A stretch of 64,000 bases of DNA, from IMG/VR virus record IMGVR_UViG_3300022074_000004, one strand, 5' to 3'. The translations under genes and the position numbers were made by a program. The notes under the pieces were generated by a model. That model searched no databases and was not told the DNA's origin. It saw only the letters and a list, made by a program, of their open reading frames with translations. This document shows positions 1 through 64,000 of the stretch, in pieces; the first letter of the stretch is position 1; the number at the start of each line of letters is the position of its first letter. Source of the DNA: a virus.

Positions 1-8
1 ATGATGAT

Positions 9-3000
9 ATGCTTCCAAGAGATTATTCTGGTACGGTTCATCTTTATGATGAGAATCAGAATCTCCTGCACTCTTTTGTCGATCCAGATAGAGATGCTGC
101 TAGAACAGTTGCACATGGTGAAGCCGTTAATTTTGGTGCTGCTGTCGCAATCGGAGAAGGTATAATTGCGATTTCTTCGACAAAACAAGATAGATCTAAA
201 ATCAAGGATGCCTCTCTGTATAGTATTCCTATCACAACAGATACTGAAGATAAAGCATTTGGCGTAGTCCATGTTTTTGATAGCAATACTTATCAGCACT
301 TGTATTCTTTGGTGGATAAGTTTACCGAAGGTGATAACCAGTCTTATGTTGATGAAGCTGCACAGAAAAATTATACTTCTCCACATACAGATTTCCATGC
401 TGGATCTTACGGTAGTGGAATAGCTATCGGTAATGGAAGACTTATAATTGGTGACTGTAATGCACAGGTTCATCCTAACGCAAATTATGATTGGAATCCA
501 AGTAATCAAGGAGATCTTGGACATAGAGGAATCAACCGTGGTGCTATTCACATCTATGATCTGACAAAGAGTACTCCTGCAGAAATTCAAGATAGTGAAG
601 TTACTATCGTAAGACCTGCACATACTGAATATCAACCAACTTTTGGTGTTGATCGTTCAATGAAGGTTATTGACGGTAAACTCATTGTTGGTGACTATGC
701 ATATGGTTCAATGTATTGGAGTTACTCAAATTACCAACCAACTAGTTACAGAACTGGGGGTATATATGAAGGTGATTCTAAGATATTCTTCTACGATTTA
801 ACAACTGGAGAACTTATAAGAACCATCAGACCATATGATATTGAGGAAGAGTACCTTCAGGAAGGTTACGTTAACTGGACAATAAGCTGGCCTACTTCTT
901 ATTACCCTTACATAAGAGCGGGTAAAGAGATTATTTCATGTGGAGAATATATTGGTATCTACGCAGATCAAGCTTTTGACCGTGGTGCAAATGTTGGATC
1001 TAATTCTGGTGGTGTTGGCCCTTGGATGTCGAGGCGTCGTATGGGTGCTGTTTACTTATATGATACAGAGGGAAATTATGTAAGAACCATTAGAAGACAG
1101 TGGAGATTCTCTAATAATGATTCTGCCTATGAGGATGAGTATGCTACTAACCCAAGTGGTTTTGCAGAATATGATTATACAGATATAGACCACGGCGAGA
1201 CAATTTATAAAAACGCTCAGGGTGGTGCAATGGACCAAGCATTTGCTTCTACATCAGTTGCATGTTTCGGTAATACACTCTACTTTGGATGTCCATATTT
1301 CCCAGCAATGAAGCAGGGGCACAATTATAATGCAAGCACAAAATCGAGCTGGAGCGTATGGTCAGTAGGTGCTGTTGAAATGTATGATCTTGATACATCT
1401 TTGGAAACTGGTGTTCTGTATGCAAATGTTCCAGAACAAAAAACACAGTATGGAATGACTGTTACTGTTGGAAATGGAAAACTGCTTGTTACAACTAGAG
1501 ATCCAAGTGAACAAAGATATAGTGCAAATAGCACTGGTTTCTTAAATATAAGTTCACTTGGTGCAAGTGTCTTTGCATATGACATTGACAATGATGCTAC
1601 TTCTGAAACTGGTCCATTTGCAGTAAATGGATATTATCCTTTATATAACACCAAGAAATATGCTTCTGCAGCTTCTACTACTAATAAGTGTGCAGAAATA
1701 ACCCTTGGTGGTGTTGTTTATTATAGACCTCACTCTGATGGAATAAATGTAGCTCCTGCATTAGCAAGTGGTCAAGGATGGTTGGGTAGAAATGCTAGCC
1801 CTACTGGTTGGACATTTAATGGTGATGGAACAGCAACATCTGGTGGAACTTGGGAATTACAAACTCCACGCACAAGTAATGTCGGAATACTCGATCCAAA
1901 CACGGAGTATACAATTACTCTTGTTGTTGATTCAATAGCATCTGGACAATTTATGAGTGCTGCTTTCTCTAGAACTCATTCTCAGACCAACAATATCATA
2001 TGGAATGAAATAGGATCTAAAAACATATTCTCTCCTGGTACTTATACTGCAACAGCTACTCCAGGTGGCAATCTTGATGGATTTGTTCTTGCATCATATC
2101 ATTATGCTTCGGCTCTTAATGCAACAATTTCAAAATTAGAAATTGTTGGGCCACCCCCAGCAAGCCCTAGTGCATGGGATGGTGATTACACAGAGTCTTC
2201 TGAGACCGGTCCTTTTGCAATTACATCTAATGTGACATATCAACCAAATGTTCAGGTCATTGGTTCACTAACTGGAACTCTTCAAGGAACTGAATTATTT
2301 GATGGTGGTAATAATTACTTTAATGCTCAAGATGGCAATTACGAAGTACATGATGGAGCGGGTATTTCATTTACACCTCTCACTATTACTTCAAAGCTAG
2401 AGCTTGGATCAGTACTTGGAGGAGATGAGATTCAGCTGGTTCTTAATGCTGGTCTTCCTTCTGAGGTTTTAATCCCAGGAGATGTAACACCAAGGCAGAT
2501 GCTTGATCTTGATCTGACACAATACATTACATTGCCATATGTCCTTGAGAGTATTTCATGGAAAACATCCTATGGACAACAGTGGCAGGGTGGTGGAGTT
2601 TTAATTGCAAGCATCACAATTGATGATGTTGTAGTTGATCAAAACTATAGTTTTCAAAAGAACTTCTATCCACTTTATCTGACAGAACGTGCTGCATACA
2701 GAGCATCTGTTGCAGTTGATGAAGCAGTTTCTACTATCTATGAAGTAAAGGTTAGATATGATGCTGACCTTGGTGCGAATAAGTTTACTTTCAATCCTGA
2801 TAATATTGTTGATAATGATGAGTCTCTTGACCTTAATAAAAAATACGATCTTCAACTTGTAAGAGGTAAGAGATATAGATTTGATCAACAAGATGGGCAG
2901 GGAGATAATAATCAAAATTCAAATAATAATCATCCACTAAGATTTGCTTTCTCGGAAGATGGTCATGATCATGTTCCATTTGCTACTTATGATACTTATC

Positions 3001-6000
3001 GTGATTCAGTACTTGGTAGTGATACTGAAACTCCATATGGAGCACAACTTGCAGAGTTGTACATTCCATTTGATTGTCCAGATGTAATTTATTCCAAGTG
3101 CCATAATCACTCTGGAATGGGCCATGCTATCACTATTGTTGACCCAGAAGTCATCTCTGCTGATAAAAAAGTATTGAATGATGTTGTATATTTTGCTCCT
3201 AAGAATATTAAATATTATGATGATTTTGTAGATGTTCCTACTAGTGAAGTTGGACCAACTGCAGTTAATGGGCACTATCCACTTTATACCACATACGCTG
3301 GCGCTCTTGCAGCATCTTTAAATGATGCAAAACCAGTATTGTTCAATACTCCTGATACTGATGATATTAATTACTATGTTCCTGGAGGAATTGGTGCTTC
3401 AAGACTTTATGGAACCTTTGGATTTAAAGATTTAGATTCCCTTGGAGAAAAAACCTCATACACTTCTGAGACAGCTGTTCAACGGGAGGGTAATTCAGAT
3501 CAACATGTATTTGGTTATGGAAATTACAATGGAACTTCATCTGATAATGTTTATTATAATGGTGAGGATAGGAGTTGGGTATATCCAACCCGCAAGAGAT
3601 TTAACTCTGCAGTAAACTCCAAATATATTGTCTGTGCAGATAGGCAACTTTATAACTATACCGTTGATGCTTATGATGCTTATGGTCAATCTGGTGGGCA
3701 GATTCTTTTCTATGATAAACAAACCCATGAATATTTGGGTCACTTCCATCCATATCAGAATTTTAGAGATTATTTTGGAACTATCGGTGGAAGCAGCACT
3801 TATAAAAGAGAAATTGCATTTGGAATGGGACTTGCAATGAACGAAAAGTGGTTAGCTGTTGGTGGACCTGGTATGCTTGCAGTTGATCTTTCCGCAGGTT
3901 ATGGTAGTGCAAATAACACCATGAGTGGTTCTTATCATAGAGTTGGTGCTGTAGTTGTATATGATATAACAAAACCAACTATTGATGAAATTTATAACTC
4001 TGCAATTTTAATTGTTCCCGATGAAGAAAATGGTTTCTGGGCAGATCAATATGGTGGTAGACCGATTAGATTTGGATTCTCTGTAGATTTAGATGGAGAT
4101 AGATTAATTGTTGGTTCTCCACAGTCTAGTTCTCAAAATTATGATAGCACTGCAACAGGTAGTGGAAACAATAGACTTGAATACTATGGTAGATCTCATC
4201 TTTATACCTTAGATCCAGTATCTAATACTGCAACTTTTGACAAGCACTTAGATGTTCCATTCTATTCAAATAGACATAATGTTGAAATCACTGTCCATGA
4301 TAATTCTGGAGAACTTGCATGGATGAGAGGAAGGGGTTATGAGCCAAACTTCACTAAAAACCAAGCATATGGAACAGAGGTTGCATTTGGAGATAATTAT
4401 ATTGCAGTATCTGGTATTGCATCGGATTACCAGACTGCTTATCGTTATGATAATTCCAAGGTTGCTATTTTTGATAAGCAAGGTAATTACCTGCATACTC
4501 TTACTCCAAGACAGATGATATCACAGGGCACCGAATTCGGTTGCAAAATGATTTGGCATGGAGATATTCTCTTCATTGGTGCTCCAAGGGATAACACTTT
4601 CCATGAGATAAACTACGATGAAATTCTTAATGGTAGAGGAGCTATCTACATCTATGATTATGGTCGTTCTCCAAATCCAATGGGAGATGAAATTATTCTA
4701 AGACCAGGACGCAAGAGTCATAGACCATATATAGCATACAATTACAATAGTAGTGATAATGATCTGTTTGGAGAGTCTTTCGCAGTTAATGATGGTTATT
4801 TGTATGTAACACAATCCTTTACCTATGAGAGATTTGTGTATGTATTTAAACTGTCAGATATTCTTGGGCATAAAGGAAGATTGTTTGCTGAAAACTTTGC
4901 AACAATACCAGTTAAAGAAAGAGGCGCAACTGGCATAAATAGCGACTTCATAAATAGTAGTTACGAAAGAGCTCCTATCGTATGTGCAGATAATGAATCC
5001 CTGTCGGTCATTACTTATCACTCTCAAATCAGATTGAATATCTGGAATATTGGCATAAGTGCAGAGGATCAAATACTGAACTTGAGTGGATATTATCCTT
5101 TATATGAATTCAAGCATCTGGCAGCAGCTGAATCCTCAGATGGATCAACTACTGCAGTAGATATCGATGGTTCTACATATTATCAACCAGCTAATGCAAA
5201 TTACACAGTATTTTCTGGCGGGTATACTTTGGGTGCAGCATCACCAGTTGCTGTGGATGGACATTATCCACTATTTGAGTCAAAACTTGATGCTGAGTTC
5301 CATGATCCAGCTGGAGAATCTGTAGAATTTGTCAGTTCTACAGGATTCTTGTACTACAAGATGTCAGCACCGACTGTCACTACATGGGAAGGTGATTATG
5401 ATCCAGCGACATCTGAAACTGGTCCTCTTGATATTGGTTGGAACTATCCCCTCTACCTTACTGCAAATGGTGCAATCGCAGCATCAGGAGATAATTCAGC
5501 AACAACTCTAGATGTTGAAGGAACAACATATTACTATCCTGGTGGTGTATTTGGATCAAATGATGGTTCTTATCTCGTAAATGAAAACAACTTTACACAG
5601 AGTAAGTTAGGTCATTTGACACAGTATAGTCATAATTTGGATGGTACTCTGGTCGATGACCCTGAGAATATTTACTATCAGTTTGGTCGTACTATTGCTG
5701 CAACTGACACTTATATCGCTGTTGCTGCGCCTATGAGTCAGAAAAAAATCCATGCTGATGATGGATATAATAGTGCTCCTCGTGGTACAATCCGTGTCTA
5801 CAAGTATAATCCTGATGGTGAAGATACTTTTATCACAAAGATTGTCTCTGACGCTGTAAATACTGCTAATTATTATTGGTCATATACTGGACAAGAGGGT
5901 ATGTATGTATCCGAAGACGGATACCTGTATATCTCTACATATCTTGGAAATAGCTTTACATGGAACGGTGTTAATTATCCAGCTGGAGATGCAATTATTG

Positions 6001-9000
6001 AATTTGATCTCAACTCTGAAGATCCTGCAACGATTCAGGCATCAGAGCACATATATCAACCACAGAATACCAATGTGTGGACAGAAGGTACTGATGGTTA
6101 CAGAGAAACATATGCTCATGGATATGGTGGTAGTTTCAGCAATACTCAGCTTCTGCTTGGACGTGCTGCCAGTTATGACGGAGAGTATACAAGAAACATT
6201 GTAGTTAAGGGTAACAGATTATTTGTTGGTGCGCCACAATCAAATAGTTACTATGGTACTGTTTACATTTGGGATCGTACTACTAAAAATGAGATTCAAC
6301 CAATTGCGCATGCGCCACAGGATCCAGGTGGACAATATGGTACACAAAGATACTTTGGTGAATTTCTCTGCATTACAGATACTCACCTGTTAGTACACGC
6401 TACGTCTAATAGTTACAGTCAGAGTGGAGTATTTGCATACAAACTCGATACTTTAGAAGAAGATTATCGTTTAATGCCAAACGATACAATCAGTACTGAT
6501 TTTAGAAATGAGCACTTACTGCCTAAGGGAATTTATTGGGGCGATTATCAATCCATGGTTGGACGTTTCATGCAAGTTGATAATGGATATTTGTACCTCG
6601 CTACTGCAGGACAGGGTTCTAACATGTGGATGGCAAGGTGGAAATTAAGAGATACTACAGAGAATTTCTCTGGAAAAATGCCTGACAAGGTTTATTTCTT
6701 CAGTGATTTGCCTGAAGTACCACTTGATGCTCAGAATACTTCATCTAACATGAGATGGCCAAAGAATACTGTTATCAAGAATGGGCATATGCTCATTGGT
6801 AAGGATTCACATGATTCAGCTGCTGATTGGGAACGTGTATGGTTAGCAAATCTTGAAGATGATGACCTGTCAACTGCAACAATTCTTAAGTCACCACATA
6901 CTTTTGATGGCACTACAAGTTTTGGTAGATATGGTTCACTGGCAATTTCTAATAGAAAGACATACATTGGTGCCCTTGGAGCATATTATAAGAATGATGA
7001 TACTACCACTTATTCCGGTAACGTCTATGTTGCTAATTTATATGATGTTTCACTCATGGCTCTTCCAGTTGAAGATAGTGGATATTATCCATTATATAAG
7101 GGAGAGGAATATGCAACACAATCTGGGTTAGGTACTGGTATTCCAGTCGTTTATGGTGGTAAGAAGTATTATAGACCAAACTTCAATGCAGCTCCTGCAT
7201 TAGAAGACGGTCAAGGATGGTTGGGAAAAAATACAGATCCTACTGATTGGACATTTAATGGTGACGGAACAGCAACCTCTGGTGGAAATTGGTATTTACA
7301 AACTCCACGTACAGATAATGTTGGAATACTTGATCCAAATAAAGAGTATACAATTACTCTTGTTGTTGATTCAATATCAAGCGGTTTTATCAAGGCTGCT
7401 TTCTCTAGAGATCATAGCTTCAGTAACCAAATCAAATGGGACCAGCTTCCCCTTCATGTAAACATAAGCTCTCCTGGTACTTATACTGCAACAGTTACTC
7501 CAGGCAGCAATTTTGACGGATTTGTTATTGGATCACATCATTATTCTACGGCTCTTGATGCAACAATTTCAAAATTAGAAATTGCTGAAGCACCTTCGTA
7601 TACAACATGGGATGGTGACTACACCATTGATCAAGATGCTCCAAGAGCAGTTGATGGGCACTATCCTGTATATCTGACTATCAAAGAAGCTGTATTGAGT
7701 TCACCAAGTTCTGAATATTCTGTATTAAATGGAACTGATGGTGTTACATATTTCAAACCAACAGGAACAGCATCGTTTGATAGTGGTGTAACTAATGAAA
7801 ATATCTCGACACATGAGACTGGTCCATCTGTTATTGGTAACAGCTATCCAATGTATATCACCCACTTAGCATCCAATAATGAAAGTGCTGCTCGTGGTGG
7901 AAGTGGTCTGTCATTAAGAATAGCTGTTGATGGTGTTATGTACTACATGCCAATAGGCGTTAACTATCAAACCTGGATTGCTGGGGACTTTACTTCTAGT
8001 GAGGCAATTGTTGTTAATACTGATGGTACTGTTGATGCATCTACTGGAACATATCCTTTGTATACTTCTAGATTTGCTGCTGAGAATGTTTCTTGGGGAA
8101 CAGGTCAAGTACAGGAGTTTGAATATGGTGGTGTAGTTTACTTCATGCCATCAGGAACAAATGTTACAACATTCACTGGAAATACTTATAGTGAAGATGC
8201 AACATTTGAAATGCCTGGACTTAATCCTGGTACTCCTGATGTCGTAGTTCCTGAACTCACTCATACATCCATGACCTTGTTGGATGCTGCTTACTATGAA
8301 AAGTGGTCAGACAAACAAAACCTTTACCAACTTGAGGTCACACACCTATCAGATGGATCTCTCCATATAAAGAATACATCTGGAAGAAGTGGTTACATTG
8401 CCACAAAGGTCGTTGGTTCCTTCGACGGGGCATACCTTGAGATAGGAAAAACCTACAGACTTAAATTATCAGCTTCTGCATCATATGCAACTACATTCTT
8501 TATGACTAGGGCTACAAACGCTTATGGACACGAGGTATATGATGGCGGACATTTTGATACTTATGCTGAAGTTGCTATTCCTGCGGACGGACAATCTCAT
8601 GACTTTGAAGTTGACTTTGTAGCTGATTATGAATACGCAAATATCAGGCTCCTGCAACAGAGCGCATTCAAAGAAGTTACTATTCATAATATCGAAATTA
8701 TTGAACCTGGTACACCTGCAGATCCTCCAATCCAGCAGCCATTTACAAAACCAATTAGTGTTAATGGTTACTATCCATTATACTTAACTGAAGCGCATGC
8801 TAAACTTGGTGGAAATGGTAACATCAAAGAAATAAAAACTCTTGATTTTACAAATCCAACTTCTGGAAATGCACAGACTACATTCTTTATTCCTAATGGA
8901 GTTAGAACTTGGGAAGGCGATTATGATCTAGCAACATCTGATATTGAAAAACTTACTATCTCTGGTTATTATCCATTATTCTATACAGAAGCAGGTGCGG

Positions 9001-12000
9001 AAGCAGAATCTCCAACAAATAGTGCAATGACGCACGAAGTTGGTGGTCTTACTTACTTTATGCCACATGATACTTTTTATAAGACATATCATGGAGAGTT
9101 GGGATTACTTACAACATCTAAACAAGTTATTAGCACACAAAAACAAATTGAATTCCCAGCAGAAGTATCTGATTTGTCTGGAGATTATCCACAGATCTCA
9201 GTAGGTAAAGATTTCATTGCTTATAGCCAAGAAGATCAGACTAATGAAAAAGTATTCATCTTCTCTATAGATGGAACTTATCAATTCGCTCTTGATAAGA
9301 CTGAACTGAATGATAGTAATTACTCTACTTATACTTCATCTGGAAATCAATACAACTATTGGGGTAATGCGATTACATTCGGTAGAGATGAAAGTGGAAG
9401 TGCTACAAACGAATTGTATGTAGGTGAACCTGGCAATAACAACAGCGGAACCCAAGGTAGAGTTCACAAGTTTGTAATTAGTTCTGATAAACAGACCACA
9501 TATGATAGTGTTGCTACTGCAAATAACGCCACATATACAACCCAGCAGGATTGGAACTTCAAAATGCTTGGCAGCAGAATGACAATCTCTGAGAAAGGAA
9601 ATTACCTCCTCCTTGGTTCATATACTAACTATGCAAAGCATAGGGTTCTTAAGACCAGTGATATGACAGAGTTATATTCCGTTAGTAATGATTGGTCATC
9701 TTCATATCATGAAACACTATACATTAGTGAAGAGCAAGATCTTTTCCTCATTGGTATGCCAAGAAGAAATAATTACCGTGGTCAGATTAATGTTTACAGA
9801 TTATCGGACGGCACCAGACTTGGAACAGTGATGGGAGTAAACAACTGGCGCTACTTTGGTCAGGGCAGTATGTTTGTTAGAGGTAATTATATCATCAATT
9901 TCCATAATAACTACATGTCCTTGTGTAGTTTGGAAACTTTCACAGTAGTTGACACCAAGAGTTATTCCGGTGAAGAAATTTATAGTTCTAGTAGAAATAC
10001 TACATTCTATGTCGAAGATGATGAAGCAAATTCAGGAAATGGAGTATTCCAAGGAACCATGTGGATGGGTAACTACTATGATTATGCACATTTCATTGAT
10101 CCGCCTGAAGCATCTAGTAGTGGTCAGTGGGGTTCTATTCTCAAGTATCAGTGGAAACTTGATACAAACACGTCTAGCTCGTATATGTATAGTCATACCC
10201 CAGTGTGGGTTCATGATGTACATAATGTAGATAGGCATGATGCACTGAAGAAGATTAACGTATTTTCAAAATCTCAAGGAAGTAATAATGGTAGTTTTGG
10301 TAATGGACGTAGTTGGGATTTGAATAGTGCTAAGGATACAGTCATTGCGATGGCTAAGAATAAAGATTTATATCAGTACAAATATCGTGCTGTAAATGAA
10401 CTTCCTATCGCAAAGAATGGTTACTATCCACTCTATGAAATTGAATCTATTGCCAATAAGTACTCTGGTGATGGAACTTCTACTTTAGTTAACGTTGCTG
10501 TACAGCCAGAAATTATTGATTATGAAAATGATTTTACAAGTGATCAAAATAGTTATGGATATGTATCTAATGATTGGGGTAGTTCTTCTGTAAGAGTACA
10601 TGATACCACAGAAGGTTGCTTGAGTATTACTGATTCTTCATCAGGCTCTTCGTATTATTTGACCAACTTACCTCAAGATCAGTTGTACACTCTAGAGGTT
10701 GAAGTTGAGCAAACTGAAGGGGCTGAAGCTCAAGTCCACACTTATCTTCTGAATGAGTCTGGTTCTAGTGGTGGTTCTCATGCTCCTAGAACATTCTATT
10801 ACTCAGGTGCTGGTCGTAGGAAATTTACACTTGAAGTTAAGACTATTCGCAATGGTAGTTCTATTCAATTTATGCTTAAAAATAATAATGGTAGTGGGGA
10901 TGGAACAGTCAAACTTCATTATATTAAAGTATCTCATTTAGATACTACACAACCTCCCGTCAATGATTATTACTACTATCCAAATAATGTAACATATCAA
11001 ACTTGGACTCCTAAGTGGCATGAAGAATCTGAAAAATGGTGGGTCCCTCTTGCTCCTAGATATGGTAGTCAGATAACAACATATAATCATCCTGTTAGAA
11101 TGCATTATGCTGAAGAGCATGCAGAATCAGGTCCAAACGCAGTTGGTGGAAATTATCCATTATATGATACTATAAATGGTGCTTTTGATGGCAGTAAATC
11201 AGGTTACTTTGGAGCATTCCCCAACTTACAATCTGATGTAGCAGAAGTTGAGATTTCTGGTGTTACATATTTCCAACCAACTGGAGTTTCTACCTGGTCT
11301 GGTGATTACTTCGAATCTGGTTCTTATGACCCATCACCAGAAGTTATTGGATCATTTAATACTAGACCAGAAAATCTATTCAGTAATGGTAACTTTGGTG
11401 GATGGTTGACAGCTCATAAGCAAGGTGCTTCTTTCAGTCCAATTACAATTAACAGTTCATTGGTAATTAATAACTATACGCCACAAGGATCTTCTGGATA
11501 TGGACTTACTTTCAACTACGGACTTAGTTCTGAGGTTGTAATTCCTGGACCAACAGTAAGAGCAAGACAAGACTATGATGTCAGTCAATACCTGACCTTC
11601 CCATTTGTTCTTGAAAATATCGTCTTTACATTTAGAGACGGTGGAAAATCACAAACAATTGGTAATATCACAGTTGATGGTGTTCTTGTTGATGATACTT
11701 ACGGAACCCCTGCTTCAGATGCAGCAATAGCAGCTGCTTTACCACAATTAGTTAATGGTTACTACCCAGTATATTTGGCAGAGAAATTTGCAATCGAAGA
11801 AAGTGAAGTATATAATACTGGATCCGGATCTGCTACACCATATGTTGTCAACAATCTTCTCTACTACATGCCAGATAATGTTCCATATACAACATGGACT
11901 GGTGATTATTCAGACAATACTCCTCTCTCGATCGATGGTTATTATCCATTATATCGTTCGGAATTGGCATCTAATGCGCAGAGTACTGAACTTGGTGGAG

Positions 12001-15000
12001 ATGGTACATCAGTAGCCTATACTTTAAGTGATGGCACAATGTACTTTATGCCAGGATTAGTTACATCCACAACATGGACTGGTGATTTTGATGCAGCAAC
12101 TGTTGATGTTCTGCCATCAAACATTAATGGATATTTCCCAATGTATTATACTTCTAATGCTGCAGCTGCTGCAGGTTGGGGTGGAGTTTCCACTGTGAAT
12201 ATTAGTGGAGTTACATATTTCTATCCTACTATGGGACCAGCAACTTGGTTCGGTGATTTTGACCCAGCAACTGCTGATTTAGTCCCTGAAGATATTCAAG
12301 GATATTATCCTCTGTATAAGACTGCTGCTGGAGCAGGATCTGGATATGAAAAACTTGTATTTGAGACTGGTATCAGATATCTGAAAGTTGATGGAAATGA
12401 ATATCGTGGATCTTATAACAGATACACCTGGGATGAGATGCTGGCAACTGAGAAAGTATTTGCAAGATCAACTGATAAGGATGGTCTTCGTATCTACGGA
12501 GCTAACACTATTGCTACAGGTGGTGGAAGAATTCTGGTAAGTTCATATGATAGAAGATGTGAAATGTATGATATGGATGGTCAACTATTATATAATATTA
12601 TATCTCCAATCCAAAATCCTAGTGATTTCGGTTCTGGTGGAACAAATTGTCTCATCTCTGGTGATATGGCAGCAATTGCTGACAAGAGTTTCTCTTATGG
12701 CGGTCAATCTAATTGTGGTGCAGTTTATCTGTTCCCACTATACAGCACTCCAGAGGGATATACTGAAGAAGATAGACCAGGTGGTGGTCGTGGTACTCCT
12801 TCTGGTTATACTCATCCTCATAAGACATATGGTGGATTACCAAGAGAGCATGTAGTATTGAAGAGCCCAGAAGGTCCTATCAATCAGGAACAGTTCGGAC
12901 TGTCGATGGCAGCTGGTCATGGTTTATTAGCGGTCGGATGTTCTCCTAATGCAGCATCTACTGTAGTCAGTGGACAAAGAGGTAGAATTTACTTCTTTGA
13001 TCTTAAGACAGGTGAATATAAATTTACTATTAGAAAGGGTGGTTCTGACGATTATTCATATTTTGGTAGTAATGCCTTTAGTATTGCTATTGGATCTAAT
13101 ATGATTGCTGTCGGACACCAACGTGGTGGTTATTACTATGGTCTTGTATACATCTATGATCTTGAAGGAAATTACATTGCTAAACTTGCACAGCCTCAAA
13201 CTGGAGCTCAGCAGTGGAGTGATTTTGGATTCCATCTTTCACTTACACCAGAATACCTGATGGTTGGTGCAAAAACTTCTACTGTCTCAACTAGCAGTCA
13301 AGGCGTTGTGTACTACTTTAAGATCAGTGATATTTTGAGTGGAGATTATAAGTGTCCAAATGGACCAAGTAATTATTGGACTGGTCGTGGATATGAACCA
13401 ACTCACCCAATTGCCAAAACCGATGCAGTTGACTATCCAGATGATAGGATTGGAAATGCTAGTATGATTACTACTAATGATAAGGGATATAGTGGACTTC
13501 GAAGCAATGATGCTGCTACATGGGTTGTTGGTGCATATGGAAGAATCTTCTTAGGTGCTCACAGTCATGATAGATATCTCAGTCATGATGGTGTTGAAAG
13601 CGCCGGTAATGATTATGGTGCAGTATTCTCAGTTGACCTTGAAGAATTTGATGGTTCTACACTTCCTTCCGCTACAGCTAATTCTGATCACACTAGCAAT
13701 TGGGATAAAATACATGCAGATCGGAGCCAACAAGCTTATTCTTACCTCGGTAATGTATTTGCCCATGATAATATTTTGTTCATTAGTGCTAGTTACGGTC
13801 AAAACCCCAATTCAACTGATAGGGGTATTGTTAAAATGTATAAATTAGCTCCTGGAGCTGTTGAAGGAAACATTACGGAAGACATATCTGTAAGTGAAGT
13901 TACTTCTAACGCAGATGCTCAGAATGTTTCTAGCATGGGATTAGACCAATATCCACAAGTTGGTGCTTTATTGCATTCGGGTGATTCCGCACCAATCGGA
14001 GTATCTGATACATTAACGACATTAACAGATCCTGCTATAGAAGCTATTGGCGCAGAATGGCAGACAATTTCTACTCAATTCGTTGAGAGAATTGCTGATA
14101 TTGAAAATCTTGGCAATGGAGTTCTCCTTGCTGGTGGTGGCGATTATGGTCAACATCATACTAGTACTACTACTGATCGTAATTGGAATACTCATTCCAG
14201 AAAACTGTTCAGATCCGATGATAACGGAAAAACTTGGACAATTTCTGACCCAGCAAGAGCATTTGAACCATTCTTCTCTGATGAATCAGTTGGAACTTTT
14301 GGATCTACTGGTAACAATTCATATCATCATGAAAGAGAATCCGATACTTATCATTCAATTTGTAACTTGGGTGGTGGTAAGGTTCTTGTTTCTGTTGGTA
14401 CAAATGGACATCATGGGGATCAGTATTTCATTCCATACATTCTCAAGTCAGATGATTATGGATTGACCTGGACCGAGACTCATCCATTTGCTAACCCTAA
14501 TCACCTGCATGAGGATCAAAGTTACTATAATGAACACTATGTCTATCCAGAGAGAATTTTTGGAATTAGTTGCATGACACATATTGGTGGTGGTGTTGTT
14601 CTTGCTGGTGGTGGTGTTGAATTTATGACCAGTGGTTATACTGGTGATCTAAGAGGACAACTCTCTAGATCTACTGATTATGGAGAAACATGGACTAAGG
14701 TTAGATATCTACCTTCGACACCTCAGCTGCAAGGAAATGATATTTTCTTCATTGAAAAACTCAGCAATGGTAACACCTATATTGGTGTGAATTATATTTC
14801 TCATACTAAGTTGTTTAAGTCAAGTGATGATGGTGTAACTTGGGAACGTCTCACCTCATGGCCCGAACCATTCTATATGCCTCAAAACAATGGAAACATG
14901 CAAGTTAGACTTATTACTGGTGTAACTGAACTTTCTAACGGTAGGGTTCTCGTATCAGGCGGATCACCAATTGGAGACACTACAACAAGCTTTGGTGGTA

Positions 15001-17105
15001 TATTCTCCTTTATAGATGCTGCTGCCTTTGAATCTTGTGACACGACTGCAACTGTCCAAGTACCTAGTTCTGATTTTATCGTAAAAGATAAAACTAATAT
15101 CACCCACAATAGTGGAACTGCTGGGGCGTATGCACCACCAGGACTTACAGGTGGAATAGATTTCCCTTCTGGACAGGGAAGTTCAAATGATTCTAATGGA
15201 ATATTTGTATCAGCTTCCCATGACATTACAACTTTTGATGGTGATTTCACTGTTGAATTTTGGTTTAATGCAGATAACTTTGGTCCAGATGCTAACGAAT
15301 ATGGACTCAATGCAATGGTATTACTTGATGGCAGACCACATAATGGAAATGGAGCTCAGAATCTTGGTTCAATATATGCTAACGCTAGCGGCAGTGGTCA
15401 AAGTAATTTCACCCTGAGATATCATGCAAATGGTTCTGATGACATTAGCGGAAATATCAGTATGAGTTGTGGTACATGGAATCATGTTGCTCTTGTAAGA
15501 CATAATGGAGTGATAACTCTATATGTTAATGGAACTGCTGATGGCACACATAATGAATCCCAATCAATAGTTACTAATCCTGATAGACCATATATTGGTG
15601 CTTGGGGTTACGTTGAGGGAATCAACACTTTTGCATTTGATGGCAAGATATCAAACGTCAGAATTGGAACTACTGCGGTTTATACTTCTAATTTTACTCC
15701 ACCAACTTCAAATCTTTCTGTAATTGCTGGTACAACGTTCTTAGGACTTCAGTCCACTTCAAGTGCAAATGCATATCAATATGCACAAGGTACTACAGTG
15801 GACGGGTTAGGATTCAGTATATCAATTGTTCATGATTATGATGGCAATACTGAAGATAACAGTCGTTTTGATAGCAACCTTGCAGTTGTTGGTAAAGAAG
15901 CAAGTGATGTCCCAGGACTTGTATTTGCTATAACTAAGACCGACCACTACCCAGATAGTATGAGAAGTGCCGGTGTGTATAAGTCAACAGATTATGGAAT
16001 GAATTGGTATCATATACGTGGAGAAGCGGAAGACTTAACAGTATCAATGTATTCTGTTCCTGAATATATTGGTGGTGGTAGAGTACTTACCGGTACTGCT
16101 GTTAGGAATAGTGGATTTGCAAACGCTCGTAATGCTTTAGGTGGTCAAATCTTAATCTCTGATCCTTTCCTTGATAGTGCAAATGATCCCGCTTCACATG
16201 TTTCCATTGATTCTATGGGTGGCGATAGATCTATCTTGATTGATCTTGGTGCTGATAATGTTGCTGGACCAGGAGATGATGTATTCATCCAATTCAGTGC
16301 TCCTGTTTCAGAGGCATCTGGTATGGAAGGCAAGTTAGGTTTCTATGATAAGGATGGTCTTGAAATTATCTCTGGACCACATGCTGATGGTACAACTGAA
16401 ATTAAGATTGCGAATTCTGTTGGTGGTACTATCACTGATTACCAAGCAACACTTCATCAACCTGGTTCATATGTTTACAATAGCAATACCGTGACCGCTA
16501 GCGCCCAAGCGGGAGCAGTTACTACTGGTCTGAGTGATATTAAGCATATTACTGATGGTAGTATTCAGACCTATTGGGAAACATATGGTTTCTATGGCGC
16601 TTCTTCTGCACAAGAATGGGTTGCTTTTGGAAATCCAATTGATGCTACAAGTGATACAATTTCTCTCTATATTTCCTTCACTTATGCAAATTATGTGAAT
16701 AATCCAAATAGTGTAAATGTATTCCTTGAATTTGATGACGGATCACAAGAGAATAAGCTAATAACTAAGGATGCGACAACTGGTAACTTCGATCAGCAGG
16801 AGTTTAAGTGGATCCCTGATAAAATTGATATCTCCGTAACTGGAGCAACTGGAAAGAAAATCACTAAGATTGGATTCTGGGGTTCTAATTTCGCCGACAA
16901 TGTCAGGTTATGGGCGATTGAAATGGATGGTGGAATTGTTGGTAATGTATCTGGCGCTGCTCCAGATTCTTCATACGGTCCAGCACTCATTCAAGAGAAA
17001 GTATTGAGGTTGGATATTATGGAGACCACTAGAGGCGTTAGATATATTAAGATGCCAGTGATCAGTGCTCAATCCATTGAAAAGGTTATGAAGCACAAAT
17101 TGTAA
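9..17105 (+). CDS. Giant virion structural / tail-fibre-like protein (>=5698 aa), probably 5'-truncated by the window
   Basis: Uninterrupted ORF whose frame stays open to the window edge (GAT GAT before ATG at 9). FG-GAP-like repeats (FGxSV...IVGSP/GAP), five Asp-boxes (SDDNGKTW, SDDYGLTW, STDYGETW, SSDDGVTW, STDYGMNW), LamG-like domain (DFTVEFWF...WNHVALVR...FDGKISNVRI), cupredoxin-like CHNHSGMG module, ~18 G[YH]YPLY repeats. Confidence 0.85.
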   Translation: MLPRDYSGTVHLYDENQNLLHSFVDPDRDAARTVAHGEAVNFGAAVAIGEGIIAISSTKQDRSKIKDASLYSIPITTDTEDKAFGVVHVFDSNTYQHLYSLVDKFTEGDNQSYVDEAAQKNYTSPHTDFHAGSYGSGIAIGNGRLIIGDCNAQVHPNANYDWNPSNQGDLGHRGINRGAIHIYDLTKSTPAEIQDSEVTIVRPAHTEYQPTFGVDRSMKVIDGKLIVGDYAYGSMYWSYSNYQPTSYRTGGIYEGDSKIFFYDLTTGELIRTIRPYDIEEEYLQEGYVNWTISWPTSYYPYIRAGKEIISCGEYIGIYADQAFDRGANVGSNSGGVGPWMSRRRMGAVYLYDTEGNYVRTIRRQWRFSNNDSAYEDEYATNPSGFAEYDYTDIDHGETIYKNAQGGAMDQAFASTSVACFGNTLYFGCPYFPAMKQGHNYNASTKSSWSVWSVGAVEMYDLDTSLETGVLYANVPEQKTQYGMTVTVGNGKLLVTTRDPSEQRYSANSTGFLNISSLGASVFAYDIDNDATSETGPFAVNGYYPLYNTKKYASAASTTNKCAEITLGGVVYYRPHSDGINVAPALASGQGWLGRNASPTGWTFNGDGTATSGGTWELQTPRTSNVGILDPNTEYTITLVVDSIASGQFMSAAFSRTHSQTNNIIWNEIGSKNIFSPGTYTATATPGGNLDGFVLASYHYASALNATISKLEIVGPPPASPSAWDGDYTESSETGPFAITSNVTYQPNVQVIGSLTGTLQGTELFDGGNNYFNAQDGNYEVHDGAGISFTPLTITSKLELGSVLGGDEIQLVLNAGLPSEVLIPGDVTPRQMLDLDLTQYITLPYVLESISWKTSYGQQWQGGGVLIASITIDDVVVDQNYSFQKNFYPLYLTERAAYRASVAVDEAVSTIYEVKVRYDADLGANKFTFNPDNIVDNDESLDLNKKYDLQLVRGKRYRFDQQDGQGDNNQNSNNNHPLRFAFSEDGHDHVPFATYDTYRDSVLGSDTETPYGAQLAELYIPFDCPDVIYSKCHNHSGMGHAITIVDPEVISADKKVLNDVVYFAPKNIKYYDDFVDVPTSEVGPTAVNGHYPLYTTYAGALAASLNDAKPVLFNTPDTDDINYYVPGGIGASRLYGTFGFKDLDSLGEKTSYTSETAVQREGNSDQHVFGYGNYNGTSSDNVYYNGEDRSWVYPTRKRFNSAVNSKYIVCADRQLYNYTVDAYDAYGQSGGQILFYDKQTHEYLGHFHPYQNFRDYFGTIGGSSTYKREIAFGMGLAMNEKWLAVGGPGMLAVDLSAGYGSANNTMSGSYHRVGAVVVYDITKPTIDEIYNSAILIVPDEENGFWADQYGGRPIRFGFSVDLDGDRLIVGSPQSSSQNYDSTATGSGNNRLEYYGRSHLYTLDPVSNTATFDKHLDVPFYSNRHNVEITVHDNSGELAWMRGRGYEPNFTKNQAYGTEVAFGDNYIAVSGIASDYQTAYRYDNSKVAIFDKQGNYLHTLTPRQMISQGTEFGCKMIWHGDILFIGAPRDNTFHEINYDEILNGRGAIYIYDYGRSPNPMGDEIILRPGRKSHRPYIAYNYNSSDNDLFGESFAVNDGYLYVTQSFTYERFVYVFKLSDILGHKGRLFAENFATIPVKERGATGINSDFINSSYERAPIVCADNESLSVITYHSQIRLNIWNIGISAEDQILNLSGYYPLYEFKHLAAAESSDGSTTAVDIDGSTYYQPANANYTVFSGGYTLGAASPVAVDGHYPLFESKLDAEFHDPAGESVEFVSSTGFLYYKMSAPTVTTWEGDYDPATSETGPLDIGWNYPLYLTANGAIAASGDNSATTLDVEGTTYYYPGGVFGSNDGSYLVNENNFTQSKLGHLTQYSHNLDGTLVDDPENIYYQFGRTIAATDTYIAVAAPMSQKKIHADDGYNSAPRGTIRVYKYNPDGEDTFITKIVSDAVNTANYYWSYTGQEGMYVSEDGYLYISTYLGNSFTWNGVNYPAGDAIIEFDLNSEDPATIQASEHIYQPQNTNVWTEGTDGYRETYAHGYGGSFSNTQLLLGRAASYDGEYTRNIVVKGNRLFVGAPQSNSYYGTVYIWDRTTKNEIQPIAHAPQDPGGQYGTQRYFGEFLCITDTHLLVHATSNSYSQSGVFAYKLDTLEEDYRLMPNDTISTDFRNEHLLPKGIYWGDYQSMVGRFMQVDNGYLYLATAGQGSNMWMARWKLRDTTENFSGKMPDKVYFFSDLPEVPLDAQNTSSNMRWPKNTVIKNGHMLIGKDSHDSAADWERVWLANLEDDDLSTATILKSPHTFDGTTSFGRYGSLAISNRKTYIGALGAYYKNDDTTTYSGNVYVANLYDVSLMALPVEDSGYYPLYKGEEYATQSGLGTGIPVVYGGKKYYRPNFNAAPALEDGQGWLGKNTDPTDWTFNGDGTATSGGNWYLQTPRTDNVGILDPNKEYTITLVVDSISSGFIKAAFSRDHSFSNQIKWDQLPLHVNISSPGTYTATVTPGSNFDGFVIGSHHYSTALDATISKLEIAEAPSYTTWDGDYTIDQDAPRAVDGHYPVYLTIKEAVLSSPSSEYSVLNGTDGVTYFKPTGTASFDSGVTNENISTHETGPSVIGNSYPMYITHLASNNESAARGGSGLSLRIAVDGVMYYMPIGVNYQTWIAGDFTSSEAIVVNTDGTVDASTGTYPLYTSRFAAENVSWGTGQVQEFEYGGVVYFMPSGTNVTTFTGNTYSEDATFEMPGLNPGTPDVVVPELTHTSMTLLDAAYYEKWSDKQNLYQLEVTHLSDGSLHIKNTSGRSGYIATKVVGSFDGAYLEIGKTYRLKLSASASYATTFFMTRATNAYGHEVYDGGHFDTYAEVAIPADGQSHDFEVDFVADYEYANIRLLQQSAFKEVTIHNIEIIEPGTPADPPIQQPFTKPISVNGYYPLYLTEAHAKLGGNGNIKEIKTLDFTNPTSGNAQTTFFIPNGVRTWEGDYDLATSDIEKLTISGYYPLFYTEAGAEAESPTNSAMTHEVGGLTYFMPHDTFYKTYHGELGLLTTSKQVISTQKQIEFPAEVSDLSGDYPQISVGKDFIAYSQEDQTNEKVFIFSIDGTYQFALDKTELNDSNYSTYTSSGNQYNYWGNAITFGRDESGSATNELYVGEPGNNNSGTQGRVHKFVISSDKQTTYDSVATANNATYTTQQDWNFKMLGSRMTISEKGNYLLLGSYTNYAKHRVLKTSDMTELYSVSNDWSSSYHETLYISEEQDLFLIGMPRRNNYRGQINVYRLSDGTRLGTVMGVNNWRYFGQGSMFVRGNYIINFHNNYMSLCSLETFTVVDTKSYSGEEIYSSSRNTTFYVEDDEANSGNGVFQGTMWMGNYYDYAHFIDPPEASSSGQWGSILKYQWKLDTNTSSSYMYSHTPVWVHDVHNVDRHDALKKINVFSKSQGSNNGSFGNGRSWDLNSAKDTVIAMAKNKDLYQYKYRAVNELPIAKNGYYPLYEIESIANKYSGDGTSTLVNVAVQPEIIDYENDFTSDQNSYGYVSNDWGSSSVRVHDTTEGCLSITDSSSGSSYYLTNLPQDQLYTLEVEVEQTEGAEAQVHTYLLNESGSSGGSHAPRTFYYSGAGRRKFTLEVKTIRNGSSIQFMLKNNNGSGDGTVKLHYIKVSHLDTTQPPVNDYYYYPNNVTYQTWTPKWHEESEKWWVPLAPRYGSQITTYNHPVRMHYAEEHAESGPNAVGGNYPLYDTINGAFDGSKSGYFGAFPNLQSDVAEVEISGVTYFQPTGVSTWSGDYFESGSYDPSPEVIGSFNTRPENLFSNGNFGGWLTAHKQGASFSPITINSSLVINNYTPQGSSGYGLTFNYGLSSEVVIPGPTVRARQDYDVSQYLTFPFVLENIVFTFRDGGKSQTIGNITVDGVLVDDTYGTPASDAAIAAALPQLVNGYYPVYLAEKFAIEESEVYNTGSGSATPYVVNNLLYYMPDNVPYTTWTGDYSDNTPLSIDGYYPLYRSELASNAQSTELGGDGTSVAYTLSDGTMYFMPGLVTSTTWTGDFDAATVDVLPSNINGYFPMYYTSNAAAAAGWGGVSTVNISGVTYFYPTMGPATWFGDFDPATADLVPEDIQGYYPLYKTAAGAGSGYEKLVFETGIRYLKVDGNEYRGSYNRYTWDEMLATEKVFARSTDKDGLRIYGANTIATGGGRILVSSYDRRCEMYDMDGQLLYNIISPIQNPSDFGSGGTNCLISGDMAAIADKSFSYGGQSNCGAVYLFPLYSTPEGYTEEDRPGGGRGTPSGYTHPHKTYGGLPREHVVLKSPEGPINQEQFGLSMAAGHGLLAVGCSPNAASTVVSGQRGRIYFFDLKTGEYKFTIRKGGSDDYSYFGSNAFSIAIGSNMIAVGHQRGGYYYGLVYIYDLEGNYIAKLAQPQTGAQQWSDFGFHLSLTPEYLMVGAKTSTVSTSSQGVVYYFKISDILSGDYKCPNGPSNYWTGRGYEPTHPIAKTDAVDYPDDRIGNASMITTNDKGYSGLRSNDAATWVVGAYGRIFLGAHSHDRYLSHDGVESAGNDYGAVFSVDLEEFDGSTLPSATANSDHTSNWDKIHADRSQQAYSYLGNVFAHDNILFISASYGQNPNSTDRGIVKMYKLAPGAVEGNITEDISVSEVTSNADAQNVSSMGLDQYPQVGALLHSGDSAPIGVSDTLTTLTDPAIEAIGAEWQTISTQFVERIADIENLGNGVLLAGGGDYGQHHTSTTTDRNWNTHSRKLFRSDDNGKTWTISDPARAFEPFFSDESVGTFGSTGNNSYHHERESDTYHSICNLGGGKVLVSVGTNGHHGDQYFIPYILKSDDYGLTWTETHPFANPNHLHEDQSYYNEHYVYPERIFGISCMTHIGGGVVLAGGGVEFMTSGYTGDLRGQLSRSTDYGETWTKVRYLPSTPQLQGNDIFFIEKLSNGNTYIGVNYISHTKLFKSSDDGVTWERLTSWPEPFYMPQNNGNMQVRLITGVTELSNGRVLVSGGSPIGDTTTSFGGIFSFIDAAAFESCDTTATVQVPSSDFIVKDKTNITHNSGTAGAYAPPGLTGGIDFPSGQGSSNDSNGIFVSASHDITTFDGDFTVEFWFNADNFGPDANEYGLNAMVLLDGRPHNGNGAQNLGSIYANASGSGQSNFTLRYHANGSDDISGNISMSCGTWNHVALVRHNGVITLYVNGTADGTHNESQSIVTNPDRPYIGAWGYVEGINTFAFDGKISNVRIGTTAVYTSNFTPPTSNLSVIAGTTFLGLQSTSSANAYQYAQGTTVDGLGFSISIVHDYDGNTEDNSRFDSNLAVVGKEASDVPGLVFAITKTDHYPDSMRSAGVYKSTDYGMNWYHIRGEAEDLTVSMYSVPEYIGGGRVLTGTAVRNSGFANARNALGGQILISDPFLDSANDPASHVSIDSMGGDRSILIDLGADNVAGPGDDVFIQFSAPVSEASGMEGKLGFYDKDGLEIISGPHADGTTEIKIANSVGGTITDYQATLHQPGSYVYNSNTVTASAQAGAVTTGLSDIKHITDGSIQTYWETYGFYGASSAQEWVAFGNPIDATSDTISLYISFTYANYVNNPNSVNVFLEFDDGSQENKLITKDATTGNFDQQEFKWIPDKIDISVTGATGKKITKIGFWGSNFADNVRLWAIEMDGGIVGNVSGAAPDSSYGPALIQEKVLRLDIMETTRGVRYIKMPVISAQSIEKVMKHKL
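1752..2145 (+). repeat. Intragenic ~394-bp duplication, copy 1 (partner 7191-7584)
   Basis: APALASGQGWLG...ATISKLEI vs APALEDGQGWLG...ATISKLEI, with long identical DNA runs. Confidence 0.95.
7191..7584 (+). repeat. Intragenic ~394-bp duplication, copy 2 (partner 1752-2145)
   Basis: Direct sequence similarity to 1752-2145. Confidence 0.95.
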
Positions 17106-17125
17106 ATCTAATTGATTTTTTCTTC

Positions 17126-17156
17126 TCCCCTCTCCTCTCGGAGGGGGGATTTTTTT
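17126..17156 (+). terminator. Rho-independent terminator
   Basis: tcccctctcc-tctc-ggagggggga hairpin followed by a T7 run, just after the giant ORF stop. Confidence 0.9.
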
Positions 17157-17194
17157 ATGTTTTGTAGCATCAGATTTATCTAAATATCTAGGTA

Positions 17195-17521
17195 ATGCCT
17201 AGTAAAAAATTAACGAAAATGGCAATTAAAGTAAAGGGTAATCAGATAATTGATAATAGTGAAAATATCAATATTTCTGGTGTTTGCACGGCTATGGAAT
17301 ATCATGGAGATGGTTCCAATTTGACTGGAATCTCCGCTGGTATTGGTCCAAATGATAATGTTAATACAACGGGAATAATTACTGCATCTTCATTTAGAGG
17401 GGACGGATCACAACTAAACGGTGTTGCAGCTAGTATTCCATATCAAATTCATATTTCCCCAAATGATCCTTCCAATGCTCTTGGTAGTGATAATGATCTT
17501 TGGATTAAATACGAAGCCTGA
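17195..17521 (+). CDS. Small tail-fibre-associated structural protein (108 aa; start may be 17219)
   Basis: Two TAxxF/YxGDGSxLxG motifs and VNTTGIITA, typical of cyanophage fibre proteins; C-terminal PS...GSDNDLWIKY; CTAAATA late-promoter-like motif just upstream. Confidence 0.75.
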   Translation: MPSKKLTKMAIKVKGNQIIDNSENINISGVCTAMEYHGDGSNLTGISAGIGPNDNVNTTGIITASSFRGDGSQLNGVAASIPYQIHISPNDPSNALGSDNDLWIKYEA

Positions 17522-17566
17522 TCTTCGTAATATATAAACAAATTTCAAACCAGGAGACTAATAAAA

Positions 17567-20500
17567 ATGACAAGTTCATATGAAAATCTACCACCAACTA
17601 GTGACTTGGTAGATGATTCAGATGTTATGTTTATGCTTGGAACCAGCACACAGACTGCGCTTCCAGATGCATATGGCTCTATGGCAATTGAGAGTGTTGG
17701 TAATGTTTCTGTAGAAACCGATAGTCCATTCTCAAGTGCAGGACGTTATATTGGATCTTTAACTAGACCAGAGGATATTCTGTCTTTTGATTCTGGTTTT
17801 GGTAAAATTGTTTTGGGAACAGATGGTTCTGCCCATATATACAATTCTACACTTTCTCATGAGACTAGTGTAAGTCCTTCTGATTCTACTTCAGGATTTG
17901 GTAAGAAGATTGTAATAGCATATGATAGAATATATGTTGGTGCAGACTCTTCTATTTTCATCTACAATTTGGATGGAACTGGAGAACAAAAAATATCAGA
18001 GACTGGAATTGGTGCCAACTTCGTGGTGCAGTCTGATAGAATTCTTGCTCCAGTAGTAGGAGGAAATGTTTCACACATATATCATATTGATGGGTCTAAT
18101 AAAGTCTCAACTTCTGCTTTTACTAATGCAACCAGTGATTATGGTGCATATGGTCTCGGAGTTTGTGAAGCTTCAAATGGGTCGTATAAATTTGCATATG
18201 TTGGGGATCCTGGTTATAACGGTGACAGAGGTGCTGTTTTAGCAATTAATTTAGAGATATATTCAAGTCCGTATTCAACTTTAATCACGGGAGAGGTCAG
18301 TAATCAGCTGGGTATTAATATTCCTGATATTAGAAATTCAGGTTCTAATTGGAATGGACGTATAGGATCCGCTGGTGGCTATCTCCCGCAGGGTAGTAGA
18401 TTTGGTACTGTTATTGCATGTGAGGACTTTGCTGGAGTTTATGGAAACTCTACTGGATTTGTTGCAATTAGTGCTCCTTTTGCAAACTCCATGTACGATT
18501 ATGATCATGGCGATGATTGGGATTATGATACGCAAATGCCTTGGGGGAAAACTGACGCTACTAGACTTTACAAAGGTTGCGTATTTTATTTCAAAACTGA
18601 AGCTGGCTACACCAATACCAATAGAGATAGAATTGGATTTAAAACCCAATCCAATCAAAGCAATTTTGTTATCTCATCGGTTGGTCATGTAAACAAAGTA
18701 AGTCAGATTTCGTCACATGTTGACTATCATAGCTTTGGTGAGTCCATGGCATATAGAGATGGTAAATTGATAGTTGGTGCTCCTTATGATGGAGAAGCTG
18801 GTGCAAGAGCTGGTGCGGTCTTCGTATTTGATACAGAAGCCGAAACCATGGATGTATCCTCACGACCAGCTACTGAAAGTGAAGAATATCATTTAAAGTA
18901 TAACCCAGTTCGTTTCGTAAATAAATTTGTTGGGGACGAATTTGATAATACCACTGAGAATTATGGACTTTCTGTTGCTGTTGGTGGAGAGTTAATGCTA
19001 TCAAAGGGTAGTGATAATAATGTTTATGTTCATTCAACTGAGGGATTCTTTGCAAAAGATTGGTATGGAAATTATGTACCAAGTGATGAGAAGGTAGTAG
19101 AGGCAGATTCTGGTAGATCTGTAGGGGCTGTAAATGACTCTGAAGCTGGAACTGCTGTATCTGCAACCGATACTAAATTGTTCCTGTCTGTTCCAAAACA
19201 TAATGAAACTGGTGGAGTTCATGTTTTTAATTTTTATAAATCTTTAAATGTATCGGAAGTAATCACTATTCCATATGCTGGAAGTGCATATGATCCAATG
19301 GATATAGATAGTGACAATGATTTAGTGGCAACTGTTGATTCGTCTGGTGCAATAACATTAACTGCATTATCAACAGGAGTGGTACAAACAACCATTAATT
19401 CTGGTGTATCTTCTCCCATAGAAATTTCTATAGGTAGTGGCAGAGTTGCACTTACAAATTCTTCTGGATTAGTAAAGGTATATAATACTAATGGATCTTT
19501 TGTAAAAGATCTTTCCGATGGAAATTCAGGTTCTGATGTAAAGATTTCAATAGATGGATATATTGGTACATCTTCTAAAACTGAAGGAACTGCACATATA
19601 TTTGATTTAGATGGAACAAAATCGACTACTTTTACTAGTGTCGGTGGAGATGATATAAAATTAACTGACAGTCATATTTTCATTGCAGATTCATCTGCAA
19701 ATAGTATTCATCAATATAATAAAGATGGTTCATGGGGACTTGTTAGAACAATTACAAATGCTGAGCAAGATTTTGGTAAAAGCGTTGATGCAAATAGCTC
19801 TTATTTAGTTTCTGTAGCTAATAGCATCCTTTTTGTGTATGCACTTTCTGATGGATCACTTGTAAGCTCAACTACAGTGTCGCCATCATCACAAGTATAT
19901 TCCGATAATGGTGTTTCTCAAGCCGAAGCATTAGCCTCTGATTATACCACTAGTACTCCAGTAACATTAACTGCTTCTGCTGGAAAAATAGAAATCGATA
20001 TATTGAGTGCCCCAGTTGGAGAATTTTCCGGACCAACTGGAGCTAATGTTGACCCAGTTGATATCGGTGCAGGGATTAATGGAATTCCTGATATTTCAGC
20101 AGTTGATTCATCTTACAAAGATAGTAATGGAGATTTACTTCACAATACGCATTCCTTCATTGGATTTGATGAATCGGTAAAAATAAATGCTTCAGATAAT
20201 ATAACTCTTGATGCTTCTACCGGATCAATTGTTTATAGCTCATTAGGTGCCGCATACTTTGATCCAAAGATGGAATTTGGCAAGGTATATAAGGTTACTG
20301 TTGATGTGGAAAGAATGGATTCCACTGTTGAGATGAAAACATGTGACGTTACAGGAGTTACACAGGGAGCATCTTCCAAGCTTGCTATTGGTCCTGCTGG
20401 AAAAACAACTGGTTTAATTACTCCACCGAGTGCTGATCAAACATATTTGGCAATTGACAATATATCTGCATTTGATCCAAATAATGTAACTGCCACTGTT

Positions 20501-23500
20501 AATAATGATATCAATACTGCATATTCAATCAGCTTAAGAAATTCATCACACACCCACATTGGAGGTGGATATGTGTGGGAAGTTACAAATATTAATGCAT
20601 GCGAAAGAACGGTAGATGGCTCAGGTAATTGGATTCCTAAACTGTCTGAGATTGTTAAAAAAGATACAAGTGGAAATGTTTTATTAACTATTCCAAACCC
20701 AACATCAGCACAAGCATTATATACTTTTAATAGTTGGAATAATACCACTTTTAAGACTGAATCTGACTATGGTTTAAGTCTTTTCGGTAATAAAATGAAG
20801 TTCTGGTCTGGTGGATTTATCACCGAATGTCTTAATGATGGCTCATATTTTGATGGTGGTTGTTTAATCGCTTATGATTTTGATGGAAATCAGCTGTGGA
20901 AAAAGAGATATGGTAATGGCACTGCATCAAATGTGATAGACTATGGTAGTAATGTATATCGTCATTTGTGTTCGCACAATATTCATGATATTGATGAAGA
21001 AAATGGCATTGCAGTTGTAAGTTATGCCACGAGTGTATCCCAATCATCGGGGTATGTCTCTGTATATTTCGCTTTCGCTGTCATTGATCTTCAAACTGGT
21101 AATCAATTGGGGAATGCGATAAAATCAAATATTCTATGGTATAGATTCTCCTATAGTAATTATGAAAATTTGGTCAAATTTGCTAAGTGTGCAGATGGCC
21201 ATATTTTAATCAGCCATGGAGTTCGAGGCTATAGTGCTGAACCAGGAACTTTTGAAGTATTTGAGTGGAATAGTGCTACAAATAGTGCGACCACAATACG
21301 GAGAGCTGATAATTCATATGCAAGAAGGGATTTGCTGCCATATGTCTCTACTAGTGCTTCTGCTGAGGAGAAAAATAGACAGGATTATATGGATCCTGAA
21401 ATGACAAACCCACATCATATAAAATATCAGTATGAATATGTTCAACATGCATCGCAATTCTATGGCCAATCAAGAGCAGAATGGGCGATAAGCATGGGTG
21501 GTGGAAGAATTGCAGTTCCTGTTAGAAATGCTTACATTTATGATAATGATCACTCTACACAGACCTCTGTTGATAAAGGTCGTAAGATGCTTTTAATGAC
21601 CTATGATCTAGATCCTGCTAATGATGTATATTTTGAGCATGGCGATACCACCTCAGCATATATTAGGGAACCACTTGGATTTGTTACTAAAGATGGTTTC
21701 TTTGTCAATCCTACTAGTGGAACATCGGACTTCCAGCCTACCAAATATAGCGGTGGGGCCAGGATGAATCACCTGAGTTACATTGAAAATACTAGTGGTT
21801 TCCTATACACCGGTAAAGCCAGTAGCAATACCACATATACTGTATACGACACAGAAACCCTGACAGAACGTGATACTTTTGTATTTAATCCCGCAAATAA
21901 TGATACTCAACTTTCTAGCGGAAGTGTTGATGAGTTCGAGCAATTTTTTGCAAATAGATATATTTTGAAGAGTTATGACCCAACCAATGGTACATGTCTG
22001 TTTACTAACTTAAGTAATGTATATGAGGGCAGAAAAGCAAATCAAGCTGAATTTGTGACTGCTCCAGCCAGTGACACTGGTTACTCGGCTATTACGGGTT
22101 CATATGCAGAACCAAACGTATTGGTTACTATCACTTGCCCACCTCCGGATGATATGGCAAGTACTATTAAGTCAGTGTCCGTTCAAGAATTGCCAGTATC
22201 TACTTCAAGTTCTTACGCTATTGATTTTGCAAATAAGGAATTTTCTCTCGAATTTGATGCAAAAGTTGACGGAGGAATTGATTGGGCAAACTTCGACCCA
22301 AGTATACCCCCACCAACATTAACTCTCAACTGGGGTGTTAGACACTATACAAGATCCTGGTATGCAAACTTCTCAACTGGAGTATCTAAACTTTATTGGG
22401 TTGGTGATGATGGGACTAAAGTCCAAATTAGATCCTATCAGACTAGTTCACAATATCAACCTTGGCAATCTTACAGCGAAGATTTAGGGGCTCTTGGTAT
22501 TTCAGGAACTGGATATTTTGCTATTGGTTTTACTCAACCTCGTAACTACAATTGTGACCCTCAATACGATGGATTCCAGTTGGTAAATGCAGATGGGGAC
22601 ATTGTATACGATTATAAACCACAAAACAGAGGAACGTTTGGAGCAGGTTTGGGATTTAGACAAGCTAATTCTAGTACCAGCAGATATTCTCCTGGCGGCG
22701 GTAATAGTGTAGATGACATTCCAACAAGTTGGAAAACTACTAATCTTGCGCAGGGAAGTAGTTCTGGTACATTTAACTATGATGCTTATGGTACTCCCAC
22801 TTATTACAGCGGACCTTCAGGTAGCCTTATTAGTGGGTCTAATGGATATTATATTTATTTTGAACCTGGATATTATCCACGTTATTCTTCTGGTGGTCAA
22901 TATACATTCTGGTTTAGAACTGAAGGAACTGTTAGCTCGACAGATCCAACTGCAACAAGTTATGTTTTCCCACCAGAACCACATTTCCTTATTGGTGATG
23001 ATAGGGAGAATTCTTCTGATCCTGGATGGGCATTATCTCTTGAGTGGAAAGATAATAGTCAAGATGAAGTTGTAATTTCATATGGATCTTCTGATGAGTT
23101 ACGCATTCCTTTAGGTTTCCATATATTTGACGCAAATCCATCTACTCATACATTTAAGCTTTCACGAGATTCTTATGATGGAGATTTAGTACTTTCTGTT
23201 GATGGATCGCCTGTATATACCGAGCCCTCTCGTGCCAGTGGTGAGAATTCTATTGATTTGCATGCAAGTCGCAATCTGTTCCTTGGTGGATATGATGGTG
23301 AACTGTCAAACTTATCAATCGAATTCCCAGATGGACCTAGAGTAAACAGAACAGCTATTGATCTCGCTGATTCTGCATTCTTGGTTAATGCCGATAATGG
23401 ACCATATATTCATAGAACTAATGATACATCATATTATTATGATATAAATGGAAAGATTAGACATACTTTGATCAGTCAAAGTAAAAACCCATCTTCATAT

Positions 23501-26500
23501 TATGGAATGAGTGAAGGCAATCATACTGTTATGAGAGAAAGCCCAGATGTTGCTTCAGTTTATGAGCCAACAGCAAATACTCCATCACCAGCGTCTACTT
23601 TGGCTGCTAATGGTGATGATATGGGCAAAGTTAGTATTTTAAATGCAGACGGGGAACTTATTAAAGATGTCACTCAACTGTCTTATGCAAGTGAGAGTGG
23701 TGATTATCCATCTACTTATACTTCAAATAGTTTTGGCACATCAGTTTCAGCTACTGATACTACATTAATGGTTGGCGAACCAGTAGGCAAGAATGTATAC
23801 GTATATGATGGTGAAGGTAATCCATTAACAAAATTATCTAGCGATACAGATAATTTTGGCACATCTGTGGCTTCAAATGGAATGGCATATGTTGTTGGAG
23901 CTCCTAAATTCATAGAATATGGAAATACTACTGTTGAAAGTATTGAGGTTAAGAGCTCTACTCCTTCTAGTGCAATTACTGAATTTTCTGAGGATAATGG
24001 ATGGCAGAAATATAGCAATCTTCCAAATCCAAGCTATGATTGGTGTGATATAGCATATGGAAATGGAGTTGTGGTTGCTGTATCTAGATTAGAAGATGCC
24101 AATTATATTCCAAATGTAGGGGACATGGTTTTCTCTACTACTAATTTGGGAGCTCTTCCGGGGGTTGATCAAGGAAACAATAGTTATCTTGTAAAGGAGG
24201 ATATAAATTGGGATATTTCTAATATGATTGGAGGAACATCTGCTAATCTGCCTTACAACTGGGCTCCATCTACAGATGGTAACGGTAACTTTGATGGCAG
24301 AAATAATGGCTGGAAAGATCACTTTGGTTGGACAGGAAATACTGGACACTTGGCATATTCCACTGATGATGGAGCAACTTGGTCAACTATGACCGATCCG
24401 AATAGCCTTGGATATGATTTTGTGTTCAACTGCATTGCCTTCGGAAAAGGTGGTGATATTCCAAATGGTAAATTTGTTGCATTATGTCGTGGTGGCAACA
24501 GAATTTATACCTCTGAGGATGGAATTAATTGGGAATCTAATGACAAACCTCGGGATGGTTCGCCTGAAATGCCATATGTGAACAATTACAATAGGGGCAC
24601 AATCTACGGCACCTATAACGCCTCCGGTGCCTCCCTTTTCAATGTAATGTGGGATGATATTTATTGGTGTCCTGTTAGAGAAGAATTTATTGCTATGGGA
24701 TATGCACCATATCCTTCAATCGATAGAGATAAGTATGATGCGACTGGATTTAATCATTGGTATGAGTATTCATATATATACAGAAAAGTTTCAAAAGATG
24801 GTATTACTTGGTCTCAAATGAATGTTGGAGGTGATGGGACCGTATATTCTGATGGCACTCGTGTCAGTACTGTATTCATGGATGCTAGCCTAAATGGTCA
24901 AAAAGTAATCACTGGTATACCACACTATCAGGGTAGTTCTCCAGATGGATATGTTTTACGCCACAAAAATGGTTCTGCAACTATAAGCAGATGGATGGAT
25001 ACGTCTGCTAGCTACAATCGTAGTATTATAGCAGATACTCTGCAACACACCTCAAACAAAGAATTGTTTGATTTTGCATATAATTATGCATCTGTTGACC
25101 TTGACAAGGTTATGGTTGCAGTTGGTGATGATACAATTTTATATTCTGTTACTGGTAGCAGTTGGATGCATGCAGATTTCCCATTAACACCTTTCTCAAA
25201 TGGTACAGCAAGAAAATCTGGTGTAATTTCTGGAAATGAATCTATTGGAAAATTCCGCACTGTAACATATGCAAATGGATACTGGTATGCCACTTGTGAT
25301 CCTAGCACTGCAAGCAACGGAACTACCACAGTATCAGGAAAAGACGCTTGGTCTCTTGACGGTAAGAATTGGTATTATGTATCGCAAAATACTCATTTAA
25401 ATGACATATTTAGAAATGTATCTTTCAGTGAAGGGAAGTACGTCTCGATTTATGATGGATATAATGGTGATTTTGCAATAACTGAAACACCTCGTACTCC
25501 TATACCTGTAACTACAATTACTCTTCCTGATGACCTTGTTCATAGACAATCTGATAGCACGCTACTCGGTGGATATACTTTCACTGGTTTCTTAAGTATT
25601 AATGATACTATTTCTTCATTAGATTCTAGTGCTAGTGGACAAGTTTTTGATATATCTGGAGATGAAATTGCTGTCTGGAATTACAGTGGTGATTTCTCTG
25701 GCCAGCCACTTAAACTGAGTGAGGCTGTAAGTGTATCTTCCGGTGCTGGTGGTGAGGTTAGTGTTTATAACACAGATGGTACTTTAAGAAGTACAATAGT
25801 TGGTGCTTCATATGAGAATTTCGGAAAATTTGTTGGTCTCTGTCACGATGTTGTTCTTATCACTTCAAAGGATCGTTTATTTGGATATGATCTTGATGGA
25901 AATCAATTGTACAATCTTTATTTTGGAGATTCTAAAGGTAATACCAAAATTAGATCATTTGCTACATCTGAAGATGATACAACTATTGCTATCGGATTAT
26001 ATGGTGATTTATGGCGTCAGGTTGATAGCAGCTCTTCATATTCTAATCATGAATTTGATGATGCAAATAAATTAGAGCAAACAAGTATTGGTTATGTAAA
26101 ACTCTTTAAAACATATGGAAGCGGTATTTCTCCTACAAAAGTCTTAAGGGCCAGATATGCCACTGAGGCTGATTACTTTGGTCATGATATTGCAATCAAT
26201 GATGGCAAGATAGCTGTTCTTTCTCCTGGTCGTGAATATGGCTGGGGTTCTGAAAATGGAGCTCCAAAAGCTAGAATCACTCTCTTTACTATAGACGGTA
26301 GATTCATATCCTCAATTGGAGGAAAAGAATGGACAAAATCATCACCTCTTGCTCTTGACAGTCCATTTGGTCAAGATGACAAACTTGCATTACTTGGAAA
26401 TTCATTGGTTGTTACTCATCCATCTAATGGAAACCGCACAGTTTATGCAGAGAGTGATTATGAATTACCTATTTCAACTGCTGGAGCACCATCTATAGGA

Positions 26501-27754
26501 TTTAATCCTGATTCACAAAACGGTGCTTATATGTCTACAAATAATCCAAAGACATTTAAAGTTACAGTTGGACCTGCCCAATTCGTTAGAGATTATTATG
26601 ACGATGGTATTGCTATTGAAAATAGAAATGTATACTATATTGATGGTGTACCAACTAAGCACAATCGTTATACCAGAACTGACAACAGCTACGAATGGGG
26701 TTATACAAGTGATGCAAATAGAACTACACTTGATCTACAGTTTGGTACTACACATATCTTCGATTTATCAGATCCGTCAAACCTTGGTCACCAATTTGAG
26801 TTACAGGGAATGTATAGTGGATTTGATAGAGATTGGGATAGCACAACATATCCACAACTTCCATACGTATTTCACGGCGATTGGGTTAAATACGGAGTTG
26901 ATGGAACTCCAGGTGCTCGCTTAGAGTATACTGTTCCTACAATAGCTGAAGGTGGAACCCCAGGTCAACCTGGTGCTTGGACTGGGGGCGGATATGTTTA
27001 CTGGAAGTGTGCTCTTCATGATGATGCAATGGGCAGAGGTGATTTTAATTTCACTACAGATGCTCCACAGGTGGAAGGATCGGCATTTGAATTTAGTGAC
27101 GCTGATGATTTCACTATTGAAGCTCAATTTAAACTTGAAAATACTAGCGGATACAAGTATCCCAAGTCAATGTTATTGATTGGTTCAAATAATGAGGGTG
27201 ATAATTATGGATTTGCCGCTATTTTAGAATCTGAATTTGATGAAGACGCAGAACTTCATATTCCTGCTAAGAGATTGAAATTTACAAATAATGGCCCAAG
27301 TGGTCTCGTATCGGATTGTTATGCAACTCTCCCAGATAATGACAATGAGTGGCATCATATTGTAATCATGAGATCAAGTGGCAAATTATCCATTATATAT
27401 GATGGTGTAGAAATTTATAGTAAATCTGATCTCCTTGTATATCCTCAAAGTGGTCCAATTTATATCGGTGGAACGCCTGAAGGATATCTAGATTTTGAAG
27501 GAAATATTATTAACATGAGAATATCCAGAATTCAGAGATATGACTCAACTGAAACATACGTATCACCTAAGAACGTATATGTGAAGATTAATGGAGAATG
27601 GAAAAATGTTGATGATATCTTCGTCAAGGTCAATAATGAATGGAAAAATGTCATCAATGATTCCTTGATTCCAAAAGTTGATGGTGGCTGGAAGAAATAT
27701 GATCCAGATGGATCTATTATTACACCACAAATTGTTGGTGCTGTGAAAATTTAG
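17567..27754 (+). CDS. Giant virion structural / tail-fibre-like protein (3395 aa)
   Basis: AGGAG RBS; FG-GAP-like repeats, Asp-box-like repeats (STDDGATW, SEDGINW, SKDGITW, SLDGKNW), cupredoxin-like CALHDDAMG module, C-terminal LamG domain and YVKINGEWK/FVKVNNEWK repeats. Confidence 0.85.
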   Translation: MTSSYENLPPTSDLVDDSDVMFMLGTSTQTALPDAYGSMAIESVGNVSVETDSPFSSAGRYIGSLTRPEDILSFDSGFGKIVLGTDGSAHIYNSTLSHETSVSPSDSTSGFGKKIVIAYDRIYVGADSSIFIYNLDGTGEQKISETGIGANFVVQSDRILAPVVGGNVSHIYHIDGSNKVSTSAFTNATSDYGAYGLGVCEASNGSYKFAYVGDPGYNGDRGAVLAINLEIYSSPYSTLITGEVSNQLGINIPDIRNSGSNWNGRIGSAGGYLPQGSRFGTVIACEDFAGVYGNSTGFVAISAPFANSMYDYDHGDDWDYDTQMPWGKTDATRLYKGCVFYFKTEAGYTNTNRDRIGFKTQSNQSNFVISSVGHVNKVSQISSHVDYHSFGESMAYRDGKLIVGAPYDGEAGARAGAVFVFDTEAETMDVSSRPATESEEYHLKYNPVRFVNKFVGDEFDNTTENYGLSVAVGGELMLSKGSDNNVYVHSTEGFFAKDWYGNYVPSDEKVVEADSGRSVGAVNDSEAGTAVSATDTKLFLSVPKHNETGGVHVFNFYKSLNVSEVITIPYAGSAYDPMDIDSDNDLVATVDSSGAITLTALSTGVVQTTINSGVSSPIEISIGSGRVALTNSSGLVKVYNTNGSFVKDLSDGNSGSDVKISIDGYIGTSSKTEGTAHIFDLDGTKSTTFTSVGGDDIKLTDSHIFIADSSANSIHQYNKDGSWGLVRTITNAEQDFGKSVDANSSYLVSVANSILFVYALSDGSLVSSTTVSPSSQVYSDNGVSQAEALASDYTTSTPVTLTASAGKIEIDILSAPVGEFSGPTGANVDPVDIGAGINGIPDISAVDSSYKDSNGDLLHNTHSFIGFDESVKINASDNITLDASTGSIVYSSLGAAYFDPKMEFGKVYKVTVDVERMDSTVEMKTCDVTGVTQGASSKLAIGPAGKTTGLITPPSADQTYLAIDNISAFDPNNVTATVNNDINTAYSISLRNSSHTHIGGGYVWEVTNINACERTVDGSGNWIPKLSEIVKKDTSGNVLLTIPNPTSAQALYTFNSWNNTTFKTESDYGLSLFGNKMKFWSGGFITECLNDGSYFDGGCLIAYDFDGNQLWKKRYGNGTASNVIDYGSNVYRHLCSHNIHDIDEENGIAVVSYATSVSQSSGYVSVYFAFAVIDLQTGNQLGNAIKSNILWYRFSYSNYENLVKFAKCADGHILISHGVRGYSAEPGTFEVFEWNSATNSATTIRRADNSYARRDLLPYVSTSASAEEKNRQDYMDPEMTNPHHIKYQYEYVQHASQFYGQSRAEWAISMGGGRIAVPVRNAYIYDNDHSTQTSVDKGRKMLLMTYDLDPANDVYFEHGDTTSAYIREPLGFVTKDGFFVNPTSGTSDFQPTKYSGGARMNHLSYIENTSGFLYTGKASSNTTYTVYDTETLTERDTFVFNPANNDTQLSSGSVDEFEQFFANRYILKSYDPTNGTCLFTNLSNVYEGRKANQAEFVTAPASDTGYSAITGSYAEPNVLVTITCPPPDDMASTIKSVSVQELPVSTSSSYAIDFANKEFSLEFDAKVDGGIDWANFDPSIPPPTLTLNWGVRHYTRSWYANFSTGVSKLYWVGDDGTKVQIRSYQTSSQYQPWQSYSEDLGALGISGTGYFAIGFTQPRNYNCDPQYDGFQLVNADGDIVYDYKPQNRGTFGAGLGFRQANSSTSRYSPGGGNSVDDIPTSWKTTNLAQGSSSGTFNYDAYGTPTYYSGPSGSLISGSNGYYIYFEPGYYPRYSSGGQYTFWFRTEGTVSSTDPTATSYVFPPEPHFLIGDDRENSSDPGWALSLEWKDNSQDEVVISYGSSDELRIPLGFHIFDANPSTHTFKLSRDSYDGDLVLSVDGSPVYTEPSRASGENSIDLHASRNLFLGGYDGELSNLSIEFPDGPRVNRTAIDLADSAFLVNADNGPYIHRTNDTSYYYDINGKIRHTLISQSKNPSSYYGMSEGNHTVMRESPDVASVYEPTANTPSPASTLAANGDDMGKVSILNADGELIKDVTQLSYASESGDYPSTYTSNSFGTSVSATDTTLMVGEPVGKNVYVYDGEGNPLTKLSSDTDNFGTSVASNGMAYVVGAPKFIEYGNTTVESIEVKSSTPSSAITEFSEDNGWQKYSNLPNPSYDWCDIAYGNGVVVAVSRLEDANYIPNVGDMVFSTTNLGALPGVDQGNNSYLVKEDINWDISNMIGGTSANLPYNWAPSTDGNGNFDGRNNGWKDHFGWTGNTGHLAYSTDDGATWSTMTDPNSLGYDFVFNCIAFGKGGDIPNGKFVALCRGGNRIYTSEDGINWESNDKPRDGSPEMPYVNNYNRGTIYGTYNASGASLFNVMWDDIYWCPVREEFIAMGYAPYPSIDRDKYDATGFNHWYEYSYIYRKVSKDGITWSQMNVGGDGTVYSDGTRVSTVFMDASLNGQKVITGIPHYQGSSPDGYVLRHKNGSATISRWMDTSASYNRSIIADTLQHTSNKELFDFAYNYASVDLDKVMVAVGDDTILYSVTGSSWMHADFPLTPFSNGTARKSGVISGNESIGKFRTVTYANGYWYATCDPSTASNGTTTVSGKDAWSLDGKNWYYVSQNTHLNDIFRNVSFSEGKYVSIYDGYNGDFAITETPRTPIPVTTITLPDDLVHRQSDSTLLGGYTFTGFLSINDTISSLDSSASGQVFDISGDEIAVWNYSGDFSGQPLKLSEAVSVSSGAGGEVSVYNTDGTLRSTIVGASYENFGKFVGLCHDVVLITSKDRLFGYDLDGNQLYNLYFGDSKGNTKIRSFATSEDDTTIAIGLYGDLWRQVDSSSSYSNHEFDDANKLEQTSIGYVKLFKTYGSGISPTKVLRARYATEADYFGHDIAINDGKIAVLSPGREYGWGSENGAPKARITLFTIDGRFISSIGGKEWTKSSPLALDSPFGQDDKLALLGNSLVVTHPSNGNRTVYAESDYELPISTAGAPSIGFNPDSQNGAYMSTNNPKTFKVTVGPAQFVRDYYDDGIAIENRNVYYIDGVPTKHNRYTRTDNSYEWGYTSDANRTTLDLQFGTTHIFDLSDPSNLGHQFELQGMYSGFDRDWDSTTYPQLPYVFHGDWVKYGVDGTPGARLEYTVPTIAEGGTPGQPGAWTGGGYVYWKCALHDDAMGRGDFNFTTDAPQVEGSAFEFSDADDFTIEAQFKLENTSGYKYPKSMLLIGSNNEGDNYGFAAILESEFDEDAELHIPAKRLKFTNNGPSGLVSDCYATLPDNDNEWHHIVIMRSSGKLSIIYDGVEIYSKSDLLVYPQSGPIYIGGTPEGYLDFEGNIINMRISRIQRYDSTETYVSPKNVYVKINGEWKNVDDIFVKVNNEWKNVINDSLIPKVDGGWKKYDPDGSIITPQIVGAVKI

Positions 27755-27773
27755 TAATATTCTCAATGGTATA

Positions 27774-27795
27774 GGGCGAGACTAATATCTCGCCC
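27774..27795 (+). terminator. Intergenic hairpin (weak terminator or processing stem)
   Basis: gggcgag-actaatat-ctcgccc; poor U-tract. Confidence 0.45.
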
Positions 27796-27820
27796 AAACT
27801 TTTCACAAATTAAAGCAAAA

Positions 27821-27828
27821 AATAAATA
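27821..27828 (+). promoter_or_regulatory. T4-type late promoter (NATAAATA)
   Basis: AATAAATA ~45 bp upstream of the 27873 start. Confidence 0.6.
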
Positions 27829-27872
27829 CTCAAAAGGAAATAAAATAGTACCGATACCAAAGAGGAATAAAA

Positions 27873-30800
27873 ATGACCACTAGTAACATTGATATACTTT
27901 CAACGCCATACCAAACAGCGGGACTTCCACAATCTGAAACTCACATTTCATCTGAGTGGCAAATTTCAAGTAGTCCTGAATTCACTACTACAATAATTAG
28001 TGATGATTCATCAGATGAAGATGAATTGACTTCTTATATTGCAACTCTCCCTGATGGAGATTATTCTGTAAGAGTTAGATATCATTCTACTAATCATATT
28101 TCTGCATATTCGGATCCAATCCAACTTTCTCTTGTGAATGGTGATATAGTTAAGACAAAATCTGTAACTTTTACCACAACTTTCCATCCACAATTTGCAG
28201 CAACAATAATATATAAAAAGATTTCTGGCCTTGGACCAGATCAACTAGTTTTTAACAGAACTATTAGCACCCAGACTGTTGATATTGGTGCTGGAGCTGT
28301 GTATGAGTTTAGTTCCACCAATGATCCCGACTTAACTCAGTCTTATGAAGACAATGGACCTAGATATGATGCTACTCAACAAAATAGATGGTTGAAAATA
28401 GCTACAAGTTTGGGAGGATTTATCACTGCAAATAAATATGAAGCGAATTGGTCTCCAGAGTTTAACTCTGTAGAAGAATTGGCTCCAGAATTATCTGTTG
28501 ATCTTTCCGTAAAATCTCTTACCGTTCTTGCTGGCGAAAATATTCATGTCAGTGCTATAGCGAGTGATACCGCAAATACATTTGGAACTACTATAACATA
28601 TCAATGGCAACGTAAATACATTGACAGCCAGTGGGTAAACATTGAAGATCAAACATCAAAAATTTATAGTGGATTGGTCCCAGCATATACTACAGATAAC
28701 AACTCAAAAGTTAGATGTATCATTACAGCTACAAATGGTAGTGGATCTGATACAAAAACTACGGATGAATGTGATGTAAATGTAAGTGAATTTGTGGCAG
28801 GTGCTCAAAGTCCATACACATATTCAAATCCAGAAACAAGAACTGGACAAGGTGGCTTCACTCAAAGACCATCATGTACTAGTATTTCAAATGGTTGGTA
28901 TACAAGAACTGGTCGTCCAAATTCAGAAACCAATGGTGGCGGAAATCATGACATAAGGCAATTGGAAGTTTTCTGGGATGGTGTGCTAATACAGGGAGAT
29001 TTAAATGAAGATGGCTATCTAATTGCTGGTGAATATGCATATGCTCCCGGAACTTATAGATCTCCCAGTCTTTACGGTTGGAGATATGATGAACAATGTG
29101 GATATGCAGGTCCAGAGGGTCAAGGAACAGGTGATTTTGGTAACGGTTTTGATGTAATCAGATACAGTTATGTACATGACCCCAATGACTATTATTATAA
29201 ACCACATGAAGATGATGTAAATGGGCCAATTACTGCTTGGAATGATTTCCTCAGTCAGCGTTCGGTTGCCCCTACGGTAGAGAGGTCAACTACAAATACT
29301 AGAATAATTAATGCAACAACTCAATTTGAAAATGCAAGTGTTGGTGATGTCATTTGGTTTGATTCTCCAGATTATGATGATGTAAAATTTGATCGAATTG
29401 TCAAGACCTCTGTGTCAACAAATGACTTTATTATGCAAAAATATGTGGCTTCATCATCAGAGTGGTCAGTCACTTTAAGATTTGAAGTCAGAGCTGGTGG
29501 AGATAATGATGGAGTTACTTCTGATTTCAATGGAAAACTGGTTTACAGTCAAGATAAGACCTTCTATAAAGGGGGTATGGATGATAGGGCAAGGCGATGG
29601 GACCTTGGTGACATAACCTGGGATTATCGTGTTTATGGAAAACCTGTCTGGATGATTAGAATTGTTGCACATAGCAACAATGCAGGTCTTCCACTTACAT
29701 TTACCTTTGATAATGATTGCTACGCGGATATTAGTTTCCAACAATTAGATGGTGGGCAATATGATATTGATCTATTTGAACCAGCCAATTACACTCCACA
29801 GTATGGTGTAATTGAAGCAAGACCAGATACGTTGGAATTTAAATTGGAGCTTTTGGACATAAAGGGATATGATCACCCAGAAAGATATAATGATAAGGAA
29901 GTTAGAACTAGTTGGTATAATGTTTCATATACCGGACCTGCATCCATCGATCCATTCACTCTTGGATATAATACAGGTGGATATCATAAAGTAACTGATA
30001 TTTCTGATACAAATGCTCCTGTACGTCTTTTCAACTTAGATTCAAGTAAAAAACACGTATTTAGAATCACTGTTGATGGAAATACATATTTCTGCCCACA
30101 GGGTGTAGATGGTGGGCGACACATTGATATGAGTGATAAAATTGGTAGATATAATGATAGATATTGTTTGGTCAAAGCTGGTTCAACCGGTGGAGCATGG
30201 GGAACTTTTGGTTACGGCTATGACGATTCCCAAGGATTTGATTACTATAGAATAGGTCTTGAAAATCAGGCACACTGGTGGGAGTTGCAATATGCTGAAG
30301 GTTCTGGTGACGCTGATGATCCAGATAACTATAGTTTGCAACGTGCGATCAGAAGAGCTAGAAACGCTTGGAGTCGCACCAATGTTGGATCTCACTACGT
30401 TGATGCTCACATGAAGATCAGTTGCAATAACTATTCTCCATTCTTAAGATATTATGGTGGAATGCAATGGCATTTTAGATCTGGTGGTGGAATCAATTAT
30501 GTAGATATCATTTATGATCCATTGGACCAAAAAGGTGATGCAAATAGAGTAAAGTGGTATACCTATAAAGATTCTCCATTGCCCCTTGTCACAGTATTTG
30601 AAAAAGAATATGGAGTGGGGCCATCTGAAGTTAAATTTGGAGATTCTATTCGTGAAAATTCAAATATTGATGTTACTAAAGCTCAGCTCACCAGAGGAAC
30701 TGTTTATAAATTTGCTAGATATGAGCATACAGATGGGACTACCATAGATGCTTCGGGATTTAATAGAGTTCTGCAAGGTGGTGCAATATTAATTACTGAT

Positions 30801-30914
30801 CTGAGACAGACATCTGTTGAAAGAACAGATGGGGAAGATAATAGTTACCATATTGGTACTAACTATGGAAGATTTGTAGATGCTGATACCTGGGTTGCTA
30901 CAACTCCTTGGTAA
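27873..30914 (+). CDS. Virion structural protein with Fn3/Ig-like domains (1013 aa)
   Basis: GAGG RBS; N-terminal Fn3-like WQIS...YSVRVRY...SAYSDP; Ig-like TYQWQR...RCIITATN; located with the fibre genes. Confidence 0.7.
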   Translation: MTTSNIDILSTPYQTAGLPQSETHISSEWQISSSPEFTTTIISDDSSDEDELTSYIATLPDGDYSVRVRYHSTNHISAYSDPIQLSLVNGDIVKTKSVTFTTTFHPQFAATIIYKKISGLGPDQLVFNRTISTQTVDIGAGAVYEFSSTNDPDLTQSYEDNGPRYDATQQNRWLKIATSLGGFITANKYEANWSPEFNSVEELAPELSVDLSVKSLTVLAGENIHVSAIASDTANTFGTTITYQWQRKYIDSQWVNIEDQTSKIYSGLVPAYTTDNNSKVRCIITATNGSGSDTKTTDECDVNVSEFVAGAQSPYTYSNPETRTGQGGFTQRPSCTSISNGWYTRTGRPNSETNGGGNHDIRQLEVFWDGVLIQGDLNEDGYLIAGEYAYAPGTYRSPSLYGWRYDEQCGYAGPEGQGTGDFGNGFDVIRYSYVHDPNDYYYKPHEDDVNGPITAWNDFLSQRSVAPTVERSTTNTRIINATTQFENASVGDVIWFDSPDYDDVKFDRIVKTSVSTNDFIMQKYVASSSEWSVTLRFEVRAGGDNDGVTSDFNGKLVYSQDKTFYKGGMDDRARRWDLGDITWDYRVYGKPVWMIRIVAHSNNAGLPLTFTFDNDCYADISFQQLDGGQYDIDLFEPANYTPQYGVIEARPDTLEFKLELLDIKGYDHPERYNDKEVRTSWYNVSYTGPASIDPFTLGYNTGGYHKVTDISDTNAPVRLFNLDSSKKHVFRITVDGNTYFCPQGVDGGRHIDMSDKIGRYNDRYCLVKAGSTGGAWGTFGYGYDDSQGFDYYRIGLENQAHWWELQYAEGSGDADDPDNYSLQRAIRRARNAWSRTNVGSHYVDAHMKISCNNYSPFLRYYGGMQWHFRSGGGINYVDIIYDPLDQKGDANRVKWYTYKDSPLPLVTVFEKEYGVGPSEVKFGDSIRENSNIDVTKAQLTRGTVYKFARYEHTDGTTIDASGFNRVLQGGAILITDLRQTSVERTDGEDNSYHIGTNYGRFVDADTWVATTPW

Positions 30915-30934
30915 TTGGATTTAGATTTTGATAT

Positions 30935-30962
30935 ATCCTCCACGAAAGTGGGGGATTTTTTT
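30935..30962 (+). terminator. Rho-independent terminator closing the structural block
   Basis: atcctccac-gaaa-gtgggggat followed by a T run. Confidence 0.9.
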
Positions 30963-31020
30963 ATGCCGTGCAATATTTTCAATTTTATGGTAAAATTATA
31001 GTTGTTACCAAAAGGATCTC

Positions 31021-31218
31021 ATGAAAGATCAAAACTCGATCGCAGATAATGAATCTAAACAAGATAAATGGAATCGTGGATTGGATCTCTTTGTAGAATC
31101 TGTTTTAAAGCCCGATCCGGCATTACGTCAATGTGCTCACAATCAATTGTGCTATCATGAACTTATGGATGTTCGTGCTGATGTTCTGGAATATCTTGCC
31201 ACCAAGCGTTGGCACTGA
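31021..31218 (+). CDS. Conserved cyanophage-type hypothetical protein
   Basis: AAGGA RBS; KWNRGLDLFVESVLKPD..LRQCAHNQ resembles a recurrent cyanomyovirus small ORF. Confidence 0.75.
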   Translation: MKDQNSIADNESKQDKWNRGLDLFVESVLKPDPALRQCAHNQLCYHELMDVRADVLEYLATKRWH

Positions 31219-31223
31219 GTTTC

Positions 31224-31421
31224 ATGAAAAATTCAAAAAAATTTCCATATGAAACTTTTCTCTGGAGAATGGTATATAATAATACTGTGTACCATTTTCA
31301 GGATGAGTCTCATATGAGAAAAATAATTGAACGGTACAACATTAAGAAAAAAGATGTAATTATTGAACATAGAGATGGAAAATCCTTTGTCTTTCGTAAA
31401 AAACACAAGAAAAACTTATGA
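31224..31421 (+). CDS. Hypothetical protein
   Basis: ATG in the frame of track ORF 31209-31421; operon packing. Confidence 0.65.
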   Translation: MKNSKKFPYETFLWRMVYNNTVYHFQDESHMRKIIERYNIKKKDVIIEHRDGKSFVFRKKHKKNL

Positions 31422-31539
31422 TAAATTCAATCAAATTGTTGTAACTGAGGTTCAGGTACAATTTGATAAAGAGCCCCCTGCATGGATTCCTTATTCTACA
31501 TTGATGGGTATTCAAAAGTGGTTAAATAAAGTATATTAA
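31375..31539 (+). CDS. Hypothetical protein (54 aa, not in track)
   Basis: MENPLSFVKNTR...EVQVQFDKEPPAWIPYSTL; fills the gap before 31550. Confidence 0.6.
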   Translation: MENPLSFVKNTRKTYDKFNQIVVTEVQVQFDKEPPAWIPYSTLMGIQKWLNKVY

Positions 31540-31549
31540 GCAATTTGCC

Positions 31550-31768
31550 ATGATCCAAACTATCAAAAAAATTTTCGAACCTACGATAAAATGGGATGAT
31601 GATAGTCTCATAGATTACATACTAGAGCTTGAAGATCGTATTGAAGTTTTAGAGGAAGAAAATCTAAATTTCAGATCCTCCATTTATGAAATGGAATCTA
31701 GATTAGAGACAAAAATTAATAATATTCATCCCGTTACATATAATATTCAAGGAGCAGATAATGTATGA
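31550..31768 (+). CDS. Hypothetical coiled-coil protein
   Basis: ORF with heptad-like LEDRIEVLEEENL; overlaps the next start. Confidence 0.7.
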   Translation: MIQTIKKIFEPTIKWDDDSLIDYILELEDRIEVLEEENLNFRSSIYEMESRLETKINNIHPVTYNIQGADNV

Positions 31769-31955
31769 AGAGCTAAATTGCTTTGAAGAAGCACTTAAAC
31801 ACTTTGGAACTCGTGTTGAAATTATTACTGCCATGGAAATGGCAAGAAAACTTTCTGCTGAGGAAGCTTATCAAATGATCAAAGATGAGCTTAGAGAGGT
31901 AAAAAAGTGTCGTAAAGAGTTCAAGAAAAATGATCCAAATACATTGTTTGGTTGA
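31761..31955 (+). CDS. Conserved cyanophage/cyanobacterial-type hypothetical protein
   Basis: AGGAG RBS; FEEALKHFGTRVEIITAMEMARKLSAEEAYQMIK. Confidence 0.75.
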   Translation: MYEELNCFEEALKHFGTRVEIITAMEMARKLSAEEAYQMIKDELREVKKCRKEFKKNDPNTLFG

Positions 31956-31990
31956 CCATTGTATGCTATAATAATCAAGGAGAGGAAAAT

Positions 31991-32176
31991 ATGTCGATGC
32001 CAGATTTAGATTTGTTATCACACGAACATAAAGAAGCACTAGCAGAAGATTGTGAAGATTATCTGCTACATAGAAGTATCCCCCTTATTTCGCATTCTTA
32101 TGACACAATCATTCGACAAGCATTCAAAGAAGGATATCGATTGGAAAAATTCGATAGACCAATCCGTTTCAACTGA
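31991..32176 (+). CDS. Hypothetical protein
   Basis: GAGG RBS before ATG 31991; TG-N-TATAAT just upstream. Confidence 0.65.
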   Translation: MSMPDLDLLSHEHKEALAEDCEDYLLHRSIPLISHSYDTIIRQAFKEGYRLEKFDRPIRFN

Positions 32177-32395
32177 ATTTTGGCAACAAGTTGAAGAAGA
32201 GTGTAAAGAACACGAAATCACTGTTGATTATTATCTAATGGAGTTTTACACATCATGACGGACGAGGATCGCCTCAGATCTTCAATTCAACTCGTAGACA
32301 AATTGACCTCTCTACTTCTTCCAAATAGAAGTAGGGGTTTTTTGTTTTTTCGCTTGTTGAGTGTTAAAATTGAATTGGAGAGCCAATTAAATCAA

Positions 32396-32424
32396 TTGAC
32401 AAAATCTAAATCTTCGACTAAAAT
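32396..32424 (+). promoter_or_regulatory. Sigma70-type (early) promoter
   Basis: TTGACA-17 bp-TAAAAT upstream of 32448. Confidence 0.8.
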
Positions 32425-32447
32425 TTAAAGGTAATTTACAGAAGCAA

Positions 32448-32687
32448 ATGGCACCAAAGTTTTTCTACATTGTAAATCATTTTGTACCGTTTCCCTCATC
32501 TGAATATGGAGGTATTTGGAATGTAATTGCAGAAAGTGATGAAGAATGTTTTGATCTCATTTCTGAACGAGACGAAAATTATAATGAGCAACATTATGGT
32601 CAGCTTCGTGAAAATATCATGAAGTCAATGAACTATGAACTTGCAGAAGATCTTGAATCCGGTATTGTTGAGGAGTTTACAACATGA
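32448..32687 (+). CDS. Conserved cyanophage-type hypothetical protein
   Basis: VPFPSSEYGGIWNVIAESDEEC motif; promoter upstream; ATGA overlap with next gene. Confidence 0.8.
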   Translation: MAPKFFYIVNHFVPFPSSEYGGIWNVIAESDEECFDLISERDENYNEQHYGQLRENIMKSMNYELAEDLESGIVEEFTT

Positions 32688-32974
32688 TTGGAAATTTTGA
32701 ACCCGAGGAAAATGTTATGAATCGATGGGAAGTAAAACCTGACATCGTTATTGATTTTCAGGACCACCTGAAGCGTGGAAATGTCTGGCGAGTTGAAATA
32801 GAATTGGAGATGCAAGATACTCCTGGCGATGACTACACTTTCTATCGTGTGGAGGTTCATGTAGTAGCACCTACACGAGATCTTGCATCATATATTGTAT
32901 CCACAATGTATCCTGATTATGAATCACTCTCTGTCGATGACCATCCAATGCAACCAGAACTTGAGTATTCCTGA
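32684..32974 (+). CDS. Hypothetical protein
   Basis: Translationally coupled ORF. Confidence 0.7.
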   Translation: MIGNFEPEENVMNRWEVKPDIVIDFQDHLKRGNVWRVEIELEMQDTPGDDYTFYRVEVHVVAPTRDLASYIVSTMYPDYESLSVDDHPMQPELEYS

Positions 32975-33245
32975 TGATTTCCCCCATCAACCCCCGGAAG
33001 GTTACTCCTACGAGGTCAAAACTTTTAAACGCAATATTATTAGTATATGGCTTATCAATCACGGTAATTTTAGTTATACTAATGACAAACCAAAAACAAT
33101 CTGGGGATTTTACGATACAAAAAAGGGAGAGTATTCAGCGCCTATTAACTCCACCAAGTGTGGAAATAAGGTAAATGTCTCAGATACTCGTCCTTATACT
33201 GCTATGCAATTAAACTTATCTCCATTGGAATTGGCATATGTATAA
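32937..33245 (+). CDS. Conserved cyanophage-type hypothetical protein (start uncertain)
   Basis: FPHQPPEGYSYEV..FKRN..TIWGFY..RPYTAMQLNL. Confidence 0.75.
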   Translation: MTIQCNQNLSIPDDFPHQPPEGYSYEVKTFKRNIISIWLINHGNFSYTNDKPKTIWGFYDTKKGEYSAPINSTKCGNKVNVSDTRPYTAMQLNLSPLELAYV

Positions 33246-33489
33246 ACCACTTATCAACGATTATGTTAGATGGGAGACCAGAAACTTAGAAGGGTGGGTT
33301 TACTATGTCGATAATGAGAATGAGTATATCACTATTGAGATAGCAGTTACAGACAAGCTCCCTTATCAACTCGATGCTGGAACATGTCATAGGAAAAATC
33401 ATGTGCTAATCGTTTGTCAAAGTTATTATTGGCACGAATTGGTATTTTTAAAATCAAGACCAAACGCAAAATCGGAGGATCATGTCTAG
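33238..33489 (+). CDS. Hypothetical protein
   Basis: Coupled ORF; EGWVYY..YITIEI. Confidence 0.75.
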   Translation: MYKPLINDYVRWETRNLEGWVYYVDNENEYITIEIAVTDKLPYQLDAGTCHRKNHVLIVCQSYYWHELVFLKSRPNAKSEDHV

Positions 33490-33775
33490 TCGTAGAGAAG
33501 CAAAAAGAGCACGTCGCCCTGGCCTATTGGAGAAGAGAGAGCAACAATATCAAAAAGCAATTGAATACAAACGAGAACAGCAAAGAATCCAGCAAGAGCG
33601 CATGAATGAACTCTTGCAGAAATATATGAAATCAGATGAATTCAAGCGCAGGGAAGCAGAGGCAAAAGCTAAAAAGGAAGAAGAGGAGGGAAATACTCCT
33701 GAAGAAACTTTAGAAGCCCCTGAGAGCGTTGTAGAAGCCTCTGAGACGCCATTAACAGAGGTCGAGGTGGTGTAG
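33482..33775 (+). CDS. Hypothetical charged/coiled-coil protein
   Basis: GGAGG RBS; its stop abuts the repeat array. Confidence 0.7.
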   Translation: MSSRREAKRARRPGLLEKREQQYQKAIEYKREQQRIQQERMNELLQKYMKSDEFKRREAEAKAKKEEEEGNTPEETLEAPESVVEASETPLTEVEVV

Positions 33776-34005
33776 TCACCTTCAGCGTCACCTTCACGGA
33801 CATGATGCACATATATGTCATCTTCACACGTCATCTTCACGGACATGATGTACATGTATGTCATCTTCACATGTCACCTTCAGTGTCACCTTCACGGACA
33901 TGATGTACATGTATGTCATCTTCACACGTCACCTTCACGTACATCATGCGTAGATGGACAGTCTGTAAAGTGTCACCTTCATAGTCACCTTCACGTACAT
34001 CATAC
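33775..34005 (+). repeat. Hierarchical tandem array with 11 copies of GTCAYCTTCA
   Basis: Decamer starts at 33775, 33787, 33817, 33830, 33860, 33873, 33885, 33915, 33928, 33972, 33984; 12/43/43-bp sub-units form ~98-bp super-units. Confidence 0.95.
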
Positions 34006-34055
34006 GTTATGTTTGTTTTGTGTGGAGCAATCCTCAAATTTACCTTGATTAAATC

Positions 34056-34226
34056 ATGACTGAAGACACCTTCAAATGGTGGGGAGGGAGCATCAATGAC
34101 CTCTCTGAGAAACAGGTTGAAGAACTGATCAACTTCAACCATGTCGAGACAGATCTTGCCGATCTGATTGACGATCAACCACAATTCGATATGGAGGCAT
34201 ACCTCAATGGAACGATTGACTACTAG
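34056..34226 (+). CDS. Hypothetical acidic protein (56 aa, not in track)
   Basis: MTEDTFKWWGG...FDMEAYLNGTIDY*; lies downstream of the dyad at 33956 and a TATGTT box. Confidence 0.65.
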   Translation: MTEDTFKWWGGSINDLSEKQVEELINFNHVETDLADLIDDQPQFDMEAYLNGTIDY

Positions 34227-34382
34227 TGAGATTGTTAAAAACACATCTTCACTTGGCCCACCAACCCCTCACAACATTGCTTGCATCTCTAGTGCTTTTA
34301 ATTCTAGAATGATTCGGAGGGCTATGGAGGCTGAACGCAGAAGGCTTGCTAAAGCACAAAACAAAAACAAATCCAAAGGACA

Positions 34383-34598
34383 ATGAACGAAACTGAAACC
34401 GTCAATGTTTTGCATCACATGGAAGATCTGAGGAAAGCCTGGAAAGCCCAGGACTTCAGATTTACTAAAGAACAGAAAGAGCAGTACGACCTGCTGCTAG
34501 CAGCTCGTCGTGACCGTGTCAATTTTTTTCATAAAAATAATATGGTTTTCAAAGGTCCTAAGATTTGTAAAGAAAAGGAAGAAACTGTTGAGGAATAA
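34383..34598 (+). CDS. Conserved cyanophage-type hypothetical protein
   Basis: AAGGA RBS; LRKAWKAQDFRFTKEQKEQYDLLLAARRDRV. Confidence 0.75.
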   Translation: MNETETVNVLHHMEDLRKAWKAQDFRFTKEQKEQYDLLLAARRDRVNFFHKNNMVFKGPKICKEKEETVEE

Positions 34599-34745
34599 TT
34601 TCCTTTTTTGTTCATGATTCCAGGGTTGCGTCTCACCTGTCTAATTGGTAACTTCTATGTGGCCGCACTTAACACAACTTGTCAGAGTGTAACGTTTTAT
34701 GTAAACGTTTGTGTATTGTGCAGACGAGCAAAATCATTGGTATAT

Positions 34746-34865
34746 GGGATCCTGGACCCTCTGAGAGGCTGCTGCAAGCCTCTCTAAGGCCCTTCTGAGC
34801 AGGGGCTGAACGATCCACCTCGATCTACCTGGATCAAGGCCCTTCCTGGGCCTCCCAGGCCCCTT
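34746..34865 (+). other. GC-rich multi-hairpin intergenic element upstream of the helicase
   Basis: Consecutive stems gagaggc/gcctctc, gccctt/aggggc, gatcca/tggatc, and ggccc/gggcc or cctggg/cccagg. Confidence 0.5.
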
Positions 34866-34884
34866 TAAGAAAATTCACCCCCAT

Positions 34885-36087
34885 TTGACCTTGACCCAGA
34901 TCTCATTACGAGACCACCAAGTCTCAGCCTGCGACTCGATGAAGCGTTCGAGCCTGGGCCAAATCATTATGCCAACTGGATCTGGCAAAACTATTTGCAT
35001 GATCCAGGATTGTATTGACAGATTTACACTTTTAGAGAATAAACCTGCGAAAATGATTGTTGTTGCCCCCAGAATTGTTCTGGCACAACAATTATGCGAT
35101 GAATTTATTAAATATGAAGTAAATGCTGCTGTTTTTCATGTTCACAGTGGAAGAGTACAACATTTCAGTTCAACAGATGCAGTTTACATCAAAAGATGGT
35201 CTGAGCAAGCATATAGGCATCAAATTTACTTTACAACATATAATTCTCTTGCAACTTTGGTTAAGGCAAAGATTCATGCAGATACGATATATTTTGATGA
35301 GGCACATCACAGTGTTAAAAGACATTTTTTCCCTGTGTGCGAAGTCGCTTCAGCTGATTATAGCGACCGCACTTTTTGGTTTACTGCTACTCGCAGGGTT
35401 TCTAATGATCTTCTGAAACCAGGAATGAATGACGAAGATGTTTATGGTAAAGTTTTGCACACGGTATCTCTCAAGGAACTGGTTGATAAAGGTTATATTG
35501 CACCAGCAAAAGTTTCTGTGAGTTCATTTGATAAAGTTAAAAAGGATGATTTGACTTATCAAATTGAAGCTGATAATTTAATTCAAACTATTGACAATGG
35601 TGGAAAGAATAAAATTTTAATTTGTTGTAGATCGACCCGTCAGATGATGGGGATGATACATGGAAGCGATTTAAGTGTCAAGTTGAAAGAGAGAGACTTT
35701 GATCTTTTAACAATAACGTCTAAGTATGGGGCAACTCTGAATGGTCATCGCATTAGCCGATCAGACTTCATGCTGCTGTTAAATGAATATGGAGAGAACC
35801 CTGACAAAAAGTTTTGTGTTTTTCACTACTCAATTCTGACAGAAGGTATAAGCATCAATGAACTCGATAGTTGCGTTTTCTTAAGGAACATGAACGTGGT
35901 TGCCATGCAGCAATGTATCGGTCGCGTAATCAGGAAAGGGAGGGATTCTTACGATGGGGAGAGTAAGGTGGCAGAGTTGGCAATACCTTCCTACTCTAAT
36001 GTTGGCGTGAGTACAGCACGGCAATTAAACAACATTGTCGATGCAACTTTCAATCAAGGTCAATCCTTAATCTCCGAAATTAAATGA
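34885..36087 (+). CDS. Superfamily 2 DExH-box helicase (ResIII-like)
   Basis: LRDHQ Q-motif, PTGSGKT Walker A, DEAHH motif II, TAT motif III, ILTEGI motif V, QCIGRVIR motif VI; TTG start. Confidence 0.9.
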   Translation: MTLTQISLRDHQVSACDSMKRSSLGQIIMPTGSGKTICMIQDCIDRFTLLENKPAKMIVVAPRIVLAQQLCDEFIKYEVNAAVFHVHSGRVQHFSSTDAVYIKRWSEQAYRHQIYFTTYNSLATLVKAKIHADTIYFDEAHHSVKRHFFPVCEVASADYSDRTFWFTATRRVSNDLLKPGMNDEDVYGKVLHTVSLKELVDKGYIAPAKVSVSSFDKVKKDDLTYQIEADNLIQTIDNGGKNKILICCRSTRQMMGMIHGSDLSVKLKERDFDLLTITSKYGATLNGHRISRSDFMLLLNEYGENPDKKFCVFHYSILTEGISINELDSCVFLRNMNVVAMQQCIGRVIRKGRDSYDGESKVAELAIPSYSNVGVSTARQLNNIVDATFNQGQSLISEIK

Positions 36088-36362
36088 CTATGATTGAATC
36101 AATGATCGTTCCTGAAACCGATTTTAATCGAGGAACATACAGAGAATTGCTTGCCATTTTGCAAGAAATTCCTGATGAATGTCTCGACAAGCCCGTTGTC
36201 ATTTGTGATGGAGAAATCGAGAAGAAATACATCTCTTCCGATGGTGTTAGTTATCCAACTCCAAATGGAGAAGAATTTAGAGAGGTGAGGGGCATAGGAT
36301 TCACTGGACCTGGGTGTAAAAAACTTGGGTCTGGGAACATGTTACTTTACGTTGGAGATTAG
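36084..36362 (+). CDS. Hypothetical protein
   Basis: ATGA-coupled to the helicase; TYRELLAILQEIPDECLDKPV. Confidence 0.7.
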   Translation: MTMIESMIVPETDFNRGTYRELLAILQEIPDECLDKPVVICDGEIEKKYISSDGVSYPTPNGEEFREVRGIGFTGPGCKKLGSGNMLLYVGD

Positions 36363-36499
36363 TATGCAGTTCTTAATTACTTTAACTGCACTTCGTATGG
36401 TCATCGGATCTTTGTGGTTATTTGTTCTTCTTGAACAAGCATACTACATCCAAACAATCTACAACCAGTACTCATCACTCACTTGTAACTTGTCGTAAC

Positions 36500-37414
36500 A
36501 TGAAGAATACGCACCTGGAGCATCCTGAAGACGCCATTCTGACTGGTGATCTCAATGTCCTCGATTGGTTTATTGAAAAAGAAAGTCACTTGTCATGCAA
36601 GATCGACGGATCTCCGGCGATTGTGTATGGAACTGATCCTGAGACTGGGACATTTTTTTGTGGAACAAAAAGTGTTTTCAATAAGAGAAAAGTAATGATC
36701 CCGCACAGTCATGAAGAAATTGATTTTCATTATGCCGGGAAAGGTGAATTAGCTGACATTTTACATGCCTGTTTTGATAACGTACCAAGGACTGATCGTA
36801 TCATTCAAGCTGATTGGATTGGGTGGGGTGGTACTAATTATTTTAAGCCTAACTTAATTGAATATGTTTTCCCATTTTGCGTCTCAGAGACTATCATTGT
36901 CTCTCCGCATACATATTACGAAACAAAGACCACTCTTCGTGAGGCTGAAGCCAGTTCTTTGAGCGAACACTTAACGGGCGGTGATAGGTGTTTTTACTAC
37001 CAACCAGACTGCGATGTTAGCTCACATAGGAAAGAATTGCGCTTAAATTGTGATTTTGCGCGACAAATGGCTACGTTGTGTGAGTTTGTAGACAAAAAGA
37101 AGGCATCAGAAATTAAAAAATACATAAATTCAGTCATCATGCACGGGAAGTTGAGCCTGATGGACGATGCTGAAACTGCTGAAAAATTGCAAATTGACAT
37201 CAACTTGATACGATTGTGGAAACTTGTATTAAGAATCAAGGACGAATTGTTTCTGTATATTGATGAGCCAGAAGATGTTGATTGTTACATCAATGATGAA
37301 CCATCATTCCATGAAGGTTATGTTATGACAAATCGGTATGGTATGTATAAGTTAGTTGATCGGGAAACATTTAGTAGATTTAATTTCCTACAGCATGTTG
37401 CGAGGCAGGCTTAA
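36500..37414 (+). CDS. Conserved T4-like phage protein (DUF6267-like) with ligase-type KxDG motif
   Basis: MKNTHLEHPED N-terminus, KIDGSPAIV, GTKSVFNK, HEGYV, YKLVDRETFS. Confidence 0.7.
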   Translation: MKNTHLEHPEDAILTGDLNVLDWFIEKESHLSCKIDGSPAIVYGTDPETGTFFCGTKSVFNKRKVMIPHSHEEIDFHYAGKGELADILHACFDNVPRTDRIIQADWIGWGGTNYFKPNLIEYVFPFCVSETIIVSPHTYYETKTTLREAEASSLSEHLTGGDRCFYYQPDCDVSSHRKELRLNCDFARQMATLCEFVDKKKASEIKKYINSVIMHGKLSLMDDAETAEKLQIDINLIRLWKLVLRIKDELFLYIDEPEDVDCYINDEPSFHEGYVMTNRYGMYKLVDRETFSRFNFLQHVARQA

Positions 37415-37481
37415 TATGTGTGACAAAATACACAATAACCTAAATAATATGTCAGGAGATAATAACAAAGGAGGTTCACCT

Positions 37482-37688
37482 TTGTCAAAAACCGACTGGA
37501 ATAAAAGTATTTTAGAAATGCAGTTGAGACGAAGTGAATTGCAAGCACAAATAGATCAAATAAATGAAACTATAGAGTATTTGACACAACAAAGGGATGA
37601 GATTATGAACTGGCAGGGAAACAATGAAGAAAAACTTTATCGTGATGTTCTGGGGATGGAGTTTTGGGACAGTGCTGAGCCTGATTAG
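37482..37688 (+). CDS. Hypothetical coiled-coil protein
   Basis: AGGAGG RBS before an in-frame TTG; CTAAATA upstream. Confidence 0.6.
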   Translation: MSKTDWNKSILEMQLRRSELQAQIDQINETIEYLTQQRDEIMNWQGNNEEKLYRDVLGMEFWDSAEPD

Positions 37689-37789
37689 ATTGTCTTAATC
37701 TTTACAAAACTCAACTCTGATCTAAAGACACAGTATTGTCAATCACAGTTCAGGCCGTTACCTTGTAAAGGTAGTCTATCTGCTACCCA

Positions 37790-38086
37790 ATGACTTCCGC
37801 GAGCTTCGACCCCTTTCCAGTTTCAAGTTTTGTAAAATCTTACAACAAAAATTCAAGAACATTTCAGCTGAACATTAGCGATAAAGATGTAATCTCTTGG
37901 TGCATGTCTGCCAATGAAATGTACGACAGTGCAGATATAGATCCGATTGATAAGATTCTAAGATCTGAAGTAGTTGCTTGGAGTGAGAGGCAACAAAAGA
38001 TTGTGCTTCATTGTCTTTCTATCTGCAAATCTTTTATCTATGGTGCTGAAGAAGTGCATAGTAAAGTAATGGCCCAGTGCGAATGA
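37790..38086 (+). CDS. Hypothetical protein
   Basis: 98-aa ATG ORF on the coding strand. Confidence 0.6.
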   Translation: MTSASFDPFPVSSFVKSYNKNSRTFQLNISDKDVISWCMSANEMYDSADIDPIDKILRSEVVAWSERQQKIVLHCLSICKSFIYGAEEVHSKVMAQCE

Positions 38087-38277
38087 TTTCTTAAGTATCC
38101 TGCAATACAGCTTTGCTGAGTTGCATTTAGTAATGTTACTTGGAGGTTGCGCCCATTTTACAGCTCTCTACTATGAGACTGTTCGGGGGGATAACCGAAC
38201 ATAACCAACGCTATCACCAACATGGCAATGCAACATCTTTACAAAATTCAAAAGAGACGGAATGGTTATTTTCATGA

Positions 38278-38520
38278 ATGGGAAGATCTTCCTTCAAAAC
38301 CTGCTCCATTAGATATTACAATCAGAAATATGCACTATTATATGAATCTTTACAGGAATTGCACATTTCAGGAGGTACGGGTCAAGTGATACGCAGAACT
38401 TTTAGATTTTACTTTTTCAATGTTCTTGGGGAAGAATTTACCATTGCCGCCAAGTGTTTTGGTTCTGCGACGAAACAGCTTCCAGAGTGGTTTGTGGTTG
38501 ACCACTATCGTGTCAGTTAG
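38278..38520 (+). CDS. Hypothetical protein
   Basis: ORF followed by a terminator. Confidence 0.5.
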   Translation: MGRSSFKTCSIRYYNQKYALLYESLQELHISGGTGQVIRRTFRFYFFNVLGEEFTIAAKCFGSATKQLPEWFVVDHYRVS

Positions 38521-38551
38521 TAGAATTTGATTGGTCATCATGAGTTGTTCC

Positions 38552-38579
38552 AGAGGGTCATTTCGACCCTCTTTTTTTT
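38552..38579 (+). terminator. Rho-independent terminator
   Basis: agagggtc-atttc-gaccctct followed by a T run. Confidence 0.9.
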
Positions 38580-38638
38580 GTTTGAGTTTCATCGAAAAAA
38601 ACAATGTGTGAGCAAAATTTGTTCTAAATAGCATTGGA

Positions 38639-38667
38639 TTGACACTTCATTGTTATTAAAGTATAAT
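38639..38667 (+). promoter_or_regulatory. Perfect-consensus sigma70 promoter
   Basis: TTGACA-17 bp-TATAAT upstream of 38696. Confidence 0.9.
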
Positions 38668-38695
38668 GTAAAAGTAACCACCACTCCTACAACTT

Positions 38696-38878
38696 ATGCC
38701 ATCAACTGCTTATCGCGCAAAAAAGTCAAAGTATAGAATTACGATAGAACTAGAGGCTTTGGATGATTTCTGCCCAACGAACATCGACTTCAACAAAGTA
38801 TTTTCTCTTCATGGAGCTGAGCGAGTGACATTCAGATATGTGGAGAATCTCTCCACTCCAGATCGCTACTCAGCTTGA
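38696..38878 (+). CDS. Conserved cyanophage-type hypothetical protein
   Basis: KYRITIELEALDDFCPTNIDFNKVFSL; consensus promoter upstream. Confidence 0.75.
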   Translation: MPSTAYRAKKSKYRITIELEALDDFCPTNIDFNKVFSLHGAERVTFRYVENLSTPDRYSA

Positions 38879-39139
38879 TTGGTTTATCTCCTTTCACAAA
38901 CAAACCATAGCACAAAACAGTGCGGTGTGAACAGTCTCCCGCAAAAATGAGTATTCATTACTACCATTTTGGATTATATGTCTTGTGTTGCTAATTGTTG
39001 AGTTGCAATAAGGGCATATTAAGCTATATTTGCTTTGCAGTTCAAAAAGGATTTGCCACTGGGTAATTTTAGACACATCACATCGGTCGATAACTAAGGA
39101 GAGATATTTTATCTCTCCTTTTTTTGTGTTTATTTCATG

Positions 39140-39196
39140 TGGCACTTGCAGAACTGGCATAGATCAGGTCGTGGGGTCAAGAGCTGTGGGTATCAT
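39140..39196 (+). promoter_or_regulatory. Dyad site + -10 box promoter
   Basis: TGGCACTT-GCAG-AACTGGCA, 31 bp, TATCAT. Confidence 0.7.
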
Positions 39197-39286
39197 GTGT
39201 GTGGGGACATAGATCCTGTCCTGATGGTGTTAGGGCTCGTTTCCTGACACCAAAAATACACAAAAAACCCTATTTAACACAAACAA

Positions 39287-39532
39287 ATGCGTAATTTTCA
39301 GAGTTTTGATGACTTTGTTGAGCTGATTGTTCCCTTTTCTATTGGTGCAGTGAGCTTTTCTCTGCTTGCTATTGCTTCTCAGCAGGCAATTTTTAACCAA
39401 AATGCAAAAGACAAGTGTGCTCTGGCCTCTACTCACCGTCTCGTAGTTGTCCAGAGCTTCTTCGGTGATGCCTATGGTTGCGTGAAGCTATTCCAATGGT
39501 ACAATCCAGAATCTGTCACTGACCGGGCTTGA
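39287..39532 (+). CDS. Hypothetical membrane protein
   Basis: Hydrophobic segment LIVPFSIGAVSFSLLAIA; HRLVVVQSFFGDAYGCV. Confidence 0.7.
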   Translation: MRNFQSFDDFVELIVPFSIGAVSFSLLAIASQQAIFNQNAKDKCALASTHRLVVVQSFFGDAYGCVKLFQWYNPESVTDRA

Positions 39533-39557
39533 CACTTATTTGCGATCACACTATTTT
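39529..39557 (+). promoter_or_regulatory. Sigma70-type promoter
   Basis: TTGACA-17 bp-TATTTT upstream of 39579. Confidence 0.65.
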
Positions 39558-39578
39558 CAGAAGCAAAACTAATTCAAA

Positions 39579-40022
39579 ATGCTAACTACAGAAAGACAAC
39601 TCACAAAACTTTCTCTTTCACAAAAGAATTGGAATAGAACTGATGAGTTGATGAAACATGCGTTTCGCCTTGCCCAACTCCTCAACAAGGACTACTACGA
39701 TCGCACAGGTAAGAAGGATTTGCAGTTTTATGTAGAGTTTCCGACCAAAGATTACATCAAAGTTATGGAGACTTATGATGGTAAAACTCAGGTCCATTGT
39801 CAAATTGACATTAAAACCAGTGAACTTAAAACTCCATCAAAAACGGCAGTAATTGCCAAGCTAATTGACTACGATCACACCGCGAGGTATTTTGTCCTGG
39901 ACTTGCATGAGCTTCTGCAACGCTGCGAGTTTACATCGAGATATTTGTTTTCTCAAGTACATAACAATCGCAGTCTTGGGAAACTAGCATACACCAGGCA
40001 CTTCAATTCAGAATTTAATTGA
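39579..40022 (+). CDS. Hypothetical protein, distant paralogue of 41278-41691
   Basis: KDYIKVM..VHCQIDIKTSELKTPS. Confidence 0.7.
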   Translation: MLTTERQLTKLSLSQKNWNRTDELMKHAFRLAQLLNKDYYDRTGKKDLQFYVEFPTKDYIKVMETYDGKTQVHCQIDIKTSELKTPSKTAVIAKLIDYDHTARYFVLDLHELLQRCEFTSRYLFSQVHNNRSLGKLAYTRHFNSEFN

Positions 40023-40327
40023 TTATGACTTCTAAACTAAAGTTCACCCAATTTTCAGAATTACTTGATGAAATTAAATGTGATCCAGAAATGCAGCATC
40101 GCATTGATGAATTGGAAAATTTGCAATGCCACTTAAGCCAACAGGAAAAGTTTAAGACTGTTGTGCAAAGGTCTATTGATAAGCTAGAAGATGCAATCAC
40201 TGTAACTTATAGCGACATCGACACGAGTCTTCCGCCAGATGAAAGGGTTCGTAAACTGAGAAACATTGTTCCAGAAGTGCGGACAATGATGCTGGGGACC
40301 ATTGATGAGTTGAAAATCTTATTATGA
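40019..40327 (+). CDS. Hypothetical protein
   Basis: Coupled ORF. Confidence 0.7.
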   Translation: MIMTSKLKFTQFSELLDEIKCDPEMQHRIDELENLQCHLSQQEKFKTVVQRSIDKLEDAITVTYSDIDTSLPPDERVRKLRNIVPEVRTMMLGTIDELKILL

Positions 40328-40557
40328 GCCGTAAAACTTCACATCTCAGTTACAAAAAATTACGTTCAATTTGGTTCACCTTTTACATGAAACTGCTTCT
40401 CATTGCTATTGTCTGTTTTTGGGGATGGAGCCATGACCCAACACGACAATTTGTTTCCGGTCTGCTCTATAAAGTTGCTGATGCAGTTGAGCCTGGAGCA
40501 CCAAAAACCAATTCACAAACTATTGGCGAACGAATTGATTCATTCATGGGAAACTGA
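40324..40557 (+). CDS. Hypothetical membrane protein
   Basis: Hydrophobic MKLLLIAIVCFWGW segment. Confidence 0.65.
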   Translation: MSRKTSHLSYKKLRSIWFTFYMKLLLIAIVCFWGWSHDPTRQFVSGLLYKVADAVEPGAPKTNSQTIGERIDSFMGN

Positions 40558-40647
40558 TGGCGTACACTACCATTTCGATTTTGAGCATTATCTTTTTGAT
40601 TAGTTTCATGAACTCACCACAAAACCGCACCATGTAATTTATTTACC

Positions 40648-40845
40648 ATGAAAATCAGCTATTTGGTTTCACTCTCCTATCGGGAGCGAGTGTTGTTGAC
40701 CCAGGCTATTGAAAACCATCAAATTAGGCTGGAGCAATATCAACAAAAAACAACAATCAAAAACGATGAGCGTCATGTTGTTCGCATCATGCAGCGTGAT
40801 CTTAAACAACTTGAAATGAAACTGTTAGCAAAGGCAGTTAATTGA
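40648..40845 (+). CDS. Hypothetical protein
   Basis: ATG ORF on the coding strand. Confidence 0.55.
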   Translation: MKISYLVSLSYRERVLLTQAIENHQIRLEQYQQKTTIKNDERHVVRIMQRDLKQLEMKLLAKAVN

Positions 40846-40864
40846 TCGGCACAGCACAGCTCGC

Positions 40865-41281
40865 ATGGCAGCGAGACTGCGAGAATATAAGTGGGTTACA
40901 TCACTCGATCTGAGCGACTTCCCACTTTCATTCATGAGCAAACCAACCTGCAACTGGCATTTAACTCTCAACGAAAAGGGAGAAAGAGAAACAGTTTTAG
41001 AATTTAAGAGAAAGAAATATCAAAAAAGAAAAGATAGAGATGCCATATATTTTGTTGTACGAAGATATTTTAAGGAGAGTGAGAAAACTGGATATAATCG
41101 TATTGCCATCGAGACAGTTTTTATACACTATGATCGTGATCAGATCATCAATTTTATTAGAGGTCAAGACATTTCTACGGGCAAATATGTTGAGACTACA
41201 CAAGCGACAAAGCTACTAAATTTATATCAGGGATCTATGGTTCCTGACGGCAATGGTGGTTACGAAGAGGTGAAAGCGTGA
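40865..41281 (+). CDS. Hypothetical protein (start may be 40934)
   Basis: ORF coupled to the next gene. Confidence 0.65.
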   Translation: MAARLREYKWVTSLDLSDFPLSFMSKPTCNWHLTLNEKGERETVLEFKRKKYQKRKDRDAIYFVVRRYFKESEKTGYNRIAIETVFIHYDRDQIINFIRGQDISTGKYVETTQATKLLNLYQGSMVPDGNGGYEEVKA

Positions 41282-41691
41282 TGACAGATCCAAAACAAGA
41301 ACGAAAAGTTTTGAACGATGTGCAGAAACTTGTCTGGAAAATTAACCAGACATGGGAAGATCAAGCTGTGGATAGTTGCTTCTCATTTCTCACCATCGAG
41401 GGAACAGATTCGCATTATCAAAAACGGTCAAAGTATCTGAAAATATGCAAAAAACAAGTCATAAATGGCAGAATGGGATTTGGCAGTATCACTTTTATGT
41501 TTATCAATAAGTTTAATGGTGAGGTGCATAAACCAGTATCAACGTCATCACCAACTCGCGATGTTCGTTACGAACTAAAAGAACTTGTAAAGAATCCAAA
41601 GACCATAGATCCTGAGGGCAATTTTTTGAGAATGTCATTTATACTAAAGGACGAGATAACAAATAGGGATCTCAACAAACTCATTCGTTAA
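41278..41691 (+). CDS. Hypothetical protein of the KYxKI...FI.K..GEV.KP.S..P...VRY phage family
   Basis: SKYLKI...FINKFNGEVHKPVSTSSPTRDVRY; GAGG RBS. Confidence 0.7.
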   Translation: MMTDPKQERKVLNDVQKLVWKINQTWEDQAVDSCFSFLTIEGTDSHYQKRSKYLKICKKQVINGRMGFGSITFMFINKFNGEVHKPVSTSSPTRDVRYELKELVKNPKTIDPEGNFLRMSFILKDEITNRDLNKLIR

Positions 41692-41696
41692 TCATT

Positions 41697-41900
41697 ATGC
41701 AATTCCGTGTCACCAAAATCAACTTCGACTTTGAAGATGATAACTTTGAGATGTCTCCGATTGACCAACAACAAGTGATTAAGGAAACACTAGCTACAAC
41801 ATGGGAAGCGTGTGATGACGATGATCTCATCGAAGAAATTACATCAGTAACAGGTTGGTGTATCAATTCTATTGAATTTGTAAACTTCTCCGCTAATTAA
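41697..41900 (+). CDS. Conserved cyanophage-type acidic hypothetical protein
   Basis: MQFRVTKINFDF..WEACDDDDLIEEITSVTGWCINSI. Confidence 0.8.
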   Translation: MQFRVTKINFDFEDDNFEMSPIDQQQVIKETLATTWEACDDDDLIEEITSVTGWCINSIEFVNFSAN

Positions 41901-42000
41901 ACAAGATGACTTTCGAGGAATTGAAACTACTGATTCTACTGTTGTCACCGGCAATGCTCATGTCGGTATTATTACTGATAACGTTTGCTGCCGAGACCTA

Positions 42001-42056
42001 TGACAGCTGACAAAGTGGCACGGTTCAGCTCACAGATTTAAGAGCTGGATTATTAT
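42001..42056 (+). promoter_or_regulatory. Dyad site + -10 box promoter
   Basis: TGACAGCT-GACA-AAGTGGCA, 30 bp, TATTAT. Confidence 0.7.
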
Positions 42057-42086
42057 GTCTTTATTCAACCAACCCCATTTATCATC

Positions 42087-42512
42087 ATGGGCACCAGAGC
42101 ACGCATTGCGTTCACTGATCGCAGCGCCAAAGTTTTCACATCTGCTTATCACCACTGGGATGGTTATCCCACCTGGCTTGGTGTTAAGCTGCAAGAACAT
42201 TACGGCAACCGAACTAGAGCCACAAAACTGGTCGCAGGGGGCGACATGTCATCATGTTGGACAAATAAAAGATGGCAAAAAAATGGTTGTGACATCGAAG
42301 TTCATGATTATGGCCCACAGTATTATGCAGATCGGGGAGAAAAGGCAGACGCTGAGATTTGTTTGGGGATGAACAAATTGCTTGAATTGTGTGAACAAGA
42401 TGGTGTAGAGTATTTGTATGTTTACAAGCCTTATTCTGGGTGGAAGTGTTACAACACCAGGCAATATGATAAAAACTATGGTCAAATTGAACCTCTCCCC
42501 ACTGTGTCATGA
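42087..42512 (+). CDS. Conserved phage hypothetical protein
   Basis: MGTRARI...YHHWDGYPTWLGVKL...GGDMSS...EYLYVY. Confidence 0.8.
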   Translation: MGTRARIAFTDRSAKVFTSAYHHWDGYPTWLGVKLQEHYGNRTRATKLVAGGDMSSCWTNKRWQKNGCDIEVHDYGPQYYADRGEKADAEICLGMNKLLELCEQDGVEYLYVYKPYSGWKCYNTRQYDKNYGQIEPLPTVS

Positions 42513-42805
42513 TTGCAATCAGGAATCCCAACACTTATCAAGCCTTGAAGAGTTTAATTGTCCTTTATTATGAGGCTAGTAATGAATATGAACAGTTAAA
42601 TAGTTTGTCTACTCAATTATTAACTGTCAAAAAATTTTCAATTACTGAGTTTTCAAAAGTTTTAAGGGAGAAAGACAATAAACATCGACAAGTTATTCAA
42701 CACTTGTGCAATCTCACATTGCATCCAAGTTTTATTGAATTGACAGCACACGAACAGAATCAAATTCTCGATTTGTTCAATCAACCAGTACATCAACCAA
42801 CCTAA
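42509..42805 (+). CDS. Hypothetical protein
   Basis: ATGA-coupled ORF. Confidence 0.6.
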   Translation: MIAIRNPNTYQALKSLIVLYYEASNEYEQLNSLSTQLLTVKKFSITEFSKVLREKDNKHRQVIQHLCNLTLHPSFIELTAHEQNQILDLFNQPVHQPT

Positions 42806-42806
42806 A

Positions 42807-43046
42807 ATGAAAACATTTATTCTTCTCTCATCACTGCTGTTTGCTGCCAACCCAGCATCTGCACATCTCCTCCGCCATCATCACCATCATCACTATCCTA
42901 AAATTAAAACACATAAACATTATCATACTCACTACAAAACTGGCGTAACCCACTTCCACAAGCACAAGCACGGTGGTGGTCATGGTCATCATGGAACAAA
43001 ATCTCGCCACAGTGTTCCAACTTGGTTGCACATTCATTTTCACTAA
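42807..43046 (+). CDS. Secreted histidine-rich peptide
   Basis: Signal peptide MKTFILLSSLLFAANPASA followed by 60 aa containing 22 His. Confidence 0.7.
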   Translation: MKTFILLSSLLFAANPASAHLLRHHHHHHYPKIKTHKHYHTHYKTGVTHFHKHKHGGGHGHHGTKSRHSVPTWLHIHFH

Positions 43047-43054
43047 AATATAAA

Positions 43055-43210
43055 ATGGATCATCTTGAAATGCTGTCTAAACGTGAACAACTCATGGAGG
43101 ACATTGATTGCATCATCGAATCAAATTTTGGTGAGGTTGAGTATAAGGACGATGTAATTCGCCAACTCTGTGGTGCTGTCTGCAAAAACTTTCCCACTCC
43201 TACTAACTGA
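43055..43210 (+). CDS. Conserved cyanophage-type hypothetical protein
   Basis: REQLMEDIDCII...LCGAVCKNFP. Confidence 0.7.
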   Translation: MDHLEMLSKREQLMEDIDCIIESNFGEVEYKDDVIRQLCGAVCKNFPTPTN

Positions 43211-43215
43211 AACTC

Positions 43216-43365
43216 ATGGAATTTAAGGTCACTCTCACTCACAAGGACAACTCCGACCAATACAAGTTTTTGGTCGTTGAAGATTGTAAAGACAGAGATG
43301 AATTGATTGACCACATTTGGGAGACCGAACCAGATTGGGCCATTCATGCTATTGATCTAGTATGA
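43216..43365 (+). CDS. Hypothetical protein (49 aa, not in track)
   Basis: MEFKVTLTHKD...WAIHAIDLV*; fills an operon gap. Confidence 0.55.
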   Translation: MEFKVTLTHKDNSDQYKFLVVEDCKDRDELIDHIWETEPDWAIHAIDLV

Positions 43366-43367
43366 GT

Positions 43368-43425
43368 GGACAGTTGATTAAAGTGTCCTCTTACAGGTCC
43401 CAGGGTCACGATCTCTGATTATTAT
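43368..43425 (+). promoter_or_regulatory. Dyad site + -10 box promoter
   Basis: GGACAGTT-GATTA-AAGTGTCC, 31 bp, TATTAT. Confidence 0.7.
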
Positions 43426-43448
43426 TCAGTTGTTCAGCCATTTCACTT

Positions 43449-43706
43449 ATGCAACTTCTAAACGAACGCAACAATGTTGTTGTTGATTTTTATCCATTAA
43501 AGGATTGGAACAACAACACGATCGAAAACAAAATGTTGAAAGTTGTCACCTTGAATGGTAAAACTTTCTTGAAAAGAATCGTGGATGAAGAGCGGTACGA
43601 TGGTGAAGTCATCAACCGTAAACGCAAATTTGGTTTTATTCAAACTGACATGCACATTGCACGCCAGTATTACTCTGAGCATCTGAGCACATTCATTCTC
43701 AACTGA
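43449..43706 (+). CDS. Conserved cyanophage-type hypothetical protein
   Basis: MQL...VVDFYPLK; promoter upstream. Confidence 0.7.
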   Translation: MQLLNERNNVVVDFYPLKDWNNNTIENKMLKVVTLNGKTFLKRIVDEERYDGEVINRKRKFGFIQTDMHIARQYYSEHLSTFILN

Positions 43707-43728
43707 AAACTTTTCATTTAACAAAATC

Positions 43729-43896
43729 ATGGCTACCTACAAAGTTCATTGTTCCCAACTCGGTGAGACAGAGTATCACACATCTGAAGAACGTGCTGTT
43801 GATGTATGTTTCAGTATGCACAATGAAAGTGGCGGATATGCTTATGTTGAAGACTTTTATGGTCATAAAATCTACGAGTATGGTGAATTAAAATAA
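43729..43896 (+). CDS. Hypothetical protein (55 aa, not in track)
   Basis: MATYKVHCSQLGE..DVCFSMHNESGGYAYVED..EYG. Confidence 0.65.
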   Translation: MATYKVHCSQLGETEYHTSEERAVDVCFSMHNESGGYAYVEDFYGHKIYEYGELK

Positions 43897-43935
43897 ACTA
43901 TTGTCATCTTCACCTTCACCTTCGCGGACATTATC

Positions 43936-44361
43936 ATGCCAAACTGGTGTCACAACAGAGTTGTAATCTCTCACATGGAAGCTCAGCCAATTAAAGAGTT
44001 GGCTGACATTTTCCAAAAAGATCAGCCATTTGCTACACTTGTCCCTCAACCTGATTGGGAGAATACGCCAAACGATAAAGGAGAATTGCCTGTTGTTAGT
44101 GATCTGGGCTTAGAATTTGATGGTAAACAAGATTTGCGCTGGTATGATTGGCGGCTTGATAATTGGGGATGCAAGTGGGATTTGAATGAGGGAGATGTTA
44201 CGGTGAAGTTATCAGAAGATAAAACTATTTTGCAGATGTGGTTTGAAACTCCGTGGGGGCCACCGGATAAGATTAAAGAACACATTGATAACATGAATGA
44301 TGGTTTCGAGATCGAGTGGCACTGGGATGAGCCAGGGATGGGATCAGCAGGTTATCTTTAA
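43936..44361 (+). CDS. DUF1281/YubB ferredoxin-like domain protein
   Basis: MPNWCHN, WYDWRLDNWGCKWD, FETPWGPP, WDEPGM motifs. Confidence 0.75.
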   Translation: MPNWCHNRVVISHMEAQPIKELADIFQKDQPFATLVPQPDWENTPNDKGELPVVSDLGLEFDGKQDLRWYDWRLDNWGCKWDLNEGDVTVKLSEDKTILQMWFETPWGPPDKIKEHIDNMNDGFEIEWHWDEPGMGSAGYL

Positions 44362-44394
44362 CTTTAATCTTTTTCATTCATTCATTTCAATTCA

Positions 44395-44583
44395 ATGGCA
44401 CACGCTACAGCACTTAAAATCAACAAAAAATCTTTTTCAAATGGAGAAGATTATCACGTTGGAATGAAAGGATTAGATTTAATGATTACACATATGCCAG
44501 GGTGGACAATAAAAACAGAAATCGTCTCGGACGAGCATGGACACCTGGGCCTGCATGTATGGCACGAGAAGATCCAATCCTGA
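44395..44583 (+). CDS. Hypothetical protein
   Basis: ATG ORF between genes. Confidence 0.55.
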   Translation: MAHATALKINKKSFSNGEDYHVGMKGLDLMITHMPGWTIKTEIVSDEHGHLGLHVWHEKIQS

Positions 44584-44628
44584 AACTGTCCTAGCAGAGG
44601 TCGCAGGGTCGTGACCTGAGCTTAAATT
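44572..44628 (+). promoter_or_regulatory. Dyad site + -10 box promoter
   Basis: ATCCAATC-CTGA-AACTGTCC, 31 bp, TAAATT. Confidence 0.6.
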
Positions 44629-44652
44629 GGGTTCAATCAACACCGGAAACCA

Positions 44653-45102
44653 ATGCCGACACCAATCAGCACCATGAGCCGTCGCCAGTTCGACGAATAC
44701 AACATTTGGATCGATAAGCTGGATCATATTTGGCACATTTCAAGAGAGGATTATAGGCAGTTGGCTATCATCAACAACGCCCTCATCAGTTGGACTGAGA
44801 GAGAAGTCAATGGTGAGATTTATCGTGATGAAGATACCAATAAATGTTATCGACGTGTTCGTGATTCAAAAACTGGTAAAATCATTGGAGAGTATCGTAT
44901 CAACGATCGTGAAACTGGTTTATATAAAAAAGCAACTGCTATTGCTAATCGTAACCAGGGTTGGATTTATTTTCAGGGAGATTGTCGTGGTTGCATGATT
45001 TACTTTTATCGGACAGCAATGTGTGGTGGCCCTTATGTTATCGGTCCTGATGATAACATTGCTAGCTGCTATTCTACACAAGCACTTGCTTGTCACTTCT
45101 AA
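44653..45102 (+). CDS. Conserved phage hypothetical protein
   Basis: WTEREVNGEIYRDE...DRETG...YFQGDCRGCMIY. Confidence 0.75.
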   Translation: MPTPISTMSRRQFDEYNIWIDKLDHIWHISREDYRQLAIINNALISWTEREVNGEIYRDEDTNKCYRRVRDSKTGKIIGEYRINDRETGLYKKATAIANRNQGWIYFQGDCRGCMIYFYRTAMCGGPYVIGPDDNIASCYSTQALACHF

Positions 45103-45122
45103 ACTTTTAAGGAATTAAAATT

Positions 45123-45407
45123 ATGAATTACACACTCAAAGAACTTCAGCAACGTGTCAACAAAATGATCGAACAACAGGGGGAAGATGCACATTGTGCT
45201 GCCTGGATTTACACAAAGGAAGATTGTCATTTGAAGGATGAAAATGGTGAGGTTGATTATGATAATGTTGTAGAAGATCCTGATGTTGTTGAGCGTATCT
45301 TCGATGATGTTGGCAACATTGATCACATTTACACTGTAATTCAAGAGTGTGTAGATGAAGTTACAGAAGAGCAAGTTAAGTTACAGCAACAGGAGGCAAA
45401 GTCATGA
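45123..45407 (+). CDS. Conserved cyanophage-type hypothetical protein
   Basis: AAGGA RBS; MNYTLKELQQRV..QQGEDAHCAAWIYTKED. Confidence 0.8.
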   Translation: MNYTLKELQQRVNKMIEQQGEDAHCAAWIYTKEDCHLKDENGEVDYDNVVEDPDVVERIFDDVGNIDHIYTVIQECVDEVTEEQVKLQQQEAKS

Positions 45408-45619
45408 CACAAGTTACAACAACTGAAACTCGAATTGCAATCTACGAGGTGCGAAATGTCTTCGGTGAAGATAAGGCGTACCCAGTCAATGATGTTGCCG
45501 AGGCTTTCTGTGATCTGACAAATACAAAAACATTATTGTCTCGTCATAAAAGTGTGATCGAAAGTCTTGGTTATACAGTGAAGTTTGTTTCACCATCAAT
45601 CGAAAACTTTAACTGTTGA
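45404..45619 (+). CDS. Conserved phage hypothetical protein
   Basis: GGAGG RBS; VRNVFGEDKAYPV..AEAFCDLTNTKTL..LGY. Confidence 0.75.
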   Translation: MTQVTTTETRIAIYEVRNVFGEDKAYPVNDVAEAFCDLTNTKTLLSRHKSVIESLGYTVKFVSPSIENFNC

Positions 45620-45701
45620 GAATCTGATAGCCAATTCTGAGACTGTCTACTCTCAGGGTTGAAAGGCTTGCAGGGTCATCATCCCAGAGCTAGCATTAGA
45701 G

Positions 45702-45806
45702 TATAACACACACAGAGAGGTTGATCACCTATGACTGGGTCTCCCCCGAAGACCCACCACACACACGGAAGAGTATTAGGAGAGGCTTGAGAACCTCTCC
45801 TTTTTT
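45702..45806 (+). ncRNA. Candidate ~105-nt small RNA with own promoter and terminator
   Basis: Dyad 45629-45648 and TAGCAT at 45691; two ACACACAC tracts, hairpin tgggtct/agaccca, terminator aggagagg/cctctcct-T5; no convincing ORF. Confidence 0.5.
45778..45806 (+). terminator. Rho-independent terminator
   Basis: aggagagg-cttgagaa-cctctcct followed by a T run. Confidence 0.85.
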
Positions 45807-46290
45807 ATGTCATCTTCATTGATTCTTTACCTGTTAATGTTTTCACCTTCACTAGCATCATCTTCACTCTCATTGTCATCTTCATTATCATCATTTTGAG
45901 CATTATTGCCTACAAAATAGCATAAAAACACATTAAAAATACATTTATAAATATACTTTCGTTTTTTATTCAAATGCACTCCCGATACGCCCAGCAGTGC
46001 CTCCAGAGCATCTCAACAGCATCTAAAACACTAAATCATACTCTATATGTGTCATCTTCACAATCATCATCACATATACACATACATATGTCATCTTCGC
46101 TATCATCATCATATTCATAATTTTTATCTTTATCTTTATACCTGTGGAATGCAGCTGTGGAATTGTGGAATAAATCTTTTATCATAAACTTTTTCTCTCA
46201 ATAGTATATGATTGTAAATTTTATGATTTATATTTTATTAGAAAAACATTTGATTTTTATTTCTCATAAACGTTTCATAATGCTCTGATA
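45807..46290. other. Gene-free, AT-rich, G-poor tract with GTCATCTTCA copies (possible unwinding element)
   Basis: No ORF in track; decamer copies or variants at 45809, 45842, 45857, 45875, 46051, 46090. Confidence 0.45.
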
Positions 46291-46321
46291 ATGCTCCGGG
46301 GTCTTGTGATCTTAGCCTGCG

Positions 46322-46350
46322 AGCTTAGCACCGACCGCCCGTTTTGTCAA
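46322..46350 (-). promoter_or_regulatory. Minus-strand sigma70 promoter firing into the AT-rich tract
   Basis: TTGACA-17 bp-TAAGCT (with TG extension) on the reverse strand. Confidence 0.7.
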
Positions 46351-46448
46351 GACCCCCGCCATAAAAATTCACAAGGTCTCGGTTTTCAAACAATCCGCAT
46401 ACCTCCGAGTTTTATGGTATAATAAGCAAAAAAACACTATAAGGCAGT

Positions 46449-46491
46449 GGACGGTTTATGAAGTGGTACAGTGCCAGTTTTTTATGTGTCT
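46449..46491. promoter_or_regulatory. Tandem double dyad site 1
   Basis: GGACGGTT-TATG-AAGTGGTA cag TGCCAGTT-TTTT-ATGTGTCT. Confidence 0.65.
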
Positions 46492-46584
46492 TTGTAACAA
46501 TGTAAAGATTCATAAAATGGTAGTGAGTGACACAGCGCCACGGGCCACGGTGGGCTAGAGTAAGAATAGAGCCTTATGAGGGGT

Positions 46585-46627
46585 GGACAGTTTATGAAGT
46601 GGCACTGTGACACTTTGAGAACTGGCT
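46585..46627. promoter_or_regulatory. Tandem double dyad site 2 (contains left arm of the 31-bp inverted repeat)
   Basis: GGACAGTT-TATG-AAGTGGCA ctg TGACACTT-TGAG-AACTGGCT. Confidence 0.75.
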
Positions 46628-46650
46628 GATTGTTACAGTTTGATATAATT

Positions 46651-46716
46651 ATTTTATGGCAGGAGTAGTGGCGATTATTGTTGTCATCGAGGTTACCCCA
46701 CCTCTCGTTTGATTTG
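46651..46716 (-). ncRNA. Putative small RNA, copy A of a three-member family
   Basis: TG-N-TATACT -10 box at 46727-46722; GAGGT-N6-ACCTC hairpin; ends CTCCTGCCATAAAA; ungapped similarity to copies B and C. Confidence 0.55.
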
Positions 46717-46721
46717 ATCAT

Positions 46722-46815
46722 AGTATAGCAGCTCTCAGGGGTCTCTCAGGGCATCCGTGGACACTTATTGGACTGGCACAATAGAGGTAGCGGTGCCGCG
46801 ATCTGAGGTTATTCT
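46722..46815. promoter_or_regulatory. Bidirectional promoter centred on one dyad
   Basis: Dyad GGACACTT-ATTG-GACTGGCA (46759-46778) with TATTCT 31 bp to the right (+) and TATACT 31 bp to the left (-). Confidence 0.75.
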
Positions 46816-46838
46816 TTTATCAGTAACGTTCTTCCCCC

Positions 46839-47045
46839 ATGAGCTACGAAGTGTTTCACCGGACTTGGTGGCGGCGCAATGATGAGTGGCCTGATGGCCG
46901 GGAGCCCGGTTGCGGCCGTGCTTACCACATCGGCTGGGCTGCTGACGAAGCCGAAGCCAGTGCTATGTGTAAGGAGTGGAACAGCAAGCATAAGCCCGGG
47001 CTGTTTTCTGACAGAGCAGAGTACAGCGAGGGCCGGTTCACATAA
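46839..47045 (+). CDS. Conserved phage hypothetical protein
   Basis: YEVFHRTWWRRNDEWPDGREPG...CKEWNSKHKPG..AEY; promoter upstream. Confidence 0.75.
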   Translation: MSYEVFHRTWWRRNDEWPDGREPGCGRAYHIGWAADEAEASAMCKEWNSKHKPGLFSDRAEYSEGRFT

Positions 47046-47084
47046 GCACTAAACTTTAACAGTATTTTTTTCCCCTTTTAAGTT

Positions 47085-47348
47085 ATGAACACTGAAACGT
47101 ATGACCTGCCCGCTCACTGGGCAAGCTATCTTATCAACGGCGATGCAACGTCATTCAGCCTGAATGATGATGGCGGAGACGCTGAGATCGCATTGATTGA
47201 TGAGGTTATGTCGAACATTGACCAGAAAGGAAACGCCATCATTGATGTTGATGCAGAAGAAAGTTTCTTCAAAAAGTATCACGATGCTCACATGTATGGC
47301 GTAATGGCTGGTACTTGCCTAACGTATAAGCTGACGTGGATTGACTGA
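47085..47348 (+). CDS. Conserved phage hypothetical protein
   Basis: TYDLPAHWASYLINGDATS motif. Confidence 0.75.
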   Translation: MNTETYDLPAHWASYLINGDATSFSLNDDGGDAEIALIDEVMSNIDQKGNAIIDVDAEESFFKKYHDAHMYGVMAGTCLTYKLTWID

Positions 47349-47412
47349 TCATAAACTTTAACGTTATTCTTTTTACCTTCCGCATCATAAGTCACCTTGG
47401 CGGTCATCATCG

Positions 47413-47469
47413 GGCCACCTGACACACTGGCACAACAGAGCTTGTGACCTTGAGAGCTGCGGCTATTCT
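47413..47469 (+). promoter_or_regulatory. Dyad site + -10 box promoter
   Basis: GGCCACCT-GACA-CACTGGCA, 31 bp, TATTCT. Confidence 0.7.
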
Positions 47470-47500
47470 TTAGTTGTCAACGTTTTTCCCCTTCTGAGCC

Positions 47501-47749
47501 ATGACCACCACCGTCGTCAAGCACTGCTTCTATAAGGTCGAGATTGACACTAAAGACTCTGTGATCCCCATCATCTACTTTCGTAAGGTGAGACGCTGTA
47601 CCACTGCTAAGGGCATGGATCGTCAGCACAATCGCATCGTTAACGAGACTGTGGAGGCATGGCGTCCTTTTGACCGTCAGATCACGCGCTACACTGTTTC
47701 TCGTGTGCCAGCTGACGTAGTGGTCAAGGGTGAGATCCGCAACGCCTGA
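47501..47749 (+). CDS. Conserved cyanophage-type hypothetical protein
   Basis: FYKVEIDT..PIIYFRK..TTAKGMDRQHNRIVNETVEAW. Confidence 0.75.
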   Translation: MTTTVVKHCFYKVEIDTKDSVIPIIYFRKVRRCTTAKGMDRQHNRIVNETVEAWRPFDRQITRYTVSRVPADVVVKGEIRNA

Positions 47750-47777
47750 TCGGCTCCCACTATGCTAGGATATGGTC

Positions 47778-47878
47778 AGTCAAAGGGGGCACCGCCTATG
47801 GCCTGATTCGCTACAACCTAACGAGAGGCGATGTAGCCTCGCAGACGACAAAGGTCGCCACTGCCCCTGTAACAAAAT
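47778..47878 (+). ncRNA. Putative small RNA, copy C (with 5' extension)
   Basis: TG-N-TAGGAT -10 box at 47766; 46/63 ungapped identity to copy A over 47815-47877; GAGGC-N6-GCCTC hairpin; GGGGCA/TGCCCC closing stem. Confidence 0.5.
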
Positions 47879-47893
47879 ATAATTATGTAACAT

Positions 47894-47936
47894 AACCACA
47901 TATAAAAGTGTCACAGTGCCACTTCATAAACTGTCA
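47894..47936. promoter_or_regulatory. Tandem double dyad site 3 (contains right arm of the 31-bp inverted repeat)
   Basis: AACCACAT-ATAA-AAGTGTCA cag TGCCACTT-CATA-AACTGTCA; 47905-47935 is the exact reverse complement of 46586-46616. Confidence 0.75.
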
Positions 47937-47950
47937 CATATCTTATAGGT

Positions 47951-48016
47951 ATTTTATGGCAGGAGAGCTTACGAACTTTATCGTCTACAGGGCGACCCAG
48001 CCCCTCCTCTGATTTG
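47951..48016 (-). ncRNA. Putative small RNA, copy B
   Basis: TG-N-TATGAT -10 box at 48027-48022; begins CAAATCA and ends CTCCTGCCATAAAA like copy A, in the same register relative to the -10 box. Confidence 0.55.
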
Positions 48017-48021
48017 AACCA

Positions 48022-48062
48022 ATCATATCAGACCCAGCTGCGCTGTCTGTATCGTGTGATAC
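48022..48062 (-). promoter_or_regulatory. NtcA-type promoter (GTA-N8-TAC-N21-TAN3T)
   Basis: Reverse strand reads GTAtcacacgaTAC, 21 bp, TATGAT. Confidence 0.55.
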
Positions 48063-48179
48063 CATTTTGGAAATATGTCGAAATGTGAATTTTCAAACGT
48101 TTCCCACTAGCGTTTCGCTCTCGGTGTCGTAACCTATTGGCAAGCGGGCGCACTGAAGCCCGCGCAACCCCAAAGGACT

Positions 48180-49313
48180 ATGAACAGCTCAGCTCAAGCT
48201 AAGGCTCTCGAAAGCCTTCTGGCTCTTGATACCGGTCGCGCCGATCGCCCGGACGGCTTCCGCATGTCCGCAGCGGATCACAAGCTTTTCCGTGGATACG
48301 CTCGTGTTGTTGAGCCCGGCATGACCGACAGCGACATCCTGATGCACGCTGGTGCTGGCTTCAACGTTGAGACGCAGCCGGTGAGTTTTAAACTGCCCAG
48401 CGGTAGCTACTGCTCAACCCCTGACAGCATCGTGTGGTCTCGGGATGATCGGGACGATGAGACGGCTTTTCTGGGTACGTTCGGCAACCGTCGCGCCGTG
48501 ATCCAGCCTAGCGACTTCCTTTCCTACTTCCAACGCTTCGTACAACAGTCTGGCAAGCGTATCTCCCTAGATGTTGTGGGAACGCTTGACAATGGAAAGC
48601 AATTCTTTATGGGCTCGAAACTTACAGAAAATAACATCGAAGCTATTCTTGACAATCCTGAGCACCAACACGTTGGAATGCGTGTTAATGAGTTCTTCAA
48701 ACAAGAGGATCTATCGGACTATTGGTTAGTCGTTACCGATTTTTATGGCACTAGCAGAGCACCACAGGTGAATCTTTTGTGCAATCGCTTAGTCTGCACC
48801 AACGGAATGACTCGTCAAGTTAAAACTAAGTTGGCAGCATTAACACACCGCAAGGATCTAACCGGCGATAGTGTTGTTGAAGTATTGAACCAAGGGATTC
48901 GTGAGGCTTCAAACTATTGTAAGATCCAGGATTTGCTGACTGAAATGGAACTAACTCCAGAACAATTCAATAACGGTATTAAGAAGTTCTGCCGGGTTAA
49001 AACAGGAACTTTGGACACTGATCTTCCTTCCAAAGTAAAGGGTTTCCGGGAAACGTATCACGCTACAGATAAAGGTAAGATCGTAGGAATCGAGACTTAT
49101 AAGACATCTACAGGTACAGATAACGCCTGGAGAGCACTGAATGCAGTGACACAATATATCACCCACAAGCCATTAAAGAACCAAGACGCTGCATTGCGTT
49201 CATCAATCAATGGCACTCGTGCTAAAGAACCGAACGCTTATTTGCAGTTCCTGGCTGATAACCACGGGACGCCAGATCAGCAGGCTGAGTTGAGAGAACT
49301 CATCGCAGTCTGA
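48180..49313 (+). CDS. DUF932 (DUF945/TIGR03299-like) phage/plasmid protein
   Basis: AAGGA RBS; NRLVCTNGM signature, GTLDNGKQFF, NAWRALNAVTQYITH. Confidence 0.8.
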   Translation: MNSSAQAKALESLLALDTGRADRPDGFRMSAADHKLFRGYARVVEPGMTDSDILMHAGAGFNVETQPVSFKLPSGSYCSTPDSIVWSRDDRDDETAFLGTFGNRRAVIQPSDFLSYFQRFVQQSGKRISLDVVGTLDNGKQFFMGSKLTENNIEAILDNPEHQHVGMRVNEFFKQEDLSDYWLVVTDFYGTSRAPQVNLLCNRLVCTNGMTRQVKTKLAALTHRKDLTGDSVVEVLNQGIREASNYCKIQDLLTEMELTPEQFNNGIKKFCRVKTGTLDTDLPSKVKGFRETYHATDKGKIVGIETYKTSTGTDNAWRALNAVTQYITHKPLKNQDAALRSSINGTRAKEPNAYLQFLADNHGTPDQQAELRELIAV

Positions 49314-49321
49314 TAACACTA

Positions 49322-49382
49322 AGGGAGGGCTAATCACCCTCCCTCACTATTAAGAATAGATAACGATCACTATCTATTCTTA
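49322..49382 (+). terminator. Two adjacent hairpins ending the early-gene block
   Basis: agggaggg-ctaatca-ccctccct and taagaatagata-acgatcac-tatctattctta. Confidence 0.55.
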
Positions 49383-49604
49383 TTAAATAACAATCGTTAA
49401 TTATCACATAGCAATCACTAATTATTAATAATAGACAGTGTTTTTATATTATTATTATTTTATTAAGCGCGGCCATGTTGAAAAAAGCAAACATCCCTAG
49501 GCTACAGAGGTGACAAAACGCGATAGATATAAAAAAACGCGAAAATTTTTTGCGGCCCAAAAAGGGTCTTCAAGGGGTCGCGGAGAAAAAAATAATGGGT
49601 GGTA

Positions 49605-49633
49605 TTGACGAGGATATATAAGTTTGTTATAAT
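49605..49633 (+). promoter_or_regulatory. Sigma70-type promoter
   Basis: TTGACG-17 bp-TATAAT upstream of 49657. Confidence 0.8.
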
Positions 49634-49656
49634 AATGAGGTAGTCATTCAGAGATT

Positions 49657-50436
49657 ATGTCTAAAGGATTTACGGTAAAAGCTGATGCAGAAGAGGTGGC
49701 CCCACCAGAATTAGAATGGGACTACGCTGCAATCAAAGAAAGTATGAGAGGGAAGACGATTGTTTTTTGCCTTCCAGGCAGGGGAGTCTCGTATACATTT
49801 CTCAAAAATTTTGTACAATTATGTTTTGACATGGTGCAGAATGGCATGAGCATTCAGATCAGTCAAGATTATAGTTCCATGGTAAATTTCGCCCGTTGCA
49901 AATGTTTGGGTGCCAATGTATTGAGGGGACCCGATCAGGAGCCATGGGATGGTAAGTTAGATTATGATTATCAGTTGTGGATTGACAGTGATATTGTATT
50001 CAACTCCGAGAAATTCTGGCAGTTATGTGCATTAGCAGAACCTGAGAACGGCAAGGAGAATGCCATCACCTGCGGGTGGTATTGTACAGAAGATGGCAAG
50101 ACATCAAGTGTTGCACATTGGATGGACGAGGATGGTTTCAAAGATAACGGTGGTGTAATGAATCACGAAACTCTGACTAGTCTTGATGGACGCACAGAGC
50201 CATTCACTGTAGATTATGCAGGATTTGGATGGATGCTAATTCGCAAAGGGGTCTTTGAGGACAAGGAACTGAAGTATCCGTGGTTTGCACCAAAGATGCA
50301 AATTTTTGAAAGTGGACAAGTACAGGACATGTGTGGCGAGGATGTCAGCTTCTGTCTAGATGCAAAGGAAGCAGGATTTAGTATTCTCTGCGATCCACGC
50401 ATTCGTGTCGGACATGAAAAGAATCGTATTATTTGA
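49657..50436 (+). CDS. GT-A-fold (DxD) glycosyltransferase-like protein conserved in cyanomyoviruses
   Basis: FARCKC, YDYQLWIDSDIVF, VDYAGFGWMLIRKGVFE, GEDVSFC, VGHEK. Confidence 0.75.
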   Translation: MSKGFTVKADAEEVAPPELEWDYAAIKESMRGKTIVFCLPGRGVSYTFLKNFVQLCFDMVQNGMSIQISQDYSSMVNFARCKCLGANVLRGPDQEPWDGKLDYDYQLWIDSDIVFNSEKFWQLCALAEPENGKENAITCGWYCTEDGKTSSVAHWMDEDGFKDNGGVMNHETLTSLDGRTEPFTVDYAGFGWMLIRKGVFEDKELKYPWFAPKMQIFESGQVQDMCGEDVSFCLDAKEAGFSILCDPRIRVGHEKNRII

Positions 50437-50447
50437 GGTAAAGATTT

Positions 50448-50588
50448 ATGGCAATGCGAAGTAAGACTGGCGATCTCATTGAAAGCCGTCCAAAGAACAC
50501 AAGGCAAGGTTCTGGAAAGCACACAAAGTATGCCGCCAGTTCACGCAATAAAGCTCGAAAGCGTTATCGTGGTCAGGGAAAGGGCTGA
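50448..50588 (+). CDS. Small basic protein (46 aa, not in track)
   Basis: GAGG RBS; PKNTRQGSGKHTKYAASSRNKARKRYRGQG; followed by a terminator. Confidence 0.75.
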   Translation: MAMRSKTGDLIESRPKNTRQGSGKHTKYAASSRNKARKRYRGQGKG

Positions 50589-50595
50589 GATTTAT

Positions 50596-50627
50596 GAGAG
50601 TGTCTTTATGGGGCGCTCTCTTTTTTT
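50596..50627 (+). terminator. Rho-independent terminator
   Basis: gagagtgtc...ggcgctctc followed by T7. Confidence 0.85.
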
Positions 50628-50746
50628 ATATCTTATGTCGTAACGCGGCTCTTAGAGGGTGCGAAAAAAGCTCTTAAAAATAAATAGATCAGGGATAGCA
50701 ACACCCGTAAAACGTTCTGTTAGTACACATTTATTAGGAGACAATT

Positions 50747-50884
50747 ATGGGCAATTCACCAGTAGACAAAAGTAAAGATTTTATTAAATCAGGAATGACA
50801 CTGATTACTGAGATCAGTAGCGATAAATATATGAAGACAAAAAAAGATGAAAAAAAGGCAATAAATAAAAAAGAAGAATCATAA
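50747..50884 (+). CDS. Small hypothetical protein (45 aa, not in track)
   Basis: AGGAG RBS; MGNSPVDKSKDFIKSGMTLITEISSDKY; AATAAATA late-promoter motif upstream (~50679). Confidence 0.65.
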   Translation: MGNSPVDKSKDFIKSGMTLITEISSDKYMKTKKDEKKAINKKEES

Positions 50885-50890
50885 ATTTAG

Positions 50891-51298
50891 ATGCCTTTAG
50901 AGAGAGTTAGTAAAGCGTTTAAGGATATTAGTTTATCTTTTTCAAGAAACCCTTTAACTGGCGATATATTTCCACTTAAGAATGAGACTGCTATTGCAAG
51001 ATCTGTTCGAAATATTGTATACACTCAATTTGGTGAGAAATTTTTTAATGTTCCATTTGGATCAGATATTACAAATTCATTGTTTGAAAATTTAGATTCT
51101 ATTAGTGCTGGTGTCATAGAAGATAGAATTAGAGTTTCGATTAGAGATTATGAGCCAAGAGTTAGATTGATTAGAGTTAATGTACGTCCTAATTTTGATA
51201 ACAATGAATTTAATGTAACAATAGTATATGAAATTATTGGGATTGATATTAACTCACAGGTACAGGAAATAGAATTTATTTTACAGCCAACGAGATAA
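50891..51298 (+). CDS. gp25: Baseplate wedge subunit gp25
   Basis: FKDISLSF..NP..LKNETAIARSVRNIV.T..GEKFFN..FGS..YEPRV; adjacent to gp6. Confidence 0.92.
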   Translation: MPLERVSKAFKDISLSFSRNPLTGDIFPLKNETAIARSVRNIVYTQFGEKFFNVPFGSDITNSLFENLDSISAGVIEDRIRVSIRDYEPRVRLIRVNVRPNFDNNEFNVTIVYEIIGIDINSQVQEIEFILQPTR

Positions 51299-51301
51299 CA
51301 A

Positions 51302-53224
51302 ATGTCACTTATTAATTTCACCTCTTTAGATTTTGAGCAGATCAAAAATCTTCTCAAGGAATATTTAAAAGCAAAATCAGATTTTACTGATTTTGACTTT
51401 GAGGGTTCAAACTTATCTACGATGCTTGATGTATTATCATATAATACGTACATCACATCGTACAATGCCAATATGGTGGCAAATGAAGTTTTTATTGATA
51501 GTGCGACATTAAGAGAGAATGTTGTATCACTCGCAAAAAATATTGGATATCTACCAAGATCAAGAAAAGCATCAAAAGCTGTAATATCATTTACAGTTGA
51601 TGCCGAAGATATCAGTCCACCACCTTCAACACTTACTTTAAAGAAGGGACCTGTTGCAATTTCATCAGCCGGAATATCAGGTCAATCATTTGTATATTCA
51701 ATTGTAGATGATATCACAGTTCCTGTTGTAAATGGGATTGCAAGATTTGATAACATTACAATATATGAGGGGAGTTTATTAAGAAAAACTTATACATATT
51801 CTGCAAGAAGTGTACAGCAAAGATTTTTACTACCAAATGTTGGTGTTGACACAGATTTAATTAGTGTCAAGGTTTCTACAAGTAGTGAATCAACAGCTAG
51901 TACAACTTATCGAGCATACGTCGATATTTTAAATCTAAAAGATTCAAATGTTTTTTATATTCAAGAAGCTGCAAATGAGCAGTATGAAATCTTTTTTGGA
52001 GATGGAGTTTTTGGAAATAAATTAGAAGAAGGTAATTTTATTGATATTAACTATATCATATCACACGGATCAGATGCAAATGGTATAGGTTCATTTTCAT
52101 TTACTGGAAGTTTATATTATATTAGAAATGGTCAAGAATATAACGCAACTCAGGGAATATCACTCATATCAGCAGCTGGGCAATCATTTGGTGGGGACTC
52201 AATTGAATCGATAGAATCTGTTCGTAAGTATGCACCGAAGATATATGGAACACAAAATCGTGCAGTAACTGCTCAGGACTATGAGGTTTTAATTCCAAAT
52301 AAGATTTATCCAAATACGGAATCAATATCAGTATTTGGTGGAGAAGAAGTAGTACCTCCACAATATGGTAAGGTCTTTATCAGTATCAAACCAAGAACTG
52401 GTGATTTCTTATCAAACTTAGCAAAACAAGAGATCAAACAAAAGCTAAAGAAATTTGCAGTTGCTGGTATCGTCCCAGAAATACTTGACCTGAAGTATCT
52501 TTATATTGAAGTTGATTCAAAAATATATTATAACTCAAGTAAAGGTGATAAATTAGAGATATCAACAATTGTACAAAATAATGTTGAAAAGTATTCTGGA
52601 TCGTCTGAATTAAATAGATATGGATCTAGATTTAAGTATAGTAAATTCCTTAATATTATTGATAATAGCCATGAGGCAATTACATCAAACATCACAACAC
52701 TTCATATTAGAAGAGATCTCAGACCTGTACTGAATAGCTTGGCAGAGTATGCGATTGGATTTGGTAATGAGTTCTATGTTAAGTCAACTGATGGATTTAA
52801 TTTAAAAACATCGGGATTTAAAGTAGAAGGAATTTCATCAATGGTTTATATTTCAGATCTACCAGATCCAGATCAAAAATCAGGATCATTATTCTTATTT
52901 ACAGTTCCTTCAGACAACTCTCAAACTCCAACAGTAGTAAGAAGAAATGTTGGAAGAATAAATTATGAAAGTGGGGTAATAATATTAAATCCAATTAATA
53001 TAAGTTCTGCTAAACGTAGGAATGGTCAACCAGTAATTGAGATGTCTATATGCCCAATCTCGAATGATGTCATCGGATTACAAGATCTTTATTTGCAACT
53101 AGATATTAATAACAGTTTATTTGATACTATCATCGACAATATTGCATCCGGTCTTGATCCATCAGCATCTAACTATGTTGTATCATCAAGTTATGCTTCA
53201 GATAGCTTAGTTCGTCCATCCTAA
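51302..53224 (+). CDS. gp6: Baseplate wedge subunit gp6
   Basis: LDFEQIK..FTDFDFEGSNLS..LSYNTY..EVFIDSATLRENVVSLAKNIGY; QNRAVTAQDY; PPQYGKVFISIKP. Confidence 0.95.
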   Translation: MSLINFTSLDFEQIKNLLKEYLKAKSDFTDFDFEGSNLSTMLDVLSYNTYITSYNANMVANEVFIDSATLRENVVSLAKNIGYLPRSRKASKAVISFTVDAEDISPPPSTLTLKKGPVAISSAGISGQSFVYSIVDDITVPVVNGIARFDNITIYEGSLLRKTYTYSARSVQQRFLLPNVGVDTDLISVKVSTSSESTASTTYRAYVDILNLKDSNVFYIQEAANEQYEIFFGDGVFGNKLEEGNFIDINYIISHGSDANGIGSFSFTGSLYYIRNGQEYNATQGISLISAAGQSFGGDSIESIESVRKYAPKIYGTQNRAVTAQDYEVLIPNKIYPNTESISVFGGEEVVPPQYGKVFISIKPRTGDFLSNLAKQEIKQKLKKFAVAGIVPEILDLKYLYIEVDSKIYYNSSKGDKLEISTIVQNNVEKYSGSSELNRYGSRFKYSKFLNIIDNSHEAITSNITTLHIRRDLRPVLNSLAEYAIGFGNEFYVKSTDGFNLKTSGFKVEGISSMVYISDLPDPDQKSGSLFLFTVPSDNSQTPTVVRRNVGRINYESGVIILNPINISSAKRRNGQPVIEMSICPISNDVIGLQDLYLQLDINNSLFDTIIDNIASGLDPSASNYVVSSSYASDSLVRPS

Positions 53225-53242
53225 TAGAGTATAAGTAGAAAC

Positions 53243-56200
53243 ATGTCCGAAAGAATTCAGGTCAGTCAGGTTTTAAAAAGTCAGATCCCAAACTATGTTC
53301 GTGAAGAATATCCACAGTTTGAGAAATTTTTACAGCAATATTATATTGGACAGGAATATCCTGGTGGACCTATTGATTTGATAGAAAATATTGACAAGTA
53401 TGTTAAGATTGATTCACTATCAAATATAAATGATTCTGCTGTTTTGGCAACAGACATTTCATTTTCGAGTAGAATTATTAGAGTAGACTCGTCATTATCC
53501 CCACAAGGAACATCTGGATTTCCAGATTCTTACGGCCTACTTAAGATTGGTGATGAAGTCATCACATATAAGAACAAAACTGAGTTTTCATTTACTGGAT
53601 GTATTAGAGGATTTAGTGGAGTAACTAATTACAGAAATGAAGATAACTTGGGAGAGTTGACTTTTGAGAGTACTAAGATTGAAAAGCATAAGTCTGGTGC
53701 AACTATCCATAATCTGAGTGCTCTTTTCTTAAAGGAAATGTTTACGAAATTGAAGTATCAATTTCTTCCTGGATTGGAGAATAAAAAATTTGCTGGTTCT
53801 GTTGATGAGAACCTGTTTCTTCAGAAGAGTAGAGATTTTTATTCTGTTAAGGGAACACGTACAGGATTTGATCTGCTGTTTAAATTATTATACGGAGAAG
53901 AAATTGATATCATAAGTCCCAAGAACTATCTTTTTACTCCATCAAATTCAGACTTTGAAAAGTATGATGAGATGGTATTGGAAATCATTTCAGGAAATCC
54001 GGAAGATTTACTTTTATCTACACTTAGTCAAGAAGAGTATAAGGATATTATTGAAGAAGCATATGCTCCAATCACTGATGTTGAAAAACTTGATGATCCA
54101 GATAGTGATGGGAAGTATTATAAAGTCAAATTAGATTCCGGCTCTGGGGTAAATAGGGACAGTGGAGTTAAGGGCTCTATATCAGGAAGCTTTACAGTAC
54201 ACGCAAAAACTAGAGTTATAGGTGATGTTGAAATAGGAGCATCAATTATAACAGTTGATTCAACTGTAGGGTTCTCAAATGAAGGAGAACTGTATGTAAG
54301 GTATGCAGATCAGACATTTGGAGTTGTTTCATATACATCAAAATCATTCAATCAGTTCTTTGGTTGTTCAAATATAATCAATAATATCTTGGATGGATAT
54401 GGCGTTAGTGTTAACACCTTTGCATATGCTACTTCTGGTGATAATATCGTAAAAGTTAGAGTAAATTCTATACCATCTAGCGTTCAGTATAGCGATGATA
54501 GTTATGGATATCATAAAAATCTTCCCGTAACATTTAAAAATTTAGGCTATACTAGCGATTCTTACAAAAGTGATGGGTGGTTATACAATACTGGACCATG
54601 TTATGATATAAACAGAACTAATTTGATCGATACATCAGATAACACGTATGAAATTGAGCTGAAAACTAAGAATTATTTGCAAATTGACGACTCTGTTAAC
54701 ATCATATCTAGCAATCAGTCTAAAAAATTCGCCAGTGTTATTGATTTAATATCAGAAAATACCATATTGGTTCGCTGTGAGGGGCCAATTTTAGAAAATG
54801 ATCTGAAAGTAGAGAGGAATATCTTAAAATCTGAAGGGTCCATCATCACAAATGTGCAAAATGTCTATAAACACAACACTGAAGAGGAGTATTTGATTGC
54901 TTCGTCATCAATTCCTTCACTTTTGGACGAAAATAATGCAAAAAAAGTTACATTTTCAGGAACTTTCCTCCAAAATCAAGAAATATTGAAAATAAGTGAG
55001 TTCAAAGACCATGGATTTTACACTGGAGATGCGATTTTTTACAAACCAGAAGTAGAAATTCAAATCATTGAGGATGCTGACGAAAATGAAGAAGGTTTTA
55101 CTGAGACTGAGGTGATAAAATCTTCATTATTTGATGAAGGTCTATATTTTATCAAAAGAATATCACCAACTGAAGTTAAATTTGCGTTAAGTTTGTCAAA
55201 TATTGAAAAATCTCAATATATTTCTCCAAAAATTAACACAATTGTTGAAAATAATACTTTAGAGCCATATAAATTTAAAGGAAAAGAAATTAGAAGCCAA
55301 AATTTAGTCAGAAAACTAAAAAATCCGCAAAAAACTTCTGAAAAATCAAAAACAATTCCAGGATTTACTGGAATTATGATAAATGGAACAGAAATTTTAA
55401 ATTATAAGTCATCTGATAGAGTAAAATATGGAAAAATTGAAAAAATTGATGTAATTTCTAAAGGATATGATTACGATGTCATAAATCCACCAAATTTGAC
55501 TATTTCTGATAGTTCTGGACAAGGTGCAGAGGCATATGTTGACGTTTCTGGAGTTTTGCAAGAGCTTAGAATTGTAGATTCTGGATTTGACTATCAAAAA
55601 CCACCTATTTTGACAATAACAGGGGGAAATGGAGAAGGTGCAGAGGTTTCTCCAACAATGTCCGGAATAATTCATTCTGTAGAATTCAATTCTCTATCAA
55701 TTTCAACAGTTGATGACACAATTAAATTTACAGTAAATCATAAATTGAAAACTGGAGAAAGTGTTGTCTATAAAACTAACAATCAACAGTCAATTGGTGG
55801 TATTGTTGATGGATCCGAGTATTTCGTATCTGTAGTTGATAGTAAAACTATTTCTTTACATGAAACACAAAGTGATTCTGTTTCTGCAGCTAATAAAATT
55901 AGTTTTACTTCTCTTGGGGTTGGAAATCATATTATTGAGGCCACTGAAACCAAAAGTGTTGTGGCATCACTCAATGTAGTAAATTCTGGGTTAAATTATC
56001 AAAATAAAAAGAGAATATTGAAAGAAGAAAATATAAATTTACAAAAAGATTGTTTTTATATTAAAAATCATAGGTATGAATCTGGAGAACTCATAAAATA
56101 TTACTCAACAACTGGAACAGCCATAGGTGGACTAGAAATTGGCAAGGAATATGTAGTAACAAAGATAAGTGACGATGAATTTAGCATTTCTCAAGTTGGG

Positions 56201-59200
56201 GAAGACAATGTAAAAGAATTTTATAATAAAAACCAATATATTGACATAATATCTGTTGGTAGTGGCAAGCATACATTTAACTGCCCAGAAATCAAGGTAA
56301 GTATAATCAGTGAGATTGGATTGTCTCCTGTTGGGACAGAGACGTTTGAATTAAAAGTTCAGCCAGTTTTTAGAGGCCAAGTAGAAGCCGTCTACTTGGC
56401 AGATGAAGGTTCTAATTATGGATCTCCAGAGATATTGAACTATAATAGAACACCAAACTTAAGTTTAAGTAAAGGCTCTGATGCTCAAGTAAGCCCTGTC
56501 ATCAAAAATGGCGAAATCGTAGATGTTATTGTTTTAAATCAAGGTAAAAATTATACCTCCCCACCAAATATAAGAACTATCGGAGATGGAGCTGGTGCTG
56601 TACTAACTCCCATCATTGAAAATGGATTCTTGAGAGATGTTAATGTTATAAATGGTGGATTTGGTTTTGGTCAAGAAACATTTATAATTATTGAGTCAGT
56701 TGGTCAAGATTGTAAGTTCAATACAACTATACAATCTTGGAATGTCAATTTATTTGAGAAAAATATATCAAATATTGGTGCGGATGATATTTCAGTCGAA
56801 TGTGGCTTAAATGATAAGTATGGTCTACAGTACTCATATCTATATGCTCCTAGATCTTTAAGAGAATCTGTTTTTTCTATTAATTCAAGTGGAGAAGTGA
56901 TATATGGTTCAAAAGATCTTAAAAAGAAAAATAATAAAGAAACCGAATCCGATCACCACTCACCAATAATAGGATGGGCCTATGATGGAAGCCCAATTTA
57001 TGGACCATATGGTTATTCTCAGAAAAACGGTGGACAAATTGTACAGATGAAGTCAGGTTATAAATTAGACCTGAAACCAAATAGGCCATCAACATCTATC
57101 TTCCCAGAAGGTTACTTTTTAGAAGATTATTCATATTTTGATTCGAATGATGAATCTGTTCTCGACAGAAATAACGGAAGATTTTGCGTAACTCCAGATT
57201 ATCCAAATGGAACTTATGCATATTTCTCTACACTTGATGCAGAGAGTGTAGAATCGTCTGGCCTCTTTGCAAAATATAAAAAACCACAATTCCCATATTT
57301 TATTGGAGATTGTTATGAGAATGTTCCAATAGACTTCAATTTTGAAAAATCTTCTAATCAGGATGATTTTATATTTGGAGGAAATTGGGCAAGAAATACT
57401 TCTCCATACAATTTAGATTTTTCTGGGAAAAATTATAAGTATATTAATGTTCCAGATACTTCATCCCAAAAAGTAGTAATTGATTCTATTAAGTCGAGTG
57501 GAATAGATTCAATTTCAGTCAAAAGTGCCGGAGATCTTTACAAGGTCGATGATAAAGTTTTATTTGACGATGTGGGTAGTGGTGGTAATGGAGTATCAGC
57601 AAAAGTTTCTAGAATATCAGGAAAAACAACTAAACAAATTTCTTTTGATATAGTAAAAAAAGAAAATATAGAAGTATCCTCTACAAATAGAAAAAATGAG
57701 TACCTAGTTACTTCGGATGTCCCACATAGCCTCAATGATGGTGACATAGTGAATCTAAACAGCCTCTCAAGAAATTTTGAATTGACCGGATCTTATCCTG
57801 TTGGTGTAAGTACAAATATACTGAAAATTTCTCAAGATATACTGGATGTATCTCAGACTGGGCAAATCACATACTTTAATGTAATAGGAAACCTTAATGA
57901 AAATGCAATTCGCGAGAATGACATTTTGCAGATTGGTACAGAAAAGATCAAGGTACTAAAAATCAATAGATCAAATTATACTATAAAAGTATTAAGGCAA
58001 TTTGATGGGACTATTGGTTCATCTTACCCAATTTTTACAAATATTATAGAATTGCCAAGGAAACTTAAAATAAACTCAAAAGAAAAAGTATTGTCTCCTC
58101 AAAATAAACAAATATATTTTGATCCATCAAAATCTGTTGCAACTGGCAATACTTTTGGGATTGGTATAGGTGTATCTTTGCTGACAGAAGATGGGGAGTT
58201 GCATATTCCAACAAAGGCAATCTATCTTAAAAATCATGGATTGAAAACTGGAGATAGTATCACATACTCTACTGGAGGTGGAGACGGGTTAGTAGTATCT
58301 GAAGATGGAGTTACAACAAGATCTCTTACAGATGGGGAAAATTTATTTGTAGGAAGAGTTTCTGATGATTTAATTAGTATATCCACTGTTAGGGTAGGGT
58401 TAGATACCCAAGGCGTTTTTGTCGCCCTTGAGGGCGCTTCTGGTGCGTCTAGAACGCTTTATTTTGATAGTATTGGAACTGGAGAAAATCACAGCTTCAC
58501 CACCAACTACGTATCAACCACAGGAAATATTTCAAGAAATGAAGTTACTCTAGAAACAGAAAATCCCCATGAATTGACTGATGGGGATGAGATCTACTTA
58601 GAAGTCAATCCACAGGAAACGTTTACATATGAGGTTTCTTATGATGATCAGAATAGAAGATTAATCTTTAATAAAAAATCTTTCACCGATCCAAATGTAA
58701 GCGTCTCAGAAAATACAATTTATATTGAAAATCATAATTTAAGTTCCGGTGATAAGATATTGTACACATCAGACAATCCTTCAGATGGATTGGTAAGTGG
58801 AGAGATGTATTATGCTATTTTCTTCAATGAAAATAAAATAGGTTTAGCACAAAGTTATTTCGATTCAATCAGCAACAATTTTATTGATATAAAAACCCAA
58901 TCATCCGGAAACATTGGTTCTATAAATCCAAAAATTAGTGTTTATAGAGATTCAACAATTATTTTTGATGTTTCAGACGCATCTCTTTCATACTTGAGAC
59001 AAACCATAAGTTATTCCGCATTTAAGCTTGATTTTTACTTAGATACAAATCTTTCTTTATTTTGGAATGATGCAATAACAAACATACAAAGGTCCGGAAG
59101 GCCAGGGGTGGATTCTGACGCAAAAATTACTTTGAAAATTAATTCAGAATCTCCAGACATGATTTACTATAAGTTAAATCCAGTAATTCAGGATGGATTG

Positions 59201-62200
59201 CCAGATTCTAAAAAATATAGCTTTCCTGATTTGGAAATTGATGGAATGTCAACTATTCAAGTGAAAGATAGTGAATATAGTGGAAAATATAATATAAAAA
59301 CAATTTCTGATACTGAGGTAAAATTCAATACGACAAGAATTTGTGAAAAAGATGTATATACATCAGATATATCAAATATAAACTATAGTACAAATTCAAA
59401 AACTGTATCTGGACCGATTGAAAGTGTCTTAGTAACAAATCCAGGTAAAGAGTATACAAAAATGCCTAGAATCTCTTCAATAGAAAGTGAAGATGGCGAT
59501 AGTGCAATATTAGAACCTTTTGGCTCATCTGTTGGAGAGATTAATAATGTTAAGATAGAAAATCTAAAAAAAGATTATCCATCAGACGAAACATTAAGAC
59601 CAACTGCATCATTTACCCAAATTTTAAAGGTAGAGCCATTGTATTCTATCTCTTCTATAAACTTGACTGATTTCGGAAGAGGATATCTCGTTCCACCAAA
59701 ATTAGTTGTAAAAGATTCTGTTACAGATGAAGTGGTTCAAGATTTAGATCTTGAATATAAATTAGGAGATTCTGAAGTTAAAATTATTAAGAATACTCAC
59801 AGATTAAGGGATGCTATTCCTCAAATAATACCAACCCGCAATAGCAATGGAATTGGCATCTCAACTATTAGCTATGATCCCGATACACATGACGCTACTA
59901 TAACTTTATCAACTCAGTATAGCGATTCATCAGATTTCCCAATAAAACCAGGAGACAAATTTTTAGTAGAAAGTGCATTTGCAGTACCAGGCGGACTTGG
60001 CTTCAATTCTGAGGATTATAACTACAAGCTATTCACTGCAATATCAACAAATGAAAGCATTGGCGGGGGATTTGGCACAATCTCTTATAATATGTCAGAA
60101 TTATTTTCTCTTGGTGATACAGCTGGAACTTATGACCATATAAGATCACTTGGTAGGATTATACCAGAATCATATTTTCCAAAATTTGAAGTATCTATAG
60201 AACAAAGTGATTTTTTGACCAGAGAAACTTATGAACTTAATGAAACTATAAAAGGAAAGCTTCATAATGGGACTATTGAATACTGGGAATCAGAGACTGG
60301 ATTGATGCATATTTTGTCAAATGAAATATATGATATTGGGTCAATTGTAAGAGGAATTTCTTCAAAAGCGGAAGGAAATGTTATATCCTCTATTAGGACA
60401 AAATCATATTTTCCTTTGGGTTCTTCATTAAGTATAAGAAAGTCATCAAATACAAATTCTGGATTTTTAAACGACAGCTTCCAAAGATTACAGGATAGTG
60501 ACTATTATCAGAATTTCTCATATTCAATAAAATCTAGAATACCATATGAGACTTGGAATGATCACATATCTCCACTGACACATACGGCTGGATTTAAAAA
60601 ATTCTCAGACTATCAGATTGAATCTATGGCAGATAGTCAAACATCAATGAGAGTTAATATTTCTAGCAATTCTGTCGATCAAGTCAATGATTTAATTGGA
60701 AAAGTCAATTTAAATTCTTTCTCGGACTTTGATCTAGTATCTGAAAATGATGTTGATGGAATATCAAACAAAATATTGTTTAATAGCAAAATCTTAGGTG
60801 ATTATTTTGAATCTGTTGGTAATAAGGTTTTAGAAGTAGATAACATTTCAAATCTTTTTAATAGCAATCCAAGATCAACAAAATTTAGCCCAGTAGCTAC
60901 ATTTAGTAAACTGGATAATAGATATCTAAAATTCATTACTTTAGTAAAAGATAGAAGATATACGCAACAAAGACAATTAATGATTATCGATCTAATTCAT
61001 GATAATTTTGAGGGGTATATCAATCAATACGGTAGAGTGGAAACAGAGTATGATCTTGGATCTTTTGATTATACAATTATTGGAAATCAGGGTATTTTAT
61101 TATTCTATCCAGAGAGGCATGAAATAAATGATTATGATATATCTGCAATATCATTTAACTTGGATGAGATCATATCAAGTGCTGTAGATACTATCATTGG
61201 TACATCATTAATAACCACTGAAGGGAAAGAGCTGCAAGGTGGCACTTCTACAGTTTTTGAAATAGATGCATCTTACAGCTCGATAAAATTATTATTACAA
61301 ATAAATCCAGAGTCTCAAGTTGGGAAAGAATTTGAGGTTAGTGAATTAAATATCATGAATGATGGTTCAAATATCCACATTTTAGAAAATACAAAATTAT
61401 CTACAGATTTGGGCCAAAATAGCACTGTTGGTTTGGGGACATATCATGCATATATCGATGGATCCAAATTAAAGGTAGACTTTATTCAGAATCAAAATAC
61501 GAACATAGATTCTGGAATTATTAATACATACTGCATTGCTTTAGGCGATGAAAATTCAAGTGGATCTCAGACAGAATATTTGAAGCATGTAACATTCAAT
61601 TCCAAGTCTACAACAATAGCATCATCTCCAACTCCAAGTGAAATAGTAATTGCAGAATATGAAACTGAAGAAACATATAATGCAGCACACTTGATGGTAC
61701 AAATTTCTGATACTACGAATGATAAAAAACAATTCTCTGAAGTTATTGTGGTTGATAGTTATGAATCAGGCATTCCTACATACGAAACATATGATACTGA
61801 ATACGGTATTATAAATGATGGGGATGTGTTAGGCGAGATTAGCTCAAGAGTTATCTTAGATGGTACATATAAAACTCAAATAATGTTTACTCCTATAGCA
61901 AATATTGATACCCATGTCAATGTCTTTATGACTGCTTTGAGAAATCAGGATGATACAAGAGACCAAATCAATATGGCCAGTGGCAGTATTAGAAGTTACG
62001 GCGGTATCTATGAAGGAACACACTCTGATATAAAGAAATCTTTCGAATTATATAACTCCGGAGAAAAAATATTTGAAAGAACTTTTGATAGTCAAGATCA
62101 AGATATTGTGAATATTGCTGATGATAAACTTAATATCAATACTCACTTCTTTGTCACTGGAGAGTCAATTAAATATGTTCCAGGAAGTCCAAATTCAATT

Positions 62201-64000
62201 TTTGAGGCAATCGAGATAGAACCAACATCTTTTGCTGGAATTGGTGTCACTGATAGGTTGCCACAAGATATATTTGCAATTAAGCTTCCAGACAATACGC
62301 TTAGATTTGCTTCTAGTGCAGAAAATGCTCTAAAGTCAACACCGGAGTTTATAAAATTTGTAAATTATGGTGTTGGTTCGGCCCATAGAATTGTAGCTAA
62401 TAATCAAAATACAAAAGCTCTTCTTACAATTGACAATGTAATACAATCACCAATTGTAGAATCTAAAAAGACAGCATCAGTAACTCAAGATGTATTTACA
62501 ACAAGTGATATAATTCGATTTGATGATACGACTGGATTTTTTGGAACTGACTTGATTAGAGTCAATGACGAAATTATGATGATTGAAAGTATTGGGATCG
62601 GATCTCCAGAAAATGTACGTGTTAGAAGAACTCAGTTGGGAACAAAGATATCTCCACACTCTGCTGGCTCAACTATAACCAAATTAAATGGTAATTATAA
62701 TATTGTTGATAATACATTAAACTTTGTAAGAGCACCATATGGAAGATTACCATTTTCAACATCTACTGGGTCTCCAGAAGAAAGAGACTGGTCTGGAATA
62801 TCAACTAGCTCCAATTTTAGTGGAAGAATTTTCTTAAGATCAGGTATACCAAATACAAGTAGTGAAACATATACTACAAATTATATTTTCGATGATATAT
62901 CTGACCAGTTTAATTCGACACAAAATGAATTTGTTTTAAAATCTAATAGCTCGAATGTAAGTGGAATAAAAAATGGCATAGTTATTGTTAATGATGTATT
63001 CCAATATCCAGGAAGAGTAAATTGTGATATATTGACTTCTGATGCTTCTGGAATATCAACCGTCAAATTTACAGGAAATAGTAGGACAATTACAAATGAT
63101 GTTGGTATATCAAGTTTCCCTAGAGGTGGTTTGATTGTATCAGTTGGCTCATCAGAAGGTCTAGGATATCAACCACTTATAACTGCTGGAGGATTTGCAA
63201 CTATCAATTCTAGCGGAGAAATTGATTCCATAACAATGGATAATGTTGGATCTGGATATAGAGCTGGTTTGCAAACTGTAAACGTAAGTGCCATTAATGA
63301 TCCCGATGATATTCAGATAATTGGTACAGCGAATATTGTTGATGGAAAAGTTTCTAGTGTGAATATATCAAATCCAGGTAGTGGATATTCAGCTGCACCT
63401 AGAATTGAATTTGACGATCCACTAAATTACTATGATTTGCCTTTGATTTACTCAGCAAATTCTACTGGGTCTGGACAGGGAGCATCTATAAACATTATAG
63501 TTGGGCAGGAATCTAAAGTAATAGATTTTTCAATAACAAATACTGGTTATGGGTATAATGTTGGAGACAAATTAACTGTTCCAACATCCACCGCAGTTGG
63601 TATAGAAACAAACTCAAATTTTGAAGAATTTGTTATAACTGTTGACAAAACCATTTCGGATACTTTTAGTGGATGGACATTTGGGGAATTGGAAGTCCTT
63701 GATAATATTGAAAGATTCATTGACGGAGAAAACACAATATTTCCTCTATTGAGTTCAAATATTGAGAAATCAATTATTTCAAATAGAGGATCTTCAATTG
63801 ATGTTAAAAATGTATTACTTGTATTTGTCAATAATATTCTTCAGATACCAGGAGAGGGGTATATTTTTAATGGAGGAAGTACAATTCAATTTACAGAGCC
63901 ATTGAAAAAAGAAGATACTGTTGAGATTTTATTCTATAAAGGAAGTGGTGATGTTGATGTAATTCCAAGAAACATTATTGAGACGGTTAAGGCGGGGGAT
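53243..64000 (+). CDS. Giant baseplate wedge protein (gp7 / wedge-initiator-like), >3586 aa, runs off the window; absent from the ORF track
   Basis: ATG at 53243 gives MSERIQVSQVLKSQIPNYVREEYPQFEKFLQQYY...; RDFYSVKGT, YDVINPP, LQDSDYYQNFSYSIKS..HTAG motifs; the same frame ends in ETVKAGD at 64000; directly follows gp6. Confidence 0.85.
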   Translation, partial: MSERIQVSQVLKSQIPNYVREEYPQFEKFLQQYYIGQEYPGGPIDLIENIDKYVKIDSLSNINDSAVLATDISFSSRIIRVDSSLSPQGTSGFPDSYGLLKIGDEVITYKNKTEFSFTGCIRGFSGVTNYRNEDNLGELTFESTKIEKHKSGATIHNLSALFLKEMFTKLKYQFLPGLENKKFAGSVDENLFLQKSRDFYSVKGTRTGFDLLFKLLYGEEIDIISPKNYLFTPSNSDFEKYDEMVLEIISGNPEDLLLSTLSQEEYKDIIEEAYAPITDVEKLDDPDSDGKYYKVKLDSGSGVNRDSGVKGSISGSFTVHAKTRVIGDVEIGASIITVDSTVGFSNEGELYVRYADQTFGVVSYTSKSFNQFFGCSNIINNILDGYGVSVNTFAYATSGDNIVKVRVNSIPSSVQYSDDSYGYHKNLPVTFKNLGYTSDSYKSDGWLYNTGPCYDINRTNLIDTSDNTYEIELKTKNYLQIDDSVNIISSNQSKKFASVIDLISENTILVRCEGPILENDLKVERNILKSEGSIITNVQNVYKHNTEEEYLIASSSIPSLLDENNAKKVTFSGTFLQNQEILKISEFKDHGFYTGDAIFYKPEVEIQIIEDADENEEGFTETEVIKSSLFDEGLYFIKRISPTEVKFALSLSNIEKSQYISPKINTIVENNTLEPYKFKGKEIRSQNLVRKLKNPQKTSEKSKTIPGFTGIMINGTEILNYKSSDRVKYGKIEKIDVISKGYDYDVINPPNLTISDSSGQGAEAYVDVSGVLQELRIVDSGFDYQKPPILTITGGNGEGAEVSPTMSGIIHSVEFNSLSISTVDDTIKFTVNHKLKTGESVVYKTNNQQSIGGIVDGSEYFVSVVDSKTISLHETQSDSVSAANKISFTSLGVGNHIIEATETKSVVASLNVVNSGLNYQNKKRILKEENINLQKDCFYIKNHRYESGELIKYYSTTGTAIGGLEIGKEYVVTKISDDEFSISQVGEDNVKEFYNKNQYIDIISVGSGKHTFNCPEIKVSIISEIGLSPVGTETFELKVQPVFRGQVEAVYLADEGSNYGSPEILNYNRTPNLSLSKGSDAQVSPVIKNGEIVDVIVLNQGKNYTSPPNIRTIGDGAGAVLTPIIENGFLRDVNVINGGFGFGQETFIIIESVGQDCKFNTTIQSWNVNLFEKNISNIGADDISVECGLNDKYGLQYSYLYAPRSLRESVFSINSSGEVIYGSKDLKKKNNKETESDHHSPIIGWAYDGSPIYGPYGYSQKNGGQIVQMKSGYKLDLKPNRPSTSIFPEGYFLEDYSYFDSNDESVLDRNNGRFCVTPDYPNGTYAYFSTLDAESVESSGLFAKYKKPQFPYFIGDCYENVPIDFNFEKSSNQDDFIFGGNWARNTSPYNLDFSGKNYKYINVPDTSSQKVVIDSIKSSGIDSISVKSAGDLYKVDDKVLFDDVGSGGNGVSAKVSRISGKTTKQISFDIVKKENIEVSSTNRKNEYLVTSDVPHSLNDGDIVNLNSLSRNFELTGSYPVGVSTNILKISQDILDVSQTGQITYFNVIGNLNENAIRENDILQIGTEKIKVLKINRSNYTIKVLRQFDGTIGSSYPIFTNIIELPRKLKINSKEKVLSPQNKQIYFDPSKSVATGNTFGIGIGVSLLTEDGELHIPTKAIYLKNHGLKTGDSITYSTGGGDGLVVSEDGVTTRSLTDGENLFVGRVSDDLISISTVRVGLDTQGVFVALEGASGASRTLYFDSIGTGENHSFTTNYVSTTGNISRNEVTLETENPHELTDGDEIYLEVNPQETFTYEVSYDDQNRRLIFNKKSFTDPNVSVSENTIYIENHNLSSGDKILYTSDNPSDGLVSGEMYYAIFFNENKIGLAQSYFDSISNNFIDIKTQSSGNIGSINPKISVYRDSTIIFDVSDASLSYLRQTISYSAFKLDFYLDTNLSLFWNDAITNIQRSGRPGVDSDAKITLKINSESPDMIYYKLNPVIQDGLPDSKKYSFPDLEIDGMSTIQVKDSEYSGKYNIKTISDTEVKFNTTRICEKDVYTSDISNINYSTNSKTVSGPIESVLVTNPGKEYTKMPRISSIESEDGDSAILEPFGSSVGEINNVKIENLKKDYPSDETLRPTASFTQILKVEPLYSISSINLTDFGRGYLVPPKLVVKDSVTDEVVQDLDLEYKLGDSEVKIIKNTHRLRDAIPQIIPTRNSNGIGISTISYDPDTHDATITLSTQYSDSSDFPIKPGDKFLVESAFAVPGGLGFNSEDYNYKLFTAISTNESIGGGFGTISYNMSELFSLGDTAGTYDHIRSLGRIIPESYFPKFEVSIEQSDFLTRETYELNETIKGKLHNGTIEYWESETGLMHILSNEIYDIGSIVRGISSKAEGNVISSIRTKSYFPLGSSLSIRKSSNTNSGFLNDSFQRLQDSDYYQNFSYSIKSRIPYETWNDHISPLTHTAGFKKFSDYQIESMADSQTSMRVNISSNSVDQVNDLIGKVNLNSFSDFDLVSENDVDGISNKILFNSKILGDYFESVGNKVLEVDNISNLFNSNPRSTKFSPVATFSKLDNRYLKFITLVKDRRYTQQRQLMIIDLIHDNFEGYINQYGRVETEYDLGSFDYTIIGNQGILLFYPERHEINDYDISAISFNLDEIISSAVDTIIGTSLITTEGKELQGGTSTVFEIDASYSSIKLLLQINPESQVGKEFEVSELNIMNDGSNIHILENTKLSTDLGQNSTVGLGTYHAYIDGSKLKVDFIQNQNTNIDSGIINTYCIALGDENSSGSQTEYLKHVTFNSKSTTIASSPTPSEIVIAEYETEETYNAAHLMVQISDTTNDKKQFSEVIVVDSYESGIPTYETYDTEYGIINDGDVLGEISSRVILDGTYKTQIMFTPIANIDTHVNVFMTALRNQDDTRDQINMASGSIRSYGGIYEGTHSDIKKSFELYNSGEKIFERTFDSQDQDIVNIADDKLNINTHFFVTGESIKYVPGSPNSIFEAIEIEPTSFAGIGVTDRLPQDIFAIKLPDNTLRFASSAENALKSTPEFIKFVNYGVGSAHRIVANNQNTKALLTIDNVIQSPIVESKKTASVTQDVFTTSDIIRFDDTTGFFGTDLIRVNDEIMMIESIGIGSPENVRVRRTQLGTKISPHSAGSTITKLNGNYNIVDNTLNFVRAPYGRLPFSTSTGSPEERDWSGISTSSNFSGRIFLRSGIPNTSSETYTTNYIFDDISDQFNSTQNEFVLKSNSSNVSGIKNGIVIVNDVFQYPGRVNCDILTSDASGISTVKFTGNSRTITNDVGISSFPRGGLIVSVGSSEGLGYQPLITAGGFATINSSGEIDSITMDNVGSGYRAGLQTVNVSAINDPDDIQIIGTANIVDGKVSSVNISNPGSGYSAAPRIEFDDPLNYYDLPLIYSANSTGSGQGASINIIVGQESKVIDFSITNTGYGYNVGDKLTVPTSTAVGIETNSNFEEFVITVDKTISDTFSGWTFGELEVLDNIERFIDGENTIFPLLSSNIEKSIISNRGSSIDVKNVLLVFVNNILQIPGEGYIFNGGSTIQFTEPLKKEDTVEILFYKGSGDVDVIPRNIIETVKAGD

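Follow-up and report, generated by a model that had tools for sequence, protein, structure and literature searches.

We analysed a window of 64,000 nucleotides (IMG/VR virus record IMGVR_UViG_3300022074_000004) in which a short dyad recurs between positions 33956 and 47936, at the boundaries of small genes that sit between the tail-fibre and giant structural genes and the gp25-gp6 baseplate genes. The first copy (33956-33975; 14.5 bits in the matrix described below) is followed after 32 bp by a -10 box, TATGTT (34008-34013), and heads a block comprising an ORF (34056-34226), a helicase gene (34885-36087) and a DUF6267 gene (36422-37414). The copy at 39140-39159 (25.7 bits) lies directly after a terminator (39096-39120), 20 bp past it, and precedes TATCAT (39191-39196, gap 31 bp) and ORF 39287-39532. 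Next come 42001-42020 (22.3 bits), with TATTAT at 42051-42056 (gap 30 bp) and ORFs 42087-43365, and 43368-43388, whose arms are perfect but whose spacer is one base longer, with TATTAT at 43420-43425 (gap 31 bp) and ORFs 43449-44583. Two half-decayed copies follow. The one at 44572-44591 has an intact right arm and three mismatches in the left, and is followed by a full spacer module (see below), TAAATT (44623-44628, gap 31 bp) and ORFs 44653-45619. The other (45629-45648) is a spacing outlier, and its short unit ends at a terminator (45778-45801). The first-pass annotation gave its gap as 42 bp, and TAGCAT does lie there (45691-45696), but alignment of the shared spacer favours TAGAGT at 48 bp (45697-45702). 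Gaps among the phages examined range from 29 to 33 bp; this one site in the window stands at 42 or 48 bp. The dyads at 46759-46778 (20.4 bits) and 47413-47432 (20.2 bits) both precede TATTCT by 31 bp (46810-46815 and 47464-47469), and lead into ORFs 46839-47045 and 47085-47348 and into ORF 47501-47749, respectively. The last of these ORFs has orthologues in six other phages, where dyad and -10 box are retained.

Three further loci carry two dyads in tandem. In the first (46449-46491), a weak copy (46449-46468) is separated by 3 bp from one of 12.8 bits (46472-46491), and a leftward -10 box, TATAGT, lies on the minus strand at 46436-46441, 7 bp from the near dyad and 30 bp from the far one. The second (46585-46627; 18.2 and 23.5 bits) has two rightward -10 candidates, TACAGT (46634-46639, 29 bp from the far dyad) and TATAAT (46644-46649), and remains double in two relatives, L312 and L326. 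Downstream of it, on the plus strand, lies a conserved, structured RNA-like element, E1 (46651-46725), of which the double is the predicted promoter. The third (47894-47936) combines a weak copy (47894-47913) with the strongest in the window (47917-47936, 29.5 bits). Rightwards it faces TATAGG (47944-47949, 30 bp from the far dyad), the E1 paralogue E3 (47951-48025, plus strand) and a DUF932 gene (48180-49313); leftwards, on the minus strand, it faces CATAAT (47882-47887, 29 bp from the far dyad) and a second paralogue, E2 (47806-47879). A pair of divergent promoters placed back to back is a better reading of each of the three doubles than a single promoter with two sites. No Rfam entry was found for E1, E2 or E3.

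The enrichment of the dyad was evident by two measures. The IUPAC pattern of the first-pass annotation, allowing up to three mismatches, gave 18 matches in the window as compared to 6.3 +/- 2.6 in shuffled sequence, and all matches with at most two mismatches and an N4 spacer fell inside 33956-47936 except those at 1595 and 15038. We then used a position weight matrix trained on 30 sites from Syn9, P-TIM40, P-SSM2, P-HM2, S-PM2 and S-CAM4, none of them from the window phage; at a threshold of 12 bits or more it recovered 11 sites in the window, where Markov simulations predict 0.41, and nine of the 11 lie inside 33956-47936, scoring 12.8-29.5 bits. Strong copies (14.5-29.5 bits) are those at 33956, 39140, 42001, 46585, 46608, 46759, 47413 and 47917; 46472 and 43368 are moderate, and 44572, 45629, 46449 and 47894 are weak, each with one arm decayed. 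Thus the repeat of about 14 copies described earlier is real and enriched, although four of its copies are half-decayed. Its form needed revision: in place of an 8-4-8 core with an N4 spacer, the matrix gives 7-6-7 (TGNCAST-N6-ASTGNCA), and since the flanking G and C positions are also informative the refined motif is gTGNCAST-N6-ASTGNCAc, a 22-bp dyad (1+7+6+7+1) with a central N6 that carries about 0 bits. Sites for CRP (TGTGA-N6-TCACA) and NtcA (GTA-N8-TAC) were considered as well, and the 7-6-7 consensus fits neither, as had been stated before. One dyad missing from the first-pass list, at 47706-47725 (13.5 bits), lies within the 3' end of ORF 47501-47749; S-CAM4 has the identical site, with TATACT 31 bp further on, and the nearest box here is TATGCT at 35 bp.

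The geometry of these sites defines a promoter class. At seven of the eight single sites the dyad lies 30-32 bp from a TAnnnT box, just as first listed (32, 31, 30, 31, 31, 31 and 31 bp), and the best match to a TTGACA-like -35 hexamer 16-18 bp from the -10 box is two to four positions of six, so that there is no usable -35 element. A separate set of promoters has the opposite composition: TTGACA-17-TATAAT at 38639-38667 on the plus strand, and similar promoters at 32396-32424, 39529-39557 and 49605-49633, all lack the dyad. The class with a dyad and a -10 box but no -35 element is therefore distinct from the TTGACA promoters and, as the first-pass annotation proposed, heads groups of small genes.

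The fixed phasing of 29-33 bp, the two-fold symmetry and a centre near -53 together fit a dimeric protein located upstream of RNA polymerase. If transcription starts 5-7 nt past the -10 box, the 22-mer begins at about -62 to -64. We propose a layout of dyad, spacer of 29-33 bp (31 bp here) and TAnnnT box in which a dimeric DNA-binding protein, present in the cell before the phage DNA arrives, would bind the dyad and, at a promoter otherwise too weak, would recruit or stabilise the host RNA polymerase carrying its primary sigma factor. The start sites, the early timing, the activation and the reader of the dyad in this scheme are inferred. A comparable arrangement is found in the Ogr/Delta-dependent late promoters of P2 and P4, where a dyad, TGT-N12-ACA, is centred near -55; these too have a poor -35 element and a two-fold symmetric activator site at a fixed phase, but their sequence is unrelated and their activator is a late-acting phage protein, whereas the cyanophage genes are probably early.

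Phasing, symmetry and position thus agree with the dimeric activator originally suggested, but from sequence alone activation looks the same as repression. In the reverse arrangement, which we regard as unlikely, the dyad is the operator for a phage-made repressor that closes early promoters at the middle phase in place of the AsiA/MotA switch, and RNA polymerase uses the -10 box and extended contacts with no activator. Cyanophages lack motA and asiA (PMC5780444) and would therefore need another early shut-off; moreover, the half-decayed dyads at 44572 and 45629 retain an apparently intact promoter, and in the tandem doubles the second dyad covers -19 to -38 of the neighbouring promoter, a classic repressing position. 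Indeed, all four copies with a decayed arm keep the rest of the promoter, which suggests that promoter function may not depend strictly on the dyad. However, with a centre near -53 the single dyads lie beyond the polymerase footprint, poorly placed for simple occlusion; their strict phasing to the -10 box, together with a -35 element being wholly absent, argues for positive contact; and no candidate repressor gene was identified in the window phage.

Between dyad and -10 box, several sites share a spacer module, AGGTC-N3-GGGTC-N2-GAKCT, exemplified at 39166-39185 (plus strand), where it begins 6 bp past the dyad and ends 5 bp before the -10 box. Further copies lie at 42027-42046, 43395-43414, 44598-44617, 46785-46804 and 47439-47458, and the module is conserved and specific to this lineage. 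Two of the six window spacers fold better than shuffled sequences, and none contains a -35 element. A hairpin in this position is frequent in other cyanophages, which recalls the PeSL (promoter-early-stem-loop) cassettes of T4-type phages that Arbiol et al. 2010 reportedly described and proposed to shuffle small genes. Those cassettes, too, are repeats of a short promoter unit that frequently includes a hairpin, and they separate the small early genes of a hyperplastic region; unlike the units here, with an upstream dyad and no -35, they are ordinary sigma-70 promoters with a -35 element. One could accordingly view the repeats mainly as recombination or cassette boundaries with a secondary promoter role: they lie exactly at the borders of small-gene groups in a hypervariable region, and they persist while the gene content between them varies among phages. 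We consider this improbable, since a fixed distance to the -10 box and an orientation in the gene direction only are properties of promoters, and repeated promoters could by themselves give rise to any shuffling. In addition, the dyad sequence is constrained even in AT-rich P-HM2, which points to a sequence-specific reader.

Returning to the dyad as a promoter element, a motif search of related genomes, as suggested in the first-pass annotation, found it in cyanophages at the same spacing. It lies 31 bp from a -10 box in Syn9, P-TIM40, P-SSM2, P-HM2, S-PM2 and S-CAM4, with one cluster per genome, in the small-gene region. S-CRM01 shares dyad, spacing and clustering, with 20 sites as compared to two with a reversed-pattern control. 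By pattern counts it is absent from T4 (0), the pelagiphage HTVC008M (SAR11 relative; 2) and Ma-LMM01 (3). Orthologous promoters in seven phages retain dyad and -10 box while the spacer has diverged, and 55 sites in 11 IMG/VR contigs show a modal gap of 30-33 bp in the gene direction only. The second promoter class is therefore distinct, as claimed, but is not peculiar to this genome, being common to all T4-like cyanophages tested; dyad and spacing are shared across the lineage rather than an oddity of one phage. We conclude that the dyad is probably the upstream recognition element of the small-gene promoters of T4-like cyanophages.

Such an element may well be known. For Syn9 and P-TIM40, Doron et al. 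2016 reportedly found early genes to be under the control of a novel regulatory element and middle genes to be driven by host-like promoters. The phages and the region are the same, and the dyad class is probably that element, which would bear out the earlier suspicion that the palindrome had been reported before. Syn9 and P-TIM40 carry the dyad 31 bp from the -10 box before small genes, and the window phage also has a separate, host-like TTGACA class; it differs in being divergent (identity of its gp25 to any IMG/VR sequence does not exceed 66%) and in having tandem sites that apparently stand back to back and a spacer motif of its own. The existence of the dyad is thus real and well supported but mostly known already, and the window adds little on this point. 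What it contributes is a divergent member of the group, and what is peculiar to it is the three apparently back-to-back doubles, a conserved small RNA (the E element) under predicted dyad control and the lineage-specific spacer.

A large share of the main primary producers in the ocean die from infection by T4-like cyanophages, and since these phages have no AsiA/MotA switch of the T4 type, the timing of their genes is understood only in part. For the genes expressed first, the dyad would be the one cis element that all these phages have in common; naming its reader would explain how the host is taken over, and could explain intracellular resistance and the dependence of infection on light and nutrients. 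Since the genes are probably early, the reader would have to be present beforehand. The phages with the dyad infect high-light and low-light Prochlorococcus as well as marine and freshwater Synechococcus, and this broad span of cyanobacterial hosts, together with the absence of the dyad from non-cyanobacterial relatives, makes a conserved cyanobacterial protein the most likely reader, the alternative being a protein that the virion injects. A widely conserved reader would fit with the finding that early genes of generalist T4-like cyanophages are transcribed even when the Prochlorococcus or Synechococcus cell is resistant (PMC6708340).

One candidate can be named tentatively: the host GntR-family regulator PlmA (PMM1637), an activator of the stress-induced Yfr2 small RNAs (Lambrecht et al. 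2018, PMC6191309), with the phage dyad possibly copying the CGRE1 element of the host yfr2 small-RNA genes. This element, a palindrome of 21-22 nt, precedes a core promoter region without a -35 element; PMM1637 binds CGRE1 and activates transcription from it (PMC6191309). The extended phage dyad is likewise a 22-bp palindrome, with GT...AC ends. PlmA, a dimeric activator, is universal in and restricted to cyanobacteria, matching the host distribution of the dyad, and the strongest and tandem dyads precede a small structured RNA, just as CGRE1 drives small RNAs in hosts. By its published description, however, CGRE1 has GTTG/GTTA flanks and a conserved GTGWCAC/GTGTACAC centre, where the phage has GTGN flanks and an unconserved N6, and it starts at -55 to -57 with its centre near -46, as opposed to a predicted -53.5 for the phage dyad (PMC6191309). 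The length of CGRE1 depends on the ecotype (22 or 21 nt), whereas the phage spacer is 6 nt across all hosts, and CGRE1 is reportedly found nowhere else in MED4 (PMC6778093). In viral contigs the CGRE1 pattern in its published form gave matches in coding regions only, and a hybrid, approximate query that placed a guess at CGRE1 around the phage arm gave 10 metagenome matches, all unrelated. It is possible, if doubtful, that T4-like cyanophages borrow a conserved cyanobacterial regulator such as PlmA to start their infection programme; early transcription and the phage small RNA would then be coupled to the nitrogen and light status of the host through its nitrogen and high-light stress signalling. 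As for the E element itself, in some IMG/VR lineages it is preceded by a dyad at other distances from the nearest -10 box.

The repeated palindrome of about 20 bp that lies upstream of TAnnnT -10 boxes is enriched in the window, with 18 pattern matches versus 6.3 +/- 2.6 in shuffles, and the good matches concentrate in 33956-47936, in keeping with the clustering first described for it. To avoid circularity, a symmetric matrix was trained on 30 sites from six other phages and then scanned over the window, where 11 sites reached at least 12 bits versus 0.41 in simulations. Nine of these 11 are among the approximately 14 copies listed in the first-pass annotation; the list stood less well at 44572, 45629, 46449 and 47894, where one arm of the dyad is decayed. 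At 43368 both arms are perfect and the spacer is one base longer. An extra dyad, identical in S-CAM4, lies at 47706 inside ORF 47501-47749, and a matrix site at 15038, inside a giant ORF, is probably due to chance. The gaps of about 31 bp to the -10 boxes had been given correctly, as had the lack of a -35 element: at the dyad promoters, the -35 position agrees with TTGACA in only two to four of six bases. Full TTGACA-17-TATAAT promoters occur elsewhere in the window without the dyad, which upholds the proposal of a separate promoter class.

When the dyad was sought in related genomes, as had been suggested, it was found 31 bp upstream of TATAAT-like boxes in one region per genome: 44.8-57.7 kb in Syn9, 45-55 kb in P-TIM40, 54-69 kb in P-SSM2, 33-40 kb in P-HM2, 2-23 kb in S-PM2 and 44.6-55.1 kb in S-CAM4. 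Dyads paired with -10 boxes include those at 44776, 46291, 47206, 48560 and 52998 in Syn9 and at 45031, 50297, 52468, 53289, 53763, 54331 and 55026 in P-TIM40. Comparison across phages refined the core to gTGNCAST-N6-ASTGNCAc. There are 20 sites in S-CRM01, a freshwater phage, versus two for a reversed control; HTVC008M (a SAR11 phage classed with cyanophages) has two and Ma-LMM01 has three; the pattern scan gave none in T4. At the promoter of a conserved gene of 82 residues, the dyad and the -10 box are kept in seven phages while the intervening DNA is divergent. A set of 80 uncultured contigs retrieved by way of gp25 contained 55 sites, spread over 11 of them; the gap peaks at 30-33 bp, and this peak is confined to the gene direction. 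This wide recurrence, the conserved promoter and the gap peak together argue, at the level of sequence, for a promoter class that is shared across the lineage and linked to picocyanobacterial hosts.

Doron et al. 2016 reportedly described a novel regulatory element governing the early genes of Syn9 and P-TIM40, with the middle genes said to be driven by host-like promoters. Finding two promoter classes fits that scheme, and Syn9 and P-TIM40 both carry the dyad; we infer that the element belongs to this known class, seen here in a further phage. Among the other papers covered by our literature search, none describes the motif.

The source of the window is a divergent T4-like cyanophage. About 40 small plus-strand ORFs form a block at ~31 to 50 kb between giant structural ORFs (3-17105, 17567-27754, 27873-30914 and 53243 onward), followed by a gp25-like gene (50891-51298) and then a gp6-like gene (51302-53224), a layout that agrees with S-CAM4 and Syn9. 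Individual small genes have 80-87% DNA identity to Synechococcus phages, the best identity for gp25 in IMG/VR is 66%, and no near match was found for the first 20 kb. The ORFs on either side of the block at 3-17105 (>5,700 residues), 17567-27754 (3,395) and 53243-64000 (>3,586) presumably encode virion structural or fibre proteins, as judged from the annotation beside gp6 in S-CAM4.

Six single promoters share an AGGTC-N3-GGGTC-N2-GAKCT spacer that ends 5 bp before the -10 box and is kept in L312, an IMG/VR contig from a relative. A reading of this spacer as a terminator hairpin was not adopted, as only two of the six fold better than shuffles. In other cyanophages a hairpin, sometimes a terminator, often occupies the same place between dyad and -10 box. 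A very regular cassette version is seen in L164 (IMG/VR contig 3300020161_001543), where fifteen dyad promoters lie within 7 kb (329-6858), nearly all with a GGGGGA...TCCCCC hairpin at this place.

The first-pass annotation had interpreted the dyad as the site of a dimeric activator, and this is supported in part: the two-fold symmetry, fixed phasing, centre near -53 and missing -35 element all fit such a protein, which would contact RNA polymerase from upstream. The closest functional analogue is the P2 Ogr-type promoter. It is possible that the dyad instead binds a phage repressor for early shut-off; the four features just named are our grounds for reading it as an activator site. If the genes are early, whatever protein reads the dyad would have to pre-exist in the cell, coming either from the host, as a conserved protein, or from the virion.

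Which protein reads the dyad is the one point of real interest here. Generalist cyanophages transcribe their early genes even in resistant strains, in both host genera (PMC6708340), and the motif tracks host group rather than phage lineage; for these reasons we favour a host protein over a virion-borne one. A candidate lead, of rather low likelihood, is PlmA (PMM1637), a cyanobacterial GntR-family regulator. It binds and activates CGRE1, a palindrome of 21-22 nt at the promoter of the host small RNA Yfr2, which has GTTG/GTTA flanks, a conserved centre GTGWCAC/GTGTACAC and a start at -55 to -57 (PMC6191309). By this published description, CGRE1 disagrees with the phage dyad in flanks, centre and position, and the phage dyads show nothing that corresponds to its variation in length among host ecotypes. 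Searches of viral contigs with CGRE1 in the paper's form returned only unrelated coding matches. Of two further patterns run on viral contigs, in which a GUGAGGA-type RNA start was preceded by the dyad or CGRE1, one gave a single chance match and the other none. A hybrid CGRE1 guess was rejected after 10 unrelated metagenome matches. The literature search yielded no paper tying cyanophage early promoters to PlmA.

Three tandem doubles consist of two dyads 3 bp apart, and of their six flanks, four or five have a -10-like box 6-7 bp outside the near dyad. As these boxes are 29-30 bp from the far dyad, the doubles look like back-to-back divergent promoters. They would drive a structured RNA-like element of ~70 nt, E, with copies E1 (46651-46725) and E3 (47951-48025) rightward and E2 (47806-47879, minus strand) leftward. 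Copies elsewhere include L243:5475-5549, L240:5077-5151(-) and L312:9807-9881(-). The 5' word of E, starting ATTTTATGGCAGGAG, is conserved in ~20 IMG/VR cyanophage contigs, most with a strong dyad at most 90 bp upstream; the real relatives L312 and L326 were reached only through this word and not through gp25. Compensatory changes occur at three of four pairs of the E hairpin, and the peptide of a short ORF from the element's ATG is not conserved. Neither the window nor 14 related contigs matched any Rfam family, and Cyano-1/Yfr2 gave no match even at E = 10. E3 lies in the ~230-nt leader of a gene for a DUF932 protein of 377 residues (48180-49313), whose single relative in a genome-contig scan is distant (a Maricaulis MAG, 35% identity); an assignment of this ORF as psbA was rejected on the identity of its product.

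Other features lie near the dyads. Three genes (starts 46839, 47085 and 47501), all lacking a Shine-Dalgarno sequence, carry an AACGTT...TTTCCCC leader just 5' of the ATG (46816-46838, 47060-47084 and 47470-47500). Beside the 46449 double, a leftward promoter (TATAGT, 46436-46441) faces a GC-rich minus-strand stretch (46290-46441) with a long-range stem, GGGGTCTTG ... CAAGACCCC. This stretch shows 82% conservation in the relatives L312 and L326, and it may be a further small RNA. The adjoining 45810-46290 is AT-rich with TCATCTTCA-type repeats, and its minus strand has two acidic mini-ORFs of ~50 residues (46036-46185 and 45827-45979); position 45946 carries a TATAAATA late-type box, the only one in the window. 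Finally, the unit behind the 45629 promoter spans only ~90 nt (45697-45801) and closes with a strong terminator (45778-45801); the unit is a small RNA or, alternatively, a 19-codon ORF (45731-45790).

Follow-up and report, generated by a model that had tools for sequence, protein, structure and literature searches.

Three closely spaced copies (A, B, and C) of a short conserved element are very probably paralogous members of a previously undescribed small RNA family that is conserved in T4-like cyanophages, and the members of this family are probably stand-alone small RNAs. They were found in the window, i.e., the complete stretch of 64,000 nt analysed here, which belongs to a novel T4-like cyanomyovirus; hosts of the family are freshwater, estuarine, and some marine T4-like cyanophages. 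The 73-nt conserved core of copy A (46646..46718, minus strand) matches model R1 with 88.1 bits (E 4e-19), and the cores of copies C (47811..47883, plus strand) and B (47946..48018, minus strand) match it with 76.9 and 77.7 bits, respectively. With a probability of about 0.45 we read A, B, and C as sibling sRNA genes with different inputs, and the palindromic dyads docked behind them as a factor-dependent stop or insulator.

Extent and structure of the RNA family

Approximately 48 distinct copies of the RNA occur in viral and metagenome contigs. All 20 viral stretches retrieved with a degenerate pattern from A, B, and C are true homologues. Successive searches with model R1 gave 44 and 64 matches among viral and metagenome loci, scoring 61-94 bits except for two weak ones near 31 bits. 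Regarding complete genomes, four copies lie within 2.8 kb in G001 and one in an unannotated gap of the cultured phage DSL-LC03, at 82225-82297 on the minus strand of OR003938.1, and no copies were found in three other complete cyanomyovirus genomes, one of which is ACG-2014e-like. The RNA gene is always oriented opposite to its neighbouring genes and is situated 2-5 kb from a phrog_1574 gene and a few kb upstream of a glycosyltransferase-like gene. A sequence-only reading of this DNA had proposed to look for the layout upstream of the latter gene, and it is indeed conserved in other cyanomyoviruses. No match to a known family was found in Rfam 15, where the whole window gave no match at gathering score and positions 45800-48400 gave only a chance lncRNA match (E 3.7). 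ARAGORN predicted no tRNA or tmRNA genes in the window. In the accessible papers no description of the RNA family or of the dyad was found; the Syn9 transcriptome (ISME J 2016) could report the promoter motif.

The RNA core starts near ACAA and comprises one 5-bp hairpin with a GGU-containing loop, followed by a conserved tail of approximately 43 nt, which is C/U-rich, then A-rich, and ends with CCUGCCAUAAAAUAA. For the hairpin, 145 of 145 cells are paired over 30 distinct sequences with 23 compensatory double changes, a result equalled by none of 500 shuffles. The closing pair is G-U in 20 sequences and would read A-C on the opposite strand. Due to these strand-specific closing pairs and the covariation of the hairpin, the RNA strand is the one reading toward the tandem double dyads. 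Transcription in this direction, as claimed in the sequence-only reading, is further suggested by a -10 box at a fixed distance: TAnnnT starts at -8 to -11 of the core in 50 of 63 distinct contexts, and at exactly -10 in 40 of them. In the window the box is found at -9 for A (TATACT) and B (TATGAT); the exception is C, which has a 5' extension of approximately 30-40 nt from a -10 box near 47761-47771.

RNAalifold finds the hairpin alone, and no helix of the tail has covariation support. Single-sequence folds mostly favour a long-range pairing of the G-rich 5' part with the C-rich tail, and the hairpin is present in the lowest-energy fold of 7 out of 48 sequences. This long-range helix was discarded, as 75% of its cells are paired, equal to shuffles, and covariation support is lacking. 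Exact or near-exact complements of the RNA tail do not occur elsewhere in the window beyond chance.

An encoded micro-peptide, either of 12 residues in sense with a Shine-Dalgarno-hairpin-AUG arrangement or of 18-20 residues in antisense starting with MAG, is barely credible. In about one half of the copies, AUG or UUG stands at the sense position and AAGGAG immediately precedes the hairpin on its 5' side, and the same arrangement is known for the T4 genes 25 and 38; likewise, the antisense strand of most copies holds 18-20 codons starting with MAG. However, the sense AUG itself occurs in only 14 of 33 copies, about half carrying UAG, AAG, CAG, CUG, or UGG instead, several copies show an antisense frame without its start, with a frameshift or with an early stop, and the tail hardly varies at third codon positions or past the stop. 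The peptide readings of both strands were therefore rejected on their broken frames and starts. A type I toxin-antitoxin pair was rejected as well, since the antisense MAG frame lacks a start or is shifted or shortened in several copies.

Dyad motif and promoter inputs

MotA and AsiA are missing from T4-like cyanophages, and non-late promoters are only loosely defined there (PMC2984593). The dyad consensus is GTGNCA-N10-TGNCAC with an extended palindrome of 9-4-9. When the 64-kb window was scanned with a position-weight matrix, 8 out of 12 dyad sites scoring at least 14 fall in 46471-47937, and 20 sites score at least 10, compared to 0-8 in mononucleotide shuffles. The earlier claim that single dyads precede promoters is borne out: the strong singles at 33955, 39139, 42000, and 47412 are followed by a TAnnnT box 29-31 nt downstream, and for the single dyad at 46758 this spacing is observed on both strands. 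The latter dyad (46758..46779) is located between the divergent -10 boxes TATACT of RNA A (46722..46727, minus strand), which fits the -10 placement of the family, and TATTCT (46810-46815) of ORF 46839-47045, with a gap of 30 nt on each strand.

A dyad 29-31 nt upstream of TAnnnT without a -35 box, which we take as the signature of a dyad-dependent promoter, is found at copy A, at the ORFs starting at 46839 and 47501, at most members of the RNA family, and at phrog_5495 genes of other phages. The common promoter type of the family has a dyad that begins 61-63 nt before the RNA core. Paralogues differ in their upstream sites: A has the phage dyad, B has an NtcA-type box, and further motifs are used in relatives. 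Tandem doubles lack the signature if the spacing is taken from the nearer dyad.

Three small ORFs are situated on the plus strand between the inverted RNA/dyad units (46839..47749), namely 46839-47045, 47085-47348 with a weak DUF6926 match, and 47501-47749, which belongs to phrog_5495. The third ORF has its own dyad (47412-47433) and -10 box (47464-47469), and the architecture upstream of phrog_5495 is common to 79 loci. BLAST of the island against these 79 cyanomyovirus loci around phrog_5495 gave scattered dyad matches only. A dyad-like site (47705..47726, score 12.5) lies upstream of copy C, still within the phrog_5495 gene at its 3' end, with a -10-like TATGCT at 34 nt. A dyad at the equivalent position is also present in the loci L070, L074, L076, L077, and L079, and the site may merely reflect conserved codons.

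The promoter region of copy B (48022..48062, minus strand) contains GTA-N8-TAC (48062 to 48049), a 21-nt spacer, and TATGAT (48027 to 48022). As judged from its motifs, copy B has the layout of an NtcA-activated promoter, i.e., GTA-N8-TAC approximately 22 nt upstream of TAN3T, and is thus a candidate for activation by NtcA. It is peculiar to the window, and a different motif occupies the upstream position in relatives.

Tandem dyads downstream of the RNAs

Three tandem double dyads are located where the sequence-only reading had placed them. Each consists of two 22-bp dyads with a period of 23 bp and hence 1 bp between the 22-mers; the spacing of 3 bp given earlier applies to the 20-bp cores. 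Double 1 (46448..46492) is the weaker one, with scores of 9.4 and 14.0, and is conserved in the related loci L099 and L096. Double 2 (46584..46628, scores 18.1 and 19.0) is conserved in L099, L096, and L166. Double 3 (47893..47937) contains the best dyad site of the window (47916-47937, score 27.6) and is conserved in G001 and L166 and absent from L096. The exact 20-nt double-site pattern gave no matches in viral contigs.

The conserved end of copy A is approximately 21 nt away from double 2 (previously estimated at 25 bp), and copies C and B converge on double 3 from opposite sides at a distance of 12-13 nt (previously 15 bp). Orthologues of copy C are present in G001, L166, and L096. A further element facing double 1, as had been noticed before, is element E (46299..46371, plus strand). 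It is related to the RNA family, though divergent, shares the tail ...GCCAUAAAA, and is conserved in L099 and L096 according to the alignment. Its 3' half resembles that of the family as judged by eye, and model R1 gave no match to it at E<=1. Between E and double 1, a 54-nt phage-specific insertion (46391..46444, plus strand), which is absent from the aligned L099 and L096, contains a hairpin and the extended -10 box TGGTATAAT (46415-46423); this box would be aimed into double 1. The region between doubles 1 and 2 (region D, 46493..46583) is a decayed duplicate of the stretch after double 2. The contig L127, which is 99.1% identical, differs at 24 positions; 3 of these fall in region D, whereas the doubles, the RNA cores, and the RNA promoters are free of differences. 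Intrinsic terminators (GC-rich hairpin followed by a U-run) were not found on the RNA strands between the copies A, B, and C and the doubles, in agreement with the sequence-only reading, which had seen no classical terminator for any of them.

In most phages the RNA tail is followed by a run rich in A and by a GC hairpin, which the convergent gene shares and whose T-run lies on the strand opposite the RNA. In the window, G001, L096, and L166 a dyad is situated in the place of this hairpin, either single or double with the 23-bp period. This layout of RNA followed by dyad recurs in these four genomes at approximately 76% identity; the dyads start 9-26 nt past the core in most copies and approximately 37 nt past it in the fourth-copy type. 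Across relatives the consensus positions of the docked dyads are kept and the free positions vary. The complete genome G001 has no more than two convincing doubles, both adjoining RNAs, and an RNA copy lies just upstream of three of its five perfect dyads. Downstream dyads are missing from most members of the RNA family, and the convergent RNA pair of L096 has no dyads in between, so that a double between convergent RNAs is dispensable.

The earlier statement that doubles do not precede promoters holds only if the spacing is counted from the nearer dyad. Two -10-like hexamers at double 3 are spaced by 28 nt (CATAAT, minus strand) and 29 nt (TATAGG, which is TATGAT in relatives) from the respective far dyad. 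An extended -10-like box, TGATATAAT (46641..46649, plus strand), identical in L099 and L096, is situated 15 nt to the right of double 2 and antisense to RNA A. In L166, the equivalent box has kept its position relative to the RNA tail but has shifted relative to the dyads. Moreover, the doubles of two other cyanophages, L064 (position 5195) and L073 (5218), are located 31 nt before an ordinary -10 box and a gene.

According to the reading preferred here, we infer that the RNAs are expressed and that a factor occupies the dyads. The RNA would act in trans via its conserved tail, on mRNA or protein, and factor-occupied tandem dyads would stop or insulate the converging transcription units. The occupancy of the dyads would then set the 3' ends of the RNAs and tie RNA output to the factor that controls the local promoters. 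That the doubles serve as protein roadblocks or insulators is in itself doubtful; a roadblock would fit the layout. A strict roadblock rule is opposed by the loss of one double in L096, by the lack of downstream dyads in most family members, and by the doubles before promoters in L064 and L073. The -10-like boxes flanking doubles 2 and 3 also speak against a roadblock, since the doubles could control antisense promoters instead. Rather unlikely is the most specific version, in which one phage transcription factor activates the sibling sRNA genes at single sites and, at tandem sites 10-20 nt past the tails, blocks the polymerase and sets the 3' ends, as a factor-dependent substitute for an intrinsic terminator with RNA length and amount following occupancy. 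Stalled transcripts could additionally seed R-loops.

A candidate for the factor was sought in the neighbourhood. The phrog_5495 protein was rejected as dyad-binding factor: its predicted structure is confident (pLDDT 84) and gave no significant PDB match (best E 0.47) and no recognisable DNA-binding fold. Among the 30 ORFs of 33-50 kb, Pfam detected no DNA-binding domain; the matches are a UvsW-like helicase, DUF6267, DUF7717, DUF932, and weak DUF6926. An effector gene, which the sequence-only reading had failed to identify, was not found here either.

The flanking boxes lead to the alternative that the doubles are crossed back-to-back promoter elements, in which each dyad serves a -10 box beyond the other dyad, the nearer one may be an operator covering the -35 region, and antisense RNAs may give rise to sense/antisense pairs. 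We regard this as unlikely. It draws on the gaps of 28 and 29 nt at double 3, next to the canonical 29-31 nt, with the CATAAT measured from the strong dyad and TATGAT in place of TATAGG in G001, L166, and L096, on the conserved TGATATAAT at 38 nt (28 nt plus one helical turn) from the far dyad of double 2, and on L064 and L073, whose doubles drive a normal gene. However, the dyads of L166 are 8 nt further off, which makes a gap of 46 nt and puts the box, which tracks the RNA tail, out of phase. Copy 6721 of L096 has the near dyad only, with a gap of 15 nt, the box toward B in the window (TATAGG) lacks the essential last T, and no such spacing is observed at double 1. Chance -10-like hexamers are expected in the AT-rich flanks of the RNAs, and selection on the hairpin concerns the sense strand. 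Distinctly unlikely is the view that the doubles have no role of their own and that they arose, together with the inverted RNA units, as a side effect when cassettes were shuffled and duplicated in a hyperplastic region, through recombination between promoter sequences they have in common, as in PeSL cassettes. In its favour, inverted as well as tandem duplication is evident among the units, with region D as a decayed copy. The G+C content of the region is deviant and its ORFs include orphans, L096 shows a gap of approximately 38 bp at the position of double 3 where the segment of the window is flanked by 7-bp direct repeats (ATATGTG), and PeSL-mediated shuffling is on record (PMC2839356, PMC4122927). 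Mere by-products are hard to reconcile with an exact 23-bp period at three sites here and in L064 and L073, with docked dyads that are the best consensus matches in G001 and the window, with consensus positions conserved over four genomes of approximately 76% identity while free positions vary, and with doubles that are invariant in L127.

Due to the position of the dyads, which equals that of the GC hairpin in other lineages, they might also act as RNA, with the palindromes folding into 3' hairpins that end or stabilise the sRNA. Some docked dyads are perfect palindromes, and the stretches at L096 copy 6721 and L166 copy 3584 fold with -16.6 kcal/mol and -25 kcal/mol, the latter including an adjacent small hairpin. 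This is nevertheless quite improbable, as 5 of 9 positions are pairable in double 2 and 7 of 9 in double 3, the free N position shows no covariation, no U-run follows, and the promoter copies of the motif lie upstream of the transcription start, where they cannot act as RNA. Highly improbable is an R-loop replication origin like T4 oriF/oriG, with transcripts priming the leading strand in an AT-rich stretch and the doubles as loading platform. Those T4 origins combine a factor-dependent promoter lacking a -35 box with an A+T-rich unwinding element within approximately 100 bp, and origins tend to sit at changes of transcription direction (PMC3016281). The promoters here likewise lack a -35 box, A+T amounts to 55-85% in the 40 nt past the RNA tail (62-65% in a check of origin features, which are loosely present), the RNAs oppose gene clusters and include convergent pairs, and the UvsW-like helicase gene is 11 kb away. 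On the other hand, neither the covarying hairpin nor the 43 nt of conserved tail would be required in a primer, the copies vary from one to four per genome and are lacking in the other complete cyanomyovirus genomes searched, and a composition profile of 40-54 kb of the window gave no origin information. The roles as replication primers or guides, which the sequence-only reading had offered for the RNAs, gained no specific support.

Comparison with known systems

Yfr2-5, which are multi-copy, and Yfr1 are sibling small RNAs of marine picocyanobacteria. Similar to these, the cyanophage RNAs are close-set short paralogues in which an unpaired C/U-rich stretch is conserved next to a hairpin, and each of them has its own promoter and input. 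Unlike them, they are phage-encoded, have no Rfam family, and lack a U-tailed terminator, in place of which a shared bidirectional hairpin or putative protein-binding dyads are found. As a conserved multi-copy phage sRNA with a supported hairpin and a long tail, the family is amenable to tests in DSL-LC03, a phage that is available in culture.

Protein roadblocks and tandem cooperative operators are known from LacI and CodY, the lambda CI OR sites, and the B. subtilis RTP Ter sites. The doubles resemble them in that two adjacent dyads on nearly the same helical face lie in the path of RNA polymerase, with a predicted affinity higher than that of the activating sites. Unlike in those systems, the cyanophage dyad also occupies the activator position. 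Provided that the tandem sites define the RNA ends, this would be an unusual protein-dependent route to a small RNA. The very strong tandem dyads are an ideal bait for the putative dyad-binding factor, and the locus offers concrete handles on the poorly understood regulation of T4-like cyanophages.

With T4 oriF/oriG (PMC3016281) the units share a -35-less promoter with a phage-specific upstream site, a short transcript, an A+T-rich downstream region, and a strand switch of transcription; they differ in the covarying hairpin and long conserved tail of the RNA and in its 1-4 copies. Similar to PeSL cassettes (PMC2839356, PMC4122927), repeated composite motifs occur among small orphan genes in a hyperplastic region, a terminator hairpin adjoins the promoter in most lineages, and repeats flank indels. 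PeSL cassettes have sigma-70-type -35/-10 promoters and no conserved RNA, whereas here the promoters have a dyad at -54 and lack a -35 box, and what lies between hairpin and promoter is the gene of a conserved RNA, situated on the opposite strand. Assignment to the PeSL cassettes, which are defined by a stem-loop followed by a -35/-10 sigma-70 promoter (PMC4122927), was therefore rejected, since the dyad replaces the -35 box.

NtcA-activated promoters of cyanobacteria and cyanophages are recognised by the box GTA-N8-TAC (used in PMC3037559), and the geometry of copy B (GTA-N8-TAC, 21 nt, TATGAT) is canonical in this respect. It is restricted here to one paralogue in one phage, and the orthologues of copy B use a different upstream motif. 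The motif content suggests that the host nitrogen regulator NtcA provides the input of one paralogue and the phage dyad that of others, and thus that the RNA may integrate the state of the host with the infection programme.

Distribution and structure of the small RNA family

The window represents a T4-like cyanomyovirus to which none of 50,697 phage records is closely related, and Synechococcus phages match it over short stretches alone, at approximately 80% identity. The island under study (46.2-48.1 kb), with a G+C content above that of its flanks in the composition profile, contains three small ORFs on the + strand, with genes for a DUF932 protein and for a glycosyltransferase-like protein (phrog_1574) behind them. 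The metagenome contig L127 is 99.1% identical to window positions 45856-48467; 9 of the 24 differences fall within 39 nt (46959-46997) of ORF 46839-47045, a cluster that resembles either a patch of local recombination or a hypervariable segment. A pyrimidine-rich motif, AACGTT..TTCCCC, recurs in all three ORF leaders (46817-46838, 47060-47084, and 47470-47500) at the position expected for a Shine-Dalgarno sequence, and part of it is complementary to the small RNAs in their G-rich 5' half. Two low-complexity acidic ORFs of 50 and 49 aa (45827-46185, - strand) are situated between a + strand terminator (45778-45801) and element E (46299-46371, +), a divergent relative of the RNA family; their N-terminal FHNST..FH motif is also present in the related contig L099. 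The RNA locus is preceded, at a distance of 11 kb, by a UvsW-like helicase gene (ResIII/DEAD/Helicase_C; 34885-36087); UvsW of T4 unwinds origin R-loops (PMC3016281).

A degenerate pattern built from the RNA copies A (46646-46718, -), B (47946-48018, -), and C (47811-47883, +) retrieved 20 viral stretches, all of them homologues. The covariance model R1 matched viral loci 44 times and metagenome loci 64 times, approximately 48 distinct cores (conserved 73 nt) overall, and the cultured phage DSL-LC03 carries one copy in an unannotated gap. No match was obtained in Rfam and ARAGORN searches. The alignment is gap-free across all copies. In the 5-bp hairpin, whose six-base loop includes GGU, all 145 of 145 cells (30 distinct sequences) are paired, and compensatory changes occur in three of the five pairs (23 cells); neither shuffles nor slid registers came near this support. 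Due to the closing pair, which is G-U in 20 sequences and would be an A-C mismatch on the opposite strand, the selected strand is the one proposed by the sequence-only reading. The 43 nt past the hairpin are conserved; no supported helix was found in this tail, part of which pairs with the G-rich 5' strand in single-sequence folds. We consider this predicted family of conserved cyanophage small RNAs real and a solid new result.

The RNA genes are always oriented opposite to the surrounding genes and lie 2-5 kb from the phrog_1574 gene. Typical phages have two copies, approximately 3-4 kb apart; four each occur in the complete genome G001 and the contigs L096 and L166, and three plus the divergent element E in the window. 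The search gave no copy in the three other complete cyanomyovirus genomes that it covered, among them an ACG-2014e-like one.

In 50 of 63 contexts a TAnnnT box starts 8-11 nt before the core, and thus the RNA 5' end is presumed near the conserved ACAA. The upstream sites differ among paralogues, most having the phage dyad described below. Copy B of the window has an NtcA-type box (48049-48062), a 21-nt spacer, and TATGAT, and some L096 and G001 copies have an AGAGT-N8-ACTCT palindrome. This third motif (L096 ~6650-6700 and ~7820-7870; L103 ~1430-1480) sits within ...AATGTTAAGAGTTGTGAAATACTC... and replaces the GTGNCA dyad before several paralogues. In some RNA copies (L085 65-158, L137, L142, and L158), the RNA's own 5' start is partly duplicated in tandem (GGGGACAATCGAGGGAGG... 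before the core), resulting in a longer 5' extension; copy C has a 5' extension, too. Just upstream of element E, the 12-nt unit TATGTAAAGTCT occurs three and a half times in tandem in L099 (1340-1385, reverse strand), and the window (46278-46298) contains ATAATGCTC twice with an 11-nt period, both repeats including -10-like boxes.

Single and tandem dyads

The recurring dyad reads GTGNCA-N10-TGNCAC and extends to a 9-4-9 palindrome. Since its free N position does not covary, we take it not for an RNA stem but for a putative DNA site of a symmetric protein, and action of the dyads as RNA hairpins is less likely. No description of the motif was found in the accessible literature. In the 79 cyanomyovirus loci fetched via the phrog_5495 gene, the dyad is located approximately 80 nt before the start codon, with a TATACT-type -10 box approximately 30 nt after it and no -35 box. 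Strong single dyads of the window lie 29-31 nt ahead of a TAnnnT box, in case of 46758-46779 on both strands. Perfect dyads of complete genomes gather in one small region (G001, 184-191 kb; G002, 58-61 kb), which looks like a local regulon. A dyad-like site (47705-47726) occurs inside conserved C-terminal codons (V-P-A-D-V-V-V) of phrog_5495, and L070, L074, L076, L077, and L079 have a dyad at the matching position. The phrog_5495 protein has a confident predicted fold with no significant structural match, Pfam indicated no DNA-binding domain among 30 neighbouring ORFs, and no effector was found.

Tandem dyads with a 23-bp period form doubles 1 (46448-46492), 2 (46584-46628), and 3 (47893-47937), the latter including the best-scoring dyad of the window (27.6). 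The related loci (539 kb) contain only two further doubles, an orthologous pair in L064 and L073, where a normal -10 box lies 31 nt beyond the double, ahead of a gene. In G001 (207,655 bp) the only convincing doubles are two that adjoin RNA copies, and of its five perfect dyads three occupy a docked position immediately past an RNA copy. Compared to L099 and L096, the window has a 54-nt insertion (46391-46444) that contains a T-run hairpin as well as a perfect extended -10 box, TGGTATAAT (46415-46423). This box is directed into double 1; the double would fall at approximately +18 to +62 of the resulting transcript.

Organization downstream of the RNA

Most lineages have an A-rich run behind the RNA tail, together with a GC hairpin, whose T-run is on the other strand and which is therefore assigned as terminator of the convergent gene. 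Second copies are followed by a perfect 11-bp hairpin, after which comes a co-directional dyad promoter. In the window, G001, L096, and L166, dyads begin 9-26 nt past the core in most copies, as single, double, or three-half-site forms; in the fourth-copy type a small hairpin precedes the dyad, which is located at about +37. In alignments at approximately 76% identity, the dyad consensus positions are kept and the free positions vary. G001 and L166 share the convergent layout of C, double 3, and B; in L096, a gap of approximately 38 bp stands where double 3 would be. ATATGTG direct repeats flank the double 3 segment in the window. A comparable convergence, of E and A on doubles 1 and 2, is seen in L099 and L096 as well as in the window. 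The RNA/dyad layout noticed earlier is confirmed and extended.

Function of the docked dyads

According to the sequence-only reading, one protein activates at single dyads and acts as roadblock or loading platform at doubles. This interpretation is borne out in part. Its small RNAs stand as a conserved family; for the doubles, we infer that they would stop or insulate converging polymerases when occupied, because the docked dyads, as putative binding sites, stand where a terminator hairpin would and surpass all other sites of the genome in strength, as expected for sites that must be occupied. The roadblock as a general rule is weakened by the L096 deletion, by the ordinary promoter use of the doubles in L064 and L073, and by -10-like boxes beside double 3 (at distances of 28 and 29 nt to the far dyad) and double 2 (an extended -10 box alongside, identical in three genomes). 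The doubles may instead be elements of antisense promoters, but in L166 the dyads are shifted by 8 nt, with the spacing between -10-like box and RNA tail unchanged. Duplication scars as the origin of the doubles are less likely, and so is a micro-peptide gene as the conserved unit, as neither a 12-codon sense nor an 18-20-codon antisense frame is conserved.

Docking to tandem, putatively high-affinity dyads is a conserved lineage-specific variant. An R-loop origin at this locus, in comparison with PMC3016281, is less likely. Several paralogues that have an unpaired conserved stretch in common and receive separate inputs look like the pattern of sibling trans-acting small RNAs.

What the first reader, a model, noticed from the sequence alone, without database searches (positions are those of the whole stretch)
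46651..48016. Three-member ~65-nt element family with compensatory stem changes
Seen (transcribed sense): A aatcaaacgagaggtggggtaacctcgatgacaacaataatcgccactactcctgccataaaa; C aacctaacgagaggcgatgtagcctcgcagacgacaaaggtcgccactgcccctgtaacaaaa; B aatcagaggaggggctgggtcgccctgtagacgataaagttcgtaagctctcctgccataaaa. They align without gaps. The 5-bp stem with 6-nt loop covaries (GAGGU/ACCUC, GAGGC/GCCUC, GGGGC/GCCCU) while the loop varies. The 3' pyrimidine patch has a G-rich partner in each copy (GGGGUA/UACUCC, GGGGCA/UGCCCC, GGAGGG/CUCUCC). Each copy has its own TG-extended -10 box. A-versus-C substitutions are spread over all codon positions. Inference: a structured ncRNA family.
Basis: partly seen in the sequence, partly recalled or inferred. 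Interest (0 to 1): 0.8.

Follow-up and report, generated by a model that had tools for sequence, protein, structure and literature searches.

The report
New small RNA family in cyanophages
The three ~65-base repeats are real copies of an undescribed small non-coding RNA family found in many T4-like cyanophage contigs; each copy has its own promoter and one short hairpin kept by compensatory mutations, and its function is still unknown.

Summary
Confirmed and extended. The window is a T4-like cyanomyovirus (Kyanoviridae). It holds exactly three copies: A 46652-46715 (-), C 47813-47879 (+) and B 47952-48015 (-). A covariance model gives E 1e-13 to 1e-16 for these; the next best match has E about 1.

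Relatives are common in viral contigs: 128 matches, 86 distinct, often 2-4 per 10 kb. Isolates DSL-LC03, B3/B23 and S-SRM01 carry it. Rfam 15 has nothing similar. An exact-pattern scan of 185,579 prokaryote species genomes found none in cyanobacteria.

Family-wide the loop is conserved (nGGGUA/C), not variable.

An opposite-strand ORF starting MAG is not conserved. 95% of distinct upstream contexts have a -10 box at a fixed distance. Most also have a 24-bp dyad 29-30 bp further upstream. The element nearly always points against the flanking genes (61 of 65 clear cases).

Best reading: a promoter-driven regulatory small RNA, probably acting by antisense or base pairing. Transcription and function were not shown here. 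This scan's first stage had also flagged this same stretch twice, in overlapping windows.

The parts
46652..46715 (-). Copy A, conserved RNA core. The predicted transcription start is the A at 46715 and the core ends in the A-rich tail.
   Evidence: CM R1 81.8 bits, E 1.5e-16; sequence read.
46689..46704 (-). Copy A hairpin: 5-bp stem with 6-nt loop GGGGUA.
46722..46730 (-). Copy A promoter, a TG-extended -10 box (TATACT) ending 6 nt before the predicted start.
   Evidence: The same geometry is found in 79 of 83 distinct relatives' contexts.
46757..46780 (.). A 24-bp dyad lying 29 bp upstream of copy A's -10 box. It also lies 29 bp upstream of the -10 box at 46810-46815 of the divergent + strand gene 46839-47045.
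   Evidence: Exact match to the dyad pattern; spacing read; family-wide spacing.
46583..46629 (.). Tandem double dyad (46583-46606 and 46606-46629) just downstream of copy A in the RNA's direction.
   Evidence: kept in the syntenic contig L182.
46641..46649 (+). Near-consensus TG-extended -10 box on the opposite strand. It would start a + strand transcript at about 46656, fully complementary to copy A (face-to-face promoters).
   Evidence: Sequence; kept in L182 copies 6713 and 9806. Activity is inferred.
47813..47879 (+). Copy C, the most degenerate copy (loop GAUGUA, tail altered) and the only one pointing the same way as the genes.
   Evidence: CM 69.8 bits, E 1.1e-13.
47825..47840 (+). Copy C hairpin.
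47763..47771 (+). Candidate TG-extended -10 box (TAGGAT) for copy C, giving a roughly 36-nt 5' extension.
   Evidence: the same box stands before the L182 7988 copy.
47915..47938 (.). Dyad between the convergent copies C and B. As RNA it folds into a long hairpin in the run-on of B, and less so in that of C.
47952..48015 (-). Copy B, conserved RNA core (predicted start at 48015).
   Evidence: CM 70 bits, E 9.5e-14.
47989..48004 (-). Copy B hairpin (loop UGGGUC).
48022..48030 (-). Copy B promoter, a TG-extended -10 box (TATGAT). B has no upstream dyad.

Best explanation
A, B and C are paralogous genes of an undescribed family of small non-coding RNAs of T4-like cyanophages (Kyanoviridae).

Shown:
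- A conserved core of about 65 nt. It consists of a 5' ACAAUC box, a GAGG box, a 5-bp hairpin whose stem covaries freely while its loop stays nGGGUA/C, then conserved unpaired boxes (GAYGA, UCGNCAC, CCUGC) and an A-rich end.
- A sigma-70-type promoter at a fixed distance. The TAnnnT box ends 6 nt before the first conserved base. It is often TG-extended, with a weak TTG-type -35 box.
- In most copies, a 24-bp dyad (TGTGCCA-N10-TGGCACA or a near variant) 29-30 bp upstream of the -10 box.
- An orientation opposite to the flanking protein genes. The same dyad often carries a mirror-image -10 box for the divergent gene.
- In one large subfamily, the RNA runs into the GC hairpin that terminates the convergent upstream gene.

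Inferred:
- Host RNA polymerase makes a discrete RNA. It would be about 110-120 nt where that hairpin follows, and in the window it would end at the dyad hairpins.
- The stem only has to pair. The invariant loop and boxes are the recognition surface.
- The RNA regulates by base pairing. Most likely it acts as a cis-antisense partner of gene-strand transcripts that cross the intergenic region (read-through, or transcripts from the opposing -10 boxes). This may be combined with interference between face-to-face promoters, and possibly with trans action through the C-rich box.

Base-pairing or antisense regulator as the mechanism, about 0.35-0.4.
For: - Family size and specificity: 84 loci from a tail pattern. 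29 loci from a 5'-anchored pattern, 18 of them new. 128 CM matches, 86 distinct. Only 6 exact-pattern hits in 185,579 prokaryote species genomes, none cyanobacterial; the CM confirms three matches on two of those contigs, both short MAG contigs.
- Hairpin.
- Strand: 66 G.U cells and 0 A.C cells.
- Promoter: 79 of 83 distinct upstream contexts have TAnnnT ending 4-7 nt before the conserved A. The independent scan finds the A and B promoters.
- Dyad: 60 of 86 contexts have a dyad at a constant 28-32 nt from the core window. 29 of those 60 have a mirror -10 box at 29-31 nt on the far side.
- Orientation: antisense to the local coding strand in 61 of 65 clear cases, and in the annotated phages DSL-LC03 and B3.
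- Downstream hairpins.
- Non-coding.
- Flanking genes are diverse: 41 clusters of divergent neighbours, all of unknown function. The element is therefore a general intergenic module, not tied to one gene.
Against: - No RNA was observed. The only RNA-library contigs over the region have depth 2 and are probably DNA.
- Only one short helix is supported.
- The terminator-like hairpin downstream is oriented for the other strand: its T run is on the gene strand. The sense RNA's 3' end is therefore uncertain, and the RNA may run on as a long antisense transcript.
- The conserved 3' end could partly reflect a -10 box for the opposite strand.
- Most of the homologue set was gathered with a pattern in the tail, which inflates tail conservation. 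The 5'-anchored set shows the last 10 nt vary.
- No target was identified.
Confidence: 0.55

Rival explanations
1. The repeat is a DNA-level regulatory and recombination cassette, like the PeSL promoter-terminator motifs of T4-type phages. Conservation would come from promoter, operator and terminator signals and from recombination between copies. Any RNA made would be a by-product.
For: - The copies sit in a hyperplastic stretch of small ORFs of unknown function.
- A and C are inverted repeats bracketing a three-gene block (I2).
- Public DNA assemblies break at the copies.
- The dyad-plus-29-bp promoter class also drives protein genes that have no RNA element.
- The flanking genes differ from contig to contig.
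- The PeSL concept is taken from PMC4122927.
Against: - A DNA signal does not explain the many distinct stem sequences that all keep pairing, nor the 66 G.U to 0 A.C asymmetry.
- Conservation starts exactly at the predicted transcription start and covers 65 nt that are neither promoter nor terminator.
- This rival is not exclusive: the cassette role can be true in addition to the RNA role.
Confidence: 0.15
2. The element is a promoter-proximal leader that modifies transcription or stability of a long antisense transcript. It would be a nut-like antitermination site (small hairpin plus linear boxes) or a 5' stabiliser, rather than a discrete small RNA.
For: - The element starts at the predicted +1. 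It has a small hairpin with a covarying stem and fixed loop plus linear conserved boxes, as in lambda nut sites (my knowledge, not tested).
- The next structure downstream is a hairpin in its weak orientation, which transcription could pass.
- Phage antisense RNAs that shield mRNA from RNase E are reported for cyanophage P-SSP7 (my recollection of Stazic et al. 2011; not read here).
Against: - No N-like or Nus-box match was sought or found.
- Several downstream hairpins are followed by U-rich stretches and could terminate in both directions.
- No antisense transcripts were observed.
Confidence: 0.15
3. The functional product is a short peptide (starting MAG) read from the opposite strand. It would be leaderless or nearly so, possibly a type I toxin, with the reader's RNA as its antisense antitoxin.
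For: - A and B both read ATG plus 17 codons plus TGA on the + strand.
- A near-consensus extended -10 box at 46641-46649 would start the mRNA at that ATG.
- Peptide A is hydrophobic.
Against: - Across the family the ORF length runs from 3 to 74 codons.
- One-nt indels put the hairpin in different frames in different subfamilies.
- Stem positions change amino acids non-conservatively while keeping base pairs.
- 14 of 62 sequences lack the ATG, and 10 of 18 in the tail-unbiased sample do.
- Copy C has neither the ATG nor the stop.
Confidence: 0.03

Closest known systems
PeSL / PmSL composite promoter-terminator cassettes of T4-type phages (Arbiol et al. 2010; Comeau et al. 2014, PMC4122927)
   Same: Both are multi-copy intergenic modules in hyperplastic regions of T4-like genomes. 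Both combine a sigma-70-type promoter with a stem-loop, flank small ORFs of unknown function, and are plausible substrates for modular shuffling.
   Different: In a PeSL a terminator stem-loop is followed by a promoter that points with the genes. Here the promoter points against the genes. The covarying hairpin is not a terminator: it has 5 bp, a conserved loop and no U run. There are 65 nt of conserved transcribed sequence, and a 24-bp dyad at a fixed 29-30 bp is part of the unit. PeSLs were described for enterobacterial and vibrio phages, not cyanophages.
Small cis-antisense RNAs of phages (P22 Sar, lambda OOP, cyanophage S-PM2 CfrI; review PMC12197685)
   Same: All are short RNAs with their own promoter on the strand opposite to the neighbouring genes, placed between or at the ends of genes, and able to pair perfectly with gene-strand transcripts.
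   Different: Those are single-copy and tied to one target gene (ant, cII, psbA). This family is multi-copy, sits next to many unrelated genes, and is conserved in sequence across distant phages. There is no sequence or Rfam relationship.
Sibling small RNAs with a shared unpaired motif (e.g. cyanobacterial Yfr2-5, Yfr1)
   Same: Both have several paralogous copies per genome. Hairpin stems vary while loop or single-stranded motifs are conserved, and each copy has its own promoter.
   Different: No Rfam match to any Yfr or other family, even at E up to 10. No copies were found in cyanobacterial genomes by the exact-pattern scan. No target is known.
Lambda-type nut sites (boxA plus boxB hairpin)
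   Same: Both are promoter-proximal. Both have a 5-bp hairpin whose stem covaries while the purine-rich loop is fixed, conserved linear boxes beside it, and more than one copy per genome, in opposite orientations.
   Different: There is no boxA consensus and no N-like protein was identified. The resemblance is from memory and was not tested.

Membership tests
Any Rfam 15 family (including Yfr, glnA, manA, wcaG, PhotoRC, CRISPR-DR, hammerhead) | Match to the family covariance model at its gathering score | tested here: not met
   No hits on the whole window at gathering thresholds. At E up to 10 on 46300-48200 there were only six chance-level hits to unrelated eukaryotic or viral families.
PeSL cassette | Sigma-70-type promoter within the repeat | tested here: met
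   TAnnnT at a fixed distance in 79 of 83 contexts; A and B promoters found by the scan.
PeSL cassette | Terminator stem-loop immediately upstream of the promoter, both oriented with the genes | tested here: not met
   The promoter points against the genes in 61 of 65 clear cases. The terminator of the upstream gene lies downstream of the RNA, not upstream of its promoter.
PeSL cassette | Multi-copy, in hyperplastic regions, next to variable ORFs | tested here: met
   2-4 copies per 10 kb; neighbouring genes fall into 41 unrelated clusters of unknown function.
Cis-antisense phage small RNA | Own promoter on the strand opposite to the flanking genes | tested here: met
Cis-antisense phage small RNA | A gene-strand transcript overlaps it and is regulated by it | not testable with these tools
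   There are only candidate opposing -10 boxes (46641-46649; the box after the terminators). The RNA runs were uninformative.
Type I toxin-antitoxin | Conserved small ORF opposite the RNA | tested here: not met
   ORF length of 3-74 codons, frame not conserved, ATG often absent.
Hammerhead ribozyme (considered because of CUGAUGA...GAAA in some copies) | Conserved CUGANGA and GAAA core around three stems | tested here: not met
   The heptamer varies between subfamilies (GCUGA, GUAGA, GUGGA). There is no second or third stem and no Rfam hit.
CRISPR repeat, mini-array or RNA anti-CRISPR (considered because of hairpin plus ACUGAAC in one subfamily) | Repeat-spacer periodicity, or match to a known repeat family | tested here: not met
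   Copies lie at least 60 nt apart, in mixed orientation. The 'spacer-like' part is the conserved part. No Rfam CRISPR-DR hit. Host repeats were not compared.
Lambda-type nut site | Promoter-proximal hairpin with fixed loop and covarying stem | tested here: met
Lambda-type nut site | boxA consensus and a cognate antiterminator protein | not tested
   No search was made; none is obvious among the neighbours.

The most novel reading that the evidence does not exclude
The RNA and the dyad together form a previously unseen gene-control module of T4-like cyanophages. A dyad-binding factor (phage or host) would fire a symmetric bidirectional promoter. One arm drives a protein gene. The other arm makes this structured RNA, which gates read-through from the preceding gene by antisense pairing, face-to-face promoter interference or nut-like modification. 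This could be the missing regulator of a temporal (middle-type) class in phages that lack MotA and AsiA (their absence is from my own knowledge).
Probability: 0.12. Interest if true: 0.85.

Novelty: new variant of a known kind. Interest (0 to 1): 0.62.

Why it matters
Cyanomyoviruses are among the most abundant viruses in the sea, and how they regulate their genes is poorly understood. Few cyanophage RNAs are known: CfrI, plus Rfam motifs such as glnA, manA and wcaG.

This is a widespread, multi-copy RNA element with clear covariation and a recognisable promoter. It is tied to a fixed-geometry dyad that also stands before protein genes. It therefore gives:
- a new RNA family suitable for Rfam;
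- a testable promoter and operator class;
- a marker for the plastic regions where these phages swap genes.

Cultured carriers exist (DSL-LC03, B3/B23, S-SRM01), so ordinary experiments can settle its function.

Tried and rejected
- Public RNA runs. Three RNA-labelled runs held only depth-2 contigs, and two of the three are flagged as probably DNA. One 163-nt contig covers copy B. They give no verdict on transcription or strand.
- Second helix (columns 46-48 with 60-62). Two pairs are invariant and the third is broken in half of the sequences.
- Loop-tail pseudoknot. 71% of cells pair, with weak and inconsistent compensation. Copies with G-rich or GAACC tails keep the same loop.
- Pairing of the 5' flank with the tail, suggested by single-sequence folds. 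It fails in the alignment. Mutual information over all column pairs shows only the stem pairs standing out.
- A sense-strand ORF (ATG after the hairpin). The ATG is absent and in-frame stops occur in other subfamilies (read).
- The opposite-strand MAG ORF.
- A fourth copy in the window. None was found. The tail-like box at 46352-46366 belongs to a different conserved block whose predicted helix is not kept in L182.
- Host origin. No cyanobacterial genome matched the exact pattern. This misses diverged copies.
- Literature. Nothing found on this element or the dyad. The Syn9 transcriptome paper is not held.
- No whole genome is held for the window.
- Pfam and PHROGs searches of the neighbouring genes gave only unknown-function families: DUF932, Kyano_Gp96 and several PHROGs.
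Full report
**What is there.** The window is a T4-like cyanomyovirus. The only blastn matches of 46200-48200 are to one small gene of Synechococcus and Prochlorococcus myoviruses. Neighbouring proteins hit Kyanoviridae-type families.

The three elements are present as described. In window coordinates they are A 46652-46715 (-), C 47813-47879 (+) and B 47952-48015 (-). They align without gaps. A covariance model built later finds these three at E 1e-13 to 1.5e-16 with all filters off. Nothing else in 64 kb scores better than E 0.94. Rfam 15 has no match at gathering scores on the whole window, and only noise at E up to 10 on the region.

**Relatives.** A 14-mer scan was too unspecific, but it brought in five true homologues. 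A 23-nt degenerate pattern from the tail gave 84 viral contigs. A pattern anchored on the 5' half gave 29 contigs, 18 of them new. The model R1 finds 128 matches, 86 distinct, in 89 sources, commonly 2-4 per 10 kb.

Cultured carriers are the Synechococcus phages DSL-LC03 (1 copy), B3 (2 copies), B23 and S-SRM01. S-CAM4 has none. In DSL-LC03 and B3 nothing is annotated under the matches.

The same tail pattern hits only 6 contigs among 185,579 prokaryote species genomes, and none is cyanobacterial. The model confirms three matches on two of them, both short MAG contigs that look like mis-binned phage DNA. Contig L182 is syntenic with the window. It has four copies, including the convergent C/B pair.

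**Structure.** On that MAFFT alignment:
- 98.4% of cells pair.
- All five pairs show compensatory double changes (56 cells).
- The covariation score is 0.567, against 0.156 in shuffles (0 of 500 reach it) and at most 0.118 when the partners are slid by 1-3 columns, a control that keeps relatedness.

The model-fitted alignment of 86 distinct sequences gives 99.8% paired cells and a score of 0.675, against at most 0.106 for slid partners. That alignment leans towards the model. Many different stem sequences occur.

The stem holds 66 G.U or U.G cells and no A.C cell. Most of this asymmetry comes from the closing G.U pair, which alternates with G-C.

No other pairing holds:
- A second small helix.

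A mutual-information scan of all column pairs shows only the stem pairs standing out.

**Coding is excluded.** On the opposite strand A and B read ATG, 17 more codons, then TGA, which looked like a serious rival. Across the family that ORF is 3 to 74 codons long. One-nt indels shift the hairpin into another frame in other subfamilies. Stem positions change amino acids freely while keeping base pairs. The ATG is missing in 14 of 62 sequences, and in 10 of 18 sequences collected without reference to the tail. A sense-strand ATG after the hairpin is likewise not conserved.

**Promoter and dyad.** Conservation begins at an ACAAUC (or AAAUC) box.
- In 79 of 83 distinct upstream contexts a TAnnnT hexamer ends 4-7 nt before its A, and in 55 of them exactly 6 nt before.
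- The hexamer itself varies (TATACT, TAGACT, TATCTT, TAGGAT and others) and is often preceded by TG. A weak TTG-type -35 box lies 16-17 bp upstream.
- The independent consensus scan picks out the A and B promoters.
- In 60 of 86 contexts a 24-bp dyad (TGTGCCA-N10-TGGCACA, or with TGTCCAC as its right half) ends a constant 28-32 nt before the core window, which is 29-30 bp before the -10 box.
- In 29 of those 60 a mirror-image -10 box lies 29-31 bp beyond the other end of the dyad, against 1-2 at other offsets.

In the window the dyad at 46757-46780 serves copy A on one side. On the other side it serves the -10 box at 46810-46815 of gene 46839. Both spacers are exactly 29 bp.

The same dyad-28/29 bp-TAnnnT layout stands before the + strand genes at 39287, 42087 and 47501, which have no RNA element. 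The dyad is therefore a promoter element of this phage group, and the RNA genes use it. The dyad pattern is enriched in the window: 20 matches against 4.1 expected. Eleven of the 20, at seven distinct positions, lie within 46.4-48.0 kb. The right half-site changes without compensation in the left half, so the dyad is conserved as a sequence (a likely protein site), not as a hairpin.

**Orientation and surroundings.** By a crude ORF-coverage measure the element is antisense to the local coding strand in 61 cases, co-directional in 4 (among them copy C and its L182 counterpart), and ambiguous in 41. The two annotated isolates and contig L139 agree.

Downstream in the RNA's direction there are three layouts:
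- An A-rich stretch, then a GC hairpin that on the other strand is the canonical terminator (hairpin plus T7-8) of the convergent gene. This hairpin is often followed by a U-rich stretch on the RNA strand too.
- An AT-rich 12-bp hairpin, then the dyad of the next unit.
- One or two dyads directly, as in the window and L182.

The neighbouring genes are diverse and of unknown function.

In the window a near-consensus extended -10 box at 46641-46649 (+) faces copy A's promoter across about 60 nt. Similar opposing boxes can be read for B and C, and after the terminators of the large subfamily. Their -10 character is lost in the tail-unbiased sample, so I treat them as candidates only.

**How it most likely works.**
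- Shown: a conserved, phage-restricted, multi-copy element with one covariation-proven hairpin, a fixed-geometry promoter and a dyad, pointing against its neighbours.
- Inferred: it is transcribed into a discrete small RNA. The invariant loop and single-stranded boxes are the working surface.
- My favoured mechanism (about 0.35-0.4) is regulation by base pairing. As a divergent partner of a gene promoter and a convergent partner of the preceding gene, the RNA is perfectly complementary to any gene-strand transcript that crosses the spacer. It could therefore control read-through, processing or translation of the next gene. Face-to-face promoter interference is a possible added layer. The multi-copy, same-motif pattern also fits sibling trans-acting small RNAs.
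- Alternatives: a nut-like or stabilising leader of longer antisense transcripts (0.15), and a mainly DNA-level cassette of the PeSL kind (0.15, not exclusive). The peptide reading is nearly excluded (0.03).

**Comparison and novelty.** The nearest concepts are:
- PeSL promoter-terminator cassettes of T4-type phages.
- Small cis-antisense phage RNAs such as Sar, OOP and CfrI.
- Sibling small RNAs.
- From memory only, lambda nut sites.

It is a member of none of these. There is no Rfam match. The PeSL-defining layout of terminator followed by a co-directional promoter is not met. No conserved toxin ORF exists. I found no paper describing the element or the dyad, though the key Syn9 transcriptome paper could not be read. 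I rate it a new RNA family and a new variant of the known kind 'phage intergenic regulatory cassette / small RNA'.

**Limits.**
- Most homologues were found with a tail pattern, so tail conservation is overstated. The 5'-anchored set keeps the UCGNCAC box and mostly the CCUGC box, but varies in the last 10 nt.
- Many sequences are close relatives.
- Transcription, RNA ends and function are untested.
- The first stage of this scan had flagged the same stretch twice, in overlapping windows. Those notes gave titles only and did not change my reading.

Noticed in passing
39138-39196, 41999-42056, 46757-46815, 47411-47469: A promoter class made of a 24-bp dyad, a 28-29 bp G-rich spacer and a TAnnnT box stands before + strand protein genes (starts 39287, 42087, 46839, 47501). 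At 39.1 kb it lies directly after an intrinsic terminator. It looks like a regulated phage promoter class with an unknown dyad-binding factor.
   Followed up: partly
46294-46392 (+): A non-coding block 82% identical to the end of contig L182. It carries a box at 46352-46366 that resembles the element's tail. A predicted long helix and terminator-like hairpin fold well (z -2.6), but the helix is not kept in L182. It may be a different small RNA or a promoter region.
   Followed up: partly
45800-46260: A very AT-rich stretch with short direct repeats and two 49-50 aa ORFs rich in Asp and Glu on the minus strand (46036-46185 and 45827-45979), downstream of copy A in its direction. They have no family match and could be a small leftward unit led by copy A.
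   Followed up: no
46520-46560: A GC-rich segment between two dyads that can form a short CCAC/GUGG hairpin. It lies after a TATTCT box 14 nt from dyad 46583-46606 on the minus strand. This may be another short transcript.
   Followed up: no
46615/46712 and 47879/47906: Contigs of a public viral-metagenome run that holds this phage end at these positions, which are at the repeat copies. This fits assembly breaks at repeats or strain-level rearrangement there.
   Followed up: no
L201 and L206 (genome contigs): Short MAG contigs labelled Bacteroidetes and Thiomargarita carry true copies of the element (two in L201). They are probably cyanophage DNA binned into the wrong genomes.
   Followed up: partly
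48180-49313 (+): A 377-aa protein with a DUF932 domain (E 2e-15) lies directly downstream of copy B's promoter region on the other strand.
   Followed up: no
L136:66-146, L019:2037-2117, L164:8528-8608, L209: In some copies the C-rich tail box is replaced by a G-rich one, while the hairpin loop is unchanged. This argues against loop-tail pairing and hints at subfamilies with different specificities.
   Followed up: partly
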